This document shows, one piece after another, positions 1-64,000 of a stretch of DNA of 64,000 nucleotides. The translations under genes and the position numbers were made by a program. The stretch covers positions 301 to 64,300 of the forward strand of contig CAZFLE010000004.1 of the NCBI GenBank assembly GCA_964519895.1, in the 5' to 3' direction. Under the pieces are notes generated by a model. The model did not search any database. It saw only the letters and a list, made by a program, of their open reading frames with translations, and was not told the origin of the DNA. This DNA comes from an uncultured Enterobacterales bacterium (GTDB lineage: Bacteria > Myxococcota_A > UBA796 > CAJQPC01). Numbering within the stretch: the first letter of the stretch is position 1; every line of letters starts with the position of its first letter.

Positions 1-394
1 CGGTCCACGGCAGGGTGTTCCGCGTGGCCCCCAGGCCCACTGCCAGCAGCCCCGTCGCGATCGAACCCCGCACTGCCCAACGCCGGGCCAGGGCGCCGTC
101 ATCTCCCAGGCGACGCCCGGCCAGGCCGGTCGAGACCCAGCCCAGCCCCAAGCCGAGCACAGCCACGCCGCCACCGACCGCGCCGATACCCAGGTACTGC
201 AGCGAGGCGTTGCCGCTGTGCTGGGCCGCCTGCGTCACACCCCAGGTGAAGAAGCCCGCACCGACCGCCAAGGTGCCCACAGACGCCAGCTGAAAGGCCC
301 GAAGAGAGGGGTAGGGCACCGGCTCGGGGGGCGGGGCCTGGGTCAGCGGCTCGGCACCGAGCGCAAGTCCCGCACAGAGCCAGAGGGCGGTCAC
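1..394 (-). CDS. hypothetical integral membrane protein (partial, runs off window start)
   Basis: Not in the ORF track because there is no stop in the window. GTG at 394-392 forms a GTGA start/stop overlap with the stop of gene 391..2076. My hand translation (VTALWLCAGLALGAEPLTQAPPPEPVPYPSLRAFQLASVGTLAVGAGFFTWGV...GIGAVGGGVAVLGLGLGWVSTGLAG...) is stop-free to position 2 and is built of Gly/Ala/Leu-rich hydrophobic segments. Confidence 0.5.
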   Translation of the reverse strand, partial: MTALWLCAGLALGAEPLTQAPPPEPVPYPSLRAFQLASVGTLAVGAGFFTWGVTQAAQHSGNASLQYLGIGAVGGGVAVLGLGLGWVSTGLAGRRLGDDGALARRWAVRGSIATGLLAVGLGATRNTLPWT

Positions 395-2076
395 GGACCC
401 CCCCGGGTCACCGTGACGCGCTGCCGGGCGTCGACCCCCTCCAGGGTCTCCTCGGTGCCGTCCGGCCACGTGACCACCACCCGGTCGACAGCGTCCACGT
501 CGCCGAGCCCGAAGTGCACCTGGGGTGGGGCGCTCGACACGTACCCGATCGAGCCCGCCGTCACCCAGCGGACCCAGCTGCGATCCCCGGCCTCGACCCT
601 GACCTGGGCCCCGATGGCTCGTGGGTTCGGCACAGGCTGCGCCAGGCTCACCTCGAGCCACGCGGCGTCCCCACAGCGGGCGGTCCACAGCACCGCCTTG
701 CCGCCGACCGCCGACTTGAGCACGTCCAGCCAGCCGTCGCCGTTGTAGTCCCACACGACCACCGCGCGCGTGTCCCGCTTCTGGCGCAGACCCCAGCTCG
801 AGGCTTGGTCCACGAACACGTCGCCCTCGCGAAGCCACAGGCCATCGGGCTGATCTTCCGGATCGGTCCGCGCCGAGTCGTCGCGGTTCGACTTGGAGAA
901 CCCGACCACCGCGTCCAGGTCCCCATCGTTGTCCAGATCCGCCAGGGCATTGCCCCAGGCGACCTCCTGGTCCCGATCCCGGTCGGGCACGAGCTCACGC
1001 ACCTTCTCCGTGCGCGCCCACACGCCCGCTCCGACGCTCTCCAACAGCGCCAGCTCCCCCCACCCCGAGATCAGCAGATCCGGCAGGCCGTCGTCGTTGG
1101 TGTCGCCCAAGGCCACGCCCATGCCCTCGATGTTCACGTCCAGCCCCGCGTCGGGCGCCGCGGTCCAGGTGCCGGTCCCGTCGTTCAGCAGGAGCTTGCT
1201 GCCACTGTAGGACCCGTGGTGGTTCGTGATGTACAGGTCCACGTCACCGTCCAGATCCAGGTCGGCCAGGGTCGCGACCTGGACGTAGCCGTCCTTGTGC
1301 TCGGCCTCGAGACGATCGCTGACGTCGACGAAGGTGCCGTCGCCCTGGTTCAGGTAGAGCGCGTTGTCCTGGCCGGGATCCGGGGGCTGCTCCCCCACGC
1401 TGTCGTGGCCCAGGAACAGATCCAGGTCCCCGTCGCCGTCCAGGTCGCCCATGGGAAGGCCGTCGGCGTCCAGCAGCGCCGCGGACAGGCCCGACAGCTC
1501 ACTCGCGTCGACGAAGACCCCGGCGTCGTTGCGCCAGACCAGGGTGCCCACTGCAGCGGTGCCGATGACCAGGTCGGGGTCTCCGTCCGCGTCCACGTCG
1601 GCCGCCGTGATGCCCCGGGCCCGCCAGTTGGGGTTGTCCTCGGGCAGCGTGAGCGCCGGCAGCGGCTGGGTGTCCAGCACCAGCTCCCCGGCTTCCGTGC
1701 CCCGGAACCACAGGCCCGCGCTCACGTGGCCCAAGAAGATGTCCCAGTGGCCATCGCCGTCGAAGTCCTCCACCGCCAGGGTCGTGCCGAAGTTGAACGA
1801 CTCGCCCGGTGAGGGGACCTGGTCATCCCAAGCCTGGCCGTGATCCAGCAGCACCATCGGACCCTCGCTGTCCCGCAGCTCGGGCTCGGCACAGGTCACC
1901 ACACCGTGCTGGGTGAGGGTGGTGGACGACCCGCCCGAGTCTCCGGTGTGTGCGCCGCTGTCGACCGTGGGAGCGGTGTCCGTCAGGGGTGTGCTCTCGC
2001 CCACGGCGCTGTCGGTGGCTGAGGTGCCGGAGTCCGGCTCGCTGCCCACGCAGGCGATGATCCACAGACCGAACAT
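391..2076 (-). CDS. FG-GAP/VCBS-repeat lipoprotein with C-terminal ASPIC/UnbV domain (CRTAC1-like)
   Basis: 561-aa track ORF. The N-terminus MFGLWIIAC carries a lipobox. There are many Ca-loop repeats (FDGDGHWDIF, DADGDPDLVIG, DLDGDGDLDLFLG, DLDLDGDVDLYI, DTNDDGLPDLLI, DLDNDGDLDAVVG, DYNGDGWLDVL). The C-terminus ...GAQVRVEAGDRSWVRWVTAGSIGYVSSAPPQVHFGLGDVDAVDRVVVTWPDG is typical of ASPIC/UnbV. Confidence 0.85.
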   Translation of the reverse strand: MFGLWIIACVGSEPDSGTSATDSAVGESTPLTDTAPTVDSGAHTGDSGGSSTTLTQHGVVTCAEPELRDSEGPMVLLDHGQAWDDQVPSPGESFNFGTTLAVEDFDGDGHWDIFLGHVSAGLWFRGTEAGELVLDTQPLPALTLPEDNPNWRARGITAADVDADGDPDLVIGTAAVGTLVWRNDAGVFVDASELSGLSAALLDADGLPMGDLDGDGDLDLFLGHDSVGEQPPDPGQDNALYLNQGDGTFVDVSDRLEAEHKDGYVQVATLADLDLDGDVDLYITNHHGSYSGSKLLLNDGTGTWTAAPDAGLDVNIEGMGVALGDTNDDGLPDLLISGWGELALLESVGAGVWARTEKVRELVPDRDRDQEVAWGNALADLDNDGDLDAVVGFSKSNRDDSARTDPEDQPDGLWLREGDVFVDQASSWGLRQKRDTRAVVVWDYNGDGWLDVLKSAVGGKAVLWTARCGDAAWLEVSLAQPVPNPRAIGAQVRVEAGDRSWVRWVTAGSIGYVSSAPPQVHFGLGDVDAVDRVVVTWPDGTEETLEGVDARQRVTVTRGGP

Positions 2077-2086
2077 GGAGAGCAGC

Positions 2087-2875
2087 TTACGGCGCTTCCC
2101 CGTCGTCTGCAGGGGCGTCTGCCGGCTCCTCGGCCGCCGCGTCGTCGTCGGCGCTGTGGAACGTCAGGGTGTCCTTGGGGTTGCGGTTCTTGCGCTCGAC
2201 CTTGTCGTCGATGCCCCCTTCGCCGCCGGACTCGGCTTCGTCCGGAGCGGCTCCCGTGGCGGCGTCGGTCTTGCCCTCGCCCTCGGCCCCGCTCTTGTTC
2301 TTGCCGCCCTTGCCCTTGCCACCCTTGCCCTTCTTGCCCTTGCCCTTCTTGCCCTTCTTGCCCTTCTTGCCCTTGCCCTTCTTGCCTTTCTCCCCGACGC
2401 CAGCGGGTCGGAACGCCGCCTCGAGCCCGCTCAGTAGTCCATCGCCGTCCACATCCAGCTTGGCGAACTGGTCCGGCGAGCCCGGGTACTCCTGGTCATT
2501 CAGACGCTTGTCGTCGTCTTTGTCGTGCTTCTTGACGAACCCCCGGCCCGGCTTCCTGGCCTGCTTGCCGTCGGCCGACTTGGCGGTCTTGGACCGGCCC
2601 AGGTCCCGGATCTGGATCGCCCCGTCGCCGTCGCCGTCCAGGACCTTGAAGCGGTCGGCACTGCCCGGGAATTCGGTCTCGGAGATCTCGTCGTCGCCGT
2701 CGGTGTCGTAGGCCGCCATGATCGCAGTCGGGAGTGCGCCCCGTGCCGCCCCCTTGCGCAGGATGTCGACGGCGTCCTTGTCGCCGTCGGAGCCGCTGCC
2801 ATAGACCAGCGCGCCGACCAGCGCGACCAACGCGACCAGGGCGATGACCGCGCCCTTCAGCCTCTCTGGACTCAT
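2087..2875 (-). CDS. membrane-anchored EF-hand calcium-binding protein with Gly/Lys-rich tract
   Basis: Start set at the internal ATG 2875 of the 1092-aa track ORF; the upstream ~830 codons are antisense junk over the + strand operon. MSPERLKGAVIALVALVALVGALV is an N-terminal anchor. Four EF-hand loops are present (DTDGDDEISETE, DGDGDGAIQIRD, DKDDDKRLNDQE, DVDGDGLLSGLE). These are followed by GKKGKGKKGKKGKKGKGKKGKGGKGKGGKNK and an acidic tail. Confidence 0.75.
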   Translation of the reverse strand: MSPERLKGAVIALVALVALVGALVYGSGSDGDKDAVDILRKGAARGALPTAIMAAYDTDGDDEISETEFPGSADRFKVLDGDGDGAIQIRDLGRSKTAKSADGKQARKPGRGFVKKHDKDDDKRLNDQEYPGSPDQFAKLDVDGDGLLSGLEAAFRPAGVGEKGKKGKGKKGKKGKKGKGKKGKGGKGKGGKNKSGAEGEGKTDAATGAAPDEAESGGEGGIDDKVERKNRNPKDTLTFHSADDDAAAEEPADAPADDGEAP

Positions 2876-2941
2876 CTGCCCTCCGGGGCCGCATGATAGG
2901 ACAGCCTGCGCCGCCAGCAGGCCCCACGGAGGCGACCCCGG

Positions 2942-4249
2942 GTGCTCGACGGCCTGACCGCCACCCTGATCCACGTCCTGGCCGAGACCTGGCGGGCTGA
3001 TCTGGCGTTCCTGGCTGTCCTGGGCACGTGGACCCTGGCCACGTGGATGGCCTTCATGGAGGTGGCCCCCGCCTGGCGCAAGCCCCTGATGCTGGGCTCG
3101 AGCCTGCTGTTCATGGCGCTGATGCTGCCCGGCCCGCTGTGTGTCTTCCTGATCGCCTTTGCGGTGATCCTGCGCGAGGTCTGCGTGGGCGCCCTGCGAC
3201 ACGAGAAGTGGTGGCTGCCCGCGGCCATCGCACTTCTGGGGGCCATCTACGTCCCGGTCTGCTGGCGGGGCACGTTCCTGGAGTACAGCGACGGCCGCCT
3301 GGCCGAGGGCAGTCTGCTGCCCTACCTGCTGCTCTGGCTGACTTTTCGGAAGTGCGTCTACCTGGTCTACGAGGTGTACGCGGGCCGAATCCGCCAGGCC
3401 CCGCTCGCCGAGACCCTGCTGCACCTGTTCTTCCTGCCCTTTCTGGCGGGACGTTCGCCGGTGGTGTCCTGGACCAGCCTGTGGGATCACTGGGTGCCGG
3501 ACATGACGGCGGACAGCCTGCGCCACGGGGCGGTGACCCTGCTGCTGGCGATCTGTGCCCTCTTCGGGCGCACCGCCATCACGCTGCTTGCGGCTGCGCT
3601 GGCCATCGACCTGGGCTTCGGGCGGGACCTGGAGACCCGCTCGGCCCTGGCCATCTGGGCGACCCTGGACCTGGGGTACCTGCGCAAGTACCTGTACCGC
3701 TACGGGTTCGAGCAGAGCAGCATCGGCCTGTTGCGGCTGTTCGGCTTTCGGCTCCGAGACAACTACGAAGGCCCCCTCGCCGCCCACAGCTACGCCGACC
3801 TGTGGCGCCGCTGGAACCTGCACTTCCGAGGTCTGGTGGTGGGGCTCTTCTACTACCCGACCCTGCTCCGGCTCGGGCGCCGCTGGCGGGACCGCAAGCG
3901 CCACGCGGTCGCCGCAGCCGTGTTCGTGACCTTTGGTGGCCACCTGCTCCTGCTCTTCCAGTCGCTGTCCATGGCCCTGGACCCGGCCGACCCGACCGCG
4001 CGCCTGCAGACCTTTGCTTCCCTGGCCGTGTTCGATCTGCTCCAGGCCACCCTGGTCGTGCTCGCGCTCCTGGGCCCGCCCCTGCTGCCCCGCTGGCTCC
4101 ACGACCGGCCAGCCCTCAAGCGGGCCCTGGGCATCGTGACCACCTTCCACCTGCGGGCCCTGGTCTTCCTGTTCTTCCACAAGGGCACGGTGGTCTCGCC
4201 GGTGCGGGCGCTGGCCCTGCTCGCCCGCGCCTTCGGCCTTCGGCGGTAG
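2942..4249 (+). CDS. MBOAT-like membrane-bound O-acyltransferase family protein (divergent)
   Basis: 435-aa polytopic ORF with a GTG start (start uncertain). DNYEGPLAAHSYADLWRRWNLHFRGLVVGLFYYP matches the MBOAT signature (NF..P..A.S..FWRRWHISL...Y.Y.P of AlgI/DltB). The invariant His of WRRWH is Asn here (WRRWNLH). Confidence 0.6.
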   Translation: MLDGLTATLIHVLAETWRADLAFLAVLGTWTLATWMAFMEVAPAWRKPLMLGSSLLFMALMLPGPLCVFLIAFAVILREVCVGALRHEKWWLPAAIALLGAIYVPVCWRGTFLEYSDGRLAEGSLLPYLLLWLTFRKCVYLVYEVYAGRIRQAPLAETLLHLFFLPFLAGRSPVVSWTSLWDHWVPDMTADSLRHGAVTLLLAICALFGRTAITLLAAALAIDLGFGRDLETRSALAIWATLDLGYLRKYLYRYGFEQSSIGLLRLFGFRLRDNYEGPLAAHSYADLWRRWNLHFRGLVVGLFYYPTLLRLGRRWRDRKRHAVAAAVFVTFGGHLLLLFQSLSMALDPADPTARLQTFASLAVFDLLQATLVVLALLGPPLLPRWLHDRPALKRALGIVTTFHLRALVFLFFHKGTVVSPVRALALLARAFGLRR

Positions 4250-4258
4250 CATCCCCCG

Positions 4259-4726
4259 ATGGCCCCCGAGAGCCAGCGCAGCCGAGAGGAGCTGGGGATC
4301 GCGGTCCTGCTGTGCGTGGCCGGCCTGCTCACGCTGCCGCTGGCCTGGCGACACGTCCAGCTCCGGGACGCCCAGGCGATCCATGAGCTGGCCCTGTCCC
4401 AGCACAGGGCTCACATCGATGCCCCAGAGCCCGGGCGCCCCTCGGTCGAGACACCCGCCGGCCACCTGCCCCTGCGCGGCATGGCCGGCTTCGGCGGCGA
4501 CGACGCCGACGCCTGCCTGCGCCTGCAGGGTTTCTTGATCGCAGCCCTGCGGGAGCTCCACCGCGGCGGGCACGACCTGCCCTATCGACCCCACCAGGTG
4601 CCCACGCGCATCCAAGGCACCCGGTGTGCGGTCGACGACCCGGCCCTGGGTCCGGTGCTGGCGGACCTGGACCAGGCCTGGCGAGCCGCTGGACTGGCCC
4701 CAACAGGCCCTCTGGGGCAGCCCTGA
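4259..4726 (+). CDS. hypothetical protein with N-terminal TM helix
   Basis: 155-aa track ORF starting 9 nt after the MBOAT-like stop. It has a TM segment LGIAVLLCVAGLLTLPLAW. No family recognised. Confidence 0.5.
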   Translation: MAPESQRSREELGIAVLLCVAGLLTLPLAWRHVQLRDAQAIHELALSQHRAHIDAPEPGRPSVETPAGHLPLRGMAGFGGDDADACLRLQGFLIAALRELHRGGHDLPYRPHQVPTRIQGTRCAVDDPALGPVLADLDQAWRAAGLAPTGPLGQP

Positions 4727-5146
4727 GTGCCGGCCCACACCGTCACCATCCAGGTCCAGGCCCCCAAGGCGCTCCAGGTCCGCACCCTGTCCGCCCGGGT
4801 GCACGCCATCGACCTCGACGTGGACCTGCAGCTCCAGGCCGTGCGGCTCGAGGACAGCCGCGTCTGGACCGGCACCACCAGCTTCCCCGACGCGCCGCGG
4901 CTCATGCGGGTCCGGCTGTTCTGTGGCGACAGCTACACCGAAGAGGTCTGCTTCGACGGGATCCGCTTCCCCGATGCCATGGACCACTCGTCCCTGGTGG
5001 TGCAGCTGGTCGCCCGGCCCAACGGCGTCTGGGGTCGGCTGGAGGACCCGGGGGTCCAGGTCCCCCTGAGCCTGCAATTCGGGGCAGGTCTGGCGATCCT
5101 GTGGCTGGCGGGCTGGCTCTACCTGCGGCGGCTCCGCGATGGCTGA
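4727..5146 (+). CDS. hypothetical tail-anchored membrane protein
   Basis: GTG at 4727 directly abuts the preceding TGA (4724-4726). 139 aa with no N-terminal signal peptide. The C-terminus is ...VQVPLSLQFGAGLAILWLAGWLYLRRLRDG (TM helix plus Arg cluster). Confidence 0.5.
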   Translation: MPAHTVTIQVQAPKALQVRTLSARVHAIDLDVDLQLQAVRLEDSRVWTGTTSFPDAPRLMRVRLFCGDSYTEEVCFDGIRFPDAMDHSSLVVQLVARPNGVWGRLEDPGVQVPLSLQFGAGLAILWLAGWLYLRRLRDG

Positions 5147-5540
5147 GACCAGCCACCGCGAGGTCCTGCTGGTCGTGGAATCCGCTGGGGCTCCCCAGGT
5201 CGTGCTGCACGTGCCGGGGCAGGACCAGACGCTGTCGGTCGACCTGAACCCGGTGACGAAGTTCCGGCACCACCGGGGGGCCGAGGTGCTCGTGGCCGAC
5301 GTGCCAGCGCCGCCCGGGGCCTGGATCGAGGTGGACACCACGCCGTTCGTCCTGCACCCGCACACCGAGGTGCTGGAGATCGCCTACACGGCCCACGGGT
5401 GGGCCCAGGGCTCTGTGGCCGCCGACGCCACGCCGCTGAACCGCGCCGACGACACGGTGTGGCAGGTGCCGCTGCTTGGGTGGCTGAGCTGGGGGCTGCT
5501 GGCCGTGGGGTTCCTGTTGCTCGCCCGGAGGGCCCGTTGA
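5139..5540 (+). CDS. hypothetical tail-anchored membrane protein (same layout as previous gene)
   Basis: ATG 5139 overlaps the preceding stop by 8 nt. 133 aa with no signal peptide. The C-terminus is ...VWQVPLLGWLSWGLLAVGFLLLARRAR. Confidence 0.5.
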   Translation: MAETSHREVLLVVESAGAPQVVLHVPGQDQTLSVDLNPVTKFRHHRGAEVLVADVPAPPGAWIEVDTTPFVLHPHTEVLEIAYTAHGWAQGSVAADATPLNRADDTVWQVPLLGWLSWGLLAVGFLLLARRAR

Positions 5541-5563
5541 GCCGGCGCACCCGCTCGCTCAGG

Positions 5564-7318
5564 ATGCTGGGCCTGTGCGCGGCCCTGACCGTCGTCGGGA
5601 CCTGGCCCCTGGCCTGGCCCGACGGGGCCCTGGTCCAGCGCAACGCCGACGCCTACGGCAGCGCGTGGTTGATCTGGTCGGCCGGCACCCAGGACGTCGC
5701 CGCGACCCTGGAGTGGGCCGACACCCTGCTCTACGGGCTGCTCGCACCCCTGGTGGCACCGCTCGGCGCGGCGACCGGGTACCACGTGCTCACGCTGTTG
5801 GGCGTGTTCCTGTCCGTGGCGGTCACCGAGCGCGTCGCCCACCAGATCTTCGAGGTCCGAAGGCCCGCGTCCCTCATCGCGGCCATCGCCTATGGCCTGT
5901 CCCCCCTCTCAGGCACCGGGCTGGCCGAGGGCCACGGCGGCCTGCTGTTCGGGCCGGGCCTGCCCCTGCTGTTCGGCGCCCTGGAGCGACGCCCGGGGTC
6001 CCGGCCGTGGCAGTGGGCGGGCTGGGTCACGGCCGCCGGCTGCCTGTGCGCTCTGCAGTCCGGGTACTTCGCCGTCATGGCGGGGCTGACGGTGGGGGTC
6101 TACGGCGGCGCCCGGCGACGGCCTCTGTGGCGCATCGTGCCGATCGCGCTGGGCCCGGCCCTGGTGTATTGGGTCGTCGTGTTCGGGGGACTGGACCCCT
6201 CCTCTGCGGCGGACCGGGTCAGCGGGCTGGTCTCGACCTTCAGCGCCCTGGACACCCTGGCCGGCGTGCCCCCGGGCTTCGACCTGGCCTGGTACCACAT
6301 CCGACACCCCCTGCTGTGGACCCTGCTGGCCTTTGGCGCCGCCTTGCCCCTCGCCCGCCGGGAGGGCCCGGACACCGCGCTCGTGCTGGTCGGGGTCACC
6401 GCCGTGGTGCTGTCTCTGGGCGAGCGGGCCTATGTGACGACCTTTCCCGGAGAGTTCTCCGACCTGCGCACGGGCAGCGCCTGGGGCTGGATCCGCCACT
6501 GGGCCTCTCCGTTGAAGCTCTTCCGCTTCCCGACCCGCTTCCTGTGGATCTGGTACCTGGCGGCCGGGCTGGGGGCCGCCCGGCTGGCGGCGTGGCTGCT
6601 GCCTGGCCGCGCCCACTGGCTGGTGGCCCTGGTGCTGGGGGAGACCCTGCTCGTGGGCATGCGCCCCCTCGAGCCCCGCCGCACCGTGGCGGCGATCCCC
6701 AGCGCCTACGACGCCCTCACGCCCCAGGACACGGTGCTGGACCTGTGGCCCTGGTACCCCAATTCGGTGTCGCTCCAGGTGCTCAACATCAGCTGCTACT
6801 ACCAGACCCGGCACCAGGCGCAGCTGCCCTTCTCCTGTCTGACCGTCTCGACCCCCCAGAGTCCGCTGCGCACCCAGGTCGACGGCGTGGTCGCGGCCCT
6901 GCTCGCCAACGCACCGGACCGGGCCCTGGAGGTGCTGGCCCAGGACGACATCACCCACGTGGCCTGGCACTCCGACGCCTTCGAGCAGGACGGACGCGAA
7001 GACGTGGGCCGGATCCTGGAGCACTGGTGGGGTCCGCCGGTGGCCCGCTCCCGCGACGGCGGCGAGACCATCGTGCTCTACCGGGCGGGACCGGCCGAGC
7101 CGGCGCCAGAGCGGCCCAGCGTGACGGCGTCGCCGGATGCCGCGGTCCTGGACGACAACTGTCCGTCCTATGCGATGTGTCGGGTGCGCCCCGGGGGATC
7201 GGCCGAGCCGGGGGACCCGCTGCCGCTCTGGGTCCTCCCCGTGACGGCCGCTGGCGGCCTGATCCTGCTGCCACTGGCGGCCCGCCGGCGCCGGAGCCCG
7301 GCATCGGATCCGCAGTAG
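5564..7318 (+). CDS. large polytopic membrane protein (GT-C/ArnT/YfhO-like layout; function unknown)
   Basis: Track ORF 5399..7318, with the start set at ATG 5564 (MLGLCAALTVVGTWPLAW). An in-frame TTG at 5537 making a TTGA overlap with the previous stop is an alternative. The first ~400 aa contain many hydrophobic helices, followed by a soluble region. The terminal segment is ...DPLPLWVLPVTAAGGLILLPLAARRRRS. Confidence 0.6.
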   Translation: MLGLCAALTVVGTWPLAWPDGALVQRNADAYGSAWLIWSAGTQDVAATLEWADTLLYGLLAPLVAPLGAATGYHVLTLLGVFLSVAVTERVAHQIFEVRRPASLIAAIAYGLSPLSGTGLAEGHGGLLFGPGLPLLFGALERRPGSRPWQWAGWVTAAGCLCALQSGYFAVMAGLTVGVYGGARRRPLWRIVPIALGPALVYWVVVFGGLDPSSAADRVSGLVSTFSALDTLAGVPPGFDLAWYHIRHPLLWTLLAFGAALPLARREGPDTALVLVGVTAVVLSLGERAYVTTFPGEFSDLRTGSAWGWIRHWASPLKLFRFPTRFLWIWYLAAGLGAARLAAWLLPGRAHWLVALVLGETLLVGMRPLEPRRTVAAIPSAYDALTPQDTVLDLWPWYPNSVSLQVLNISCYYQTRHQAQLPFSCLTVSTPQSPLRTQVDGVVAALLANAPDRALEVLAQDDITHVAWHSDAFEQDGREDVGRILEHWWGPPVARSRDGGETIVLYRAGPAEPAPERPSVTASPDAAVLDDNCPSYAMCRVRPGGSAEPGDPLPLWVLPVTAAGGLILLPLAARRRRSPASDPQ

Positions 7319-7326
7319 GCTGACCC

Positions 7327-8298
7327 ATGGGCGCAGCGCGCGTGGTGGCGATCGGCGATCTCAACGCCAGCTGGTCGGCCTGGACCACCATCACCCAGGG
7401 GCTCGGCCTGATCACGGAGTCGGGCGGGTGGAGCGGGGCCGACACGCACCTGATCCAGCTGGGGGACGTGTTCAACCGCGGGCCGGGTGCCCGGCGCTAC
7501 TTCCAGGAGCTGCCCGAGCTTCAGCGCCAAGCCGCCCAGGCCGGGGGCCGGATCACCCAGTTGCTCGGCAACCACGAGGTCCTGACCGTCCTGGGGGTCG
7601 AGGCCTGGTGCACCGCCGACGAGTACCTGGCCTGGGCGACCGAAGAAGAGCGGGCGGCGTGGCCTGGCCGGGTCGCCGAGCGGAACAGCTACCTGTTGGC
7701 GGTGCCGCCCCCGGGGATCGTCCTGCCCCTGGCGCCCCAGCTCGAGGCCTGGAAGGCACTCAACGCCCCCGGGCGCGCAGCCATGCGGGCCGACCTGGGC
7801 CCGGAGGGGCAGGTGGGTGCGCTGGTGCGGTCGCTGCCCCTGGCCGTGGTCGATCAGGGCTGCTTGTTCACCCATGCTCCGCTGACCCCCCGCTGGGCCC
7901 GGCTGGGGCTCGATGGCCTGAACGAGCGGGTCGCTCGCGCCTGGCAGGAGGCCGCGCCCTTCTACCGCGCCCTGCCGCGCAAGGGGCTGTTCCGCGCGAC
8001 CCAAGGGCCCCTCTGGAACCGGCAGCTGGCTGTGAAGGAGACCACCCGCGAGCGCCGGCAGGTCGCGCGGACCCTGGCGCTCCTGGGTGTGGACCGCATG
8101 GTCACCGGCCACACCCAGACCGAGAGCCTGCCCGGGGGCTCCCCAGGCGAGATCCTGGGACGCCACCAGGACCGGCTCTGGTGCATCGACGTGAGCCTGG
8201 GCGCGGCCCGACCCGCCGCCCTGGTGATCGACGACAGCGGCGGCTGGCAGTGGTCGCCGGACGGCCGCTGGGACCTGTGGGCCGCGGACGGACCCTGA
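7327..8298 (+). CDS. calcineurin-like metallophosphoesterase
   Basis: 323 aa. Motifs seen: VVAIGDLNAS, QLGDVFNRG, LLGNHEV, VTGHTQ. Motif I has Asn where the D-x-H histidine is usual. The gene starts 8 nt after the previous one. Confidence 0.75.
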   Translation: MGAARVVAIGDLNASWSAWTTITQGLGLITESGGWSGADTHLIQLGDVFNRGPGARRYFQELPELQRQAAQAGGRITQLLGNHEVLTVLGVEAWCTADEYLAWATEEERAAWPGRVAERNSYLLAVPPPGIVLPLAPQLEAWKALNAPGRAAMRADLGPEGQVGALVRSLPLAVVDQGCLFTHAPLTPRWARLGLDGLNERVARAWQEAAPFYRALPRKGLFRATQGPLWNRQLAVKETTRERRQVARTLALLGVDRMVTGHTQTESLPGGSPGEILGRHQDRLWCIDVSLGAARPAALVIDDSGGWQWSPDGRWDLWAADGP

Positions 8299-8305
8299 GC
8301 TCCGA

Positions 8306-10042
8306 TCAGCGGCCAGGCCCCGGGGGTTCCGCCAGCCGCACGACCCGGTTCGCCGGGAAGGGGGTCTCGCTGACCACCGTGCGGCCATCCGGGAGCCGGA
8401 GCTCGACCCGGTCCACCGTCGCGACGTCGCCGAGTCCGATGTGCACGTTGGCGGGCTGGGCCGCGCCGTAGCCCGACTCGTGGGTGATGTGGTCCACCCA
8501 GGTGCGCTCCCCGGCTGTGACGGTGACCTTGGTGGCGGTGGGGGCTTCGATCCGGAGCCAGCTGGCCGCCGTGCAGCCGTCGCTCATGTACAGGTGCGGG
8601 GCGCTGAAGATGTCGGTCATCAGGATGTCCAGCACGTTGTCGCCGTTGAGGTCCTGGGTCACGACGCTGCGCCAGGACCCCTCGCGGGCCAGGCCCAGGT
8701 CCGCCGCGACGTCGGTGTAGACCCTCTCGTCGTCCCACTCCAACAGCGCGATCGGCATGGGTGCCTGGGCGCTGCCCGCGGCCCCGCCGCCGCCTTGGCC
8801 CTGCTGGTCCTTGGCCGCCTGGGCCCCTTCGTCGTCGTCGGCATTCCGGCCGTCGGAGTAGTCGCCCAGCGCCACCGCCACGTCCAGGTCGCCGTCGTTG
8901 TCCCGGTCGAAGAACACCGCGCCCCAGCCGGTGGGGTTGTCCGTGCCCTCCACCGTCACGTCGGCGCCCACGGACAGGGTCACGTCGCCAAAAGTGCGGT
9001 CCGCGAACTGCTTCAACAGCACGTTGTTCTCGGCGGTCGTGACGAACACGTCGAACAGGCCGTCGCCGTCGAAGTCCGCGGCGTCGACGTTCATGCCGGT
9101 GTGGGTCGGGCCACAGAAGCACTCCGCCCTGGCGTTGGTCAGCACGCCGCCGTCGTTCTTGAGCATGAAGTCGGGCCCGTACACGGTGCCCTGGTCGTTG
9201 GCCACGTAGACGTCCAGGTCGCCGTCGTCGTCCCAGTCGAACCAGCCGGCATCGAAGCCCTGGCCGGTGGCCTCGCCCTGACCCAGCCCCTCGGTGTCCA
9301 GGGTGAAGGTGGCGTCCCCGTTGTTCCACAGGAACATGTCCCACAGCTCGCCCGGGAAGTTGTCCGCCCGCACGGTCAGCCCGTACAGGTCCACGTCGCC
9401 GTCGCCGTCGACATCTGCGGGGGCCAGCTCGCGGATGCGGGCCATGTCGGAGATCTCGCTCAGGGTCTCGACGGTGCCCAGGCTGCCCGCGGTGTTCCAC
9501 AGGATGCCCGGGAAGCCCGTCGAGCCGGTGATGACGTCGAGCCAGCCGTCCCCGTTGAGATCGGCCACGTTCAACATGTTGACGTCGTGGGCCTGGGTGT
9601 CCGGAGCGTCCCGGACAAAAGCACCGCCGTCCCAGCGATAGACGGCCAGGGGCTCCTCGGGGAAGCCGATCAGCACGTCCAGGTCGCCGTCGTGGTCCAG
9701 GTCGAACACCGCCAGGGACCCACCGACGCCGCCGGTGCCCTCGCCGCGGAGGGGTCCGAGCAGGCCCAGGGCCTCGCCCTGTTCGGTGTAGGTCACGGCG
9801 TCGAGGGGATCGGCGCAGGTCTGGACCAGGTCCAGCTCCAGGAGCCCCAGTCCCAGGACCACGTCGGGCCCACTCCGCGGCAGGCGCACCGAGTCCGTGG
9901 GCTCGTCGGAGTCCTCGGTCCAGGCCGAGTCCGCCACAGGCTGCGACGCGCTGTCCGAGGTCCTGTCCCCCAGGCACCCCACCAGCCCCGGCAGCAAGGC
10001 GACCAGCCTTGTCGCGAACCGATGCCCACGCCAGCTCTGCAC
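8306..10042 (-). CDS. FG-GAP/VCBS-repeat lipoprotein with C-terminal ASPIC/UnbV domain
   Basis: Track ORF 8306..10123. I prefer the in-frame GTG at 10042, which sits 5 nt after a GGAGGA Shine-Dalgarno and gives (M)QSWRGHRFATRLVALLPGLVGC, a good lipoprotein signal. Repeats include DLDHDGDLDVLIG, DLNGDGWLDVI, DVDGDGDVDLY, DWDDDGDLDVYVAND, DFDGDGLFDVFV and DRDNDGDLDVAVA. The C-terminus is ...ITHESGYGAAQPANVHIGLGDVATVDRVELRLPDG. Confidence 0.8.
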   Translation of the reverse strand: MQSWRGHRFATRLVALLPGLVGCLGDRTSDSASQPVADSAWTEDSDEPTDSVRLPRSGPDVVLGLGLLELDLVQTCADPLDAVTYTEQGEALGLLGPLRGEGTGGVGGSLAVFDLDHDGDLDVLIGFPEEPLAVYRWDGGAFVRDAPDTQAHDVNMLNVADLNGDGWLDVITGSTGFPGILWNTAGSLGTVETLSEISDMARIRELAPADVDGDGDVDLYGLTVRADNFPGELWDMFLWNNGDATFTLDTEGLGQGEATGQGFDAGWFDWDDDGDLDVYVANDQGTVYGPDFMLKNDGGVLTNARAECFCGPTHTGMNVDAADFDGDGLFDVFVTTAENNVLLKQFADRTFGDVTLSVGADVTVEGTDNPTGWGAVFFDRDNDGDLDVAVALGDYSDGRNADDDEGAQAAKDQQGQGGGGAAGSAQAPMPIALLEWDDERVYTDVAADLGLAREGSWRSVVTQDLNGDNVLDILMTDIFSAPHLYMSDGCTAASWLRIEAPTATKVTVTAGERTWVDHITHESGYGAAQPANVHIGLGDVATVDRVELRLPDGRTVVSETPFPANRVVRLAEPPGPGR

Positions 10043-10140
10043 CACAGTCCTCCAGACGAGTCGGGCCCCGACCCAGTCGTCCGGGCGGACGATAGCTTGA
10101 ACGAATCTGGTCGACCCACCCAATCTGCAGGTCTCGACGA

Positions 10141-11184
10141 TCAGAGACCGCCGTCGACGATGTCCGGCGGCGTCTTCCAGACGGCCGTGCCCTCGGACAC
10201 GTCGGTGCTCCAGCGCAGCCAGCGGTCCAGCGCCGCCAGAGCGTCCGGCGAGACCGGACCCATCTCCACGGCCCCCGGCATGTACTCGTGGAGGTGAGAC
10301 ACGAACCCCCAGGACGTCGTCTGGCCGTCGGCACCCGGCGCCGTCAGCGCAGCGGTCAGCAGGGGCTTGAGCTGGGCAAAGTCGGCGTCGGCGAGCTCGG
10401 CCACGCTCGCCCGCGGGGCACCGCGCTCGTCCAGCAACCAGTCCCCGGGCGTGTGGTCCAGCAGCGCCAGCCCCTCACCGCCCGTTCCACAGATCTCTCC
10501 CTGGTCCAGGGCTGGCCGCCAGGCAAGCGGCAGCACCCCGCTGTCGGGGGCCCCCGCCGGGTTGGCCCCCAGCTGGCCGCCGCAGATCTGGGAGAGGGCC
10601 GGTTCGCGGGTGGCGGTCTGGGTCGTGTTGAGGGTCAGGACCTCCAGGCCGGCCGACTGGGCCGACTGGGCGCCCTGTACGAACAAGTCCGGGTCCAGCA
10701 AGAAGCCCCGCGCCCCGCGCCGGCCGCCGCCCATCATCATGCCGGGGCCCAGCAGCCCGGAGCCTGTCCGGGCGACCAGGCCGCACTCGATCTGGAGCCG
10801 TGATGCAGCCTGGACCATCTCAGCCGCGTCGTGGCCGTGCACCCCCACGTCGTGCCCGGCAGCCACCAGATCGTGCAGGACCTGGGGCCCGACGTCTCCA
10901 CACACAGCGCCCAGGGCGGCCTGGGTCAGCTGGAAGGACGCGCGAGCCCCGTGCTCCTCCAGAGTGGACGCCAGGGCTTCGAGCCCCGAGGCCAGGAACC
11001 GCGCCGTCTGGGGGTCCTGGCGGGCCAGGCGGGTGTCCAGCTTGGACCCCTCCAGCTCCGGCGCGTGGACGTGGATCGCGTAGAACAGGGCGAGCCGTGG
11101 GCTCTCCGCCTGGGACAGCGCGGACCAGAGTCCACCGGTGGCCAGGGCAGCGAACAAGACCGGCTTGAGCGTCGAGGGTTGCAT
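10141..11184 (-). CDS. hypothetical secreted protein
   Basis: Start set at the internal ATG 11184 (MQPSTLKPVLFAALATGGLWSALSQAES, a signal peptide) of the 453-aa track ORF. The sequence upstream of it is Pro/Gly/Ala/Arg-rich junk. No confident family; a loose His/Asp-rich segment (AIHVHAPE...HDVGVHGHD) is the only feature. Confidence 0.55.
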   Translation of the reverse strand: MQPSTLKPVLFAALATGGLWSALSQAESPRLALFYAIHVHAPELEGSKLDTRLARQDPQTARFLASGLEALASTLEEHGARASFQLTQAALGAVCGDVGPQVLHDLVAAGHDVGVHGHDAAEMVQAASRLQIECGLVARTGSGLLGPGMMMGGGRRGARGFLLDPDLFVQGAQSAQSAGLEVLTLNTTQTATREPALSQICGGQLGANPAGAPDSGVLPLAWRPALDQGEICGTGGEGLALLDHTPGDWLLDERGAPRASVAELADADFAQLKPLLTAALTAPGADGQTTSWGFVSHLHEYMPGAVEMGPVSPDALAALDRWLRWSTDVSEGTAVWKTPPDIVDGGL

Positions 11185-11309
11185 GGTCCAAGGGACGCCT
11201 GCGAGCGGGACCGATTCGGGGCCCGGACCCGGCGTGACCGGTCGTGACGTCTGCCCGATTTCTGTGAAGGAGCCCTTAGAATCGCCCAGGGGAATGGGTG
11301 GAGAGCGGC

Positions 11310-13577
11310 ATGTCGGACCGTAGCTGGCTGATCGAATCCACCTTCCTGCAGCGCCTGCCCGCGGCCCTGGCCGAGAAGGTGCTGCGGCTGTGCCAGGAGC
11401 GCCGCATGGCCCCCACCCCAGGCCGGTCGGCCCAGCCGCTGCTCCAGCCTGGGGAGAGGGCCGCCCTGCTACTCCTGAAGGGGCAGGCGATGCGGAACAC
11501 ACCGGGGGAGTTCAACCCCGAGCGCATCGACACCGGGCGCCTGATGGGGGCCGGCTGGATGCTCGACATCCGCGACGATGCCCCGGAGCTCCTGGCCACG
11601 AGCCCCGTGGACTACCTGGTGTTCCCGGCGTCCATGCTCGATGCCCTGGCCCCCGAGGACCGCACGACGCTCCTGGGCGTGCTCAAGGAGCTCGACGAAC
11701 TGGACTACGTGGTCGACAAGCTCGAGCACCGCCTGCGCAAGGAGCCCACCCTGCGGCGGCTCTACGCGCACCAGCGGATCCAGCTCCTCCAAGCGTCCAC
11801 CACAGAAGACGTGACCCCACTGGACATCCTGCTGGAGAAGGGCAGAGTCGCGAGCCGCCTGCCGCTCTTGTTGGTCGGCACCGCCCAGGCCTGGGTGGGC
11901 GCCAAGTCCCAGCTGGCCTTCCCCGCGGGTGCCTTGCTGGGGGCCTATGCGGACTGGACCCACAAGCAGCCCCGCCAGCCCTACCGCATCCTCCCCAACG
12001 GCCGTGCCCGCGTGCTGTGGCTTCCGGTCGCGACCTTGCGTTGCCTGGCCGCGCGGAACCCCTGGTTCCACCGCGCCAGCACCCGGGAGCACGGAGCCGC
12101 CCGGGGCTCGGCGACCCTCATCAACGCCTGCGAGGCGAGTGCCGGAGCGACCACGCTGGCGCTGGCACTCGCGGTCCACCTGGCCCTGGATCCCGACAAC
12201 GGCACCAAGGACGTGGCCGTGCTGGACCTGGATGGGGCCCGAACCTGCAAGGCGCTGGGACGGACCGGGACCCCCGTCGCGCGCTTCGGCGGCCCCTGTC
12301 ACCTGGTGGACCTGGAGCTGGGCCACCGGACCGTGCTGATCTGGCCCGGGGAGGGCACAGACCCCGACGACGTGCTGGACGCGCTGCTCAGCGAATTCGA
12401 AGAGGTGCTGATCAGCCACGCCACCGGGCACCCACCGCGGGAGGAGCTGCTCGAGGACGTGCACACGGCGGTCCTGCTGTCCGCCAGCCTGGCCGACCAC
12501 GCCGCGCTGCCCCTGGGAGAGCACCAGCGCCGGATCCACGCGATCCGGCAGCCCGCCGAGCCCTACCCCGCGCGACGGGCACGGGTGCGGGGCTACAAGT
12601 CCGGCCCGCCCTTCGTCACCTGGCAGCCCATGACGTCGTTCGTGCGGATCCCCTGGGACCCGTCCTGCGGCGACGCCATGACCGGCAAGGTGCCGCTGAA
12701 GCACCTGGCCAGTCCGCACTCGCCCATGGCCCGTGCGGCCGCGAGGCTGGGCCGGATGATCCAGGGCCGCTCCAGAGGGGTGGCGCTCAGCGGCGGCGGG
12801 GCCTGGGGCTTTGTCCACCTGGGCCTGTTGCGAGCCCTACACGAGTGCAACATGGAGCCCGACTTCGTGTCCGGGACCTCGATCGGCAGTGTGGTCGGCG
12901 CGGTCTACTGCGGAGGGCCCCAGACCGAGGCCATCGACCGCATCGACACCCTCGAGCGCACCCGCCAGAAGCTCTCGATCAACGCCCAGGGTTGCATCGT
13001 CAACAGCGCCTTCGTGGGCCGCTACATCGAGGGCATCACGGGGGTGCAGCACATCTACCAGCCCGAGGTCCCGCTGATCGCCGTCAGCGCCGACGTGTAC
13101 AGCAACAGCCGCTTCGTGCCCTGGACCGGGTCGTTGTCCGACGCCGTGCGCGCGGCGAGCAGCTTCCCGGGCGTGTTCACGCCCTTCAACCGGGGCAAGC
13201 ACCGCCTGGTGGACGGGGGCGTCGTGGAGAACCTGCCGGCCCTGGTCCTGGGTCGCAACGCCGACTTCGTGTTGGCGTCGAACTGCATCCCGGACCGCCG
13301 GGACCCGGACGCCAAGCCCATGCCCCGACCACCGGTCATCGGTCGCTTCATCGACGCGGCGTCGGCTCTCTTCCTGTTGATGGGCCAGGCTTCGCGCCAG
13401 GACGAAGGCGCCTCGGACTTCGCCTTTGTGCCCACCGGACACACCAAGAACCTGCCGATGGACTTCGCCCACGCCGACCAGACCGCGGCCCTGGGCTACC
13501 AACTGGCCATGGACCAGATGGGCGCGATCAAGGCCGCCTACGAGGCCGACCTGACCACCCACCGCGCCGGCGGGTAG
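11310..13577 (+). CDS. patatin-like phospholipase with long N-terminal regulatory region
   Basis: Track ORF from GTG 11298; ATG 11310 is preferred (GGAG upstream; MSDRSWLIE...). The C-terminal patatin hallmarks are VALSGGGAWG (oxyanion Gly-rich loop), FVSGTSIGS (GxSxG nucleophile) and LVDGGVVENLP (catalytic Asp). The N-terminal ~480 aa look like degenerate cNMP-binding-like modules plus a ParA/MinD-like segment lacking the Walker A lysine (ACEASAGATTLALALAVHLA...VAVLDLDG). Confidence 0.85.
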   Translation: MSDRSWLIESTFLQRLPAALAEKVLRLCQERRMAPTPGRSAQPLLQPGERAALLLLKGQAMRNTPGEFNPERIDTGRLMGAGWMLDIRDDAPELLATSPVDYLVFPASMLDALAPEDRTTLLGVLKELDELDYVVDKLEHRLRKEPTLRRLYAHQRIQLLQASTTEDVTPLDILLEKGRVASRLPLLLVGTAQAWVGAKSQLAFPAGALLGAYADWTHKQPRQPYRILPNGRARVLWLPVATLRCLAARNPWFHRASTREHGAARGSATLINACEASAGATTLALALAVHLALDPDNGTKDVAVLDLDGARTCKALGRTGTPVARFGGPCHLVDLELGHRTVLIWPGEGTDPDDVLDALLSEFEEVLISHATGHPPREELLEDVHTAVLLSASLADHAALPLGEHQRRIHAIRQPAEPYPARRARVRGYKSGPPFVTWQPMTSFVRIPWDPSCGDAMTGKVPLKHLASPHSPMARAAARLGRMIQGRSRGVALSGGGAWGFVHLGLLRALHECNMEPDFVSGTSIGSVVGAVYCGGPQTEAIDRIDTLERTRQKLSINAQGCIVNSAFVGRYIEGITGVQHIYQPEVPLIAVSADVYSNSRFVPWTGSLSDAVRAASSFPGVFTPFNRGKHRLVDGGVVENLPALVLGRNADFVLASNCIPDRRDPDAKPMPRPPVIGRFIDAASALFLLMGQASRQDEGASDFAFVPTGHTKNLPMDFAHADQTAALGYQLAMDQMGAIKAAYEADLTTHRAGG

Positions 13578-13585
13578 AACGGGTC

Positions 13586-14155
13586 ATGTCCGTCTCGCCC
13601 CGTCCCGTCGTCGATCCTTCGACACACCTGGACCTGGACGCCATCGAGTCCGCCTGGTCGCGCCTGGCGCCCGCACCCCAGGACGACGGCACCCTGACCC
13701 ACATCCTCTCCCGGCTCGCGGATGGGTCCCGCCACGAACCACAGACCGTGATCCTCCACGTCAACGAAGGCATGCCCGGCGACCGCTGGGGCACGACCCC
13801 CGGCCGCAACCCCGACGCCCAACTGGCCGCCCAGAGCCACCGCTTCTCCACCCTGGTGGCCAATGGGCAGCCCCTGAGTCTGTTTGGAGACAACCTGACC
13901 CTGGACCTGGACCTGAGTCTGGAGAACCTCCCCATCGGCTCCCTGCTCGAGATCGGAGGCGCCGCGCTGGTCCTGACCCCCAAGGCCCACAACGGGTGCC
14001 TGAAGTACCGAGGCCGCTTCGGCGCCGATGCCCTGCGGTTCATCTCCCGCAAGGAGCGCCGGCACGAGCGCCTGCGGGGGGTCTACCTGAGGGTGGTCAT
14101 GCCGGGAGAGATCTCGGTCGGAGACACGGTCCGGGTCAGCCGCGCGGTGGGCTGA
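13586..14155 (+). CDS. MOSC domain-containing protein
   Basis: Last 189 codons of the 921-aa track ORF, starting at ATG 13586, 8 nt after the patatin stop. ...GDRWGTTPGRNPDAQLAAQSHRFSTLV...GDNLTLDLDLS..NLPIGSLLEIGGAALVLTPKAHNGC.KYRGRFG...GVYLRVVMPGEISVGDTV is the typical MOSC beta-barrel with its conserved Cys. Confidence 0.75.
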   Translation: MSVSPRPVVDPSTHLDLDAIESAWSRLAPAPQDDGTLTHILSRLADGSRHEPQTVILHVNEGMPGDRWGTTPGRNPDAQLAAQSHRFSTLVANGQPLSLFGDNLTLDLDLSLENLPIGSLLEIGGAALVLTPKAHNGCLKYRGRFGADALRFISRKERRHERLRGVYLRVVMPGEISVGDTVRVSRAVG

Positions 14156-14174
14156 GCCGGCCCGGCCTGGGGCC

Positions 14175-16520
14175 TCAACCGGGCGCCTGGCCCAGCCACC
14201 GGACCTCCAGCGTGCGCCGGTCGGACCGCCCGGCGCCGTCCACGGCGACCACGTCGTGCCGGCCAGGCTCCGGGGTCCACCACAGGCGCTGCTCCGCCGG
14301 CGCCGTGCCCACGTAGGCCCCGTTCACGAACCAGGCGATGGCCGCGTCCGGGCGGGCCGCGTCGACCTGGAGCGGCACCTCCTGTTCGCCGGCGGCGAGG
14401 CCTGGGATCAACAGGTGCACCAGGCCGGCCGCCGGCCGCGTGATCGCCGGGGGCTCCCCCAGCGGGACGACGCCGCAGTCCGGGTGGACCACGGGCTCCC
14501 GGGCCAGAGCGGCGTGGTGCCGCCCCAGGTAGCGGCGCACCTCTGCCGGCCAGCGGACCACCCCCTCGACCGACGTGTCCTTGCCCTCCCGACAGCCCGG
14601 GGCCACGGCGAGCCCGGAGTCCGCCTCCACCTCGACCGCGGCATGGAAGGGGCAGACCGCCACCGGAACCGCCGTGCGCAGGGCCCACGCCGCCTGGGTG
14701 TGCCCACAGCCCGGCCCGGGCAGGTGACCACTCAGGGCACAGACCTGGACCTCGATCAGGTCCCGCGGCGGCGCGGCAGCCGGCGCCGGGTCCCGATGGC
14801 CCAGGGCCTCGAGCACGTCGAACAGGATCGGTCCGGACGCCCGGCTGCCCACCAGCGCATGGCTGGGCGTCATGTCCGTGTTGCCCGACCACACCACCAC
14901 CGTGTGGTCGTTGTCCCAGCCCGCGGCCCAGGCGTCCCGGTGCCCGAAGCTGGTCCCGGTCTTCCAGGCCACCGCCGGGGGGATCTCGGCCAGGCTGCGA
15001 CGTGCGGGGAAGTCCGGCCGATCCCGCAGGGACAGGGCCCGACGGGTGAGCCAGGTCGCGCCTGGGGAGAAGGCCTGCCAGGTCTCGACCGGGTCGTCCG
15101 ACGCCAGGACCCGCGGCGTCACGGCCTGCCCACCCCGGGCCAAGGCCCCATAGAGCCCACTCAGCTCCAGCGGGGTGAGCTCGATCCCGCCGGCTGCCAC
15201 GCTCAGGCCGTAGTAGCCGGGCGTCTGCACCAGGCTCTCGACCCCCATGAGCCCCAGGTGCCCCAGGAAGTCGTCGACCCCCAGCTGGCGCAGCATCATC
15301 ACGAAGGGCAGGTTCAGGGACCGGCTCAGCGCCGCCTCGGCTCGCACCAGCCCGTCGAACTCGCCGTCGTAGTTGCTGGGCGTGTAGGCCCCGAAGGCGG
15401 CGGGCAGGTCCTCGACCAGGTGCTCCGGCAGCAGCGCACCCTGGTCCAGGGCCTGGGCGTAGATGAAGGGCTTGAGCGCCGAGCCCGGCGACCGCGCCAC
15501 GTCGAACATCGGGATCTGCCCGCCGTGGGCCTGGGCCCAGAAGTCGAAGCTGCCCACCAGGGCCCGCACCTCGCCGGCTTCGTGGTCGAGCACCACCACC
15601 GCCGCGTTGTGCACCCCCTGACGGGCGTGCTCCCCCTGGTGGCGGGCCAGGGCATCCTCGGTCCGGAGCTGGGTCCCCCGATCCAGGGTGGTGGCGATGC
15701 GGACCTGGTCCGGGTGGCGGCCCCGCAGCCAGGTGGCCGCGTGGGGCGCTTCCCGGGGGAAGGGCCTCAGCGCGCCGGGCACCGGCTGGGCCAAGAGCTC
15801 CTCGAGGCCCATCGGCGCTTCCAGTGCGTCCCGCGTCATGAGGAACGCCGCGATGTCGTCCCGGGCGGCTTGCAAGCGCTCGGAGTGGTCCGGGTGCGGG
15901 TAGCGCTGGTTCGGGTTCTGGGGCACCGCCAGCAGGGTCGCGATCTCGTCCCCGGACAGGTGCGTCGCCCGGTGGCCGAAGTAGGCCAGACTGGCCGCCT
16001 CGAGCCCCTCCAGGTTCCGGCCATAGGGGGTGAAGCTCAGGTACGCGACGAGCACGTCCTCCTTGGACAGGTAGAGCTCCAGCTGCAGCGCCCGCAGGGC
16101 CTCGATGCCCTTGGAGCGCAGGGTGCGGGGCCTGGGCTCCAGCACCCGGACCAGCTGCATGGTCAGGGTCGACGCACCGGACACCACCCGCCCGGCCATC
16201 AGGTTCGACCCTGCCGCCCTCACGATCGCGATGGGGTCGACGCCCGGGTGCCACCAGAAGCGCTCGTCCTCGAGCGCCACCAGGGCCTCCACATAGGCCG
16301 GGTCCACCTCGTCCAGGCCCACCGGCACCCGCCAGCGGTCGTCGGGGGCCAGGAAGACGTGGGCCACCGAGCCGTCCCGCCAGTCCACCGCGACCGACCC
16401 CGGTGTCCCGAGCCGCTCGGGCAGAGGCACCAGCGCCGCCGCCACCAGGCCTCCTCCGACCAGGAGGGGCCCGAGCCACGCCACCAGGACCAGCAGCACC
16501 CCCAAGAGCCGTCGCATCAC
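14175..16520 (-). CDS. pbpC: penicillin-binding protein 1C (bifunctional transglycosylase/transpeptidase)
   Basis: 781 aa with an N-terminal anchor. The GT51 motif is ALEDERFWWHPGVDP. The transpeptidase motifs are SPGSALKP (SxxK), TPSNY (SxN) and WKTGTS (KTG). Its start overlaps the alpha-2-macroglobulin stop (GTGA at 16520-16517). Confidence 0.92.
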   Translation of the reverse strand: MMRRLLGVLLVLVAWLGPLLVGGGLVAAALVPLPERLGTPGSVAVDWRDGSVAHVFLAPDDRWRVPVGLDEVDPAYVEALVALEDERFWWHPGVDPIAIVRAAGSNLMAGRVVSGASTLTMQLVRVLEPRPRTLRSKGIEALRALQLELYLSKEDVLVAYLSFTPYGRNLEGLEAASLAYFGHRATHLSGDEIATLLAVPQNPNQRYPHPDHSERLQAARDDIAAFLMTRDALEAPMGLEELLAQPVPGALRPFPREAPHAATWLRGRHPDQVRIATTLDRGTQLRTEDALARHQGEHARQGVHNAAVVVLDHEAGEVRALVGSFDFWAQAHGGQIPMFDVARSPGSALKPFIYAQALDQGALLPEHLVEDLPAAFGAYTPSNYDGEFDGLVRAEAALSRSLNLPFVMMLRQLGVDDFLGHLGLMGVESLVQTPGYYGLSVAAGGIELTPLELSGLYGALARGGQAVTPRVLASDDPVETWQAFSPGATWLTRRALSLRDRPDFPARRSLAEIPPAVAWKTGTSFGHRDAWAAGWDNDHTVVVWSGNTDMTPSHALVGSRASGPILFDVLEALGHRDPAPAAAPPRDLIEVQVCALSGHLPGPGCGHTQAAWALRTAVPVAVCPFHAAVEVEADSGLAVAPGCREGKDTSVEGVVRWPAEVRRYLGRHHAALAREPVVHPDCGVVPLGEPPAITRPAAGLVHLLIPGLAAGEQEVPLQVDAARPDAAIAWFVNGAYVGTAPAEQRLWWTPEPGRHDVVAVDGAGRSDRRTLEVRWLGQAPG

Positions 16521-19500
16521 AGGACCTCATCGCCCCAGGGCGCCCGCACGGTGAGCTCGGTGCCGGGCTGCCGAGCCCGGAGGTCCGGGTCGTACATGGC
16601 CTCGGCCTGGACCGGGGGCAAGGTGAAGGTGCCTGCGGACACGGCTCGGACCTGGAAGACGATCTGGCGCCGCTCGCTCGGCATCAGCGTGCCGAAGACC
16701 TCGACCCGGTCGTCCCGCAGGTTCATGTGGTCGGCGGACCACAGGAGATCCTCGTCGACCCACTCCGCCTCACCGCCGCGACCCAGCCGGGGGTTCTCCA
16801 GCTCCCAGCCCGCCGGCAGGCGATCGACCAGGGCCACGTTGGCGACCGTGTCGCCGGTCAGGTTCTGGATGGTGGTGCGGACGGTGACCAGCTCGCCCAG
16901 GGTGTGGTCCTCGAGCAACAGCGGGGTGCCGTCGGTGTTGAGCAGCTCCCGGCCGACCCGCAGCCCTTCGCTCACCACCTGGGTGCCGCCGCCAGCCCGC
17001 ATGCCCTCGGAGCGCACGACCAGGTACAGGTCGCTCTCGGGGTCCACGTCGACGTCGAGGGTCAGGCCGTCCCGCTCGCTGGCCCGGTTCACCGTCCAGC
17101 TCAGGGCCAGCTCATCGTCGACCTCTGGCGTGCGCTCCTGGCCGTCGACCCGCAGAGTGCCGTTGAGGGCCTCGGCCCGGCGACCGGCGACCCGCTTGCC
17201 CAGCCCCGTGATGCCCCACACCAGCTCCTGGGTGCTGTACCCGCGGGCGGTGCGGCTCTCCAGGCCCGTGCCCACCCGACGGGCAAGCTGGTCTGCGCCC
17301 TGTGCTCCGAACAGGTCCTGGTACACGCTCAGGGTGAAGCCCAGGTGGCGCAGCTCCGAGTAGAACGACGCGTCGTTCCGTCGGCCCAGGTCCAAGGACA
17401 GGGGCGCCGCGTCCGGATCCCGCAGGACCTGCTCATACCGGCGATCACCGGCCAGGTACAGCGCTGCCTGGAGGAGGTAGCGCCGCTCGGCCATCGGTCC
17501 GCGATGCTGCGCTGGCAGATCCTCCAGGGCGGTCAGGATTCGCGCCTTGTGCCCGCGGCCGGCCAGGGCCAGGGCGTAGTGCACGTAGGCCTCGCCGTGC
17601 TTGAAGGCGTGGCCGTGGGCGGCGTCGTTGCGGCCTTCGTTGGCGGCCAGCTCCCGCTCCATGTAGTCCAGGGCGCCGTCCAGGGCGGCGTCGCTGACCG
17701 GGTAGCCGGCGCCCTTGGCGTCGAGCAGCATGTGGGTGGCGTAGGCCGTGCCCCAGAAATTTGGCCGGTCCTCGCCGAGCCAGTAGGCGAAGCCGCCTCC
17801 GGCGGTCTGCATGGAGAGCACCCGCTCGATGCCGTGACGCACCATGGCGTCCACGTCCTTGTCCGCCATCAGCTCGGGCTCGGTGGCCTCGAGCAGGTTG
17901 GACACGAACAGGAGCGGCCGGGTGGTCGACGTGGTCTGCTCCAGGCAGCCGTAGGGGTAGCGGACCAGGTACTTCAGGTGGCTGAAGGCCCGCCCATAGG
18001 GGTGCGCGGTGACCCAGAAGGTGGTCTGCTCGGTGGCCGGCAGCCAGTCCCCGACCAGCCCGTCCAGGCCGTTGAGCCCGTCGTCGAGCCGGACCATCGA
18101 CAGCTCTGTCTCGCGCACCCCGGCCGTCGTCACCGGGACCTCGAGGGTCTCGACGCTGCGCAGCTCGCCGCTGGTCGCGGTCACCGTGAAGCGGGCCGCA
18201 CCCCAGGCGCCGTCGGCGCGGATGCGGAACACCGCGCTCTCCCCTGCGCCGTCGGCCAGGAAGAGCTCTGTCTCGTCGGCGCCCACCACGGCCACGGGGA
18301 GCCCGTCGCTGGGCCCCAATGGCTCGACCGCCAGGGCCAGGTCCACGGACCGGTCCTCGCCGCTCAGGTTGGTCAGGAACACCGGGATGTCCACCACGTC
18401 GCCCTGGTTCAGGAACCGGGGCAGGGTGGTCTGGACGACCAGCGGGTCCCGGACCAGCACGGTGGTGTCCGCGTGGGCCATGCGTTCGGCACTGGCAGCC
18501 ACGGCCATGACCCGCAGGGCTCCTTGGTACTGGGGCACGTCCAGGGTGACCGTCGTCCGGCCACTGTGCGGGATCTCGACGACCCCGGACCACAGCGCCA
18601 CGGGCTTGACCATCTGCACCCGCTCCATGGCGCCTTCGGCGTCACCACCGGTGCGGCGGGAGCCGTCGGCCGGTGGCACGGTCAGCGTCCACCCGACCGT
18701 CTCCCAGGTGTCGATGCCCAGGGCCCGGTCGGGGAAGATGGCGCCAAAGGGATCCGGCGACGCGAAGTCGGTCAGGGCCAGGATGCCCTCGTCCACGGCA
18801 GCGACGGTGGCAAAGGTGGGGCCGTCCTGGGGTCCCAGGTCCAGAGTGACCTCGAGGGGCGTGTGGGCGCGCACCTCGTCGGGGGCGTCGAGGGTGAGCG
18901 ACGCCGTCCAGCGCTCCGGCACGACCCGGCTGCGAGCCACCCCGAAGGCCCGGTCCGGCAGGAAGGCCTGGCGGGAGTCCAGGTGCGGGTCCTTGAGCAC
19001 CAGCACCGACACGTAGGCGGTCTCGTCGAATGACGGCAGGGTGAAGTCCCAGGTCTGGGGGCCCGCCTCGACGTCGCGCCACTCCGATCGCACGACCCGG
19101 TCCGTCTCCAGCGAGATCAGTGCGCGACCGCCATAGGGCACGGCGAACCGGGCGGTGGCCCGCTGGCCCACGTGGAGCTCGGGCGGCAGGGAGACCTGGA
19201 CCGCGGTGGGCTTGAGGGGCCGCGGGGTCTGGTCGACCTCGTCGCTCTCGTCGTCCCACCAGTAGCGCTGGCCGGTGCCCGACAGGCCCAGGAGCGTGCT
19301 CGCGCCGTCGCCGCGTACGACCAGCTGGAAGCCCTGGGCGTCGTCGTCCGGGGCCAGGTCCACGCCGAACAGCCCGTCGTGGACCGCCAGGGTCTCCCGC
19401 CGCTCGGGCAGAGGCCGCTGGAGTCGCGTGTAGCGCTCGCGACCGGTGCTGGGGTCGAGCTTGTAGCCGTACTCCGTCACCACCCGCGAGAGCGTCAGGT

Positions 19501-22078
19501 CCACGCTCTCCACCGTGTCGACCAGGGCCCCGCTCCAGTCCACGATCCGGCCATCGATCCGGGCGGAATGACCGGCCCGGAGGGTGTCCTCACTCGCCGC
19601 CACGCCCACGTAGAAGTCCCTGGGGTGGACCCAGGCCCGTGTGTCGCCACGGCTCGTGCGGCCGGAGCCGCCTTCGAACACCGCCACCTCGGCGACCAGC
19701 ACCGCCGTGCCGTCCGCCGTGGCGCGGGGCCGTGCGGTGGGGCAGCTCAGGACGGCCTGGCCCGCCTCGTCGAGCACGCCGTCGACCGTGCCCAGATCCA
19801 CCCGCCCGGCGATGGGACGCCCAAAGCGGTAGCCAGCTCCTCCGGGCGGGCTGAACACGCCAGGCTGCAGGTGACAGCTCACCTCGACCCGGCTGCCGCT
19901 GGCGCTTCCGCCGAACAGGTAGCGGGCGTCGACCTGGACGCGGACCGGCGAGCCCGCCAGCACGTGCTCGGCGGACGGCGTGGCCTCGACCGCCATGCGC
20001 TCGGGCACGAATTCCTCGACTGCAAAGGCCAGTGTCTGGACCACCGTTTCGCCCACGCTGAAGGCGGCGGACCAGGAACCGGTGGCTGCAAAGTCCGCCA
20101 GGGGCACGTCCAGGCTCACCAGGCCGACCGGGTTGGTCTGCACCGACGCTCTCCGCACCTCTTTGTCCCGCGGGTCCGTCAGCGTGATCACGATCGGCAT
20201 GCCGGTGTCCGGCGCGACCCGATCCTGGTCCCGGACCAGAGCCGCCAGGTGCACCACGTCGCCGGGACGGTAGACCCCGCGCTCACTCCAGGCCGAGATC
20301 CGGTAGGGCTTGTCCGCGCCGTAGGGCTCGCCGGACACGTCTTGCTCGGCCAGCGACAGCGCGACCGCGTCGAGCTCCACCACGGTCAGGTCACCGCGGG
20401 CCTGGACCATCAGCGCGACCGGTGCCGCGCGGTCCGGGCCGCTGTCGTCTGCGGACAGAGAGCAACCCCCGTCGCTCGTGGTCCGGCACGACCCCACGGT
20501 CCGGCCCGACGGCACCACCAGGTCCACCTGGGCCCCCACGACCGGCGCGTGGCTGTGGCTGTCCAGCACCCAGGCCGTGAAGCCCTTGTCGGCGTCCCGC
20601 TTGGCCACCACGGTCAGATCCGTGATCAGGATCCGGGCGTGGGTGCGCGTGCCCCCGCCGGACACGCCGAGCTCGTACAAGCCGTTGTCCACCTGGGGCA
20701 GGAGCCGTCCCACGTCGATCCAGGTCTGGGCCAAGGTGTCCGGGACGTGGGCCACGGGCACGGTGGTCTCCAGGATCACATCGCTCGTGCGGGCCGTGGC
20801 CGCGTCGCTGTCCGCTGACAGCCAGAACACGAGGTTCTCCGGCGGCACGTGGCGCACGGTCAGGGACACCTCGTCCAGGTTCATGTGGCGGATCGGCAGA
20901 CCCCGCCACGCCGACCGCGGCAGGTAGCGGCCCTGGGAGACGAACTGGACCTGGGGGCTCCGCGCGGGGACCTGGAGCTCCTGGGTGTAGCGCTTGCGCA
21001 GCAGGCCGCCGTCCACCGTGCGGGCACCGGCCGCGATCTCCAGGCTCAAGGGTCCGCGGGGCAGGTCACCCATCAGGCGGAAGCCGCCTCGAGTCGGCAC
21101 CACGGCCACGTCGACCGCCGGCTCCAGCCGCACGGCGGTGGCCAGGGCGTCGTCGGTCAGCAAGCAGCGGGGGCTCAGCCGTTCGGACATCCCGTGCTCG
21201 GGCAGCCACATCCAGCGTCGGTGCCAGCCCCGGGCCAAGGCGCCCTCGTCGTCACAGATCACCTCGATGGTGAAGCCGCTCGTGCCTTCGATCAGCGCGA
21301 CGCTGTGGACCTCGACCGCCGGGCCCGCGTCGTAGGTGACCTGACCGCTGCGCTTCCGGGTCCAGGCATAGGGGTCCACAGCGCTGGGCACCGGGCCGAG
21401 CTCGAAGCGCACGGTGCGGTCATCGTCCAGGGAGATCCCTTCGAGCAGGACCCGGATCCGGTGCGGCTCGTCGGGCCGGAAGACCCGGGTGGGCATGAGG
21501 GGGAAGCCGTCCACCGTGACCCTCAGGGCCCGGGCGATCTGCGAGGGCTCCACTGGACCGCTGAGCGCCAGGTCCAGCACCAGCCGCTGGTTGTCCGGGT
21601 CCCCGGAGACGATCTCCAGGTGGTGCACGGTCAGCTCGGGGGTGTCGAAGCGGGTGCCCCACTGGACCCCTGGGTCAGGGGTCCTCTGGCCCACCTTGCG
21701 CAGCGTGGCCTGGTAGGCGGTGCCTGGCATGAAGCCGTGCTCGGGCACGAAGTCCGCCACCGATCGGCTCCGCCACGTCAGCGTGCCCGCCACCGGCGGT
21801 TCCAGATCCAGCAGGAGCTCCTTGGCCTCCTGGCCAATGCGCCCGGACGCCACCGCCGGCTCCGGCAGGACCACCCGCAGTCGCTCGGGCGCGTTCTGTG
21901 TCGGGCCCACCACCAGCACGCCGGGCTGGCCGTCGACCACGAGGGTCGCCGGGAGCGTGGCGCCGGATGGGGCCGGCTGGCTGATGCTGTCCCGGGTCTC
22001 GACGACCTCGACGGGCATGGACTCGCCGCAGGCAGCGAGCAAGGGCAGGGCGAGCAAGGACAGGAGTCGACGGAGCAT
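16517..22078 (-). CDS. alpha-2-macroglobulin family lipoprotein (YfhM-like) with intact thioester
   Basis: Start set at ATG 22078 (MLRRLLSLLALPLLAACGE, with a lipobox) inside the 1915-aa track ORF. The thioester motif is YPYGCLEQTTST. The size (1853 aa) and the downstream pbpC are canonical for this pair. Confidence 0.92.
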   Translation of the reverse strand: MLRRLLSLLALPLLAACGESMPVEVVETRDSISQPAPSGATLPATLVVDGQPGVLVVGPTQNAPERLRVVLPEPAVASGRIGQEAKELLLDLEPPVAGTLTWRSRSVADFVPEHGFMPGTAYQATLRKVGQRTPDPGVQWGTRFDTPELTVHHLEIVSGDPDNQRLVLDLALSGPVEPSQIARALRVTVDGFPLMPTRVFRPDEPHRIRVLLEGISLDDDRTVRFELGPVPSAVDPYAWTRKRSGQVTYDAGPAVEVHSVALIEGTSGFTIEVICDDEGALARGWHRRWMWLPEHGMSERLSPRCLLTDDALATAVRLEPAVDVAVVPTRGGFRLMGDLPRGPLSLEIAAGARTVDGGLLRKRYTQELQVPARSPQVQFVSQGRYLPRSAWRGLPIRHMNLDEVSLTVRHVPPENLVFWLSADSDAATARTSDVILETTVPVAHVPDTLAQTWIDVGRLLPQVDNGLYELGVSGGGTRTHARILITDLTVVAKRDADKGFTAWVLDSHSHAPVVGAQVDLVVPSGRTVGSCRTTSDGGCSLSADDSGPDRAAPVALMVQARGDLTVVELDAVALSLAEQDVSGEPYGADKPYRISAWSERGVYRPGDVVHLAALVRDQDRVAPDTGMPIVITLTDPRDKEVRRASVQTNPVGLVSLDVPLADFAATGSWSAAFSVGETVVQTLAFAVEEFVPERMAVEATPSAEHVLAGSPVRVQVDARYLFGGSASGSRVEVSCHLQPGVFSPPGGAGYRFGRPIAGRVDLGTVDGVLDEAGQAVLSCPTARPRATADGTAVLVAEVAVFEGGSGRTSRGDTRAWVHPRDFYVGVAASEDTLRAGHSARIDGRIVDWSGALVDTVESVDLTLSRVVTEYGYKLDPSTGRERYTRLQRPLPERRETLAVHDGLFGVDLAPDDDAQGFQLVVRGDGASTLLGLSGTGQRYWWDDESDEVDQTPRPLKPTAVQVSLPPELHVGQRATARFAVPYGGRALISLETDRVVRSEWRDVEAGPQTWDFTLPSFDETAYVSVLVLKDPHLDSRQAFLPDRAFGVARSRVVPERWTASLTLDAPDEVRAHTPLEVTLDLGPQDGPTFATVAAVDEGILALTDFASPDPFGAIFPDRALGIDTWETVGWTLTVPPADGSRRTGGDAEGAMERVQMVKPVALWSGVVEIPHSGRTTVTLDVPQYQGALRVMAVAASAERMAHADTTVLVRDPLVVQTTLPRFLNQGDVVDIPVFLTNLSGEDRSVDLALAVEPLGPSDGLPVAVVGADETELFLADGAGESAVFRIRADGAWGAARFTVTATSGELRSVETLEVPVTTAGVRETELSMVRLDDGLNGLDGLVGDWLPATEQTTFWVTAHPYGRAFSHLKYLVRYPYGCLEQTTSTTRPLLFVSNLLEATEPELMADKDVDAMVRHGIERVLSMQTAGGGFAYWLGEDRPNFWGTAYATHMLLDAKGAGYPVSDAALDGALDYMERELAANEGRNDAAHGHAFKHGEAYVHYALALAGRGHKARILTALEDLPAQHRGPMAERRYLLQAALYLAGDRRYEQVLRDPDAAPLSLDLGRRNDASFYSELRHLGFTLSVYQDLFGAQGADQLARRVGTGLESRTARGYSTQELVWGITGLGKRVAGRRAEALNGTLRVDGQERTPEVDDELALSWTVNRASERDGLTLDVDVDPESDLYLVVRSEGMRAGGGTQVVSEGLRVGRELLNTDGTPLLLEDHTLGELVTVRTTIQNLTGDTVANVALVDRLPAGWELENPRLGRGGEAEWVDEDLLWSADHMNLRDDRVEVFGTLMPSERRQIVFQVRAVSAGTFTLPPVQAEAMYDPDLRARQPGTELTVRAPWGDEVL

Positions 22079-22290
22079 GAACACCTCGTGGCCGCCGGGC
22101 TGTGCCGAGCCTGGCCGCTCCCCTGTGAAGCAAGGCCCGTGCCTGGCCTGGAGGGGCTCCAGGACCCGCCTGTCGACGATCCGAAGCAGCGCATCCACCA
22201 TCCGGAGATCCCGGACATCTCGTGACAACGGGGCCTGAAGAGATGGTCCCGGTCCGCGTCCCACCGGAGACTCTCAACCGAGCCCACCCC

Positions 22291-22470
22291 ATGCGATTCA
22301 TGCTCTTCAACGCCTTGACCTTCGTGAGTGCCACGCTGGCCCTGGTCGTGCTCTACGAGCTGGCCATGCGGGTCACCCGGACCCGAGGCGAGGACAAGGC
22401 CCTCGCCCGAGGCGTCGACCCCCGCGTCGCCGCCCGCCGGGCCTACGAAGACGCGCCCACCCTCTTTTGA
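22291..22470 (+). CDS. small hypothetical membrane protein
   Basis: Internal ATG of the 82-aa track ORF. MRFMLFNALTFVSATLALVVLYELAM forms one TM helix, followed by a charged tail. No homology recognised, and the region is slightly less GC-rich. Confidence 0.3.
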   Translation: MRFMLFNALTFVSATLALVVLYELAMRVTRTRGEDKALARGVDPRVAARRAYEDAPTLF

Positions 22471-22646
22471 TCTCTCGCGCCGTCCCCGGGGGTCCCTGAT
22501 CTCCCGCCTGGTCCCTCGGGGACGGTGCACCTCGCTCTTGGCCAGCTCCCCGGGGGTCCAATTCTCCCGCACGGACCCTCGGGGGGTCGGCCACCCCACC
22601 CGCGGCTTTGTCGGGTAGGGTGGGCCGGGGTCGAGAGGAGACATCG

Positions 22647-23003
22647 ATGGCACTCGTGCCTTGCAGCGCCTGCGGGCGACACCACAAGCGCACCGTCCGA
22701 GCCTGCCCCCACTGCGGCACCGCGACGACCGCGACCCCGAGCCTGACCCCCGCTGCGGCCCTGCTGGGCCTGGCGCTGGTCGCCTGTGGCGGTGACGACA
22801 CGGACACCACGGACTCGGCGGTCCAAGCGCTCTACGGCGTGCCCGACTCCGGTCAGTGGGACGACAACGACGACGACGGCTACTCCCCGTCCGAAGGCGA
22901 CTGCGACGACGACGACCCGGACCGGCACCCCGAAGCGACGGAGATCGCCGGCGACGGCGTGGACAGCGACTGCGACGGCGAGGACGACCCGGCGACGTCG
23001 TGA
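22647..23003 (+). CDS. zinc-ribbon / TM / MopE-type Cys-Asp metal-binding-motif protein
   Basis: ATG 22647 is preceded by GAGGAG. The protein begins MALVPCSACGRHHKRTVRACPHCG (CxxC...CxxC ribbon), continues with a hydrophobic LLGLALVAC segment, and ends with GDCDDDDPDRHPEATEIAGDGVDSDCDGEDD (the DCDD..P...PGA.E.CDG.DNDCDG-type motif). Confidence 0.7.
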   Translation: MALVPCSACGRHHKRTVRACPHCGTATTATPSLTPAAALLGLALVACGGDDTDTTDSAVQALYGVPDSGQWDDNDDDGYSPSEGDCDDDDPDRHPEATEIAGDGVDSDCDGEDDPATS

Positions 23004-23013
23004 CCCCCAAGGC

Positions 23014-24231
23014 TCACCAGGGCTCCGTCACCAGCTCGAAGCGCCCGAAGTCATAGGCGTCGCCCCCGGCCGCGTCCCGATGCACCAGCCGCTCCCGCTG
23101 GCCGCGGCCCTTGAGCGTCTCGGCCCGGTGGTAGCAGAATGGCTGGTTCCCCCGCCGACCCAAGGTGCAGTGGGCCGTGAAGCTACAGCCCGCCAGGCAC
23201 GTCTCCGCGTAGTCACAGCCCGCGCAGAAGCCCCACAGCTCGTCGGTGGTGCGGTCCCGGGTGAAGCGCAGGGCATCGGCGTGCTCCCAGATCTCCGCCA
23301 GGGGGGCGTCGGTGACCTTGCCGCCGTCATACGGCGCGGTGGGCAGGGACGGGCAGGCCTTGATCGTGCCGTCGGCCTCGATGCCCATCGTGTAGCGGCC
23401 GGCCTGGCAACCGGTCCAGTGCACGGCCCGCTGGCCCGGGTGGCTCCGCAACAGCGTCTCGTGCGGGCCGAAGTAGCCGATGTTGTTGCCCGCCAGGATG
23501 TCCAGGAAGCGCTCGGGGGGCAGCCCCTGTTCGGCGCCCGTCCGAGCGGCGTCGAGCTGGAGCTCGGCCAGGGTGTCGATCACCGCGAGGATCTCCCAGG
23601 GCTGCAGGATCCACTCCGGCCGGTCCGCCGCACGGCCCATCGGCACCGTGAGCTGCGGGCGCCAGATCCGCACACCGGCGTCGACCAGCAGATCCCGTGT
23701 CTCCCGCAGCACCGGCAGGGTGAGCCGGTTGACCTGGGAGTTCGCGGTGGTCACGAGCCCAGCAGCCCGGGCCGCGGCCAGCGCCCGCATCCCCGCCAGG
23801 TGGCTGCCGGGGCTGGCTCGGAGCACGTCGTGGACCCGAGCGGGGCCGTCGATGCTGACCCCGACCGCCGACAGCCCCGCGGCCTTCAGCCGGTCGCACA
23901 GAGCCAGGGTGAGTCCTCGCCCGCCGGTCTGCATCGTGACCCGCGGCCCCTGGCTCGCCAGGCGCGCGATCACCGCTTCGAGATCGTCGCGCAGGTAGGC
24001 CTCACCACCGATCAGCGTCACCTCCCGAGCCTCCATCGCCACCAGCTGATCGGCGATGTCCAGCAGCTCGTCGGTCGTGAGCTCGGCCACCTCGGGGGTC
24101 GGCCCGGCCCGGGAGCCGCAGTGGGCACAGGCGTGGTTGCAACGCCGGGTGACCTCCCAGACCGCGTAGACCGGGCGGGGCCGATCCCGATCCGCAGGGG
24201 TCAACATTCGAGGGGTCCGGGCCACCAGCAC
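23014..24231 (-). CDS. radical SAM / SPASM-domain protein
   Basis: 405 aa. EVTRRCNHACAHCGS carries the CxxxCxxC cluster. EVTLIGGEAYL and VSIDG are typical core motifs. The Cys-rich C-terminal region GIEADGTIKACPS...WGFCAGCDYAETCLAGCSFTAHC...FCY is an SPASM-like auxiliary cluster domain. The start could instead be the ATG 24 nt downstream. Confidence 0.85.
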   Translation of the reverse strand: MLVARTPRMLTPADRDRPRPVYAVWEVTRRCNHACAHCGSRAGPTPEVAELTTDELLDIADQLVAMEAREVTLIGGEAYLRDDLEAVIARLASQGPRVTMQTGGRGLTLALCDRLKAAGLSAVGVSIDGPARVHDVLRASPGSHLAGMRALAAARAAGLVTTANSQVNRLTLPVLRETRDLLVDAGVRIWRPQLTVPMGRAADRPEWILQPWEILAVIDTLAELQLDAARTGAEQGLPPERFLDILAGNNIGYFGPHETLLRSHPGQRAVHWTGCQAGRYTMGIEADGTIKACPSLPTAPYDGGKVTDAPLAEIWEHADALRFTRDRTTDELWGFCAGCDYAETCLAGCSFTAHCTLGRRGNQPFCYHRAETLKGRGQRERLVHRDAAGGDAYDFGRFELVTEPW

Positions 24232-24338
24232 TCCAGGGTCCGCCGCAGCATAGACGGCCCACTCCCGGCCCCGGTACGGTGGCGCTTCCGAGCACCCGCG
24301 GTGTCCGTTAGGACACCTTCCTTCCGGGGTCTGTCGCC

Positions 24339-25127
24339 ATGCACCGTCTCGTGTTGTCCGCTCTCGCGCTCTGCGCCATGACCCTGTCGCCGCTCGCCCA
24401 CGCCCAGGACGGCGAAGAACCCGAGACCCCCGCAGCCGACCAAGAAGAGCAGGCCGAAAAGGAAGACTACGGCCTGATCTTCAACCGCAAGCCCAACGAG
24501 CTCAAGTGGTGCAAGCAGTCCTACGAGGGCGAGACCCCCTGGGGCTGCACCCGCTCGATCTCCCCGTCGGTCGGCATCAGCGCCATCGGCGAAGTCACCA
24601 ACGCCGCCAACGACAACCCCGTCGAGCTGCTCTTCACCATGGGCGGCAGCTTCAGCATCATGAACTGGCAGCGGGACGGCATCCTCAGCACCAAGCTCAT
24701 CGCCCACGGCACCTACATGACCCAGGGCGGCGGTCGCGCCTACGACATCGGCCTGGCCGGCTTTGTCGGGGCCCGCTGGAAGTGGGGTGGCGGCATCGCC
24801 ATCGGTGCCGAGCTGTGGCGCAACATGTACGACCTGAAGAACACCCAGCTCCAGGCCACCACGGGCATCGACATCCCGATCTTCTTGGAGCTGGGCCCCG
24901 AGTTCTTCCACCTGGTGGGCGGCCTGGCCCCGGCCATCGTCTTCAACCCGTACCGGCGGGTCGACTGGGAGGTGGATCACTGGGTCCGGGGCTTCGGCCA
25001 CGAGCTGAGCTGGTGGGCCGGTGTGGAGACCCAGATCCGCTTGTTCACCCTGGCCCTGGCCTACGAGCGCCACTGGATGGCCGACGGTGTTCGAAACCAC
25101 GGGGTCACGCTGGGCCTCGGGTTCTGA
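24339..25127 (+). CDS. outer-membrane beta-barrel protein (family unknown)
   Basis: 262 aa. The signal peptide is MHRLVLSALALCAMTLSPLAHAQ. The body has alternating amphipathic strands rich in Gly and aromatic residues. The C-terminus ...GVTLGLGF ends in Phe, as in typical OMP sorting signals. Confidence 0.65.
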   Translation: MHRLVLSALALCAMTLSPLAHAQDGEEPETPAADQEEQAEKEDYGLIFNRKPNELKWCKQSYEGETPWGCTRSISPSVGISAIGEVTNAANDNPVELLFTMGGSFSIMNWQRDGILSTKLIAHGTYMTQGGGRAYDIGLAGFVGARWKWGGGIAIGAELWRNMYDLKNTQLQATTGIDIPIFLELGPEFFHLVGGLAPAIVFNPYRRVDWEVDHWVRGFGHELSWWAGVETQIRLFTLALAYERHWMADGVRNHGVTLGLGF

Positions 25128-25152
25128 TAGTGGAGGGGCATGGAGGCCCGAC

Positions 25153-25932
25153 ATGATCGCCCTGCTCAGCCCCGCCAAGCGGCTCGACTTCGACACGCCC
25201 CACACCGTGTCCGACCCCACCCTGCCTGCACTCCTCGACGAGAGCAGCAAGCTCATGAAGACCACGCGGAACCTCTCCCAGAAGAAGATCCGGGAGCTCA
25301 TGGGCATCTCGCCCACCCTGGCCAAGCTCAACAGCGACCGCTTCCAGGAGCTGACCCCCGAGCTCACCCCTGACAACGGGCGCCCGGCGATCCTGTCCTT
25401 CAGCGGCGACGTCTACCTGGGTCTGTCGGCCAAGACCCTCGACGCCGACGGCCTGGCCTATGCCCAGGAACACGTCATGATCCTGAGCGGTCTGTACGGC
25501 CTGCTCCGGGCCAAGGACCTCATGCAGCCCTACCGGCTCGAGATGGGCTCCAAGCTCAAGACCCGCCGCGGCGCCAACCTGTACGCCTTCTGGGGCGACC
25601 GGATCCGCGCGACCCTCCAGGAGCGGCTGGGCGCCGACCCGGTGATTGTGAACCTGGCGAGCAACGAGTACTTCAAGTCGGTCCAGGTCAAGAAGCTCGA
25701 CGCCCGGATCATCACCCCGGTGTTCAAGGAGACCAAGGACGGCAAGACCCGCACCCTGTTCATGTTCGCCAAGAAGGCCCGCGGGCTGATGGCCCGGTAC
25801 ATGATCGACCAGCGCATCACCGACCCCGACACCCTCAAGGGCTTCGACTCCCAGGGCTACCGCTACCGCGAAGACCTGAGCGAAGGGGACACCTGGGTCT
25901 TCGAGCGCCCGCAGCCACCGCCGGCTCGCTGA
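25153..25932 (+). CDS. yaaA: peroxide stress protein YaaA (UPF0246/DUF328)
   Basis: Internal ATG 25153 of the track ORF. MIALLSPAKRLDFDTP...MGIS..LA.LN..RF...F.G.VY.GL......YAQ.H..ILSGLYGLLR..D.M.PYRLEM follows the characteristic YaaA pattern throughout. Confidence 0.9.
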   Translation: MIALLSPAKRLDFDTPHTVSDPTLPALLDESSKLMKTTRNLSQKKIRELMGISPTLAKLNSDRFQELTPELTPDNGRPAILSFSGDVYLGLSAKTLDADGLAYAQEHVMILSGLYGLLRAKDLMQPYRLEMGSKLKTRRGANLYAFWGDRIRATLQERLGADPVIVNLASNEYFKSVQVKKLDARIITPVFKETKDGKTRTLFMFAKKARGLMARYMIDQRITDPDTLKGFDSQGYRYREDLSEGDTWVFERPQPPPAR

Positions 25933-25951
25933 GGGCGGCGCCTGGAGACCT

Positions 25952-27313
25952 TCAACGGGCGTCTGCAGTGACCGTCACCGGGTAGAAGTCGAACCACCAC
26001 AGCCCGGTCTCGGTGTCGCTCACCACCACCTGCTCGCCATAGGGCCAGACGCCCCAGGCTCCCCGGATGTCAGGGAACTCGCCGCTCCGCTGGGCGGTCT
26101 CGTCGAAGGTGTCGTAGGAGCCGATCAGCACCGGTGCAGCGGGATCGGACACGTCGAGCACCCGGACGCCTTCCAGATACCAGGCGGCAAAGGCGTGATC
26201 CCCCCGCACGTGCACATTGTGGGCGCAGTTCGGCTCGTCCTCGGGCCACGCCGAGACCTCCTCGAGCACGTCGTAGGGGAAGCGCCAGGTCTTGATGGCG
26301 CCTCCGATGGCCTCGTGGGTCGTGAACAGGTGGGTGCCGTCGCTGGACGGCCACACGTTGTGGAAGCCGTCGGCCGGGTTGCCCGGCATCAGGGTGTGCT
26401 CCAGTACCAGGACCGGGTCGCTGGGCTCGGTCACGTCCAGGATCGCCAGGCCTCCGGGACTCGCGACGTAGAGCAAGCCGTCGACCCAGGTCACGTCGTG
26501 CACCCCCAGAGTCAGAGGCCACTCGGCGACCCACGCGGGGTCTGACGGGTCTGCCACGTCGAGGATGGTGACGGCCTCGGCGTCGAGATCGGCCAGGTAC
26601 AGGTGGCCGTCGCCGTAGTGCAGGTTGTGCACCGCCCCCGGGACCCTCGCCAGCTCGACCGGATCCGCAGGATCGCTCAGGTCCAGGATCCAGACGCCGA
26701 CGCCAGCGGGGGAATTGTCCGACGCCGCGTACACCACGCCGTCTTCGAGGTGCACGTCGCGGATCTCCCTGACGCCTTCGTGCTGGGCCACGACCATCGG
26801 GGCGGTCGGGTCCGACGCGTCGACCACGATCAGATCGGCGTCCTGGTTTCTCCCCCCGGCTGCCACGACCACGTCGCCCTCTCCCCACAGGTCCTGAAAG
26901 CCTGGGTGCGCGATCTGGGACAGCGGCACCAGGCGGTTCTCGCCCACGAGCTGCGTCAGCACCACATCGCCGCCGTACGCCTCGCCGTCGTCGGCGCTGG
27001 CTTCGACCGAGATCGTATAGACCCCGTCTGCCAGCCCGGTCAGGTGGCTCGCGGCGGTCTCCGAGAATTGGGTGACGGTGTTGCCGGCCGCGTCGACGGC
27101 CCGGACCGTGTACTGGCCGACCTCGACGCCATCGGTCCAGCTGGCCACGAGTCCGTCGCCCCCGTCCCAGGCGACGCTCTCGATCCCGGCGAACGCCGGC
27201 TGGGGCGGCTGGGTCCCGGTCTCGCCCAGGGTGGTGTCGGTGTCACAAGCGAGCAGCAGGAGCCAGGGCGTCACCGGGCCATGGTAGCTGGCTGTGTCCG
27301 AATAGAGTGTCAC
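25952..27313 (-). CDS. LVIVD-repeat beta-propeller lipoprotein
   Basis: 453 aa with a GTG start and GGGAG upstream. The lipobox is PWLLLLAC. The repeated units are DLIVVDASDPTAPMVV, VWILDLSDPADPVEL, VTILDVADPSDPAWV, LAILDVTEPSDPVLV and VRVLDVSDPAAPVLIG. Confidence 0.85.
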   Translation of the reverse strand: MTLYSDTASYHGPVTPWLLLLACDTDTTLGETGTQPPQPAFAGIESVAWDGGDGLVASWTDGVEVGQYTVRAVDAAGNTVTQFSETAASHLTGLADGVYTISVEASADDGEAYGGDVVLTQLVGENRLVPLSQIAHPGFQDLWGEGDVVVAAGGRNQDADLIVVDASDPTAPMVVAQHEGVREIRDVHLEDGVVYAASDNSPAGVGVWILDLSDPADPVELARVPGAVHNLHYGDGHLYLADLDAEAVTILDVADPSDPAWVAEWPLTLGVHDVTWVDGLLYVASPGGLAILDVTEPSDPVLVLEHTLMPGNPADGFHNVWPSSDGTHLFTTHEAIGGAIKTWRFPYDVLEEVSAWPEDEPNCAHNVHVRGDHAFAAWYLEGVRVLDVSDPAAPVLIGSYDTFDETAQRSGEFPDIRGAWGVWPYGEQVVVSDTETGLWWFDFYPVTVTADAR

Positions 27314-27677
27314 CGGAGGCTCCCGGATGTCCCGCCTGGAGATCTCCGACGCACCCTGACCGGAAGCTCCACAGCGCCGCCGGACTTGGCGGTGGCCAGC
27401 CAGCCGGAGTCGGGGTCACAGGCGAGGGTGAACAAGACCCGGGTGGCGCCTACTCGGCCCGGGGCTGCCCTCGGGCCGTCAGAAGCACCGAACGCCGCAC
27501 CTGGCACAGACAGAGGGGTCGAGTGTCGGTGCGGGGCCCGCTCTCGCACGGGTTCCCGGGTCCCGAGGCCCGCCAAGGCGCACATGTCGCCCCCGGTCCG
27601 TTCTGTCCGGCGACTCCCACCGGCACCCAGGGCCTCTGTCTGCACCAGTCGCGGCGTTCGACCCCACTGGCTGTCGT

Positions 27678-28760
27678 TTAGTCCAGCGACACCGCCGGCA
27701 GCTCGGCCGTGCCCTCGTACCCGATGGCGCCTTCCTTCAACGGGCGTGCGGCGATGCGGCCGCCCACCGTCCAGACGCCGCCGTCTGGATCCACGGTGCA
27801 GCCGTGCCAGTCCCGGGAGATCCAGGAGTCCACGCCGCGCTCCCGGTCGGACGTCCAGCTGCCATCGGCCTCGCGCCGGGCCCGCTGGCCCCGGATCCCG
27901 ACGGCCCACGACGCCCCGGCACCCGAGCAGACCCCGTTGTAGCCGGCCTCGAAGTCCGGACTCTTGTCCAGCCAGTCTGTGCCGTCGTACTCCAGGATCA
28001 GCCCATTGCCCTGGCCGCCCACCGCCACCGGGTTCTCGCCGGCCACGTCGACGGTCAGCAGTGGGGCCGTGGCGGTGTTGGTCTCGGCATCGGTGGCCAC
28101 GACCGTGAAGCCATCGCCGTCCCAGTGCATGGCACGGCCATTGGTGCCGACGATCCACAGGTCGTCCGCCGCGACGCCGTGCACCTTGTAGAAGATCTGC
28201 CGGTCGTCCCCGGGCCCCAGGTCCGGGTCCTCGAAGGTGTCCCAGGTCCCCGCGGTGCGGCGCCACAGCGCCGCCGGACCCTGGCCCCCGTCGCTCTGGC
28301 CGACGGCCCACAGGTCGTCCCCCGTCGCGCCCCAGACCCCGAAGAAGGTGATCCCGGTGTCCACGTCGGCCACCTGGGCAATGTCCCCGGTCGCACGATC
28401 GAGCTCCAGGATCAGGCCCTCGTGGCCCACGAACACCGCCTCGTCGGCGGTCACCCAGACCCACCAGAGCTCGCCCCCCGCCCAGGCCGACGTGTCCAGA
28501 CGCTCAAAGGCGGTGCCGTCGTAGTGCAGGACCACAGGGCCCGTGCCGTCGTCGGTCGCGGGAGACGCACCCACGATCCAGACGTCGTCGGCCGCCACCG
28601 CACGCACGCTCAGCAGACCGGCGGACAGGTCCTGGGCGATCAGGCAGCCCCCGTCGGCCGCGCAGCCCAGGTCGGTGGTCGCACTGTCGGTGATCGTGGA
28701 GTCGGTGGTCGTGTCGTCGGTACAGGCGATCAACGCGAGCAGCATGGATGGAAGCAACAT
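27678..28760 (-). CDS. beta-propeller-like lipoprotein (family unknown)
   Basis: Internal ATG 28760 (MLLPSMLLALIAC, lipobox) of the 532-aa track ORF. It overlaps the upstream stop by 1 nt (TGATG). The repeated blade-like units are VWIVG...HYDGT, LWAVG...WRRTAGTW, LWIVGTNGRAMHWDGDGF, NPVAVGGQGNGLILEYDGTDW and VWTVGG. Confidence 0.7.
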   Translation of the reverse strand: MLLPSMLLALIACTDDTTTDSTITDSATTDLGCAADGGCLIAQDLSAGLLSVRAVAADDVWIVGASPATDDGTGPVVLHYDGTAFERLDTSAWAGGELWWVWVTADEAVFVGHEGLILELDRATGDIAQVADVDTGITFFGVWGATGDDLWAVGQSDGGQGPAALWRRTAGTWDTFEDPDLGPGDDRQIFYKVHGVAADDLWIVGTNGRAMHWDGDGFTVVATDAETNTATAPLLTVDVAGENPVAVGGQGNGLILEYDGTDWLDKSPDFEAGYNGVCSGAGASWAVGIRGQRARREADGSWTSDRERGVDSWISRDWHGCTVDPDGGVWTVGGRIAARPLKEGAIGYEGTAELPAVSLD

Positions 28761-29137
28761 CACTCGGGTCCTCCGCAGCTGAGCCACTCCCAGAGCAGCC
28801 AGCGCTCGTCGTCGGGCAGAGCGCCCAGGTCCTTGGGCATCTGCCCGCTGTAGATCATCGACCAGGTCAGGAAGCTGTTGTTCACCGCGGCCTCGGCCGT
28901 GTCGTAGTCGAAGAACTCGGTCGCACCGTTGCGGTCGTCGCCGGTCAGCGTGGTGCTGTGGCAGCTCGTGCAGCTGGCGGTGAAGATCGACTCGACGTCG
29001 GCCCAGCCCACAGCCGTGCCGTCGGCGCAGTCCCCGAGCTCGATGGGCAGCTCGGGCTCGGCGCTGTCGCTGTCGGTGGTGGTGTTGTCCGTGCCACTGC
29101 AAGCGATCAGCAGGCCACCCAGCAGGGCGCCCGTCAC
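28760..29137 (-). CDS. small lipoprotein with c-type heme-binding CxxCH motif
   Basis: Tail of the 292-aa track ORF. GTG 29137 makes a GTGA overlap with the upstream stop; a TTG at 29182 is an alternative start. The lipobox is LLGGLLIAC. VESIFTASCTSCHS contains CxxCH in the context seen in Planctomycete-type cytochrome c domains. Confidence 0.6.
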   Translation of the reverse strand: MTGALLGGLLIACSGTDNTTTDSDSAEPELPIELGDCADGTAVGWADVESIFTASCTSCHSTTLTGDDRNGATEFFDYDTAEAAVNNSFLTWSMIYSGQMPKDLGALPDDERWLLWEWLSCGGPE

Positions 29138-29667
29138 GGCGAGCCGCCGGCGGGTCGGGTCCAGATCTCTCCGAGGTTCCAAGTGTTGTCTCCGTGGTTG
29201 TGGAGGTGGGCCCACAGGTCGGCCCCCGCGGGAACGGGGGTGCTGAGCACCTGCTCGTAGCCCGTCTGGTCGGCATCGGCGGGGATCGCCACCGTGCTGT
29301 CCCACAAGACCTGTGTGTCGAGTCGCAGGCTGATGTGTGCGCTGGCCGGCTCGTCCGCGGTCAGGGCGCTGTGCCCCCACGACAGTCCGACCGTGCCGCC
29401 AGCCTGGACGTCTGCCAGAGAGACCTGGTGGAAGGTCGCGTAGTCGCACTGGCCGGTGTCCAGCTCGAAGGCCGGCTCTCCGGCGGTGTCGACCTCGACC
29501 GCCCACGACGACGACGGGCAGTCCACCGCGTCCGGGCGGTCGTCGAAGGGGTCCTGGGCCTCGCTCACGTTGGACCACAGGGACGGGCCGGCCAGCACCT
29601 GGCGTGGCACCCCGGTGTCGTCGGTGGCGCTGGTGCAAGCCAGCAACAGCCCCAGGCTAGAGAGCAT
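29134..29667 (-). CDS. hypothetical lipoprotein
   Basis: Track ORF starts at TTG 29679; ATG 29667 is preferred (MLSSLGLLLACTSATDD, lipobox). It overlaps the stop of the upstream NHL gene by 11 nt. No family recognised. Confidence 0.6.
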   Translation of the reverse strand: MLSSLGLLLACTSATDDTGVPRQVLAGPSLWSNVSEAQDPFDDRPDAVDCPSSSWAVEVDTAGEPAFELDTGQCDYATFHQVSLADVQAGGTVGLSWGHSALTADEPASAHISLRLDTQVLWDSTVAIPADADQTGYEQVLSTPVPAGADLWAHLHNHGDNTWNLGEIWTRPAGGSP

Positions 29668-30769
29668 CGGCCGCCCCAAGCCAGCGCAGCATCCGGTGAC
29701 CCGACCGCTCGGCGATCAACAGGTCACCGTCGGGGGTCCACGCCATGCCCGCCGGCCGCTTGAGCACGAAGTCCAGGGGGTCTTCGACCCAGCTCTCGCC
29801 GGTGAGCTCCCCGGTGCCCGCGACGGTCTCGATCCCCCCGTCCAGAGCCACCACCCTCAGCACGTTGTTCTGCAGGTCCGCCACGATCACCGCGCCCTCG
29901 GCCGTCACCGCCAGCCCGACCGGACTGTCCAGCGCGGCGTCGACCGCCGGTCCGCCGTCGCCAGTGTGCCCACGCTCTCCAGAGCCCGCGACCACGACGG
30001 CGTCGAGGGTCTCCAGATCCACCGCCAGCACCCGGTGGTTGAAGGTGTCGGCCACGAGCAGGCGCCCCCTGGCGTCGTCCACCAGGACTCGCTCCGGGCT
30101 CCAGATCGCCACGTCGGGTCCATACCCCGGCTCGCCCGTGCCCCCGCTGCCGACCCCCAGGACCGTGTCGATCACGCCATCGGGGGAAACTCGGCGCACC
30201 CGGGAGAAGCTGTTGTCGCTCACGAACAGGGTCCCGTCTGCTGCAAAGGAGAACCCGCCGCCGTACCCCATCTCGGCGTCCAGGGCATCGCCCCCGTCCC
30301 CGCTGTCGGCCAGCACGCCGGTGCCTGCGACGAGCTGGAACACGCCGTCGTCGTCGACCACGATGACCCGGCCCTCGTGCTGGGGCAGCACATAGAGCCG
30401 CCCGTCGGGGCCCCAGCCCGCGTCCACGGGATTCTCCAGCGGCGAGTGCAAGGGGTCGACCCCCAGCTCGGAGTAGGCGTGGTAGCCATTGCCGGCCAGG
30501 GTCTCGATCCGCCCGTCGTCGGCCAGCACGCGGACCCGCATGTTCGAGTAGTCCACCACCACCGGCCGGCCCTGGGGATCCACGGTCACCGACGTGGGCG
30601 ACGCCAGCCGGGTCTGGAGCGCCCGCAGCCCATCGCCGTTGAAGCCCAGCTCCCCGCTGCCCGCGATCGCACAGATCCGGTCCGGCTCACAGGTCCAGTC
30701 GACACCGCTGTCGGCCCCGGAGTCGCTGCCGGTGCCGACACAAGCGGCCAGCACCGCGAACGCGATCAC
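29657..30769 (-). CDS. NHL-repeat beta-propeller lipoprotein (paralog 3)
   Basis: 370 aa. GTG start in a GTGA overlap with the upstream stop. The lipobox is AVLAAC. The repeated NHL-like units are GDGG.A..A.L..P.G.AV...G...VAD..N.R.R. Confidence 0.8.
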   Translation of the reverse strand: MIAFAVLAACVGTGSDSGADSGVDWTCEPDRICAIAGSGELGFNGDGLRALQTRLASPTSVTVDPQGRPVVVDYSNMRVRVLADDGRIETLAGNGYHAYSELGVDPLHSPLENPVDAGWGPDGRLYVLPQHEGRVIVVDDDGVFQLVAGTGVLADSGDGGDALDAEMGYGGGFSFAADGTLFVSDNSFSRVRRVSPDGVIDTVLGVGSGGTGEPGYGPDVAIWSPERVLVDDARGRLLVADTFNHRVLAVDLETLDAVVVAGSGERGHTGDGGPAVDAALDSPVGLAVTAEGAVIVADLQNNVLRVVALDGGIETVAGTGELTGESWVEDPLDFVLKRPAGMAWTPDGDLLIAERSGHRMLRWLGAADAL

Positions 30770-31947
30770 TCCGGCTCGACCACCCGGATGACGCTGTTGT
30801 AGGTGTCCGAGATGTAGACCTTGCCGTCCAGGTCCACGGCCACGCCAAAGGGCCGGTGCAGCAGGGCCTCGTTGGCAGGCCCAAAGTCGCCGCCGTAGCC
30901 GAACTCGCCACAGACCCCAGCAAAGGTGTCGATGATGCCGTCGGTGGTGATGGCCCGGACACAGCTGTTCTCGGTGTCGGCCACGTACACGGTGCCGTCG
31001 GGCCCGACCGCCACGTCAGACGGGGTGTCGAGCATGGCTTCCAGCGCCGGTCCACCGTCGCCGGAGTAGCCGCAGCCAAGGGTGCAGGTGGTGCCGTTGT
31101 CCGAGTTCTCGGGGGTCTCGCCCATGCCGGCGATGGTCTCGATGGCGTCGCCGTCGAAGTCGATGCGCCGGACCCGCCCGTTGTGGGTGTCGGCGATGTA
31201 GATGTCGCCTTCGAACATGTCGAACTTGAAGGCCGGCTCGGCCCGCTGCAGCGCGGGGCTGGCGAGCATGGTGTCCAGCAGCGTGCCGTCGCCGTTGAAG
31301 CCGTGCTCGCCGTTGCCGGCCACGGTGTCGATGACGCCGTCGGTGTCGATCCTGCGGATGCGCTGGTTCGCCATGTCCGCCAGGAAGATGTTGCCCTCGT
31401 CGTCGGTGCGGATGCCGCAGGGCAGGTCCAGCAGGGCATCGGTGGCGGGGCCGCCGTCGCCGCTGAAGTCCCGCCCGCCGGTGCCGCCGATGAACTCGAC
31501 CTGGTCGAAGTCCTTGTCGAACTTCACGACGCGGGAGTTGTGCCATGCCGCCATCACCACGCTGCCGTCGGGCAGCCAGGCCAGGTCGGTCGGGTGGTTC
31601 CACTCGGCCACCGAGGCATCGCCCTCGGGACCGTCGCCGAGCTGACCGCCCACGCCCGTCAGCACCACGACACCGTCGTTGTCGTCCAGGGTGACGACCC
31701 GGTGGTTGTTCCAGTCCAGGATCAGCGGCCAGTTCTCGGTCGGGTGGAACGCGACGTCGACGACCCAGAAGGTCGAGGCCTCCAGCCGGTGGGTGCCCTC
31801 GTCGGCGAGCCCGGCGATCTCGGGGGTGCCGAACCAGGTGCAGATCTCGCCGGGATCACAGGTCTCGGCGACGCCGCTGTCGGCGGTGGTGTCGTCGGTA
31901 CAGGCCAGCAGGGCGGTGGTCAGGCCCAGGAGTCCGAGCGTGGTCAT
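30766..31947 (-). CDS. NHL-repeat beta-propeller lipoprotein (paralog 2)
   Basis: 393 aa. ATGA overlap with the upstream stop. The lipobox is TTALLACTDDTT. NHL units include FLADMANQRIRRI, YIADTHNGRVRRI, YVADTENSCVRAI and YISDTYNSVIRVV. Confidence 0.8.
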   Translation of the reverse strand: MTTLGLLGLTTALLACTDDTTADSGVAETCDPGEICTWFGTPEIAGLADEGTHRLEASTFWVVDVAFHPTENWPLILDWNNHRVVTLDDNDGVVVLTGVGGQLGDGPEGDASVAEWNHPTDLAWLPDGSVVMAAWHNSRVVKFDKDFDQVEFIGGTGGRDFSGDGGPATDALLDLPCGIRTDDEGNIFLADMANQRIRRIDTDGVIDTVAGNGEHGFNGDGTLLDTMLASPALQRAEPAFKFDMFEGDIYIADTHNGRVRRIDFDGDAIETIAGMGETPENSDNGTTCTLGCGYSGDGGPALEAMLDTPSDVAVGPDGTVYVADTENSCVRAITTDGIIDTFAGVCGEFGYGGDFGPANEALLHRPFGVAVDLDGKVYISDTYNSVIRVVEPE

Positions 31948-33158
31948 GGGGTCACCTTGCGAATGCGGTGGTTGTAGGTGTCAGCGATGAGCAGGCTGCC
32001 GTCGCTGGCCAGGTCGATGCCGTAGGGCCGGTTCAGGGCGGTCTCGAGCGCCAGGGCGCCGTCGGCGCCATCGCCCGCTTCCCCGGTTCCGACGACCGTC
32101 TCCATGGTGCCGGCCGTCAGGTCGTAGCGCCGAATGACGTGGTTGCCCTCGTCGGCGATGTACAGGCCGTCCTCGAAGATCTCGACGTCGCGGGGGAAGC
32201 ACAGGGCGTCGGCGTCGCAGGCGTCGCCAGCCCGGGTCTGGTCCCCGGTCCCGGCCAGGGTGTCGATGGTGCCGGCGTCGACGTCCAGCACGCGGATCAC
32301 GTGGTTGCTGGTGTCGGCGATGTAGACCACCCGGCGCTCCGGGTCGTACTCGACGGCGCCGCTGGGCTCGGGCTGCAGGTCGGCCTTGTCCCAGAAGTAG
32401 AAGGACGCCTCCAGCGCATCGCCACCGTCGCCGGTGTAGTCCCAGGAGCCGTTGCCCGCGACCGTCTCGATGAGGGAATAGTCGTGGGCCACCCACCGGA
32501 TCCGAGCGTTGGACTGGGGCAGCAGCCAGAAGCTGCCGTCGGTCGTGTCGATGGCGACGGAGTTCGGGAACGCCATCAGGGCATCGCCCGCCGGTCCGCC
32601 GTCGCCAGCGAAGCCGGCGTTGGCGCCGTTGCCGTCGGTGATGTCGGTGTCGGCGCAGACCACCAGCGAGAAGCCGGTCTCCGGGGTCCACTCCCGCACG
32701 CGGTGGTTGTGCCAAGACGGCACCAGGAGCTTCTCGGTGACCGGGTTCCACTCGACCGACGTGGGGTGGTTCAGTGCGACTTCGGTGCCGTGGATGCCCG
32801 TGCCTTCGCGCTCCTGGAAGTCCGGGTCGCCGTCGCCCAGGAAGTCCGTGCCGATGATGGTCGACATGACGCCGTCCTGGACCAGCCGGATCTTGTGGTT
32901 GTTCCAGTCGGCCAGGAAGAACTCGTCGGCGCTGTTCCAGACGGTCACGTCCATCGGCGCGTAGAGCGGGGTCAGCAACGCGTCGGACTCGTTCTCGTTG
33001 GCGCCGGGGGTGCCGGTGCCCGCGACGGTGCAGACGACGCCCGAGGGCGTGCAGTCGGCAGCGGCGATGCCGGAGTCTCCGGTGGTGGTGTCGTCGGTGC
33101 AGCCGACGGCGAGGAGCAGGGGAAGGGTCAGGCCGAGTGAACGCAGGGGGGCAACCAT
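31944..33158 (-). CDS. NHL-repeat beta-propeller lipoprotein (paralog 1, first gene of operon)
   Basis: 404 aa. The lipobox is LPLLLAVGCTDDTT. NHL units include FLADWNNHKIRLV, YIADTSNHVIRVL, YIADEGNHVIRRY and LIADTYNHRIRKV. Confidence 0.8.
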   Translation of the reverse strand: MVAPLRSLGLTLPLLLAVGCTDDTTTGDSGIAAADCTPSGVVCTVAGTGTPGANENESDALLTPLYAPMDVTVWNSADEFFLADWNNHKIRLVQDGVMSTIIGTDFLGDGDPDFQEREGTGIHGTEVALNHPTSVEWNPVTEKLLVPSWHNHRVREWTPETGFSLVVCADTDITDGNGANAGFAGDGGPAGDALMAFPNSVAIDTTDGSFWLLPQSNARIRWVAHDYSLIETVAGNGSWDYTGDGGDALEASFYFWDKADLQPEPSGAVEYDPERRVVYIADTSNHVIRVLDVDAGTIDTLAGTGDQTRAGDACDADALCFPRDVEIFEDGLYIADEGNHVIRRYDLTAGTMETVVGTGEAGDGADGALALETALNRPYGIDLASDGSLLIADTYNHRIRKVTP

Positions 33159-33290
33159 TGGGCACCTGGGACGATGGGCAGCGGAGGCGCGGGGTCAGTC
33201 GGTGGAGGGCAGCGCGGCTGCCCGTTCGGTGACGAGGCTCTCCGAGAGTGAACGCCCTGCTACATAGCAGGCCTGAGCAGAGATCGCGCT

Positions 33291-34274
33291 ATGGAAAGTG
33301 GCGTGATCCCCTGGTTGTACCTGCTCGCCTGCGTCCCGCTTCCGTTCTTGGACCAGGACATGCCCGGCCCGACTCCGGACACCGGGACGCCTCAGACGAC
33401 CGGCACTCGCGACACGAACGCGGACAGCAGTGCGATCGACTCCACACCCCTGGTGGACAGCAGCAGAGACACAGCGCCGCCCATGGACACCGCACCACCG
33501 CGGCTGTGCAACGGCCGCCAGGACCTGTGCGATCGCCCCTTCGATCGGGTGGTGCTGCCCGGCACGCACAACAGCATGTCCAACGCCGACGACGGCTGGA
33601 TCGTGCCCAACCAGACCCACGGCATCCCCCAGCAGCTCGACGACGGCATTCGGGCGCTGTTGCTCGACACCCACGACTTCTACGGCGAGCCGCACCTGTG
33701 CCACAGCAACTGCTACCTGGGCGCCCTGCCGCTCGTGGACGGCCTGGCCGCCATCACCGCCTTCCTCCAGGCCGAGCCCGACCAGGTCCTGGCCCTGATC
33801 TTCGAGGACCACATCGGGGCCCCCGAGACCGAGGCGGCGTTCGCGGCGTCCGGGCTGGACGCCTTTGTCTACACCCACCCTGGCGGCGCCTGGCCGACCC
33901 TGGCCGAGCTCATCGACGCCGGCACCCGGGTCGTGGTGGGGGCCGAGAACGCCGGGCCCCCCCCGGACTGGTACGCCCACGCCTGGGACCAGTGGCAGGA
34001 CACGCCCTACACCTTCTGGCACGAGGACGACTTCAGCTGCGAGCTGAACCGGGGAAGCGCGGACAACCCGTTGTTCCTGGTGAATCACTGGCTCGGCAAC
34101 CCGGTCGCGAACAGCTGGACCGCCGAGATCGCCAATGGCGCCGAGATCCTCGAGTCGCGGGCAGCAGAGTGCGAAGCGGTCCGCGGCCGCCTGCCCGGGG
34201 TCGTGGCCGTGGACTTCTACGAGCTCGGCGACCTCTTCACCGTCGTCGACGCCCTCAACGACCGGGCGGGCTGA
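33291..34274 (+). CDS. PI-PLC X-domain (PLC-like phosphodiesterase) lipoprotein
   Basis: 327 aa. The lipobox is WLYLLAC, followed by a Thr/Asp/Pro linker. VVLPGTHNSMS..DDGW..PNQ...I..QL..GIRALLLDTH matches the PI-PLC X catalytic region (PGTH(D/N)S). Confidence 0.75.
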   Translation: MESGVIPWLYLLACVPLPFLDQDMPGPTPDTGTPQTTGTRDTNADSSAIDSTPLVDSSRDTAPPMDTAPPRLCNGRQDLCDRPFDRVVLPGTHNSMSNADDGWIVPNQTHGIPQQLDDGIRALLLDTHDFYGEPHLCHSNCYLGALPLVDGLAAITAFLQAEPDQVLALIFEDHIGAPETEAAFAASGLDAFVYTHPGGAWPTLAELIDAGTRVVVGAENAGPPPDWYAHAWDQWQDTPYTFWHEDDFSCELNRGSADNPLFLVNHWLGNPVANSWTAEIANGAEILESRAAECEAVRGRLPGVVAVDFYELGDLFTVVDALNDRAG

Positions 34275-34397
34275 CGGCCGAACAGCCCCACACCCCAGGT
34301 AGGATGAGGCGATTCGGTGAGGGGACGCGAAAGCTCGTCCCGTCGTGGATCGATGGGTGGAGGGGGGCCTCTTCGGTTCCTCGAGGCGGGACGACAC

Positions 34398-36770
34398 ATG
34401 ACTCTGACTCTGACCCTGGTCCTGGGGGCCTGCAGCGACGCGGGCCTGACCGTGCACAACACCGAACCGGCGGCGAGCATCACGTCGCCGGGCAACGGCC
34501 GCGAGTGGGCCGCCGACCAGCCCCTGCAGCTGACGGCGTCGGTCCACGACGCCGAGACGGACTTCCGGGGGCTGGACTACTACCTCTCGGACCCGGAGCT
34601 CGGGGACCTGACCGCCGAGCTGGCCTTCTTCGACCCCGACGGGGTCACGCTGACCGTCGCCGAGGGCGTGCCTTCTGGCGACCGCACCCTGACGCTCAAG
34701 GTCGTGGACCCTGGCGGCAAGTCCGGCACCGACACCGTAGACCTGGCCGTGATCCACGACGAAGCACCCGCGGTAATCTTCCAATGGCCCACCGACGGCG
34801 ATCGGGTGGCCGCCGACACGGTCTTCGACGCGGCCGTGATGACCAGCGACCCCGACGAAGCCAACCTGGCGGACCTGACCCTGACCTGGGGCGATGCGGC
34901 CGCCGATGCGCCCGACGCGCCCGAACACCCCGAGTCCAGCGGCATTGCGGTGGTCCAGGTCTCGGCCATCGCAGCCCTGGGCCCTGCGATCTTGTCGGTC
35001 ACGGTGACCGACTCCATGGGCGCCGTGGGCAGCGCGACCGTCGAGTTCGACGTGGTCGACGGCGACCGGGACGACGACGGCTTCGCCGACGAGCTCCTGG
35101 GCGGCGACGACTGCGACGACGACGACCCGGCGATCAACCCCGACGCCGACGAGATCTGCGACGGCCTCGACAACGACTGCGACGGCCTGATCGACGAGGA
35201 CCCCGTCGACGGCCAGGACTTCTACGCGGACGCCGACCTGGACACCTGGGGCGACGACGCCACGGTGATCAACGCCTGCGAAGGGGCCGAAGGCGCGGCG
35301 GATCGGGGCGGAGACTGCGACGACACGGACAGCGCCGTGAACCCCGGGGCCCTGGAGATCTGCAACGACGGCATCGACAACGACTGCGACGGGGACTGGT
35401 CCGAGTGCGTGTGGAGCGGCCAGAACATCCACTGCGATGTCGGCAGCGCCCGGGTGACCAGCGACATCTCCTACGACGTGCTGCCCACGGCGATGGGGGG
35501 CATGGACCTGGACGGCGACGGCGTGGGCGATCTGCTCGCGACCGCCAACCGCGGCAGCGGCGGCACCTACCGCTCGGTCAACGCCTACCCAGGCCCCATC
35601 AGCGGCCCCATGACGAACTCCGACGTGGCCTTCCAGCTGGTGGGCAACTACGCCGCCGACTGGACCCGGGGTGCGCTCCTGGACGCCGGCGACTTCAATG
35701 GCGACGGCGCATCTGACCTGGTCATCGGCGAGCCCGAGGGCGGCACGTCGGGCGCCGGCGGCGTCTACCTGATCCACGGCCCAGTCGGGGGCTCCCTGGA
35801 CCTGGCGAGCGACGCCGATGGCGCCATCGCGAGCGACAACTGGAACGCCGACGTGGGCACCGCGGTGGTCGCCGCCGATCTGGACGGCGACGGGTGGCCG
35901 GATCTGGCCATCGGGGCACCCGGCGAGGAGACCGACACCTACCAGGGCGGCCGCACCTACCTGTTCACGCGCAGCACCATCGGCTCGGTGTCGCTGTCCA
36001 GCTACGACCACGTCATCGAGGGTCACAGCAACGCAGGCCTGTCCGCTCAGACCCTGGCGGCCCCCGGAGACCTGGACGGCGACGGCTACACCGAGCTGGC
36101 CGTCGGCGTGCCTGGCGACGACGGCGCTTCGAACCGGGCGGGCGCCGTCTACCTGGTGCGCGGGGGACCCGACCTGGGCACCATGGACCTGGAGGATGGC
36201 TGGGCCGTGCTCCAAGGCGCCGACCAGGCCGGACGGGCGGGCACCTCCATCGCCGCGGCTGGCGACCTGGACGGGGACGGCAAGGGCGACCTGTTGATCG
36301 GCGCACCCGACGCGGACCACGCCGGCATGAACGAGAACGGCACCGTGTCCATCGTGCTGGGCGACAGCTCCCTGGCGGGGGTGTCCAGCCTGAGCGCGGC
36401 CTACGCGACCCTCTACGGCCAGGACAGCTACGAGGGCCTGGGCGAGAACCTGGCCGCTGGCGACTGGGACCACGACGGGCTGTCGGACGTCCTGCTGGGC
36501 TCCGAGGACGCCCAGGACACCTACGGAGACGCGGTCGGCGCCGGCTACCTGTTCTACGGCTCCCTGGCCACTGGCGACATCGACGCGTCGACCGCCGACG
36601 CCATCTTCCGGGGCGACGAAGAGTGGCACCAGTTCGCCCGCCTGGTCGGCAACCTGGGCGACGTGTCCGGCGACGGGGTCGACGACCTGGCCTTGGGTGC
36701 GCCCTACAGCTCAGAAGGCGGCGCCAGCTCGGGGGGCGAGCTGTGCGTGTTCTTCGGTGCTGGCTACTAA
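34398..36770 (+). CDS. lipoprotein with MopE-type Cys/Asp motifs and seven FG-GAP (integrin-alpha-like) repeats
   Basis: Internal ATG 34398 (MTLTLTLVLGAC) of the 817-aa track ORF. The MopE-type motifs are DDCDDDDPAINPDADEICDGLDNDCDG and GDCDDTDSAVNPGALEICNDGIDNDCDG. The FG-GAP loops are DLDGDGVGDLL, GDFNGDGASDLVIGEP, ADLDGDGWPDLAIGAPG, GDLDGDGYTELAVGVPG, GDLDGDGKGDLLIGAP, GDWDHDGLSDVLLGS and GDVSGDGVDDLALGAP. Confidence 0.85.
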   Translation: MTLTLTLVLGACSDAGLTVHNTEPAASITSPGNGREWAADQPLQLTASVHDAETDFRGLDYYLSDPELGDLTAELAFFDPDGVTLTVAEGVPSGDRTLTLKVVDPGGKSGTDTVDLAVIHDEAPAVIFQWPTDGDRVAADTVFDAAVMTSDPDEANLADLTLTWGDAAADAPDAPEHPESSGIAVVQVSAIAALGPAILSVTVTDSMGAVGSATVEFDVVDGDRDDDGFADELLGGDDCDDDDPAINPDADEICDGLDNDCDGLIDEDPVDGQDFYADADLDTWGDDATVINACEGAEGAADRGGDCDDTDSAVNPGALEICNDGIDNDCDGDWSECVWSGQNIHCDVGSARVTSDISYDVLPTAMGGMDLDGDGVGDLLATANRGSGGTYRSVNAYPGPISGPMTNSDVAFQLVGNYAADWTRGALLDAGDFNGDGASDLVIGEPEGGTSGAGGVYLIHGPVGGSLDLASDADGAIASDNWNADVGTAVVAADLDGDGWPDLAIGAPGEETDTYQGGRTYLFTRSTIGSVSLSSYDHVIEGHSNAGLSAQTLAAPGDLDGDGYTELAVGVPGDDGASNRAGAVYLVRGGPDLGTMDLEDGWAVLQGADQAGRAGTSIAAAGDLDGDGKGDLLIGAPDADHAGMNENGTVSIVLGDSSLAGVSSLSAAYATLYGQDSYEGLGENLAAGDWDHDGLSDVLLGSEDAQDTYGDAVGAGYLFYGSLATGDIDASTADAIFRGDEEWHQFARLVGNLGDVSGDGVDDLALGAPYSSEGGASSGGELCVFFGAGY

Positions 36771-36772
36771 GC

Positions 36773-36810
36773 CGACATGTCGACCACATGATATCATGTG
36801 GACCACATGA
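36773..36810. promoter_or_regulatory. palindromic operator/promoter region of the vapBC module
   Basis: An AT-richer island immediately after the upstream TAA. It holds the 10-bp palindrome CGACATGTCG (36773-36782), the perfect 18-bp palindrome CCACATGATATCATGTGG (36784-36801), and a further direct half-site copy GACCACATGA (36801-36810). Confidence 0.6.
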
Positions 36811-37040
36811 CCAAGATGATCCAGATCCGCAACGTGCCCGAAGACCTCCATCGGCGGATCAAGGTCCGGGCCGCGTCCGAAGGCCTGTCGATGAGTGAGT
36901 GGCTCTTGCGCCAGGCAACTCACGGCCTGGAGCGGCCGTCCAAGGAACAGTGGCTGGCCATGCTCCGGGACCGCCCCCGCAGAACGGACCTGCCAAAGAC
37001 CGCTGCGGAGATGATCCGCCAGGAGCGCGACACGCGGTGA
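36807..37040 (+). CDS. vapB: ribbon-helix-helix (Arc/FitA-type) antitoxin
   Basis: The track ORF starts at GTG 36798, inside the palindrome. ATG 36807 or ATG 36816 (MIQIRNVPEDLHRRIKVRAASEGLSMSEWLL) is more likely. The IRN.P..L...LK..A...G.S....L pattern is the typical RHH antitoxin. The stop overlaps the vapC start. Confidence 0.8.
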   Translation: MTKMIQIRNVPEDLHRRIKVRAASEGLSMSEWLLRQATHGLERPSKEQWLAMLRDRPRRTDLPKTAAEMIRQERDTR

Positions 37041-37435
37041 TGGTGCTGGACGCCTCGGCCGTGCTGGAGCTGGTCCTCGCCACACCGCTGGGCCACGCGC
37101 TGGCCGAGCGCGTCGACTGGCCCGCGGGCAGCCTGCATGCGCCAGAGCTGCTCGACGTCGAGGTCTGCTCCGTCCTCCGACGCTACGCTCTGACCGGAGC
37201 ACTCTCCCCCCAGGACGGCGAGCAGGCGCTGATCGATCTGATCCGACTTCCGCTACACCGCTACCCCCACCACGACCTCCTGCCGCGCGCCTGGCAGCTG
37301 CGGGACACCCACACGGCCTACGACGGCGTCTACGTGGCCCTCGCCGAGAACCTCGGAGCCCCCCTCATCACCACGGACGCCCGCCTGGCCCGCAGCCACG
37401 GCCACCAGGCCCGCATCGAGCTCGTCGAAGCCTGA
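37040..37435 (+). CDS. vapC: PIN-domain toxin VapC
   Basis: Tail of track ORF 36899..37435. ATG 37040 (TGATG) or GTG 37037 (GTGA) is coupled to vapB. MVLDASAVLELV...DLL.RAW.LR...TAYDGVYVALAE.LGAPLITTDARL contains the conserved PIN acidic residues (D4, E..., D near the C-terminus). Confidence 0.85.
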   Translation: MVLDASAVLELVLATPLGHALAERVDWPAGSLHAPELLDVEVCSVLRRYALTGALSPQDGEQALIDLIRLPLHRYPHHDLLPRAWQLRDTHTAYDGVYVALAENLGAPLITTDARLARSHGHQARIELVEA

Positions 37436-37436
37436 C

Positions 37437-38216
37437 CTACTTCCCGTAGAACGTCACCTTGGCCTGCTTCTTGGGCGTCTTGCGGGCGGTGTCGGCGTCG
37501 CCGACGACTACGATCCGCGCCACACAGCGCTTGTCACCGGGCATGTCGAGCCAGCGCGAGGAGCCGCCGGCCTTGAAGTGATCCTTGACGTCGAGCTGGG
37601 TCTTCTCACCGTTCTGGAACTCGACCATCAGCAGGTTGATCTCGGCCGGGTGCTCCGACACCGTCAGCCGCAGGCTGCTGACCAGAGGGTTCGGCGAGTC
37701 CTTGCAGCGGGGCAGGGTGATCACGTCGCGGTCGGTGTTGTCCGCGAGCCGGACCGAGCCCAGCTTGGTGCCACCCGAGGCCCTGGCTTCCTGGGCCACC
37801 TCGGGGGTCCGGCCCAGGATGACGACCTCGGACTGACGCTTGTGCGCGGCCATCTTCTTGGAGTCCGTGTCGCCGACGATCACGATCTTTTTGATGCAGC
37901 GTGCGTTGCCCGGCAGGTCGAGCCACGGTGAGTTGGCGCCGGCCTTGACGTGCACGCCGGGGGCCAGCTCCAGGTCCTCGCCGTTGTGAAACACCACCCG
38001 CAGGCGGTTGATCTCGGCCGGGAACTTCTTCACCTGGATCTGCAGCGCCGTGACCTTGACGTTGTGGCTGCCCTTGCACGCGGGCAGCTCGACCACGTCC
38101 TTGTCCGTGCGCTCTGCCAGCGAGAAGGACGCCAGCCTGACGGCGTCAGCGGCCGCGGCGTTCGAGACGGTGAACAGGGCCAGGATCGCTGCCGTGAAGC
38201 AGAACATCGCGCGCAT
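37437..38216 (-). CDS. secreted protein with two tandem DUF2541 (YaaI)-like domains
   Basis: Internal ATG 38216 (GGAGGA 5 nt upstream; MRAMFCFTAAILALFTVSNAAAA is a signal peptide) of the 352-aa track ORF. Two ~110-aa repeats are present, each with (L/T)LP.CK...V..L...V...PAEIN.L.V.F.NGE...L.....KAG..S.WLD.PG..RC...I.VVGD. I recall the same layout from E. coli YaaI. Confidence 0.7.
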   Translation of the reverse strand: MRAMFCFTAAILALFTVSNAAAADAVRLASFSLAERTDKDVVELPACKGSHNVKVTALQIQVKKFPAEINRLRVVFHNGEDLELAPGVHVKAGANSPWLDLPGNARCIKKIVIVGDTDSKKMAAHKRQSEVVILGRTPEVAQEARASGGTKLGSVRLADNTDRDVITLPRCKDSPNPLVSSLRLTVSEHPAEINLLMVEFQNGEKTQLDVKDHFKAGGSSRWLDMPGDKRCVARIVVVGDADTARKTPKKQAKVTFYGK

Positions 38217-38306
38217 GGGTTCCTCCGAGGATGCCATCGTCCTACCACGGAGTTCGGCGCCCGCTGCCTCCCAGCCGGTAGACTGTGGCGGACCTGGAGC
38301 CTGACC

Positions 38307-38876
38307 ATGGCGCGCTACGAGCTGACCTGGATCGACAAGGACGCCGAGGAAGGACCGCTCTTCCGCATCGGCACCAAGGACGTCTACTCCCGCCCCCGCA
38401 GGGGCCAGCGGGTGGTGCGCCTCAAGGCCATCCACTCCCCGAACCTGGCCTATGTGGCGCCGGCGCTCCAGGCCTTCCGGGAGCTGGCGGAGCACTGGGG
38501 CGGGCCGATCGTGTTCATCATCGATCCCGACGTGAAGAAGCCACCGGCGGCCCAGTTCCTCTTCGAGTGGAGCCAGGCTGCGTTCCAGAACGGCTCGGTG
38601 GACCGCTCCTACATGGTCATGGGCAACCCGGTGACCCAGGTGCTGGGCCGCTTCGTCTGCCGCATGTTCGCGGCGGGTGGGATGCCCTTTGTGGCCCTGA
38701 ACGGCGAGAAGAACATGGACGCCGCCCTGGACGCCCTGGACCTGGACCTACCGGTGGCGGGCTGGTCGATCACCGACACCGGCACGGCGCTGGTGGTGCG
38801 CCGCAACCTGGGCGAAGGCGCCTATGGCCAGCTGGTCAAGCGGCTGTTCGCCCGGATGCGGGGTGACACCGCGTGA
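38307..38876 (+). CDS. hypothetical protein
   Basis: Internal ATG 38307 (MARYELTWIDKDAEEGPLF...) of track ORF 37950..38876; the upstream part is antisense to the previous gene. 189 aa, soluble, no family recognised. The stop overlaps the next start (GTGA). Confidence 0.55.
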   Translation: MARYELTWIDKDAEEGPLFRIGTKDVYSRPRRGQRVVRLKAIHSPNLAYVAPALQAFRELAEHWGGPIVFIIDPDVKKPPAAQFLFEWSQAAFQNGSVDRSYMVMGNPVTQVLGRFVCRMFAAGGMPFVALNGEKNMDAALDALDLDLPVAGWSITDTGTALVVRRNLGEGAYGQLVKRLFARMRGDTA

Positions 38877-40522
38877 AGGTCCTCCTGATCGACCCTCCGC
38901 ACAGCTGGTACCCAGCGTTCGAAGGGGTGCGAGCCCCGCACGTGGGACTGCTGCACATCGGCAGCTTCCTGAAGCGCCTGGGGCACGAGGTGCTCATCCT
39001 CGACGCCGCCACCGAAGGTCTGGACTGGCGGGCATTGGCGCAGATCTTCCGCGACGAGCGCCCCCACGTGGTCGGCATCAGCGCCAAGACCTTCATGGCC
39101 TACTCGGCGATGTACACCGCGCGGCTGGTCAAGCAGATCTGCCCGGACGCCACGGTGGTCGGCGGCGGGTACCACTTCAACTCGGTGCCCGAGGAAGCCC
39201 TGCGCATGTGCGGCCACCTGGACTTCGTGGTCCGGGGCGAGGGCGAGCAGACCATGGCGGCGCTGGTCGAGGGCCTGGACAACGGCTGGGACAAGACCGC
39301 CCTCGCCGCCGTGCCGGGCCTGAGCTTCCTGGACGGCGACCGCTACGTCGAGACCGGCAACCGGCCGGCCATGGACATCAACAGCCTGGCGATCCCCGAC
39401 TACGACCTGGTGCCCACCCGCAGCTACAGCCTGCCGTTCTTCGGCACCGGGGGCCGCAAGGGCGGCATGCTCACCACCTTTGCTCGGGGCTGCCAGTTCA
39501 AGTGCAACTACTGCTCGGAGCCGGTGCTCTGGGGAGACAGCGGTCTGCGCCAGCGCTCGGTCAAGCTGATGGTCGACGAGATCGAGCTGCTCCACCGGGA
39601 GTACGGCCGCACGAATTTCTGGTTCGGCGATGACCAGTTCACCGCCAACCGCGCCCACAACATCGCCTTCCTGGACGAGCTCGAGAAGCGCCAGCTGCCG
39701 ATCAAGTACTACATCGAGTCGCGGGCCAACGAGATCGCCCGGGACGCCGACCTGCTTCCGCGATTCCGCGCGACCGGCTGCCTGTGGATCATGCTCGGGC
39801 TCGAGACCCCCGACCCCAAGAAGCTCCGCGCCTGGAAGAAGGGCCACAGCATCGAACAGGCCATCGAGGCCTGCCAGGCCATCAAGCGCAATGGCATCGC
39901 GCTCCAGGTCATGCAGATCTTCGGGGACTGGGAAGACGACAAGGACACCATCCACGAGATCTTCCGCTTCACGAACTTCGTGAACGCCACCGTGCCGACC
40001 CTGCTGGCGAGCACCCCGTTCCCGCAGACCGGCACCCTGGCCAAGGGGCTCGAGAACGGCGCCATCCGCCACATCGACTACTCGATGTACGACCTGGCCC
40101 ACGCGACCATGGCGACCAAGCACCTGACCGTGGACGAGGTGCACAAGTACTACAACCGCTTGTTCAAGAAGTACTTCGGCAAGGTCAGCCACATCATCCG
40201 GCACATGAGCGAGCCCGATCTGCGCGTCATGTACATGGTCTGGATCCCCAGCTTCACAAAAGCCGCGGTCAAGGGTGCGCTCAAGGGTGCCGCCCGCCAG
40301 CTGGTCACGTCACTGCCCCAGTCCGACTACCAGCGGTACAAGGCCACCCTGATGGGGCGACAGGTCGCGTTCTACCAGCGAGATCCCAGCTGGCACCCAA
40401 GCCTGCGCGCCGCGGGCCTGCTCAAGCGTGGCGAGGGTCGTGTGCGGGTCGATCTGGCACGGAGCCCTCCAGCCGCAGCTCCTCTCGGGGGCGCTGCGCC
40501 CGGCATCGGCATGGGCGGCTGA
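38873..40522 (+). CDS. B12-binding-domain radical SAM protein
   Basis: 549 aa. The N-terminal cobalamin-binding-like Rossmann region is MKVLLIDPP...GHEVLILDA...PHVVGISA...VVGGGYH...DFVVRGEGE. It is followed by ARGCQFKCNYCSEP (CxxxCxxC) and a TIM-barrel-like core. Confidence 0.85.
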   Translation: MKVLLIDPPHSWYPAFEGVRAPHVGLLHIGSFLKRLGHEVLILDAATEGLDWRALAQIFRDERPHVVGISAKTFMAYSAMYTARLVKQICPDATVVGGGYHFNSVPEEALRMCGHLDFVVRGEGEQTMAALVEGLDNGWDKTALAAVPGLSFLDGDRYVETGNRPAMDINSLAIPDYDLVPTRSYSLPFFGTGGRKGGMLTTFARGCQFKCNYCSEPVLWGDSGLRQRSVKLMVDEIELLHREYGRTNFWFGDDQFTANRAHNIAFLDELEKRQLPIKYYIESRANEIARDADLLPRFRATGCLWIMLGLETPDPKKLRAWKKGHSIEQAIEACQAIKRNGIALQVMQIFGDWEDDKDTIHEIFRFTNFVNATVPTLLASTPFPQTGTLAKGLENGAIRHIDYSMYDLAHATMATKHLTVDEVHKYYNRLFKKYFGKVSHIIRHMSEPDLRVMYMVWIPSFTKAAVKGALKGAARQLVTSLPQSDYQRYKATLMGRQVAFYQRDPSWHPSLRAAGLLKRGEGRVRVDLARSPPAAAPLGGAAPGIGMGG

Positions 40523-40591
40523 TCCCAGAGACGAAGATTCCGAAAGGTCCGCCTCACTTCGCGCCATGAAGGGACGAAGGAGAGGAGGGCC

Positions 40592-41179
40592 ATGATCGCA
40601 GCCAGCCGGCTTGCGGAGGGTTGGGTGGTGGAGACCGTCTCGGATGCAGCGCTCATGCAGCGCCTGGCGTCCGGCGATCTCGACGCCCTGGCCCCTCTGC
40701 ACCAGCGCTATGGACGCATGGTCGCGTCGCTGGCCCTGCGGACCGAGTCGACCCTGGGCCCAGACGACGCCGACGACGTGTGCCAGGAGGTCTTCCTGAC
40801 CCTGGCGAGCACCGCGTCCCGCTACCGGGAGGAAGGCCGCCTGCGGTCCTGGATCTGCGGGATCACCGTGCGCAAGGTCCGGTCCTGGCGGCGCAAGAAG
40901 TGGGTCCGTCGGGCCCTGCACCGGGAGCACGGGGACGTCACGGCCGGCGTGTCGCTGTACCGGGGTCCCTCGCCGGTGGAACAGGCCGCGGCGCGGGAGC
41001 AGGTGCACCTGGCGCTGGCGGCATTGCCAGCCAGCCAGCGCGAGGTCGTGGTCCTGCACCTGGTCGAGGGCCTGAGCGGCGCCGAGGTGGCCAGTGCTCT
41101 GGGGTTGACCGAGAACGCCGTCTGGATCCGGCTGCACCGGGCCCGCAAGACCCTGGCGAGCAAGGTCGGGGGGTCCTGA
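40592..41179 (+). CDS. ECF-type RNA polymerase sigma-70 factor
   Basis: 195 aa. Region 2 is LHQRYGRMVASLALR...DADDVCQEVFL. Region 4 is LPASQREVVVLHLVEGLSGAEVASALGLTENAVWIRLHRARKTL. Confidence 0.9.
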   Translation: MIAASRLAEGWVVETVSDAALMQRLASGDLDALAPLHQRYGRMVASLALRTESTLGPDDADDVCQEVFLTLASTASRYREEGRLRSWICGITVRKVRSWRRKKWVRRALHREHGDVTAGVSLYRGPSPVEQAAAREQVHLALAALPASQREVVVLHLVEGLSGAEVASALGLTENAVWIRLHRARKTLASKVGGS

Positions 41180-42501
41180 TGGTTCGCTGCGACCAACGCC
41201 AGGCCTACCTGGACCGGACCCTGTCCCCCGAAGACCAGGCCGCCTACGTTCGCCACGCCCACGGCTGCGCCACCTGTACGAGGGCGATGCAGGCCTGGGC
41301 CGTCACCGAAGCCGCCGTCCAGGACTGGGCCCAGGTCCGTCAGGCCCGACCCCGCACCCCCGGCGACACGGAGGCTCTGATGCTCCGGGCGCGGGCCCGG
41401 CGCGCACCCGCGGTGCCCATGTGGGCGCTGGCCTGTGCGGCGGTCCTGCTCATCGGCGCCTTGGCGTGGCCGGAACCACCTGTGCCAGCGCCCGATGCGC
41501 CGGTGGCCCAGACGACCCAGCAGCCCGCACCCCCTCCGCCGCTCCAGGTGCTGAGCCAGGCTGGGGACCAGGCCGGTGTCGCTGGCGCGGTCCTTGAGGT
41601 ACCCTCCGAGGGTCACCTGTTGGTGGCGTCGGGGGAGGATCGCTTGGGGCTGGGGGAACGCAGTCGCCTGCAAAGGCGTGAGCGCGGGGGCGCGTGGGCC
41701 CTCGACAGGGGCACTGCTGCCTTCGACGTGGCGCCTCGCGCCGCCCAGGACACCTTCAGCGTGCTGGTGGACGACTGGGAGGTCGTGGTGGTCGGCACCC
41801 GCTTCCGCGTTGACCGGACCCAGGGGCTGCTGGTCACCGTCACAGAGGGCCGGGTCGAAGTCCGCGGCCCCGATGGTACCTGGTCGGTCGGCGCTGGCCA
41901 GCGCTTCCAGGACGGCGAGCTGATCGATCGGGTCGACGACAACGTCGAGGCGCTGCTTCGCCAGGCCCCGGAGCCGCGCCCGGAGCCCCAGCCCATCCAG
42001 ACCAAGACCGCCCGCCGGGCCATGGTGGTCCAGGTGGACCTGGGCGAGCTGCGGCGTCGCCTCATCGCCGGGGACGTCCGACCCGTCCGGCAGGAGCTGC
42101 TCGACCACCTGGACGACCATCCTCGCGATGTCGACGCCTGGAAGCTGCTCGCGCTCGCGGAGCGCAAGGCGGGCAACGCGCCAGCCGCCGCCCAGGCCTG
42201 GCTCCAGGTCGCGGAGCTGGGGACCGGCTCGTCGGTGGCACGGGCCCACTACGAAGCCGCGCTGCTCTTCCAGGAGCTCGAGCAACACACCCAGGCCGTG
42301 ACCTGGTTCCGAGCCTTCCTGGCCGACGAGCGCCGGTCCAACAGCCTCGAGGCCGCCGGCCGCTTGCACATGGCCCGCTCACAGATCGCCCTGGGCGACA
42401 CCGACGCGGCGATCCAGCAGCTCGACACGATCATCCGGAACCACCAGGGAACCAGCGCAGCCACCCAGGCTCGCGAGCTCCTGAAAAAAATTGGACGGTG
42501 A
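41179..42501 (+). CDS. anti-sigma factor (zf-HC2 / TM / FecR-like / TPR)
   Basis: ATG 41179 overlaps the sigma stop (TGATG). HAHGCATCTRAM is an H-x3-C-x2-C zinc motif. The TM helix is MWALACAAVLLIGALAW. FSVLVDDWEVVVVGTRFRVD is FecR-like. The C-terminus has helical TPR-like repeats. Confidence 0.8.
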   Translation: MVRCDQRQAYLDRTLSPEDQAAYVRHAHGCATCTRAMQAWAVTEAAVQDWAQVRQARPRTPGDTEALMLRARARRAPAVPMWALACAAVLLIGALAWPEPPVPAPDAPVAQTTQQPAPPPPLQVLSQAGDQAGVAGAVLEVPSEGHLLVASGEDRLGLGERSRLQRRERGGAWALDRGTAAFDVAPRAAQDTFSVLVDDWEVVVVGTRFRVDRTQGLLVTVTEGRVEVRGPDGTWSVGAGQRFQDGELIDRVDDNVEALLRQAPEPRPEPQPIQTKTARRAMVVQVDLGELRRRLIAGDVRPVRQELLDHLDDHPRDVDAWKLLALAERKAGNAPAAAQAWLQVAELGTGSSVARAHYEAALLFQELEQHTQAVTWFRAFLADERRSNSLEAAGRLHMARSQIALGDTDAAIQQLDTIIRNHQGTSAATQARELLKKIGR

Positions 42502-42524
42502 CGAAGAATTTTCTGAAAGCATCC

Positions 42525-42546
42525 CCAGCCACTGACACATGGCTGG
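42525..42546 (+). terminator. hairpin after the anti-sigma gene
   Basis: CCAGCCA-ctgacaca-TGGCTGG (7-bp stem) lies 24 nt after the stop in an AT-richer stretch that follows an A7 run. There is no U-tract after it. Confidence 0.3.
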
Positions 42547-42785
42547 AATGAGCTTGGAGGTCCTGTGTACTGGACACGCCTTGGGATTGTTCGACCCCCC
42601 ACTTGGCGGCGACGTTGTCGCCAGTCGGTCGATCCTGGTGTGAACAAGCAGGATCGGGCGGGGCCCGTTCCGGTGTTCGTGGTCAATGGGAGTCGTGAGC
42701 CTCCTCAAGACTCCCTGTTGACCCATCGGGAGCGGTCCGTTCCCGGAGGATCCCTGGGAGGGGGCCACCGGGAGCCTGCTCCGCC

Positions 42786-42828
42786 GACGGTTCGGCGGTA
42801 GGCCCAGGCAGCTGTCCGCCGAACCGTC
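42786..42828. terminator. 13-bp perfect inverted repeat downstream of the D-aminoacylase gene
   Basis: GACGGTTCGGCGG (42786-42798) and CCGCCGAACCGTC (42816-42828) are separated by 17 nt and lie 40 nt past the minus-strand stop at 42868. There is no U-tract. Confidence 0.35.
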
Positions 42829-42867
42829 AACCAAGCTGGGTTGGCGGTCGACAGGGAGCTGCCCGGG

Positions 42868-44580
42868 TCAGGAGGGGGCCGGCTGAGCCCCTCGGATGAG
42901 CCGTCCTGGCAGTGCGCCCGTGGGCTGCCCCTGGGCCATGGTCTGGACCCCCGCGACCCACGTGCCCACGTAGCCCTGGGCTCGCTGGATCAGCCGACGG
43001 CCGCCCGCGGGCAGGTCGAAGACCAGCTCGGGCCGCCCCAAGGACAGCGCGCCATAGTCGATGAGGTTCACGTCGGCGCGGTAGCCGGGCTTGAGCAAGC
43101 CCCGGTCGTGGAGACCGTAGAACGCGGCGGTCTGTGCGGTCTGACGATGCACCACGTGCTCGACGGCCAGCCGCTCGCCCCGGGTCCGGTCCCGGGTCCA
43201 GAAGCTCAGCATGAAGGTCGGCATGCCGCCGTCGCAGATCGACGCGCAGTGGGCTCCGCCGTCGCTCAGGCCCATGCGGGTCCGCGGGTGGCTGTGGAGC
43301 TCGTGGAGCAGATCCAGACCGCCGTCGGAGTAGTTGAAGAGCGGGAAGTAGAGGAAGCCTCCTCCGTCGTGGGCGAGCAAGGCCTCGTAGGCCAGCGCCA
43401 GGGCACTCACCCCCTCGCGCTCGGCCCGTGCCGCCAGGGACTCGCTGGCGTGGGGCTCGTAGCCCTGGCCGTCCTCGAGCACGTACATCTTGTCGAAGGT
43501 CTGGGTGATGTAGGCCTCGAACATGCCCACCTGGTTGGGGGCCTCGGCCAGCAGACGCGCCTTGAAGGCCGGGTCGCGCAGGGTCGCTAGCTGCTCGGGC
43601 CACGGCAGGGCCTCCAGCGCGATCCAGGAAGGGTGGAGCTTGAAGGGGTGAGCGGTGGACTGCCAGTTCATCAGCACGCCGATCGCCCGGCCCGCGCACT
43701 GGGCGAACACCGGGGCGCCCCGGGCGACCGCCGCCTCCAGGCCACTCAAGACCGTGCGCCAGAGCTCGGGCGCGAAGTCGGTCTGGGACAGGTTGAAGAC
43801 CACCGGCCGGCCGGCCTCGGTGGCGAGCTCCTCGATCCACGAGATGTCGTCGTCCAGGGTGACGTGCTCCCCGGCGAGCTCGAACAGCCCGGCCCCCGCG
43901 TCGGCCAGGCCGTGGACCAGTCCCCGGAGCTCCTCGAGCTGGGCAAAGGTCCCGGCGACGAACTGGCCCTCGGCGGTGCGATGCAGGCTGGTGCGACTGG
44001 TCGAGACACCGAGCGCTCCGGCGCGCACCGCCTGGGCCGTGAGTCGGCGCATCTCGGCGATCTGATCGGGGGTGGCGTCCGTGGTCTCCGACGCGCTGGT
44101 GCCCATGACGTAGCCCCGCAGGGCCGAGTGGGGCAGCTGGGTGGCGAAGTCCATGCTCCGGTGCAGGCCCTCGAGCGCGTCCAGGTACTCGGGAAAGGTC
44201 TCCCAGTCCCAGCGGATGCCTTCGCTGAGTGCAGCGCCCGGGATGTCCTCGACCCCCTCCATTACGTTGATCAACCAGTCCCGGTGCTCGGGCCGCACGG
44301 GCGCGAAGCCCACGCCGCAGTTGCCCATCACGACCGTGGTGACCCCGTGCCAGCCCGACGGGGTCAGGTGCGGGTCCCACGTGACCTGGCCGTCGTAGTG
44401 GGTGTGCATGTCGACCCAGCCCGGCGTGACCATCAGGCCCGTGGCGTCGATCTCCTGGTGGCCCCGCAGGCCCTGACCCACCGCCGCGATGCGATCGCCC
44501 TGAAGCGCGACGTCGGCCACAGAGGCCGGTGCGCCCGAGCCGTCCACCACCAGGCCGCCCTTGAACACCACGTCGAACAT
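42868..44580 (-). CDS. N-acyl-D-amino-acid deacylase (D-aminoacylase) family amidohydrolase
   Basis: 570 aa. [16 protein letters not shown]......[13 protein letters not shown]........[20 protein letters not shown] is the characteristic N-terminus of this family, and the length is also typical. Confidence 0.85.
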
Positions 44581-44602
44581 GACCGCACTCCTTGACCCGC
44601 AC

Positions 44603-44637
44603 TGTGAATCATGTTCATAACGTGAACATGGTTCACA
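44603..44637. promoter_or_regulatory. probable TetR operator in the divergent promoter
   Basis: TGTGAATCATGTTCA (44603-44617) and TGAACATGGTTCACA (44623-44637) form 15-bp inverted arms with one mismatch and a 5-nt spacer. The site is AT-rich, lies between the deacylase ATG (44580) and the TetR gene, and overlaps the likely TetR ATG (44628). Confidence 0.6.
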
Positions 44638-45263
44638 CTATTACCCCAGGGGCCCAGCGCCGGCAAGCACGCCGGGCCGCACGGCAGGCCGCATTCCTGG
44701 ACGCAGCCCAGCACATCCTGGAGACCGAAGGGGCCCAGGCATTGACCATCGCCCGACTGGCGCGAGAGCTCGACGTGGCCGTGGGCGGGCTCTACCGCTA
44801 CTTCGACGGCAAGGACGCCCTGGAGGCGGCGCTCCAGGTCCGGGCCATCGACGCCTTTGCACCGCTGCTGGACACGCACCTGGACCAGGCCACCGATCCC
44901 TTGGACGCGGTCCACCGGATCCATCGGGCCTGGCGGGACTTCGGGGACCGCTCGCCGGCGCTCTTCGCCCTGGCCGATCAGTCTCTGTCCAGTCCCGAGC
45001 AGACCCTGTCAGACGACGCGGCCCTGCACGTCGAACAGGCCATCCGAGCGGTGCTGGAGCGCTGTGACCGAGTGCTCGAGGCCGCGGTGGGAGAGGGCGA
45101 GCTGGCCCCAGGCCCGACGCGCCTGCGCACCTTGGCGCTGTGGGCCGCGGTCCACGGCGTGGCCCACTTCCGCAAGCGGGACCGGCTGCTCCCGGAAGAC
45201 CAGCACAGCGACAAGGTCGCCAAGGTGCTGATCGACGGGCTGCTGGCGGGCTGGTCCGCCTGA
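44628..45263 (+). CDS. TetR/AcrR family transcriptional regulator
   Basis: The track ORF starts at TTG 44592; ATG 44628 is preferred. ARRAARQAAFLDAAQHILETEGAQALTIARLARELDVAVGGLYRYF is the TetR HTH signature. Confidence 0.88.
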   Translation: MVHTITPGAQRRQARRAARQAAFLDAAQHILETEGAQALTIARLARELDVAVGGLYRYFDGKDALEAALQVRAIDAFAPLLDTHLDQATDPLDAVHRIHRAWRDFGDRSPALFALADQSLSSPEQTLSDDAALHVEQAIRAVLERCDRVLEAAVGEGELAPGPTRLRTLALWAAVHGVAHFRKRDRLLPEDQHSDKVAKVLIDGLLAGWSA

Positions 45264-45311
45264 ACCGGCCTCGTCTACACTGGGCCCGAGGTCTCGATCC
45301 GGCCCGATGAC

Positions 45312-46511
45312 GTGCTGACGCTGCTCCTACCGCTCGCTTGCACACCGACCCCCGTCACGATCCTGGTGGCCACGACGCCGCCGAGCGACACGGACACGAT
45401 CCCCACCGACACGGCCGACCCCACCGAGCAGGTGCCTGCGGTCGAGGAGCCCGCGGTGGGCGCCGCCCTGTTCGACGAGTCGTCGATCCCCCACCTGGAG
45501 CTCCTGCTGTCCGACGCCTCCATGGAGGCTCTGCGGGTGGACCCGCGGACCTATGTGCCGGCCACCTTCATCCACGGCGACGTGACCCTGGAGCCCGTGG
45601 GTGTTCGCACCAAGGGCAGCGGCAGCTGGCAGCCCATCGACGACAAGCCCTCCCTCAAGATCAAGATCGACGAGTACGAAGACGAGCTGCGCTACCTGGG
45701 CATGTCCGAGATCACCCTCAACAACATGTCGTCGGACTACTCGATGATGCACGAGCGGGTGGCCTACCGCGTGTTCCGGGACATGGGCGTGCCCGCCAGC
45801 CGGACCCACCACACCTGGCTCACGCTGAACGGCGACGAGTACGGCCTCTACACCCACATCGAGGGCGCCACCAAGACCCTGATCCAGCCCTGGTACGACG
45901 ACGGCGGCACCCTGTGGGAGCTGGCGGGCGGCGAGTTCGAAGACGCCTACATCGACTACTTCGCCCAGAAATTCGGCCCCGACGACCGGAGCGCCATCCT
46001 GGCCGCGACCGAAGCGCTGGCCGGCGACGGCGCCTTCGACCCAGAGGTCCTGAACCAGAGCCTCGACCTGGACGTCTACCTGTCCTACTGGGCCGTCTGC
46101 GCCTGGACCGGCCACTACGACGGCTACCCCTACCGCTACCCGGGCGACGACGCCTACGTGTACTTCGACCCCGAGTCCGGGCAGCTGAAGTTCCTGCCCC
46201 ACGGGGTCGACGAGTCCTTCTACTACAGCGACTGGCTGCCCCAGGACGGGGTCACGTCCCGCCTGGGCTGGAAGTGCCTGGCGACCCCGGAGTGCGAGGC
46301 GGCCTGGCGAGCGCGGGTGCACGAGGTCGCCCAAGAGATGGAGGTCCTGGACTTCGGACCGTGGATCAAGGACGTGCGCGCCCAGATCGCCGAGCTCACG
46401 GTCGCGGACACCCGCAAGCCGTACACCGACGACAACGTGACGGCGTACCAGGACTTCTTGGAGGACATGGTCGAGAACCGGACCGCCCAGCTGGAAGCGC
46501 TGGTGCCGTGA
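45312..46511 (+). CDS. CotH-family (atypical kinase) lipoprotein
   Basis: 399 aa with a GTG start. The lipobox is LLLPLAC. ...VGVRTKGSGSWQPIDDKPSLKIKIDEY...ITLNNM..D.S.M.E..AY..FR..GVPASR......LNG...GLY...E matches the CotH core. Confidence 0.8.
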   Translation: MLTLLLPLACTPTPVTILVATTPPSDTDTIPTDTADPTEQVPAVEEPAVGAALFDESSIPHLELLLSDASMEALRVDPRTYVPATFIHGDVTLEPVGVRTKGSGSWQPIDDKPSLKIKIDEYEDELRYLGMSEITLNNMSSDYSMMHERVAYRVFRDMGVPASRTHHTWLTLNGDEYGLYTHIEGATKTLIQPWYDDGGTLWELAGGEFEDAYIDYFAQKFGPDDRSAILAATEALAGDGAFDPEVLNQSLDLDVYLSYWAVCAWTGHYDGYPYRYPGDDAYVYFDPESGQLKFLPHGVDESFYYSDWLPQDGVTSRLGWKCLATPECEAAWRARVHEVAQEMEVLDFGPWIKDVRAQIAELTVADTRKPYTDDNVTAYQDFLEDMVENRTAQLEALVP

Positions 46512-46518
46512 GCGACCC

Positions 46519-49125
46519 CTACATCGGGGGCGCTTGCTCGCGCTCCCACTCGACGGTCGCGTCCAGGACCTGGCCGATCTCGGCGGCGAGCCGCTCCAGG
46601 TGGGCACGGCTGGTGCGTTCACTCATGCGCGGTGCGGCTCGCTTGCACAGCCGCTGCAGCTCGGTCAGCTCCAGCCGGGCCAGCGAGACCGCGTCTGCCG
46701 GGGCCCCGGGATTCTGGTGCAGCGCGGTGGCGACCAGATGGTCCACGTGGCTCTGCTGCAGGGTGCGCCGGTGGGAGTCGATGGGCCCCCGCAGGCTCAG
46801 CTCGGACCAGATGGTCTTGCGCAGGGTCGAGAACAGCTCGTCGATGCTGAGGGTGTCGTCGGTCATCACCGACACGTCGACCATGCGGCTCAGGCGGGCC
46901 GGGTCGAAGAGCATGGCCAGCGGGGCGCCCTGGACCTGGGCCACGACCTCGTGCAGCGGGTAGTCCTGGCGATAGGCCGTGAAGCGGCTCCACTCCAGGT
47001 CCCCCAGCTGGTCCATCTGGAGCATGGCCTGGAGGTCGGCCGGCAGATCGAAGGTCCCGGGGGCCCAGATCTCGTCGGCGAGGAAGTCCAGTGCAGCCCG
47101 CTGATCTGCGGCGCTCACCGGCGTGAAGGGCAGCGCGCCGCCCTCGTCGCCCACGTGGGAGCGGTCCTGGTACAGGCCGCCGATGTGCTTGGCCGCGACC
47201 AACCCGCCCAGCACGTAGTTGCGCCAGGTGCGGTCGAAGCCGCTGCGCACGGCGTTGTAGTCCCCACCCTGGACCGCCAGCTCCCCCAGGTTCTCCCACA
47301 GCCGATCGACCAAGGAGATGTTGTAGGCGAACCAAGCCAGGGGCTCCGAGGAGTAGTCGTAGCGGGAGACCCGTGGGTCCAGGTGGGCGCCCCAGAACCC
47401 GGCGTCTTCGTCGGTCGAGAAGGCGTAGTCGGGCAGCGCGCCCTTGGCCGCCAGGGCCTGGAGCCCAGCGGCTTCGGCGTCGGCGTCGGCGAAGACCCGG
47501 TAGCCGTACTCGACGGCGTGCCGGTCGTAGCTGCCGACCGCCATGGGCAGGTAGGGGCCCTGGCTCTGGCCCTCGGGGGCGATGACCGGCGGGTTGTAGT
47601 CCATGACCGACGTGGCGGTGGCCAGGTGGTCCTCGGTCCAGTCCAGCAGGGTCTCCATGTCGTAGCGACCGGATGCCAGGAAGTTGTGGCGCAGGCCCAG
47701 GGTGTGGCCGACCTCGTGGGCCGAGACCTCGGCGACGTACTGGCGCACGTACTCCTGTTCTTCTTCGCTGGACCAGCCGCGGGTGGCGCCGACCAGGTCG
47801 TAGGCGAAGCCCGCGGCCATGGCCTTCTCGCTGGCCAGGGTGCAGTGGGCCGTGCCCGGGCGGGTGGCGCTTCGGATCAGGTCCTGGACCCCGCTGACCG
47901 GGTCGACCCAGTAGTTGTGGCCTGCGATGGCGCCGAAGCGGATCAGGCCGTCGCTGAAGCCGATGTCCGCGTCCAGGATCTGGCCCGTGCGCGGGTCGTG
48001 GTGGCTGGGGCCGATGGCGAAGCTGGCGTCATAGGTGAGGAACCACCGGATGGTGTTGTAGCGAACGTCGGCCGGGTCCCAGTCCGCGTCGTCGGGCTGC
48101 TGCTTGACCACGATGGCGTTGGAGATGCCGGCCTGTTCGAAGGCGGCGTTCCAGAACAGCACCCCTTCGGTCATCGCGGCCCGGTAGCGCTCGGGCACGG
48201 TGTTCTCGAGCCAGAAGACGATGGGCTCCACCGGGTCGCTGACGGGGGCTGCGGGGTCCTGCTTCTCCAGGTGCCAGCGGCTGAGCCACCGCTCCCGGGG
48301 CACGTCGGGCCCGGTGTCGCTGTAGTTCAGGTGGCGCTGGAGGAAGTAGCCGACCCGCTGATCGGCGACCCGCGGCACGTAGCCGTCGTCCGGCAGCTGC
48401 AACAGGCTGTAGTGGAAGGACACGGTCAGGGCCTTGAGGTCGGGCACGACCACCGACCAGTCCTCGCTGTCGCCCACGAAGCGGGTGGTGACCTGGAGCT
48501 CGCTGTTGGCCGGGAATGACTTCACATCGGTCACCAGGGAGTTGTCCCCGTCCAGGCCATAGCCGCCCTGGTAGCGCTGGCCGAGCACCTTGGCGAAGCC
48601 GACGATGTCCTGCTGGGCGAACAGGGCGCCCAGGTCCACGAGCACCGCGCCACCCTCGACCGCGGGCATGCTGGCGACCGTGGCCGCCGTGATCACCGAG
48701 TCGCTGAAGGACTTGTCCAGGGCGCGTTCCTCGGGGGTACCCTCGTCGGCCCGGAAGGTCAGGTTGCGCTGGACCACCTGGACCTGGTTGCCTTGGCGAC
48801 GCAGCTGGAACACGAAGGCGTCCATCATGATCGTGCCGTACAGGCCCCGCTCGCCGACCGAGCCGTCCATCTTCAGCGACATCATGTAGTCGGTGTCCCA
48901 CTGGTCCTCGCCCACGGCCCAGAGCACCACGCCGGTGTCCGGGTCCCGGTAGAAGTCGAACAAGCCCTCGATGGCATCGTGCCCGTCGATGACCTCCTCG
49001 AACGGCGGGAAGTCGCCCTCTGGCGGCGCTTCTTCGTCGCCCTTGTTGCGGTTGAACAACCCGGCATGGGCCGTTGCCGGTGCCACCAGCGGGAACAGGA
49101 GCAACAGCATCGACAGGGTGCGCAC
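46519..49125 (-). CDS. secreted zinc-dependent metalloprotease (DUF4953/DUF5117-type)
   Basis: 868 aa. The signal peptide is MRTLSMLLLLFPLVAPATAHA. The HExxH site with a downstream His is VSAHEVGHTLGLRHNF. The size and layout resemble the large bacterial zinc-dependent metalloprotease family. Confidence 0.8.
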   Translation of the reverse strand: MRTLSMLLLLFPLVAPATAHAGLFNRNKGDEEAPPEGDFPPFEEVIDGHDAIEGLFDFYRDPDTGVVLWAVGEDQWDTDYMMSLKMDGSVGERGLYGTIMMDAFVFQLRRQGNQVQVVQRNLTFRADEGTPEERALDKSFSDSVITAATVASMPAVEGGAVLVDLGALFAQQDIVGFAKVLGQRYQGGYGLDGDNSLVTDVKSFPANSELQVTTRFVGDSEDWSVVVPDLKALTVSFHYSLLQLPDDGYVPRVADQRVGYFLQRHLNYSDTGPDVPRERWLSRWHLEKQDPAAPVSDPVEPIVFWLENTVPERYRAAMTEGVLFWNAAFEQAGISNAIVVKQQPDDADWDPADVRYNTIRWFLTYDASFAIGPSHHDPRTGQILDADIGFSDGLIRFGAIAGHNYWVDPVSGVQDLIRSATRPGTAHCTLASEKAMAAGFAYDLVGATRGWSSEEEQEYVRQYVAEVSAHEVGHTLGLRHNFLASGRYDMETLLDWTEDHLATATSVMDYNPPVIAPEGQSQGPYLPMAVGSYDRHAVEYGYRVFADADAEAAGLQALAAKGALPDYAFSTDEDAGFWGAHLDPRVSRYDYSSEPLAWFAYNISLVDRLWENLGELAVQGGDYNAVRSGFDRTWRNYVLGGLVAAKHIGGLYQDRSHVGDEGGALPFTPVSAADQRAALDFLADEIWAPGTFDLPADLQAMLQMDQLGDLEWSRFTAYRQDYPLHEVVAQVQGAPLAMLFDPARLSRMVDVSVMTDDTLSIDELFSTLRKTIWSELSLRGPIDSHRRTLQQSHVDHLVATALHQNPGAPADAVSLARLELTELQRLCKRAAPRMSERTSRAHLERLAAEIGQVLDATVEWEREQAPPM

Positions 49126-49153
49126 AGGACCTCCTCGGGGCGGGTCCTGCTGC

Positions 49154-50713
49154 CTAATCCCTCGGCAGGCTCCCCGGGTGGGCGACCTTGCGCAGCAGGC
49201 TGCAGGTGACCGGTCCCCAGCGAGGGTTCGGCGGCAGCGGGCACAGGTCCTGGCAGGTGTCGCGGCAGGGCTCGGCGAAGCGCGAGGGCGCGGGCTGGGC
49301 GTGGCCCTGGCCGATCACCGTGAAGCCCAGGCCGGTCTCTGGACCGTCGGCGCCGGGCCGGTGCGCCTCGAGGTAGTCCACGAAGGCGGTCCGCCCCAGC
49401 TCGATGCCGAAGCGGCCCGGGTCCTGGCTCCAGGGAGACCCAGGCTCCAGCTCGATGGAGAAGGCCCGGACCCCCACGCGGATGCGACTGGCCGCCTGCT
49501 GACAGGTCGCGGCGAGCTCCCGGGCTCGCTGGCCGCCATCGTCGGGCTCCCAGGGCAGGTTCGAGGTGAAGAACAGGACCAGGTCGACCCCGGCGGCGTC
49601 ACAGGTCCGCACCGTCTCCAGCAGGCCCTCGTTCGACAGGAACATGCCCCGAGCTCGCTTGCGCACCGCTTCGTCGGCGCTGTCCGGGGACACGGCGATC
49701 GCGGGCCGACGAAAGGTCTCCGCCAAGCCCTGGACCAGGTCCGGGTGCGGGAGCTTGTAGCTCTCGAACAGGATCTCCGGACGGTGACCGCTGGCGCGGA
49801 CCTTGTCGAACACATTGAGCCAGTAGCGGGGGTCGTCCGGGGTCGGATCGAAGCACGCGTGAACGCCCCGGAAGCCCATGTCCATGGCCTGACCGATCAG
49901 CTCGGCGACCCGCTGGGAGCTGGCGCGGGTGTACCGCTTGCGGCCCGAGTGGAGCGCGTGGGCCGTGCGCCCGCCCCCGCACCAGGAGCAGTCGAACACG
50001 CAGCCGCGCCCTACCGGGAGCACGAAGTACCGCCGTGAGCTGCCGAAGAAGCGCTGCGCCCCCCGCATGACCCAGCGGGCCCGCCGCCCGTGGGGCAGGT
50101 AGTGCGGGCCGCACCAGTCGCGGATGTAGCGGGCCCGGTGTCGCAACAGGTCCAAGCGCTCGTAGGGGAGAGCGTTCAGGGTGGCCCCGTCGACCACGTA
50201 GCTCAGGGGATTCTGGCGAATGCCCTCGGGTGCCCGCCAGGTCAGGTTGGGCACGTCGGCGAGGGGTGTGCCCGCGTCCAGGGCCGCGGCCAGGACCGAC
50301 AGCGGGCGCTCCCCATCCCCGCGGATGACCCCGTCGATCTCGGGCACCGTTGCCAGGATCTCGTCGTGGAAGAGGCTGGCGGTGAAGCCCCCCAGCACCA
50401 CGTAGGCACCCGGGTTCGCAGCCTTGATCGCCCGGGCGGTCTGGATGGTCTCCCAGGTCTGCGGGTGCCAGTGCAGGGACAGTCCGACCAGCGCGGCGCC
50501 GCGCTCGGCGCAGTGTCGCCCGGCCTCGAAGCCCGGGTCCTCGGCCTGTTCCACGCCCAGGTGCAGCAGCTCGACGTCGTGACCGTCGTTGGCCAGCACG
50601 CCCCCCAGGGCCGGCAGGCCCACCGCCATGCAGTTCACCGAGCTCGCCGGGCCCAGCGGGCCGAAGTCGTCGCGCAGCTTGGGCGCGTGCACGAGCTGTA
50701 CGGTCAGGGGCAT
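49154..50713 (-). CDS. B12-binding-domain radical SAM protein (second copy in the window)
   Basis: 519 aa. The N-terminal region is HDVELLHLG...ALVGLSLHW...YVVLGGFTAS...IDGVIRGDGE. It is followed by VGRGCVFDCSWCGG (CxxxCxxC). Confidence 0.8.
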   Translation of the reverse strand: MPLTVQLVHAPKLRDDFGPLGPASSVNCMAVGLPALGGVLANDGHDVELLHLGVEQAEDPGFEAGRHCAERGAALVGLSLHWHPQTWETIQTARAIKAANPGAYVVLGGFTASLFHDEILATVPEIDGVIRGDGERPLSVLAAALDAGTPLADVPNLTWRAPEGIRQNPLSYVVDGATLNALPYERLDLLRHRARYIRDWCGPHYLPHGRRARWVMRGAQRFFGSSRRYFVLPVGRGCVFDCSWCGGGRTAHALHSGRKRYTRASSQRVAELIGQAMDMGFRGVHACFDPTPDDPRYWLNVFDKVRASGHRPEILFESYKLPHPDLVQGLAETFRRPAIAVSPDSADEAVRKRARGMFLSNEGLLETVRTCDAAGVDLVLFFTSNLPWEPDDGGQRARELAATCQQAASRIRVGVRAFSIELEPGSPWSQDPGRFGIELGRTAFVDYLEAHRPGADGPETGLGFTVIGQGHAQPAPSRFAEPCRDTCQDLCPLPPNPRWGPVTCSLLRKVAHPGSLPRD

Positions 50714-50756
50714 CGGGTCCGACGGAGGGAGGGCGCGGGGTCATCGTAGCCGGTGT

Positions 50757-53700
50757 TCAGTCGTCCTTGAGCCAGCTCGGCTTCTGGCGCTTGCGCACAG
50801 CGGTCCGCCGTCCGGAGCGCGGGCGGGCGCCGCGATCCGGCCGGGGCTGGGGACGGGGCTGGGGTTCGGGCTCGGGGTCTTCGATCTCCTCGCTGTCGTC
50901 GTCGTCCTCGATCTCCAGGACCGTTGCGTCGAAGACCTCCTCGACCCGCTCTTCCTCGTCCTCGATCTCCAGCGCGGAGGCGTCGAAGACCTCCTCGATG
51001 AGCGGCTCTTCGTCCTCGACCACGTCGGCGGTGAAGTCTTCGACCTCCTCGACCTCCTCGACTTCCTCCTCGACCTCCATCGCCGTGGCGTCCACCACCT
51101 CGTCGACTTCGGGCTCCGGCTCCGGCTCCGGCTCCGGCTCGGGGCGGAGCACCTTGGCCGCGGGCTTGGCAATGGGCTCGCTGCGGTCGCGATCGTCGGA
51201 CTTGCCCAACAGGGACTGCCAGCTGGCCTTCAGAGCCTCCCGGTCCATCATGACCGTCTTGGGCTCGTCGTCCTGGGCGGCCGGAGGCGGCGGCTGGGAC
51301 GGGGCCGGCTTCTCCATCGGCTCGCTGTGCTCCTTGAGCATCGCCTGCCACTTGGCGGCGAGGGCCGAGCGATCCATCATCACCGTGGCGGGCTCGTCGG
51401 CTTCGGGTGCCGGCGTGGGCGCGGCGGGCTCGGGGGCTGCGGCTGCGGGGACCGGCACCGCCTCGAAGCCCTTGGGCAGGGCGCCGGGCTCGCGGAGCCG
51501 CTTGGCCTTGCGGCGGCCCATGGGCCTCGACGTCGTGGTGGTCACCACGGGCCCCGCAGCGGCTTCGGCGTCCAACACCGCCTGCTGGGCAGCAGCCAGC
51601 GCCGTGCGCGCGGCCTGGACCGCCTCTGTGGCCGGCGCCACAGCCTTGCGGGCGGTGTCGTAGAGACGCTTTGCCGACAGGCAGGCGGTCATGGCCTCCT
51701 GGAAGGCCAGCTCCTCGCCCTGCCTGGCCGCCTGGTGCATGAAGACCGCCGACGAAGCCTCCACGGCCTTGGCCTGGGCGTCTGTCAGCGCGGCTTCGGC
51801 GGCGGTGGCAGCCATGGTGGCAAAGTCCAGGGAGCCCTCGTCCTGGGCAGGGCCGGCCTGGGCAGCGGCCTCGGTGAGCTGGTCGCTCAGCGCACTGCGG
51901 CGCGGCCCCGTGGCGTCGTGGGCGGCACCGGCCTGGGCGACCTGTTCCAGGAGTCGATCCCGGCTCGCCCTGGCCTCGGCCAGGGCCCCATCGCTCAGCG
52001 CGAGCAGGGATCGGGCCTCGTCCAGGCGGGCCTGGAGCGCGGCGGTGGCCTCACTCTGGGCGGCGGCCTGGGCCTGGGCGCGCTGGAGGGCCTCCTGGGC
52101 CTCGGTGTGGGCGGTGCGGGCCGCCGCGACCGCGTCCCCCGCACCGGCCAGGGCCTCCCGGGCCGCCGTCGCCACGGACGAAGCCCCGTCCCAGGCCGAG
52201 CCCGCCGCCGTCACGGCCTGCTCAGCTGACGCCCGGGCCTCTGCGGCGGCCCCCACCACAGCCGTGGCCTCGCCAGCGGCGGCCGTGGCGGCGGCCAGCC
52301 CGGTCTCGGCTTGGGCCAGCGCCTGGGTCGGACCGCTCAGGTCGGCAGCCGGTGCAGCGTCGCTCGCCGCGGCGGCCTCGTCGACCTGCTCGTCCAGGTC
52401 CATGCCGATCCGGCCCTTGGCCAGTGTGTTGTTCCCGAAGGCCTCGCTGGCGCTCGCCGCGGCCTGGCGCGCCTGGTCGGCGTGCGCCCGGGCCGTCGTG
52501 AGTGCGGCCTGGGCCTGGTCGGCGACCTGGCGTGCTTCGGCCAGCCGAGCCTGGAGTGCCGCCGCCGCATCGCTTCGGGCGACCAGGGCCAGCTGGGCTT
52601 CGTCCACCGCGAGCTGGGCTGCGTCGCGGGCCGCGAGAGCGCTCTCCGCAAGCCCCCTGGCCTCGGTCACAGCGGCCTGGGCGGCCTGGGCGGCCTCGTG
52701 GCAGGCGCTGACGGCTCGGGCGGTCGCTTCCTGGGACGACGTGGACTGGGCCAGGGCCTGGGCGCCCGCCTCCCGTGCGGCCTGGGCCGTCGTGGCACCG
52801 CTCCCCGCTTCGTCCAGCACTGCCTGGGCCCCGGCCAGGGCCTCGTCGGCGCTCGCCAGAGATCCGCCGTCCGAGCCCGATGCCTCGGCCAGGTCGGCCG
52901 ACGCCTGGGCCACGTCTGCGGCACGGCCGTCGGCTCGGGTGCGGGCGTCGGCAGCAGCCTGTGCGGCCGTCTCGGTGACCGCACGCCGCTCGTCCCGACC
53001 GACCGTGGCCGTGTCGAGGTCCTGGGTGGCCTGATCCAGCCGGCCCTGCGCCTGGACCAGGGTCGCCTGGAGCGCCGCCGCGGCCTCGTCCTTGGCGGCC
53101 GCCGCCTGCTGGGCTTGGCCCAGGGCATCCTGGGCCCCGGAGAGGGCTTCCCGTGCCGACATGACATGGGTCAGCGCGTCTTCCCGGGCCTGGTTCGCCG
53201 CCTCGCAGACCCCGCGAGCTTCGGCGAGAGAAGACCCGGCGCCACTGGCGGCGTCACCGGCCTGGGCCACGGCTTCGGCGGTCTGGTCGCGGGCCTGGAC
53301 ACCCTCGTCGAGACCAGCCTGGGCCGCGGTCAGCTGCTCGTCTGCGTCGGCCAGCGCCTGCTCGGCCGTGGACACGGCCCCGTCGTCGTCGGAGACGCCT
53401 GTGAGCGCAGCGACCTCCTCGGCCATCTGCCCCGCTCGCATCTCCTGGTGCTCGACGTGGGTGGCCAGCTCTTCGGCGGCCGCAGTGACGGCGGCCTGGG
53501 CCGCCGTCGCGGCTTCCTGGGCCTGGGCCAGGGCGGTGTCACCCTCTGCGAGCGCCTGGCGGGCCGCGTCCAGCGTCGCCTCGAGTGCACCGGCTGCCTC
53601 TGCGTGCTGGGCGGCGGCCTGCTGGGCGGTCTCGAGGTCCGCCTGGGCCTGGGAATGGGCCTGCTGGCACGCCGCCAGGACTTCCTGAGCACCGACCACC

Positions 53701-55973
53701 GCCGCCTGAGCGGGTTCGCAGGCGCTGGCCGCATCGCCTGCAGCCACGGTGGCAGCCTCGACCTTGGCCTGGGCCTGGCCGAGGGCCTGGGTGTGCTCGG
53801 TTCGGGCCAGGTCGGCCGCCTGGTGGGCGGACTGGGCGGCAGACAGCGCGCCTTCGGCCTGGGCCAGGGCCGAAGCGGCGTCGGCCAGTGCACCGCCCGG
53901 CTCGAGCCCCAGGTCCTCCAGCCCCGACTCGGCCTGGGTGAGCTCTTCGGCCAGCGCCTCCAGCCGCTCGGCCTGGGCGTCCTGGGCGGTGCCGGCGGCC
54001 TCGAGAGCGGTCTGGGCGGCACCGATGGCCTGGGTGGCGCTGGCCACGGTCTGGTCATGGCCAGCCAGGCCTTGCTGGGCCGCCTCCAGAGCTGCGCTTA
54101 TCTGGGCCCGCTGGGCCTCCTGGGCCTGGGCCTGGTCCTGGGCGGCAGACAGCGCGGCCTGGGCGGTCTCGACGGCTGCGGAGGCTGTCTCGACCGCCGT
54201 TGCAGCGTCATCGCGGGCCGCATGGGCCTGGTCCCGGGCCTGGGTCGCGCCGCCCAGTGCGGTCTCCAGTGCCTCGGCCTGGGTCTGGGCCGCCTGTACG
54301 GAACCGGTGTGGGCCTCCCGGGCCTGCTGGGCCGCGGTGTGGCTGGCCTCGGCCTGCTCCCAGGCGTCCTGGGCGGTCGCGAGCGAAGCCTGGGCCGCGT
54401 CCAGACCGCTGTCCTCGCCGTCGTCGGAGACCACCGCGGCCTGGGCCTGGGCGAGCGCCTGGGTGCCTGCGCTGACCGCTTCCGCCGCCGTCTTGGCACC
54501 CGAGGCCGCCTGGGCCACCGCAGCCTGGGCCCCGGCCACGGCCTCTTCTGCTGTCTCGACACCGGCCACAGCCTGGGCCGCTGCGCTTCGTGCCTCGTCG
54601 AGCCGGGCCTGGGCGGCCTCTCGGGCCTCGCCCTGGGCGGCCTGGGCCTGGTCGAGGGCGGCCTGGGCCTGATCGAGTGCGGTGGCCGCAGCCTGGGCGG
54701 CCTGGGCCGCGGCCTCCTGGTGGGTGCCAGCCGTGGCCTGGGCCTGGGCCGCCTGGGCCTGCTGGGCCTGGGCGTCGTCCAGCTGGGCTTCGGCGCCCTC
54801 GATCGTAGCCCGCAGCGCCTCGATGGCCTTCCGCGCCTTGGGGACGGCCCCTTCGGCCTTGGCCAGGGCAGAGGCCGCCGCCTCGACCGCCTGCTCCGCC
54901 GCATCCAGGTCCGCGTCACCCCCCGCCTCGGCCGCCGCTTCCTCGGCCTGGGCCAGCTCCTCGGCAGCGGCGGTGACCCGCTCGGCCCCTTCGGCGGCGA
55001 AGCCCTGGGCCTCTCGGGCGGTGGTCAGGAGCTCGCTGTGGGCTTCGTCCTGGTCCGCAGCTGCGGTCTCGGCGTTGGCGAGGGCCTGGCCAGCGGCCTC
55101 GAGCGCCGCTTGGAGCTCGGCTCGGCGCTCGGCGTTGGGGTCGGGTTCGGCGGCGGCCTTGCGCCCGGCGCCCGGGGTGGCGCCCTCGCCGTAGGCCTCG
55201 GCGAGCAGCCAGCCCGCGAGCAAGCGGTAGAGCGGGATGCTCTTGGCTTCCCCGGTCAGCCCGTCCCGCGAGTTGTCCTCGAGCGCTGGCAGCGCCTCGC
55301 GCAGGCCTTCGGCCAGGCCCTCGACTTCGGCGCCGCTGTGCTCTGCGATCCCGTCCAGCTGGGGAAACAGGGCTTCGAGTACCTGTCTGGCCCCGGCCAC
55401 GTCGTCCGGATCTGCCCACTCCTCGAAGGCTTCGATGGCCGAGTCCCCGTGGAGGTCGAACAGCTGGCTGACGTGGTCGCCCTCCAGCGGCTCCATGTCC
55501 GACGAGAACGCGACCGCCACGTCGACCGCGGCGAACCAGAGCACGAGCCCCCGACCGGCCTGGTGGTCGAGCAATGCATTGGCACGGTCCTCGGCGTCGC
55601 CGTCGAACAGGTGCCAGGCGACCAGCGCGATGCCCAAGGCCCGGTAGGCGGCGTCCCGTCCTTGGTCGTCCTCCAGGTCGGCGAGCCCCGTGGCCCACTC
55701 GGCGTGGGCATCGAACAGGGACAGGGCGTTGCGCGGACCCAAGGCGATCGACGCGAATTGGTCCCCGGCATCCAAGGTCCGGGCGACCTCGGCGGCGCGT
55801 CGGACTTCGTCTCCTTCGGGGCGGGCGCTGGGGGCGTCGCCGCCCCCTGCCAGGTCCGCGACCTCGCCCAGGAGCTCGCCCCCGGGCTCCAGGGCCAGGA
55901 GTGCCTGGAGGATGGTCTGGGCCGGAGCGCCGTCGCCCCAGGTGCCCAGGAAGTCGTAGAGGGCCCCCTCCAA
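50757..55973 (-). CDS. giant (1,738 aa) Ala/Gln/Glu-rich coiled-coil protein with globular N-terminal domain and acidic repeat tail
   Basis: Track ORF with a TTG start 2 nt after the upstream stop. The N-terminal ~290 aa are non-repetitive (MEGALYDFLGTWGDG...WHLFDGDAEDRANALLDHQAGRG...). About 1,150 aa follow of heptad-like A/Q/E/D sequence (e.g. LDQAQAALDQAQAAQGEAREAAQARLDEAR). The tail has two copies of EP.TVMMDR.AL.A.WQ, an (EP)5 run and VEEVFDA(S/T).LEIED repeats, ending in a basic terminus RRTAVRKRQKPSWLKDD. GC3 is very high in this frame, and the antisense 1443-aa ORF is Gly/Leu/Arg junk. Confidence 0.8.
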   Translation of the reverse strand: MEGALYDFLGTWGDGAPAQTILQALLALEPGGELLGEVADLAGGGDAPSARPEGDEVRRAAEVARTLDAGDQFASIALGPRNALSLFDAHAEWATGLADLEDDQGRDAAYRALGIALVAWHLFDGDAEDRANALLDHQAGRGLVLWFAAVDVAVAFSSDMEPLEGDHVSQLFDLHGDSAIEAFEEWADPDDVAGARQVLEALFPQLDGIAEHSGAEVEGLAEGLREALPALEDNSRDGLTGEAKSIPLYRLLAGWLLAEAYGEGATPGAGRKAAAEPDPNAERRAELQAALEAAGQALANAETAAADQDEAHSELLTTAREAQGFAAEGAERVTAAAEELAQAEEAAAEAGGDADLDAAEQAVEAAASALAKAEGAVPKARKAIEALRATIEGAEAQLDDAQAQQAQAAQAQATAGTHQEAAAQAAQAAATALDQAQAALDQAQAAQGEAREAAQARLDEARSAAAQAVAGVETAEEAVAGAQAAVAQAASGAKTAAEAVSAGTQALAQAQAAVVSDDGEDSGLDAAQASLATAQDAWEQAEASHTAAQQAREAHTGSVQAAQTQAEALETALGGATQARDQAHAARDDAATAVETASAAVETAQAALSAAQDQAQAQEAQRAQISAALEAAQQGLAGHDQTVASATQAIGAAQTALEAAGTAQDAQAERLEALAEELTQAESGLEDLGLEPGGALADAASALAQAEGALSAAQSAHQAADLARTEHTQALGQAQAKVEAATVAAGDAASACEPAQAAVVGAQEVLAACQQAHSQAQADLETAQQAAAQHAEAAGALEATLDAARQALAEGDTALAQAQEAATAAQAAVTAAAEELATHVEHQEMRAGQMAEEVAALTGVSDDDGAVSTAEQALADADEQLTAAQAGLDEGVQARDQTAEAVAQAGDAASGAGSSLAEARGVCEAANQAREDALTHVMSAREALSGAQDALGQAQQAAAAKDEAAAALQATLVQAQGRLDQATQDLDTATVGRDERRAVTETAAQAAADARTRADGRAADVAQASADLAEASGSDGGSLASADEALAGAQAVLDEAGSGATTAQAAREAGAQALAQSTSSQEATARAVSACHEAAQAAQAAVTEARGLAESALAARDAAQLAVDEAQLALVARSDAAAALQARLAEARQVADQAQAALTTARAHADQARQAAASASEAFGNNTLAKGRIGMDLDEQVDEAAAASDAAPAADLSGPTQALAQAETGLAAATAAAGEATAVVGAAAEARASAEQAVTAAGSAWDGASSVATAAREALAGAGDAVAAARTAHTEAQEALQRAQAQAAAQSEATAALQARLDEARSLLALSDGALAEARASRDRLLEQVAQAGAAHDATGPRRSALSDQLTEAAAQAGPAQDEGSLDFATMAATAAEAALTDAQAKAVEASSAVFMHQAARQGEELAFQEAMTACLSAKRLYDTARKAVAPATEAVQAARTALAAAQQAVLDAEAAAGPVVTTTTSRPMGRRKAKRLREPGALPKGFEAVPVPAAAAPEPAAPTPAPEADEPATVMMDRSALAAKWQAMLKEHSEPMEKPAPSQPPPPAAQDDEPKTVMMDREALKASWQSLLGKSDDRDRSEPIAKPAAKVLRPEPEPEPEPEPEVDEVVDATAMEVEEEVEEVEEVEDFTADVVEDEEPLIEEVFDASALEIEDEEERVEEVFDATVLEIEDDDDSEEIEDPEPEPQPRPQPRPDRGARPRSGRRTAVRKRQKPSWLKDD

Positions 55974-55975
55974 GG

Positions 55976-56491
55976 TCAGCCGGCGAGCTCGGCCAGCTCC
56001 TGCTCGAGCTTGGCGACCTCGGCGGCAGCGGCGTCCTTGGCGGTCTGGGCTTCTTCCAGGCCCTGCTCGGCTTCGGCGAGCTCCGCCTGGCGGGCCTCGT
56101 GCTCTTCTTGGAGGCCCGCGGCCTCGTCCTCGAGCCCCTTGAGCTCCTCGCGCAGTGCGGCGACCTTTTCCTGGAGCTCAGCCGCCTGGCCTTGGCGGCC
56201 TTCTTCTTCGGTGCGCAGGGCTTCCAGTTCGGCAGCGAGCTTGTCGCGCTCGGCGGTGGCTGCCTCGACGGCTGCCTCGGCGTCGGTCACGGCGGTCTCG
56301 AGCTCGGGCTCCTGGGCCTTGAGCTTCTCCAGCTCTTCGGTGGCGGCGTCCCGGGCGCCTTCGGCCTCCTCGAGTGCCTTGTCTGCGGCCTCGGAGGCGG
56401 CTTCGGCCTCCTTCAGGGCGGCTTCGGCAGCCTCGAGCTCCTGGGCCTTCTGGTCGCGATCCTCCTGTAGCTTGCTGAGCTCTTCCGACAT
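55976..56491 (-). CDS. 171-aa Glu/Ala-rich coiled-coil protein
   Basis: Internal ATG 56491 (MSEELSKLQEDRDQKAQELEAAEAALKEAEAASEAADKALEEAEG...) of the 181-aa track ORF. It is almost entirely heptad-like E/A/L/K sequence and lies 60 nt downstream of rtcB. Confidence 0.65.
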   Translation of the reverse strand: MSEELSKLQEDRDQKAQELEAAEAALKEAEAASEAADKALEEAEGARDAATEELEKLKAQEPELETAVTDAEAAVEAATAERDKLAAELEALRTEEEGRQGQAAELQEKVAALREELKGLEDEAAGLQEEHEARQAELAEAEQGLEEAQTAKDAAAAEVAKLEQELAELAG

Positions 56492-56551
56492 GGTGCGGAC
56501 GGTAGCAACCCGGCCTGCCACGGGTCAATCGACCCACGGTTCTCGCAGTGG

Positions 56552-57784
56552 CTACCCCTTCACGCACACCACCTGGCGCAGGGTGTGGACCACGTCGACC
56601 AGGTCGGCCTGGGCCGCCATCACCGCGTCGATGTCCTTGTAGGCCATGGGCGTCTCGTCGACGACGGCGGCGTCCTTGCGGCACTCGACGCCGGCGGTCG
56701 CGCGGGCGTGGTCGGCGGCGGTGAAGCGCTTCCGGGCCTCGGTCCGGGACATCGCACGGCCGGCGCCGTGGGAGCAGGAACAGAACGACTCGGGGTTGCC
56801 CTTGCCGCGCACGATGTAGGACCGGGTGCCCATCGAGCCCGGGATGATGCCCAGCTCGCCCACACCGGCCCGGACGGCCCCCTTGCGGGTCACCCACACG
56901 TCCTTGCCGTAGTGGTGCTCACGGGCCACGTAGTTGTGGTGGCAATTCACCGCCTCAGCGACGGCGTGGAACGCCGGCAGCGAGCGGACCTGGGCCAGGG
57001 CGCCCAGGGTCGCGGCCATCATCAGCTCCCGGTTGCGCCGGGCGAAGTCCTGGGCCCAGCCCACGGCCTGGACGTAGTCGTCGAAATACCGCGAGCCTTC
57101 GGGCAGATAGGCCAGGTCCCGGTGGGGCAGGTGGACGAACCACCGCGCCATCTCTTCCTTGGCACGCTCGATGAAGTAGCTGCCGATGCGGTTTCCGACG
57201 CCGCGGGATCCGGAGTGCAGCATGACCCAGACCTGGTCGGCCTCGTCCAGGCAGACCTCGATGAAGTGGTTCCCCGAGCCCAGGGTGCCCAGGTGCACGC
57301 GGTGGTTGCTCTTGGCGATCTTGGGATGCTTGGCGCAGATGGCGTCGAAGCGGCCCACGAGCTCGGACCACGCGGCGTCCACAGAGGCAGGCGGCTCTCC
57401 CCAGGAGCCGCGGTCCCGCTTGGTCTTGCGGCTCACGGTGCGACCGTGGGGCACGGCGGCTTCGATCAGGCTGCGGGTGTCCTTGAGGCTGTCGGGCAGA
57501 TCGCTGGCGCTCAGCGACGTCTGCACCGCCATCATCCCGCAGCCCAGGTCCACGCCGACCGCGGCCGGCACGATGGCCTTGTCGCTGGGAATGACCGAGC
57601 CAATGGTGGCCCCCCGGCCCAGGTGCACATCGGGCATCGCCGCGACCCACTTGTGGATGAACGGCAGCTCGGCGACCTGCTGGAGCTGGGCCTTGGCCTT
57701 GTCTTCGACGGGCACGCCGTGGGTCCAGGTCTTCACCAGGCCACCGCTCGGAGACTTCAGGATCTCGTAGGGCGTGGTCGTCAT
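56552..57784 (-). CDS. rtcB: RNA-splicing ligase RtcB
   Basis: Internal ATG 57784 (GGAG 11 nt upstream) of the 441-aa track ORF. Hallmark RtcB metal/GMP-site motifs are present: MPDVHLGRGATIGSV, DLGCGM, LGSGNHFIE, HSGSRGVGN, IPGSMGTRSYIV and CSCSHGAGR. Confidence 0.95.
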   Translation of the reverse strand: MTTTPYEILKSPSGGLVKTWTHGVPVEDKAKAQLQQVAELPFIHKWVAAMPDVHLGRGATIGSVIPSDKAIVPAAVGVDLGCGMMAVQTSLSASDLPDSLKDTRSLIEAAVPHGRTVSRKTKRDRGSWGEPPASVDAAWSELVGRFDAICAKHPKIAKSNHRVHLGTLGSGNHFIEVCLDEADQVWVMLHSGSRGVGNRIGSYFIERAKEEMARWFVHLPHRDLAYLPEGSRYFDDYVQAVGWAQDFARRNRELMMAATLGALAQVRSLPAFHAVAEAVNCHHNYVAREHHYGKDVWVTRKGAVRAGVGELGIIPGSMGTRSYIVRGKGNPESFCSCSHGAGRAMSRTEARKRFTAADHARATAGVECRKDAAVVDETPMAYKDIDAVMAAQADLVDVVHTLRQVVCVKG

Positions 57785-57820
57785 GGGCTCGGTGCTCCGT
57801 GGGGGATGGCTGGCAGTGGA

Positions 57821-57836
57821 GCAAGGGGCGTGCCAC
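57821..57836 (-). promoter_or_regulatory. sigma-54 (-24/-12) promoter of rtcB
   Basis: The minus strand reads TGGCAC-GCCCC-TTGCT, a perfect TGGCAC-N5-TTGC(A/T). Its -12 element ends 36 nt upstream of the rtcB ATG. It sits in the divergent rtcR-rtcB intergenic region. Confidence 0.85.
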
Positions 57837-57916
57837 GGCACTCTACCGCGCAAGTCCCTGGAATCCGGTGGGCACACGGACAGAGCCTCGCGCCCTTGAT
57901 ATCGTCATTGATACAA

Positions 57917-59533
57917 ATGAATCAGACTCGCAAGGAGACCGTGGTCGTCGGGTTCCTGGGCACCACCCTGGACCGGGGCCGCGGGGTGAAGCGCTGGGGC
58001 CGTTGGCGGCCGACCGTGGCCGCATGCACCCAGCCGGATCTGGCGGTGGCCCGCCTTCACCTGCTGGTCCAGGAGCCCTGGACCCGCATGGCCGAGGGGG
58101 TCCAGAAGGACCTGGCCGACGTGGCGCCCACCACCGACGTGGTGGTGCACGTGCTGCCGGAGCACGATCCCTGGGACTTCGAGCAGGTCTATGCCCGCCT
58201 GCTGGACTTCACCCAAGAGGTGACCTTCGACCCGGAGACCCAGGACCTGCTGGTCCACATCACCACCGGCTCCCACGTGGTGCAGATCTGTCTCTTCCTG
58301 ATGACCGAGTCCCGGCACCTGCCGGGCCGGTTGCTCCAGACGTCGCCGGAGAAGGGCCGGGACGCGCCGACCCACGGGCGGATCGCGATCATCGACCTGG
58401 ACCTGTCCCGCTACGACGCCATCGCCCGGCGCTTCGAGGAGGAGCAGCGCCAGGGTGCGAGCCTGCTCAAGCACGGCATCCAGACCCGGAACCCCCACTA
58501 CAACCAGCTCATCGCGCGGCTGGAGCAGGTGGCGTTGCGGTCCAGCCGGCCGGTGTTGTTCCAGGGGCCCACCGGCGCCGGCAAGTCGCTCCTGGCCCGC
58601 AAGGTGCACGAGCTCCGGGCGGCCCGCCGGCTGGTGGGCGGGCGCTATGTCGAGGTGAACTGCGCCACGATTCGCGGCGACGGCGCCATGTCCACCCTCT
58701 TCGGCCACGTGCGCGGTGCCTACACCGGTGCCCAGCGGGAGCGGGCCGGAGTGCTGCGCGAGGCCGACGGCGGCACCCTCTTCCTGGACGAGATCGGCGA
58801 GCTTGGGCTCGACGAGCAGGCGATGCTGCTGCGGGCTCTGGAGGAGAAGCGCTTCCTGCCCCTAGGGGCGGATCGCGAGGTCGGCAGCGACTTCCAGCTG
58901 GTCGCCGGCACCAACCGGGACCTGCGGGTTGAGGTCGCGGCCGGGCGCTTTCGCGAGGACCTGCTGGCCAGGATCGACACCTGGACCTTCTCGCTGCCGG
59001 CGCTGCGGGAGCGGCCCGAGGACATCCCCCCCAACGTGGAGTTCGAGCTGGACCGCTTCGCCCGGGACGAGCGACGGCGGGTGACCTTCAACAAGGAGGC
59101 CCGGGAGCGCTTCCTGGGCTTTGCGACCGGTCCGGGGGCGCGGTGGTCCCGGAATTTCCGCGACCTGGGCAGCGCCGTGGCCCGCATGGCCACTCTGGCA
59201 CCGGGGGGGCGCATCACGGTCGCCGACGTGGACCAGGAGATCGATCGGCTGCGCCACAGCTGGGCGGTCCCGGGCTCGGACGGCAACGACACCGACGTGT
59301 GTGCCCAGGTGCTGGGTGGAGAGCGGGCTGCCGCACTGGACCCCTTCGACGCGGTCCAGCTCGCGCTGGTCATTCGCACCTGCCGCAGGTCGGCGTCGCT
59401 GTCTGCGGCTGGCCGCTCGCTCTTCGCCCAGTCGCGCCTGCGTCGGTCCTCGACCAACGACGCGGACCGCCTGCGCAAGTACCTGGCCAAGCACGGCCTG
59501 ACCTTCAAGGACCTGAGAGGCCCCGATGTCTGA
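57917..59533 (+). CDS. rtcR: sigma-54-dependent transcriptional activator RtcR (CARF-like N-domain + AAA+ + HTH)
   Basis: Internal ATG 57917 (MNQTRKETVVVGFLGTTLD...) of the 982-aa track ORF; the upstream part is antisense to rtcB. The RtcR-type N-domain is ...WRPTVA......LLV......HITTGSHVVQICLFLMTESR..PGRLLQTSP. The AAA+ motifs are GPTGAGKS, the GAFTGA variant GAYTGA, LFLDEIGEL, and RFREDLLARI. Confidence 0.92.
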   Translation: MNQTRKETVVVGFLGTTLDRGRGVKRWGRWRPTVAACTQPDLAVARLHLLVQEPWTRMAEGVQKDLADVAPTTDVVVHVLPEHDPWDFEQVYARLLDFTQEVTFDPETQDLLVHITTGSHVVQICLFLMTESRHLPGRLLQTSPEKGRDAPTHGRIAIIDLDLSRYDAIARRFEEEQRQGASLLKHGIQTRNPHYNQLIARLEQVALRSSRPVLFQGPTGAGKSLLARKVHELRAARRLVGGRYVEVNCATIRGDGAMSTLFGHVRGAYTGAQRERAGVLREADGGTLFLDEIGELGLDEQAMLLRALEEKRFLPLGADREVGSDFQLVAGTNRDLRVEVAAGRFREDLLARIDTWTFSLPALRERPEDIPPNVEFELDRFARDERRRVTFNKEARERFLGFATGPGARWSRNFRDLGSAVARMATLAPGGRITVADVDQEIDRLRHSWAVPGSDGNDTDVCAQVLGGERAAALDPFDAVQLALVIRTCRRSASLSAAGRSLFAQSRLRRSSTNDADRLRKYLAKHGLTFKDLRGPDV

Positions 59534-59936
59534 CGACCCGCTGTCCACCATGATCGACCACGTGTCCCTGAGCGTCGGGGACTACGGCGCGGCCAAGGCC
59601 TTCTACACACCGCTGATGGCCACGCTGGGCATGGCGGTGGTGGGCGAGTACACCGCCGAGCAGACCGGCTCGGTGGCCTTCCTGGGCTTCGGTCGCGGCG
59701 GCAAGGGGGCCCTGTGGGTGTCGGACAGCGGCCGCCAGACGCCGGCGACCCACGTGTGCTTCCGGGCCCGCTCGCGGCAGGAGGTGCGCGACTTCCACGC
59801 GGCCGGACTCGCTGCGGGCGGGCTGGACAACGGCGAGCCGGGGCTGCGGGAGCACTACCACCCGGCGTACTACGCCGCGTTCGTGCTGGATCCCGAAGGG
59901 CACAACGTCGAGGCGGTGTGCTTCGTGGGGGCGTGA
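59526..59936 (+). CDS. VOC (glyoxalase/bleomycin-resistance/dioxygenase) family protein
   Basis: 136 aa; overlaps the rtcR stop by 8 nt. IDHVSLSVGDYGAAKAFY...LG........FG.......LWV........H.CFRA.SR.EV..FH.AGLAAGG.DNG.PG.R..YHP.YYAAFV.DP.G.N.EAV is the typical fold pattern. Confidence 0.8.
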   Translation: MSDDPLSTMIDHVSLSVGDYGAAKAFYTPLMATLGMAVVGEYTAEQTGSVAFLGFGRGGKGALWVSDSGRQTPATHVCFRARSRQEVRDFHAAGLAAGGLDNGEPGLREHYHPAYYAAFVLDPEGHNVEAVCFVGA

Positions 59937-59942
59937 GGGCGC

Positions 59943-60130
59943 TGTAGAGCCGCGGCCCAACTTCCGCTCGGCGTGTAGAGCCGCCCTCCAACTTCCGCGG
60001 AAGGGCGATCTGGGGGCCTGGCGGGCCCTCCAGGGGGTCGATCTGGGGCCTCTGCGGCCCTCAGGCCCCTCTCAGCGGAAGTTGGAGGGCGGCTTTACAT
60101 CGCCCGCGGAAGTTGGAGGGCGGCTTTACA
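59943..60130. repeat. dyad-symmetric array of ~31-bp units (2 forward, 2 central, 2 inverted)
   Basis: A1 is TGTAGAGCCGCGGCCCAACTTCCGC (59943-59967). A2 is TGTAGAGCCGCCCTCCAACTTCCGCGG (59974-60000). Two central ~31-bp direct repeats CGATCTGGGG(G)CCT..GCGG(G)CCCTC follow (60007-60067). A3 is CAGCGGAAGTTGGAGGGCGGCTTTACA (60073-60099) and A4 is CCGCGGAAGTTGGAGGGCGGCTTTACA (60104-60130). A4 is the reverse complement of A2 with 1 mismatch in 27. Confidence 0.85.
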
Positions 60131-60160
60131 TCCCCGGCCGGCCCGCCACCGGGCTCCACG

Positions 60161-60350
60161 GCGACGAACGTCCGTACTTCGGACGATGAGGCCCTCCAAC
60201 TGAGTTGGGAGCGACAAAGGTCCGAAGTACGGACGTTCGTCCCCTCCCGCTCGAGTTGACGGCGACGAACGTCCGTACTTCGGACGTTCGTCCCCTCCCG
60301 CTCGAGTTGACAGCGACGAACGTCCGTACTTCGGACGTTCGTCCCCTCCC
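60161..60350. repeat. tandem palindromic repeat (51-bp unit, about 3 copies; first copy carries a 50-bp loop expansion)
   Basis: The unit is GCGACGAACGTCCGTACTTCGGACGTTCGTCCCCTCCCGCTCGAGTTGAC(A/G), at 60262-60312 and at 60313-60350 (truncated). Each unit holds a 12-bp-stem hairpin GACGAACGTCCG-tactt-CGGACGTTCGTC. In the first copy (60161-60261) the arms GACGAACGTCCGTACTTCGG and CCGAAGTACGGACGTTCGTC are perfect 20-bp inverted repeats around a 38-nt insert. Confidence 0.85.
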
Positions 60351-60430
60351 CAGCCCCCGAAGCACACACGGCGGCGGAGCGCCCCACCCCGTGATGGTGG
60401 GACACCCCGCCGCCTCTCGACGACGACGGC

Positions 60431-61315
60431 TCAGGTGAAGAGCCCGAGCTTGCCGCCCAGCTCGGACCCGGCCACCAGGGTGACCGAACCGACCTCACCG
60501 GCCAGCTCCTTCAGAGCCTCGAGCTCCCGCAGCCGCATGAGCGTGGGGTTGGCCTCGAGCAGCCGGGCGGTGTTGGCGGCGGACCGCATGGCGGCCGTCT
60601 CCTCACGCCGGGCGACCTTGTTGGCCTCGGCCCGCTTCTCGGCCTCGAGCACCTGGTTCAGGATGCTCTTCAGCTCACCGGGCAGGACCAGGTCCTTGAG
60701 CTCCAGAGCCAGGACCTCGACGCCCCACGCGGGGGCGACCTCGACCATGGCTGCAAGCATCTCGGCACTGGCCGCGTTCCGCTCACTCAACAGGCGCTCG
60801 AGCCGGGACCCGGCCACGACGCGCCGGGCCGAGACCTGGGCCTGCGTGTACAGCAATGCCGAGGCGTCGTTGGCCGCGTGGACCAGGACCACGGGATCGA
60901 CCACCCGGTAGCGAACCACCAGGTTCAGGCGCAGGGTGACCATGTCCGCGGACATGACCTCCTGGCCGCTCACCTTGAGCTCCTGCTCCCGGGTGTCGAT
61001 CGTCACGACCCCGACCTGGCGGTCGAGGCAGCTCAAGACGTAGCGACCGGCCTCCAGCACGTGCTGGAGCTCACCGTCCACGTAGACCAGGGACCGCTGG
61101 AACGGGGTCACGACGACCTCGCGAACCTCGCCGGGCGGCGCCAGCTCAGCCCAGGTCGGAGACAGGGTCTGACGCAGCGCGGTCAGGTCGACAGGCGCCA
61201 CGGTCCAGCCGGTGCCCCACAGCCGGTGACGACCAGGGCCCAGCCAGCGGCGGGGCTCCCCGTGACGGGAGACCAGGAGGCGGTGGGGGTTCTCGAGGGT
61301 GTAGGACGCGTACAT
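60431..61315 (-). CDS. SPFH/Band-7 (stomatin/prohibitin-like) domain protein
   Basis: Internal ATG 61315 (MYASYTLENPHRLLV...) of the 340-aa track ORF. ...VSGQEVMSADMVTLRLNLVVRYRVVDPV...VLALELKDLVLPGELKSILNQVLEAEKRAEANKVARREETAAMRSAANTARLL is the SPFH core plus its coiled-coil C-terminus. Confidence 0.8.
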   Translation of the reverse strand: MYASYTLENPHRLLVSRHGEPRRWLGPGRHRLWGTGWTVAPVDLTALRQTLSPTWAELAPPGEVREVVVTPFQRSLVYVDGELQHVLEAGRYVLSCLDRQVGVVTIDTREQELKVSGQEVMSADMVTLRLNLVVRYRVVDPVVLVHAANDASALLYTQAQVSARRVVAGSRLERLLSERNAASAEMLAAMVEVAPAWGVEVLALELKDLVLPGELKSILNQVLEAEKRAEANKVARREETAAMRSAANTARLLEANPTLMRLRELEALKELAGEVGSVTLVAGSELGGKLGLFT

Positions 61316-61498
61316 GGTGTGCTCCTGTGGGCAGAGGTGTCCGATGCCGGGGGTGGCAGGCGACGACGAAGGCAGGTGCCAGGCGGATCCCGCCACCGGC
61401 CGCGAGCGGCGAGGGGGAGAGACCGGGCCGTGCCGGCCTGGGCCGGGCGGCACCCGCGATCCGCAGGCGCGTGATCACCTGCGACACCGGACGGGGGT

Positions 61499-61581
61499 GC
61501 GGCCGAAGCCGCGAGGGTGCCCTCTCGGGCGTTCCTTACCAGGGGAACTCGTGCTGAAACGAGTGCGGGACTCGAACCCGC
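61499..61581 (-). other. structured non-coding element with a tRNA T-arm-like stem-loop (not a complete tRNA)
   Basis: The minus strand reads GCGGG-TTCGAGT-CCCGC (61581-61565), which is the consensus tRNA T-arm. It is directly followed by the hairpin ACTCGT-ttcagc-ACGAGT (61564-61547), then GCCC-GAGA-GGGC (61530-61519, GNRA tetraloop) and GCGGC-TTCG-GCCGC (61512-61499, UUCG tetraloop). I could not fold the flanks into an acceptor, D or anticodon arm. Confidence 0.3.
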
Positions 61582-61797
61582 GACTTGTACGTCCCGACGT
61601 GCAGGACCGGGTCGCCCGACCGCTTCCTCCGACCGGGACCGGCCAGGGGCCGGGACGGGGAGGGGGGCTGCGAGGGCTGGCGGCTGCTGAAGTCCGTACG
61701 CCAGGAAGGCAATACAAGAGGCGTGCCAGCCCGCGGATCCGCATGTTCAGGTCCGGGTCGGCGCCATTTCTATCTCATTGGATATGGAGCTTAGAAA

Positions 61798-61964
61798 ATG
61801 ACCACTCCAGCCCTGCGATGCAGCGGCCTGGTGAAGCGCTACCCAGACGTCACCGCCGTGGATGGCCTGGACCTGGAAGTACACCGCGGAGAGTGCTTCG
61901 GCCTGCTGGGCCCGAACGGCGCATCTTCATCCACCACACAGGCCGCGGGCTCCGGGGGGACTGA
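61798..61964 (+). pseudogene. ABC transporter ATP-binding protein remnant (large internal deletion plus frame change)
   Basis: The ATG is preceded by [46 protein letters not shown] is the start of an ABC ATPase up to the first half of Walker A (GPNGAGK(S/T)T expected). At ~61920 the sequence jumps to another frame reading (E)[18 protein letters not shown], which is the usual C-terminal tail (..VF..LTG..LR(D/E)*) of ABC-2-type ATPases. That TGA overlaps the permease ATG (TGATG). About 200-250 codons, including Walker B and the signature motif, are absent. Confidence 0.7.
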
Positions 61965-62995
61965 TGCGGGCACACCCCCTCTGGCAGCTCACCGTGGCGC
62001 GGTGGAAGGAGCTCTACCGGGAGCCGGGCATCCTGTTCTGGGTCTTCGGCTTCCCGGTCCTGCTGGCCGTCGGGCTGGGCATCGCGTTCCAGGAAGGGCC
62101 GCCCGAGCCCCAGCGCGTCGCGGTGGTGGCTGGGGCCGACTGGCTGGTCCAGAGCCTGGACCCGGAGACGGTCGACGCCCGGGTGCTGGCGGCCGACGCG
62201 GCGGCCGAAGCCCTGGCCCGCGGCCAGGTAGACCTGGTGGTCGAGGAGGGCGGACGCCCCTGGACCGTGACCTATCGCTACGACCCCAGTCGCCCGGAGA
62301 GCCAGCTGGCTCGGGCGGTCGTCGACGCGTCGATCCAGGACGCCAACGGCCGCGAAGACGCGCTCATCGCGACCGACGAGGCCCTGACGGAGCGGGGCAG
62401 TCGCTACGTGGACTTCCTGCTGCCCGGGCTCATCGGGCTGAACCTGATGGGCTCGAGCATGTGGGGCATCGGCTACTCGGTGGTGCTGAGCCGGAAGCGC
62501 CGCCTGCTCAAGCGCCTGGCGGCCACACCCATGCGGCGCAGCCACTACCTGCTCAGCTACCTGATCTCCCGCACCGGCCTGCTGGTCCTGGAGGTCGCGG
62601 CGCTGGTGGGGGTCGGCTGGTGGCTCTTCGACGTGGCCGTGCACGGCAGCCTGCTGGCGCTGGCCCTCGTCGCCACCCTGGGTGGGGCCTGCTTCTCCGG
62701 CCTGGCCTTGCTGATCGCGGCCAGGCTCGACAACACCGAGATCGCCAACGGCTGGATGAACTTCGTGCAGCTGCCGATGTGGATCCTCTCCGGCTGCTTC
62801 TTCAGCTATGAGCGCTTTCCGGAGTGGCTCCACTGGCCGATCCAGTCCCTACCGCTCACGGCTGTGAACGACGCGCTGCGGGCGATCATGAACCAGGGCG
62901 CAGGCGTGTTCGAGCTGGGGCCTGAGCTGGCGGTGATGGGCTTGTGGGGTGGGATCAGCTTCGCGATCGCGCTGCGCCGCTTCCGCTGGCAGTAG
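61964..62995 (+). CDS. ABC-2 type transporter permease
   Basis: Internal ATG 61964 ([39 protein letters not shown]) of track ORF 61862..62995. It has a periplasmic loop and then five more TM helices ([37 protein letters not shown]....), the typical ABC-2/YadH-like pattern. Confidence 0.85.
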
Positions 62996-63137
62996 GAGAC
63001 CTCGCGACCTGGGAAATCGTGGACTCAAGGCCTCTGCTGTACGCGAGAAACGTACGCTTTCAGAGGCCCCAGACCTGTTCCGGACCCGCCTGGGGTGCGA
63101 CCCTGGGGGTGGGCACGATGCCCACCGGAGGTCCCCG

Positions 63138-64000
63138 ATGCGTCTCGTTCCGATCCTGTCCGCCGTCCTGTTGATCGCCTGCTTCGACATCGACCCCGAC
63201 GACCAGGACGGAGACGGCGTGGAGGCGGCAGACGACTGCGACGACTTCGACAGCAGCGTCTACCCCGGTGCCGAGGAGATCTGCGACGGTCAGCGCAACA
63301 ACTGCAACGACCGGAGGTGGGTGAACGACCACGGCGCCTGGATGGACGAGCACGAGGGCGACGGTCCCGTCGAGGTGACAGACGACTGGGACGACTACTA
63401 CTCCACCGGGCCCGCCGAGTGGTCGCCCACCGCCGAGAACACGACGCTCTACCTGTGCGAGCGGGAGAACTACCCCTGGTACCTGACGATCACGGTGGAC
63501 GAGAGCATCCGCAGCCTGGCCATCCGAGGCTACGAGTACGAGGGCATGGGGGGCACGTACAGTCCCTCGGTCATGACCGGCTGGCACGACACCGTGATCT
63601 CCGGGACCCTGGCCGACGACGGCCTGCTGACGCTGGACGGCATCCGGGTCGCGACCGGCATCGCCTCTGGCAGCGGCGGCAACTTGTCCCTCGAAGGGGG
63701 CAAGCTCTTTCTCTACGACGTGGCGTTCGACGCCGGCGAGGCCGGGGCCTTCGGCGGCTCGATCTACACCAAGGACACCGCCGTGTCTGGCGAGGGCGTG
63801 CTGATCGAGCACAGCGAAGCCGGTCAGAATGGGGGCGCGGCCTTCTTCGACGGCGGTTCCGTGGTGCTGGCGGACGTCACGGTGACCGACAGCGTCGCGG
63901 GCTTCGGCGGCGGCGGCCTGCACTTCGAGGGCGTCGACGCCGAGCTCTCGGACTGCAGCTTCGAAGACAACACCAGCCAGGACTCTGGCGGGGCCGTGAC
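63138..64000 (+). CDS. lipoprotein with MopE-type motif and Gly-rich parallel-beta-helix-like repeats (partial, runs off window end)
   Basis: Not in the track because there is no stop in the window. ATG 63138 follows GGAGGT. The lipobox is MRLVPILSAVLLIAC. DDCDDFDSSVYPGAEEICDGQRNNCND is the MopE-type motif. The later segments ...GGNLSLEGGKLFLYDVAFDAGEAGAFGGSIYT..., ...NGGAAFFDGGSVVLADVTVTDSVAGFGGGGLHF... and ...SGGAV resemble Pmp/right-handed beta-helix repeats. My hand translation is stop-free to 64000. Confidence 0.7.
   Translation, partial: MRLVPILSAVLLIACFDIDPDDQDGDGVEAADDCDDFDSSVYPGAEEICDGQRNNCNDRRWVNDHGAWMDEHEGDGPVEVTDDWDDYYSTGPAEWSPTAENTTLYLCERENYPWYLTITVDESIRSLAIRGYEYEGMGGTYSPSVMTGWHDTVISGTLADDGLLTLDGIRVATGIASGSGGNLSLEGGKLFLYDVAFDAGEAGAFGGSIYTKDTAVSGEGVLIEHSEAGQNGGAAFFDGGSVVLADVTVTDSVAGFGGGGLHFEGVDAELSDCSFEDNTSQDSGGAV

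Follow-up and report, generated by a model that had tools for sequence, protein, structure and literature searches.

A conserved giant coiled-coil protein of Myxococcota and its small acidic partner: a candidate two-gene scaffold or tether module

Introduction

Bacteria rely on long coiled-coil scaffolds to organise their polarity, division and shape, but, to our knowledge, few families of such proteins have been recognised. Scy and FilP of Streptomyces are long coiled-coil polarity and cytoskeletal proteins built on a 51-residue repeat. The polar hub proteins HubP/FimV and PopZ carry acidic repeat regions, while golgins and EEA1 are the long coiled-coil tethers of eukaryotes. The Myxococcota are known for an intricate cell biology and for their many eukaryote-like kinases.

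Here we describe a 1,738-aa protein (the giant) encoded in a 64-kb stretch of DNA, the whole of which was analysed (the window). It resembles Scy and FilP in its very long Ala/Glu/Gln-rich coiled coil with a super-period laid over the heptads, in its origin from a high-GC bacterium, in the lack of an enzymatic domain and in its presumed scaffold role. In contrast to these proteins, its periods are 7 and about 172 residues, with lag 51 absent from its top 25 autocorrelation lags; no sequence relationship was detected, and the giant's rod is flanked by a folded 290-aa head from a separate family and an acidic tail bearing motifs, with a small gene beside it as its dedicated partner. With crescentin and IF-like proteins it shares the head-rod-tail order and a segmented heptad rod with stutters, and nucleotide-independent assembly is plausible. 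Yet its rod, at about 1,190 aa, is far longer than theirs (about 300-400 aa), and the large globular domain that forms its head is found mostly in proteins with no rod.

The likeness to golgins and EEA1 is an analogy in proposed principle, namely one anchored end, a broken coiled-coil spacer of 100-200 nm and capture motifs at the far end; the giant is bacterial, unrelated in sequence, and lacks a GRIP, FYVE or TM anchor. As in HubP/FimV and PopZ, a strongly acidic, repeat-bearing and probably disordered region is proposed to recruit several clients, although here a giant rod carries this region as its tail, LysM, a TM segment and the FimV C-terminal motif are missing, and no homology was detected. 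SMC/MukB/Rad50 proteins also have a long coiled coil and were the source of the best sub-threshold NCBIfam matches, but the giant lacks their ATPase head, hinge and Walker A motif. Finally, the giant differs from AglZ and FrzS at its N-terminus, where it has no response-regulator receiver domain: Response_reg gave no match in the giant, and the fold of the head is a different, all-alpha one.

Results

The giant gene and its coding strand

50757..55973, minus strand: giant gene, 1,738 aa, TTG start, stop codon at 50757-50759 (ORF list and translation)
52311..56642, plus strand: antisense shadow ORF, 1,443 aa with a Gly/Leu/Arg-rich translation, not a gene

The TTG is the earliest start available past the in-frame upstream stop and lies 2 nt beyond the TGA that ends the upstream gene. 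The resulting N-terminus, MEGALYDFLGTWG, is kept in two orthologs with an identical TTG arrangement. At a GC content of 72-77%, long ORFs are present on both strands; the plus-strand ORF is explained as a shadow of the GCN, CAG and GAG codons of the coding strand. The minus strand was recognised as coding because homologs exist for the head, the rod architecture and the tail motifs.

The heads of the orthologs are 76%, 72% and 41% identical to that of the giant. Comparison with the ortholog from locus L002, whose architecture matches that of the giant, gave identities of 61-80% in the head, about 50% in the tail and 28-46% in the rod, and a spacer joining two functional ends should show just such a gradient. 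The L002 gene is interrupted by an N-run and the L001 ortholog is frameshifted. The three-part layout proposed in the preliminary description of this DNA proved to be common to a whole family, since a head, a long rod and a tail recur in 26 or more long representatives at no more than 50% identity.

Searches of Pfam, NCBIfam and PADLOC with the whole giant, the head, the tail and the partner returned sub-threshold coiled-coil noise only (SMC, Rad50, JetC, crescentin). Neither a Walker A motif ([AG]x4GK[ST]) nor a TM segment or signal peptide was found in the giant; thus, it has no enzymatic or transport signature. A literature search for a described family yielded nothing relevant, and an Rfam scan of the window gave no match. 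When a collection of 5.8 billion proteins was searched by a word index with the head alone and with the tail alone, no match was obtained, the query itself included, which indicates that the genome is absent from that collection. The giant is a real, conserved and uncharacterised myxobacterial protein.

The head is a folded domain of an unnamed family

55104..55973, minus strand: head, aa 1-290, all-alpha globular domain of an unnamed family (AF2 model)

Residues 1 to about 290, set apart in the preliminary description as ordinary, complex sequence, correspond to a distinct folded domain (composition A20 L13 G11 E10 D10; net charge -38). Single-sequence AF2 gave a pLDDT of 45, which rose to 89.5 once a 48-sequence family alignment was supplied; this model has a pTM of 0.86 and 14 helices. 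A phmmer search of 1.84 billion representatives retrieved 147 homologs of the head at E<=1e-3, 12 of them at E<=1e-30, and all named members among the 147 are Myxococcota or Deltaproteobacteria MAGs. We define the head family by an all-alpha fold of some 280 aa and by the motifs LDxGD, LExDQxxDAxxKxLGLA, PAGxAL…AAVEVALPF and LPVYRLLxARLxAE; the giant's head fits this definition. The local family profile spans positions 4-280, and D68 and D107 are invariant.

No relative of the head was found in Pfam or NCBIfam. Both the head and its profile gave only apolipoprotein and spike helix noise against PDB sequences, and a Foldseek comparison of the head model with PDB and BFVD returned a best E of about 0.4 and TM values of at most 0.29.

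The domain is mostly found without any coiled coil. Its other architectures comprise stand-alone and TM-anchored forms and combinations with a Pro-linker and beta domain, a caspase, a TerB-like or a HEAT domain, and two or three head-domain proteins can form paralog clusters of the type [stand-alone][TM-anchored][head + beta domain]. In the TM-anchored paralogs the head is N-terminal and the C-terminal TM anchor is preceded by Lys/Arg, which places the head in the cytoplasm. The window holds no second head-domain gene.

The rod is a tandem array of 172-residue units

54927..55103, minus strand: neck, aa 291-349, first coiled-coil segment, precedes the repeat array (heptad register)
54435..54926, minus strand: rod unit 1, aa 350-513, 164 aa (unit alignment)
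53922..54434, minus strand: rod unit 2, aa 514-684, 171 aa (unit alignment)
53403..53921, minus strand: rod unit 3, aa 685-857, 173 aa (unit alignment)
52887..53402, minus strand: rod unit 4, aa 858-1029, 172 aa (unit alignment, DNA repeats)
52359..52886, minus strand: rod unit 5, aa 1030-1205, 176 aa (unit alignment, DNA repeats)
51852..52358, minus strand: rod unit 6, aa 1206-1374, 169 aa (unit alignment, DNA repeats)
51540..51851, minus strand: partial rod unit 7, aa 1375-1478, 104 aa (unit alignment)

The rod occupies aa 291-1478 (1,188 aa; composition A36 Q11 E9). The heptad pattern noticed beforehand in this middle part was recovered by BLOSUM autocorrelation, with peaks at lags 7, 14, 21, 28 and onward, and the register holds across stretches of 40-130 residues with stutters between them. 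The description of the region as low complexity, on the other hand, has to be replaced: unit alignment resolves it into an ordered tandem array of six full units and one partial unit (6.6 units) of about 172 aa (range 164-176 aa), which align almost without gaps at 27-37% pairwise identity. Lag 343, multiples of 7 and lags 171-172 dominate the autocorrelation. Gly-rich breaks within the units can be seen by eye in the unit alignment. Fully extended, the rod would reach up to about 175 nm, at about 25 nm per unit.

Between relatives the number of rod units varies in whole units; the L002 protein is shorter by exactly 172 aa, that is, one unit, with the gap located in the region of aa 540-775. 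A period of 169-176 aa ranked within the top six long lags in 12 of the 20 long members analysed (P0001, P0002, P0003, P0004, P0005, P0006, P0016, P0017, P0020, P0022, P0027) and the single strongest one in P0001, P0002, P0003, P0020 and P0027, at z=8.1 for the last of these. The rod of the giant shows the same super-period, one of the features by which we define a giant coiled-coil subfamily. At the DNA level, repeat family D2 recurs in the rod with spacings of 513-519 nt, the rod repeats are at most 100 nt long with 60-80% identity, and no long near-identical repeats are present. Assembly collapse or expansion, named in the preliminary description as what would undercut it, was therefore rejected, as the DNA repeats are too short and diverged and an ortholog of the same architecture exists.

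The tail carries a conserved multicopy motif

50760..51539, minus strand: tail, aa 1479-1738, 260 aa, acidic, Pro-rich and probably disordered, with short linear motifs
51345..51395, minus strand: tail motif copy 1, EPATVMMDRSALAAKWQ, aa 1527-1543 (family consensus)
51216..51266, minus strand: tail motif copy 2, EPKTVMMDREALKASWQ, aa 1570-1586 (family consensus)
51108..51143, minus strand: (PE)6 run, PEPEPEPEPEPE, aa 1611-1622, perfect hexanucleotide repeat
50901..51107, minus strand: acidic/aromatic repeats VDEVVDATAMEVEEE, VEDFTADVVEDEE, IEEVFDASALEIEDE and VEEVFDATVLEIEDD (sequence, TRF)
50760..50843, minus strand: basic extreme C-terminus, RPRSGRRTAVRKRQKPSWLKDD / …RKRQKPSWLKDD, with a conserved Trp (ends of homologs related)

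The tail (composition E18 P14, including 37 Pro) has a net charge of -36. The repeats listed for it in the preliminary description were confirmed. Two copies of the TVMMDR motif are present at the positions given above. The EP run with its GAGCCG hexanucleotide is (PE)6, detected by TRF as GGCTCC x4.8 at 100% identity (51112-51140; the coding strand reads GAGCCG). The (I/V)EEVFDA repeats, EEVFDA(S/T)xLEIED(E/D), comprise clear copies at aa 1659-1673 and 1677-1691 and two degenerate ones upstream; TRF assigns a 54-nt period x2.2 to these acidic/aromatic repeats at 50902-51019, and the L002 tail has EEIEDFSAVEVEDE repeats at the matching position. The basic end is made up of the last ~28 residues, and the homologs end in RRREQWTPP, RRARSWTPG, VRVWKPP and …KKRDD. 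Of the protein or nucleic-acid binding suggested for the tail, the latter is unlikely at a net charge of -36, save for the last ~28 residues.

The TVMM motif has the family consensus (D/E)(D/E)(A/D)(A/K)-T-(V/M)(M/V/I)(L/M/F)-(S/D)(R/P)(E/D)(E/A)L, in which the Thr is invariant. It occurs in 22 of the 26 long members (54 instances) and is 18-fold enriched in their tails (7.9 vs. 0.43 per 1000 aa), while it is essentially absent from the short and TM-anchored classes of the head family, which have no coiled coil. A regex scan of all six-frame ORFs of the 64-kb window gave no further match outside the giant's tail. Our subfamily definition also includes at least one tail motif, of which the giant has two. 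In Pfam and NCBIfam searches, and for the head in PDB-sequence and Foldseek comparisons as well, the head and the TVMMDR module remained without a recognised family, as had been stated, and neither head nor tail matched a well-characterised family that would explain the protein. A kinase-site motif of M. tuberculosis quoted in PMC6888350 reads X-acidic(4)-T-X-(X/V)-phi-(P/R)-I; the TVMM motifs resemble such phospho-acceptor sites of bacterial Hanks kinases in shape.

The partner gene and the neighbourhood

55976..56491, minus strand: partner gene, 171 aa, very acidic coiled coil, TGA ending 2 nt before the giant's TTG
56552..57787, minus strand: rtcB (RNA ligase), 60 nt upstream of the partner, context only (Pfam RtcB 1.5e-131)
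57821..57835, minus strand: sigma-54 -24/-12 box TGGCACGCCCCTTGC, upstream of rtcB, exact consensus match, context only

A coiled-coil gene of 158-174 aa lies directly upstream on the same strand in nine of ten loci (the window, L001, L002, L003, L004, L008, L009, L017 and P0017); it was not found in L016. Such a gene, of about 160-175 aa, is the third feature in our definition of the subfamily. Against Pfam and NCBIfam the partner gave generic coiled-coil matches only, all sub-threshold. The idea that it is a diverged rod unit was not supported, as its similarity to the units did not rise above heptad-preserving shuffles in the window, L001, L002, L004 and L008. Giant and partner are both extremely acidic, with -10.9 and -19.9 net charges per 100 aa, respectively. 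A halophile-type acidic proteome was discarded as the source of the giant's charge, since the window's cytoplasmic enzymes are near neutral. Because basic residues that could form salt bridges between helices are scarce in the window's rod, counter-ions or a partner may be required for a stable coiled coil.

The arrangement rtcB-partner-giant is shared with L001 only, and rtcR lies divergently at 57917-59533. Scans for sigma-70 promoters and terminators gave no informative signal, and no terminator was found between rtcB and the pair. Apart from the partner, the neighbouring genes are not conserved; thus, the context points to no pathway.

Discussion

We put at roughly 40% the probability of the reading that we prefer, in which the giant gene and its small upstream neighbour constitute a conserved Myxococcota module of two genes and encode, most likely, a non-enzymatic elongated coiled-coil scaffold or tether, a function that we infer from sequence. 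The rod would dimerise and/or pair with the small partner to give a stiff spacer that could span as much as about 175 nm at full extension. The head would dock the giant at a fixed site, and the TM-tethered paralogs and the clusters of two or three head-domain proteins make head-head or head-membrane-complex binding the likeliest anchor. The flexible tail would recruit one or more clients multivalently via its TVMM-type motifs. Phosphorylation of the Thr, read for instance by FHA domains, may switch this recruitment, a suggestion drawn from the acidic residues upstream of the Thr and the large hydrophobic residue at +3.

What is new relative to the preliminary description is the unit array of the rod, the recognition of the head as a family domain and the family-wide occurrence of the TVMM motif. 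The family, whose named members come from Myxococcota or Deltaproteobacteria MAGs, offers several testable handles: a confidently folding head, a rod length that changes in 172-residue steps, a tail motif that has an invariant Thr and occurs in several copies, and a small partner. If the ruler or tether reading were true, it would add a new building block of bacterial cell organisation, in Myxococcota. Were the giant merely structural filler, there would still be a gain in annotation, with more than 200 'hypothetical proteins' that can be grouped with defined domain borders.

A possible, though on balance unlikely, alternative is a self-assembling IF-like cytoskeletal filament of the kind represented by crescentin, FilP/Scy and the cyanobacterial heteropolymers. 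Giant and partner would then polymerise without nucleotide into a mechanical lattice, with head and tail governing lateral and longitudinal assembly instead of tethering clients. The tripartite order and the segmented heptad rod with stutters fit such a filament, the regular 172-aa super-period could fix an axial repeat, and a second coiled-coil protein about one unit long stands beside the giant in nine of ten loci. This partner also weakly matches the crescentin rod profile PF19220 (Rod_CreS) at 16.7 bits; the cutoff of that profile is 100, however, the giant does not match it at all, and neither protein reaches a profile threshold. In addition, the giant's rod has four times the length of those of IF proteins or crescentin, its folded head of 290 aa comes from a family mostly without coiled coil, and lateral packing is disfavoured by the strong net negative charge. 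The multicopy, conserved tail motifs, too, resemble docking sites.

More specific, and doubtful at this stage, is a version in which the giant, its unit-length partner and the membrane-anchored paralogs would make up a new Myxococcota-specific cytoskeletal or tethering system, a heteromeric coiled-coil ruler with a period of about 25 nm, whose length is set by gain or loss of 172-aa units, with the new head fold as its anchor and a tail that recruits clients through phospho-Thr motifs switched by Ser/Thr kinases.

It is improbable that the pair is an accessory to RNA damage or stress, co-transcribed with rtcB from an RtcR/sigma-54 promoter and acting in Rtc RNA repair, for instance as an organiser of ribosomes or tRNA-repair factors. 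The pair does follow rtcB directly in the window and in L001, across a 60-nt gap with no terminator found, downstream of a perfect sigma-54 box with a divergent rtcR, and tRNA-related genes are neighbours elsewhere (GlnRS in L002, SerRS in L004). But the linkage is limited to the two closest genomes, and rtcB is not beside the pair in L002 (72% identity), L003, L004, L008, L009, L016 or L017. Moreover, the protein is polyanionic and has no RNA-binding domain.

We give little credence to the giant being exported, as a surface fibril or secreted protein such as a type-1-secretion (T1SS) substrate or an M-protein-like fibre. Its charge density is like that of the window's secreted-type proteins (metzincin, CotH, FG-GAP) and unlike that of the cytoplasmic enzymes, and downstream of it, in the window and at L002 alike, there is a metzincin gene. 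T1SS substrates lack N-terminal signal peptides. However, in the giant a signal peptide, a TM segment, RTX repeats and a sorting motif are all absent, and Pfam showed no repeats in it. The N-terminus MEGALYDFLGTWGDG has no n- or h-region, and the maximum 19-residue Kyte-Doolittle mean, 1.54, falls inside a head helix. Secretion genes were not found near any locus examined, and the topology of the TM-anchored paralogs puts the head in the cytoplasm.

Highly improbable is a chromosome-organising ATPase like SMC, MukB or Rad50. The sub-threshold TIGR02168 matches of the giant (41.4 bits) and the partner (31 bits) and the PADLOC JetC and LmuB matches of the partner recall such proteins; yet all are confined to coiled-coil regions, the giant's aligning only to rod residues 696-956 and lying far under the cutoff of 567 bits. 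As Walker A, SMC_N and hinge are absent and the head is an unrelated all-alpha fold, membership in this group was rejected.

That the giant is an artefact, either a non-coding long ORF of high-GC DNA or a mis-assembled repeat, has a negligible probability: long ORFs do occur on both strands, the 1,443-aa shadow among them, and two orthologs are disturbed by the frameshift and the N-run, but the frame is unbroken across 5.2 kb, the DNA repeats reach no more than 100 nt at 60-80% identity, and many independent assemblies retain the head, the rod period, the tail motif and the partner, even where identity has fallen to 30-40%.

The giant gene and its upstream partner

Because its GC content is 67–77%, the window carries long ORFs on both strands. 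Those at the locus of the giant gene are:

50757..55973, minus strand: giant gene, TTG start, 1,738 aa
55976–56491, minus strand: partner gene directly upstream, a very acidic 171-aa coiled-coil ORF
52311..56642, plus strand: 1,443-aa antisense shadow ORF with a Gly/Leu/Arg-rich translation

The TTG is the earliest possible start downstream of an in-frame stop and lies 2 nt from the TGA of the partner. An identical MEGALYDFLGTWG start, with TTG following the partner's stop, recurs in independent assemblies. The N-terminus, the architecture and the tail motifs recur there too, and the minus-strand frame is therefore the real one. We consider it established that the giant gene is a real gene. 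The plus-strand ORF, which lies across from rod and partner, was rejected as a gene, and it carries a risk of mis-annotation by gene callers. The preliminary description had named assembly collapse as what might undercut the protein. Since no repeat in the rod's DNA exceeds 100 nt or ~80% identity, collapse is of no concern, and an artefact reading was rejected.

A gene of like character (158–174 aa), ending in a conserved LE.ELA.L.G, lies directly upstream in nine of the ten loci examined (the window, L001, L002, L003, L004, L008, L009, L017 and the locus of family member P0017), and is absent in L016. Partner and giant gene thus form an established, conserved two-gene module.

Short-read MAG assemblies struggle with the giant gene. 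In the closest ortholog loci, L001 (6720–10489) has a frameshift near aa 530 and a contig end within the gene, and a masked run of Ns falls in the tail of L002 (about 14400–14500). Both contigs have 67–74% GC and Myxococcota-like genes.

A three-part protein with a quantised rod

Composition divides the giant protein into a head (aa 1–290), a rod (aa 291–1478; A36 Q11 E9) and a tail (aa 1479–1738; E18 P14, 37 Pro, net charge −36). The preliminary description had pictured a three-part protein of 1,738 aa with an unrecognised head, a heptad-like, low-complexity middle and a tail with duplicated TVMMDR, an EP run, EEVFDA repeats and a basic end. The ORF and the composition split confirmed the layout, every tail detail was found in its place, and searches of Pfam, NCBIfam, PADLOC and PDB sequences gave no match to the head. 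Residue autocorrelation in the rod peaked at every multiple of 7, plus 343 and 171–172, and a register scan showed heptad phase kept over 40–130 residues with a/d-type shifts between stretches, in agreement with the heptads. "Low-complexity" did not hold, as the rod consists of ordered tandem units of ~172 aa.

Cutting at recurring Gly/Asp/Ser/Pro-containing breaks delimited units of 164, 171, 173, 172, 176 and 169 aa and a partial unit of 104 aa, which align near-gaplessly at 27–37% identity against a background of ~17%. The DNA has the same spacing (513–519 nt), at only 64–70% identity. The rod of the 72%-identical L002 ortholog is shorter by 49+42+60+21 = 172 residues, exactly one unit, and many distant relatives in the family (such as P0027, z = 8.1; P0003, P0002, P0020) have a period of 169–176 aa among their strongest long lags. 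We therefore regard a quantised coiled-coil rod as established; arithmetically, it would measure ~176 nm if fully extended, or ~25.5 nm per unit. Rod Ala content falls from A36 in the window to A27 in L002 (66.6% GC) and A14–22 in more distant members, whose rods hold far more Arg; Ala richness is partly a GC effect. SMC membership of the protein was rejected.

The partner (171 aa; 158–174 aa elsewhere) is about as long as one rod unit (164–176 aa; 51852–54926). Its score against the rod-unit HMM was no better than that of heptad-preserving shuffles, and no specific sequence similarity between partner and rod units was found.

The head domain

When 1.84 billion representatives were searched exhaustively with phmmer, 147 head relatives emerged (74 at E ≤ 1e-10, 12 at E ≤ 1e-30), with the domain covering practically all 280 N-terminal residues. 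A profile search of a 5.8-billion-protein set added 63 proteins, every one a "hypothetical protein" and none with a Pfam domain; where a source is named, it is a Myxococcota or Deltaproteobacteria MAG. The window's gene content is likewise Myxococcota-like (MopE-motif/FG-GAP, LVIVD, NHL, ECF sigma, RtcR). AlphaFold2 gave the head a pLDDT of 45 without an alignment, and with 48 family sequences a pLDDT of 89.5 (pTM 0.86) for a 14-helix globular domain. We consider it established that the head folds, at the level of prediction, and that its family is uncharacterised. D68 and D107 are invariant.

Architectures of the head family:
stand-alone, ~280 aa
C-terminal TM anchor, ~340 aa, the commonest form
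Pro-rich linker and beta-rich domain of ~180 aa
head C-terminal to a caspase domain, Peptidase_C14 (P0095, P0099, P0121, P0129)
two copies after a TerB-like region (P0032)
HEAT repeats (P0124)
giant coiled-coil form

The fusions to Peptidase_C14, the TerB-like region and HEAT hint that the domain can be reused as a module for interaction or as an effector. At other loci, head-domain genes are clustered in twos or threes (stand-alone on the minus strand, TM-anchored, head plus beta domain), which would point to a cytoplasmic, membrane-proximal interaction module. In other Myxococcota contigs (L010 6039–9698; L012 6084–9897; L007 5001–8029; L014 7001–9681) the cluster is conserved: a divergent 282-aa stand-alone gene is followed by a ~340-aa C-terminally TM-anchored one and a 540–660-aa gene in which a Pro-rich linker joins the head to a beta-rich domain that we do not recognise.

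The tail and the proposed role of the pair

The tail holds two copies of EP(A/K)TVMMDR(S/E)AL..(K/S)WQ, a (PE)6 run encoded by a perfect GGCTCC/GAGCCG repeat at 51112–51140, two clear and two degenerate acidic EEVFDA-type repeats, and a basic end. The TVMM motif, with the consensus [E][D][D][ED][AD][AK]-T-[VM][MVI][LMF]-[SD][RP][ED][EA]-L..R over 54 instances, occurs in one to several copies in 22 of 26 tails of long members, at a density 18x higher than in the remainder of the same proteins. The non-coiled-coil classes of the head family practically lack it, and it was found in no other ORF of the window. A basic, Trp-containing stretch (RRxxW.PP) or …RR.DD closes many tails of long members; the window's tail has both. 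Identity to L002 is ~50% in the tail vs. 28–46% in the rod. We count conserved multicopy tail motifs as established. As a lead by analogy, the TVMM motif is shaped like the M. tuberculosis Ser/Thr-kinase site motif quoted in PMC6888350, X-acidic(4)-T-X-(X/V)-phi-(P/R)-I; the TVMM motif could just as well be a beta-strand-plus-helix motif for docking.

The giant protein shows no signature of catalysis, nucleotide binding, membrane insertion or export, and the domain libraries and literature searched yielded no description of its family, the head domain, the 172-residue unit, the tail motif or the partner. Long coiled-coil scaffolds are a known kind of bacterial protein. Tentatively (probability about 0.4), we infer that giant protein and partner assemble into an elongated scaffold or tether, whose head would dock where membrane-anchored paralogs share or provide the site and whose tail would recruit clients, possibly under Thr-phosphorylation control. 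The nearest rival, a self-assembling IF-like filament, draws on the same facts and would have head and tail control the polymer; we consider it rather unlikely. The giant protein is solidly real, unusually well defined among hypothetical proteins and amenable to experiment, and the function given for it here is a proposed one.

Gene neighbourhood and charge

Among neighbours of the giant gene, only the partner is conserved across the loci compared. The other genes referred to are:

56552–57877 (GTG start) or 56552–57787 (ATG start), minus strand: rtcB, encoding RtcB
57821–57835, minus strand: sigma-54 box TGGCACGCCCCTTGC, perfect match
57917–59533, plus strand: divergent rtcR (RtcR and Sigma54_activat domains), part of a complete Rtc module
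49154–50713, minus strand: B12-binding radical SAM gene 1 (TIGR04190 sub-threshold, 159 bits vs. cutoff 500)
38867–40522, plus strand: B12-binding radical SAM gene 2

A stress role of the pair linked to Rtc is improbable, as rtcB, rtcR and the perfect box stand beside the giant gene only in the window and L001. The ATG at 57787 follows the box by ~35 nt; MTTTPYEILK is therefore probably the true RtcB start, rather than the GTG at 57877. In L002, glnS lies upstream and the window's metzincin (79% identity) downstream; the B12-radical-SAM gene that separates giant gene and metzincin in the window is missing there. The remaining loci have unrelated neighbour genes. The tRNA-related neighbours of the module, RtcB (window 56552–57787; L001), GlnRS (L002 7015–9378) and SerRS (L004 6340–7611), may be coincidence.

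Net charge per 100 aa is −10.9 for the giant protein and −19.9 for the partner, far more acidic than the window's cytoplasmic enzymes (RtcB, RtcR and both radical SAM proteins, ~0 to +1.5) and resembling its secreted-type proteins (metzincin, CotH, FG-GAP). Export of the giant protein, which charge alone suggests, is improbable, as export signals are lacking and the paralog topology contradicts it.

Other features of the window

2900–8298, plus strand: same-strand run of five ORFs (449, 158, 139, 723, 324 aa); their coding statistics are good, and Pfam gave no match
14175–22273, minus strand: gene pair for an alpha-2-macroglobulin (1,918 aa) and a PBP1c-type penicillin-binding protein, of the ordinary bacterial type
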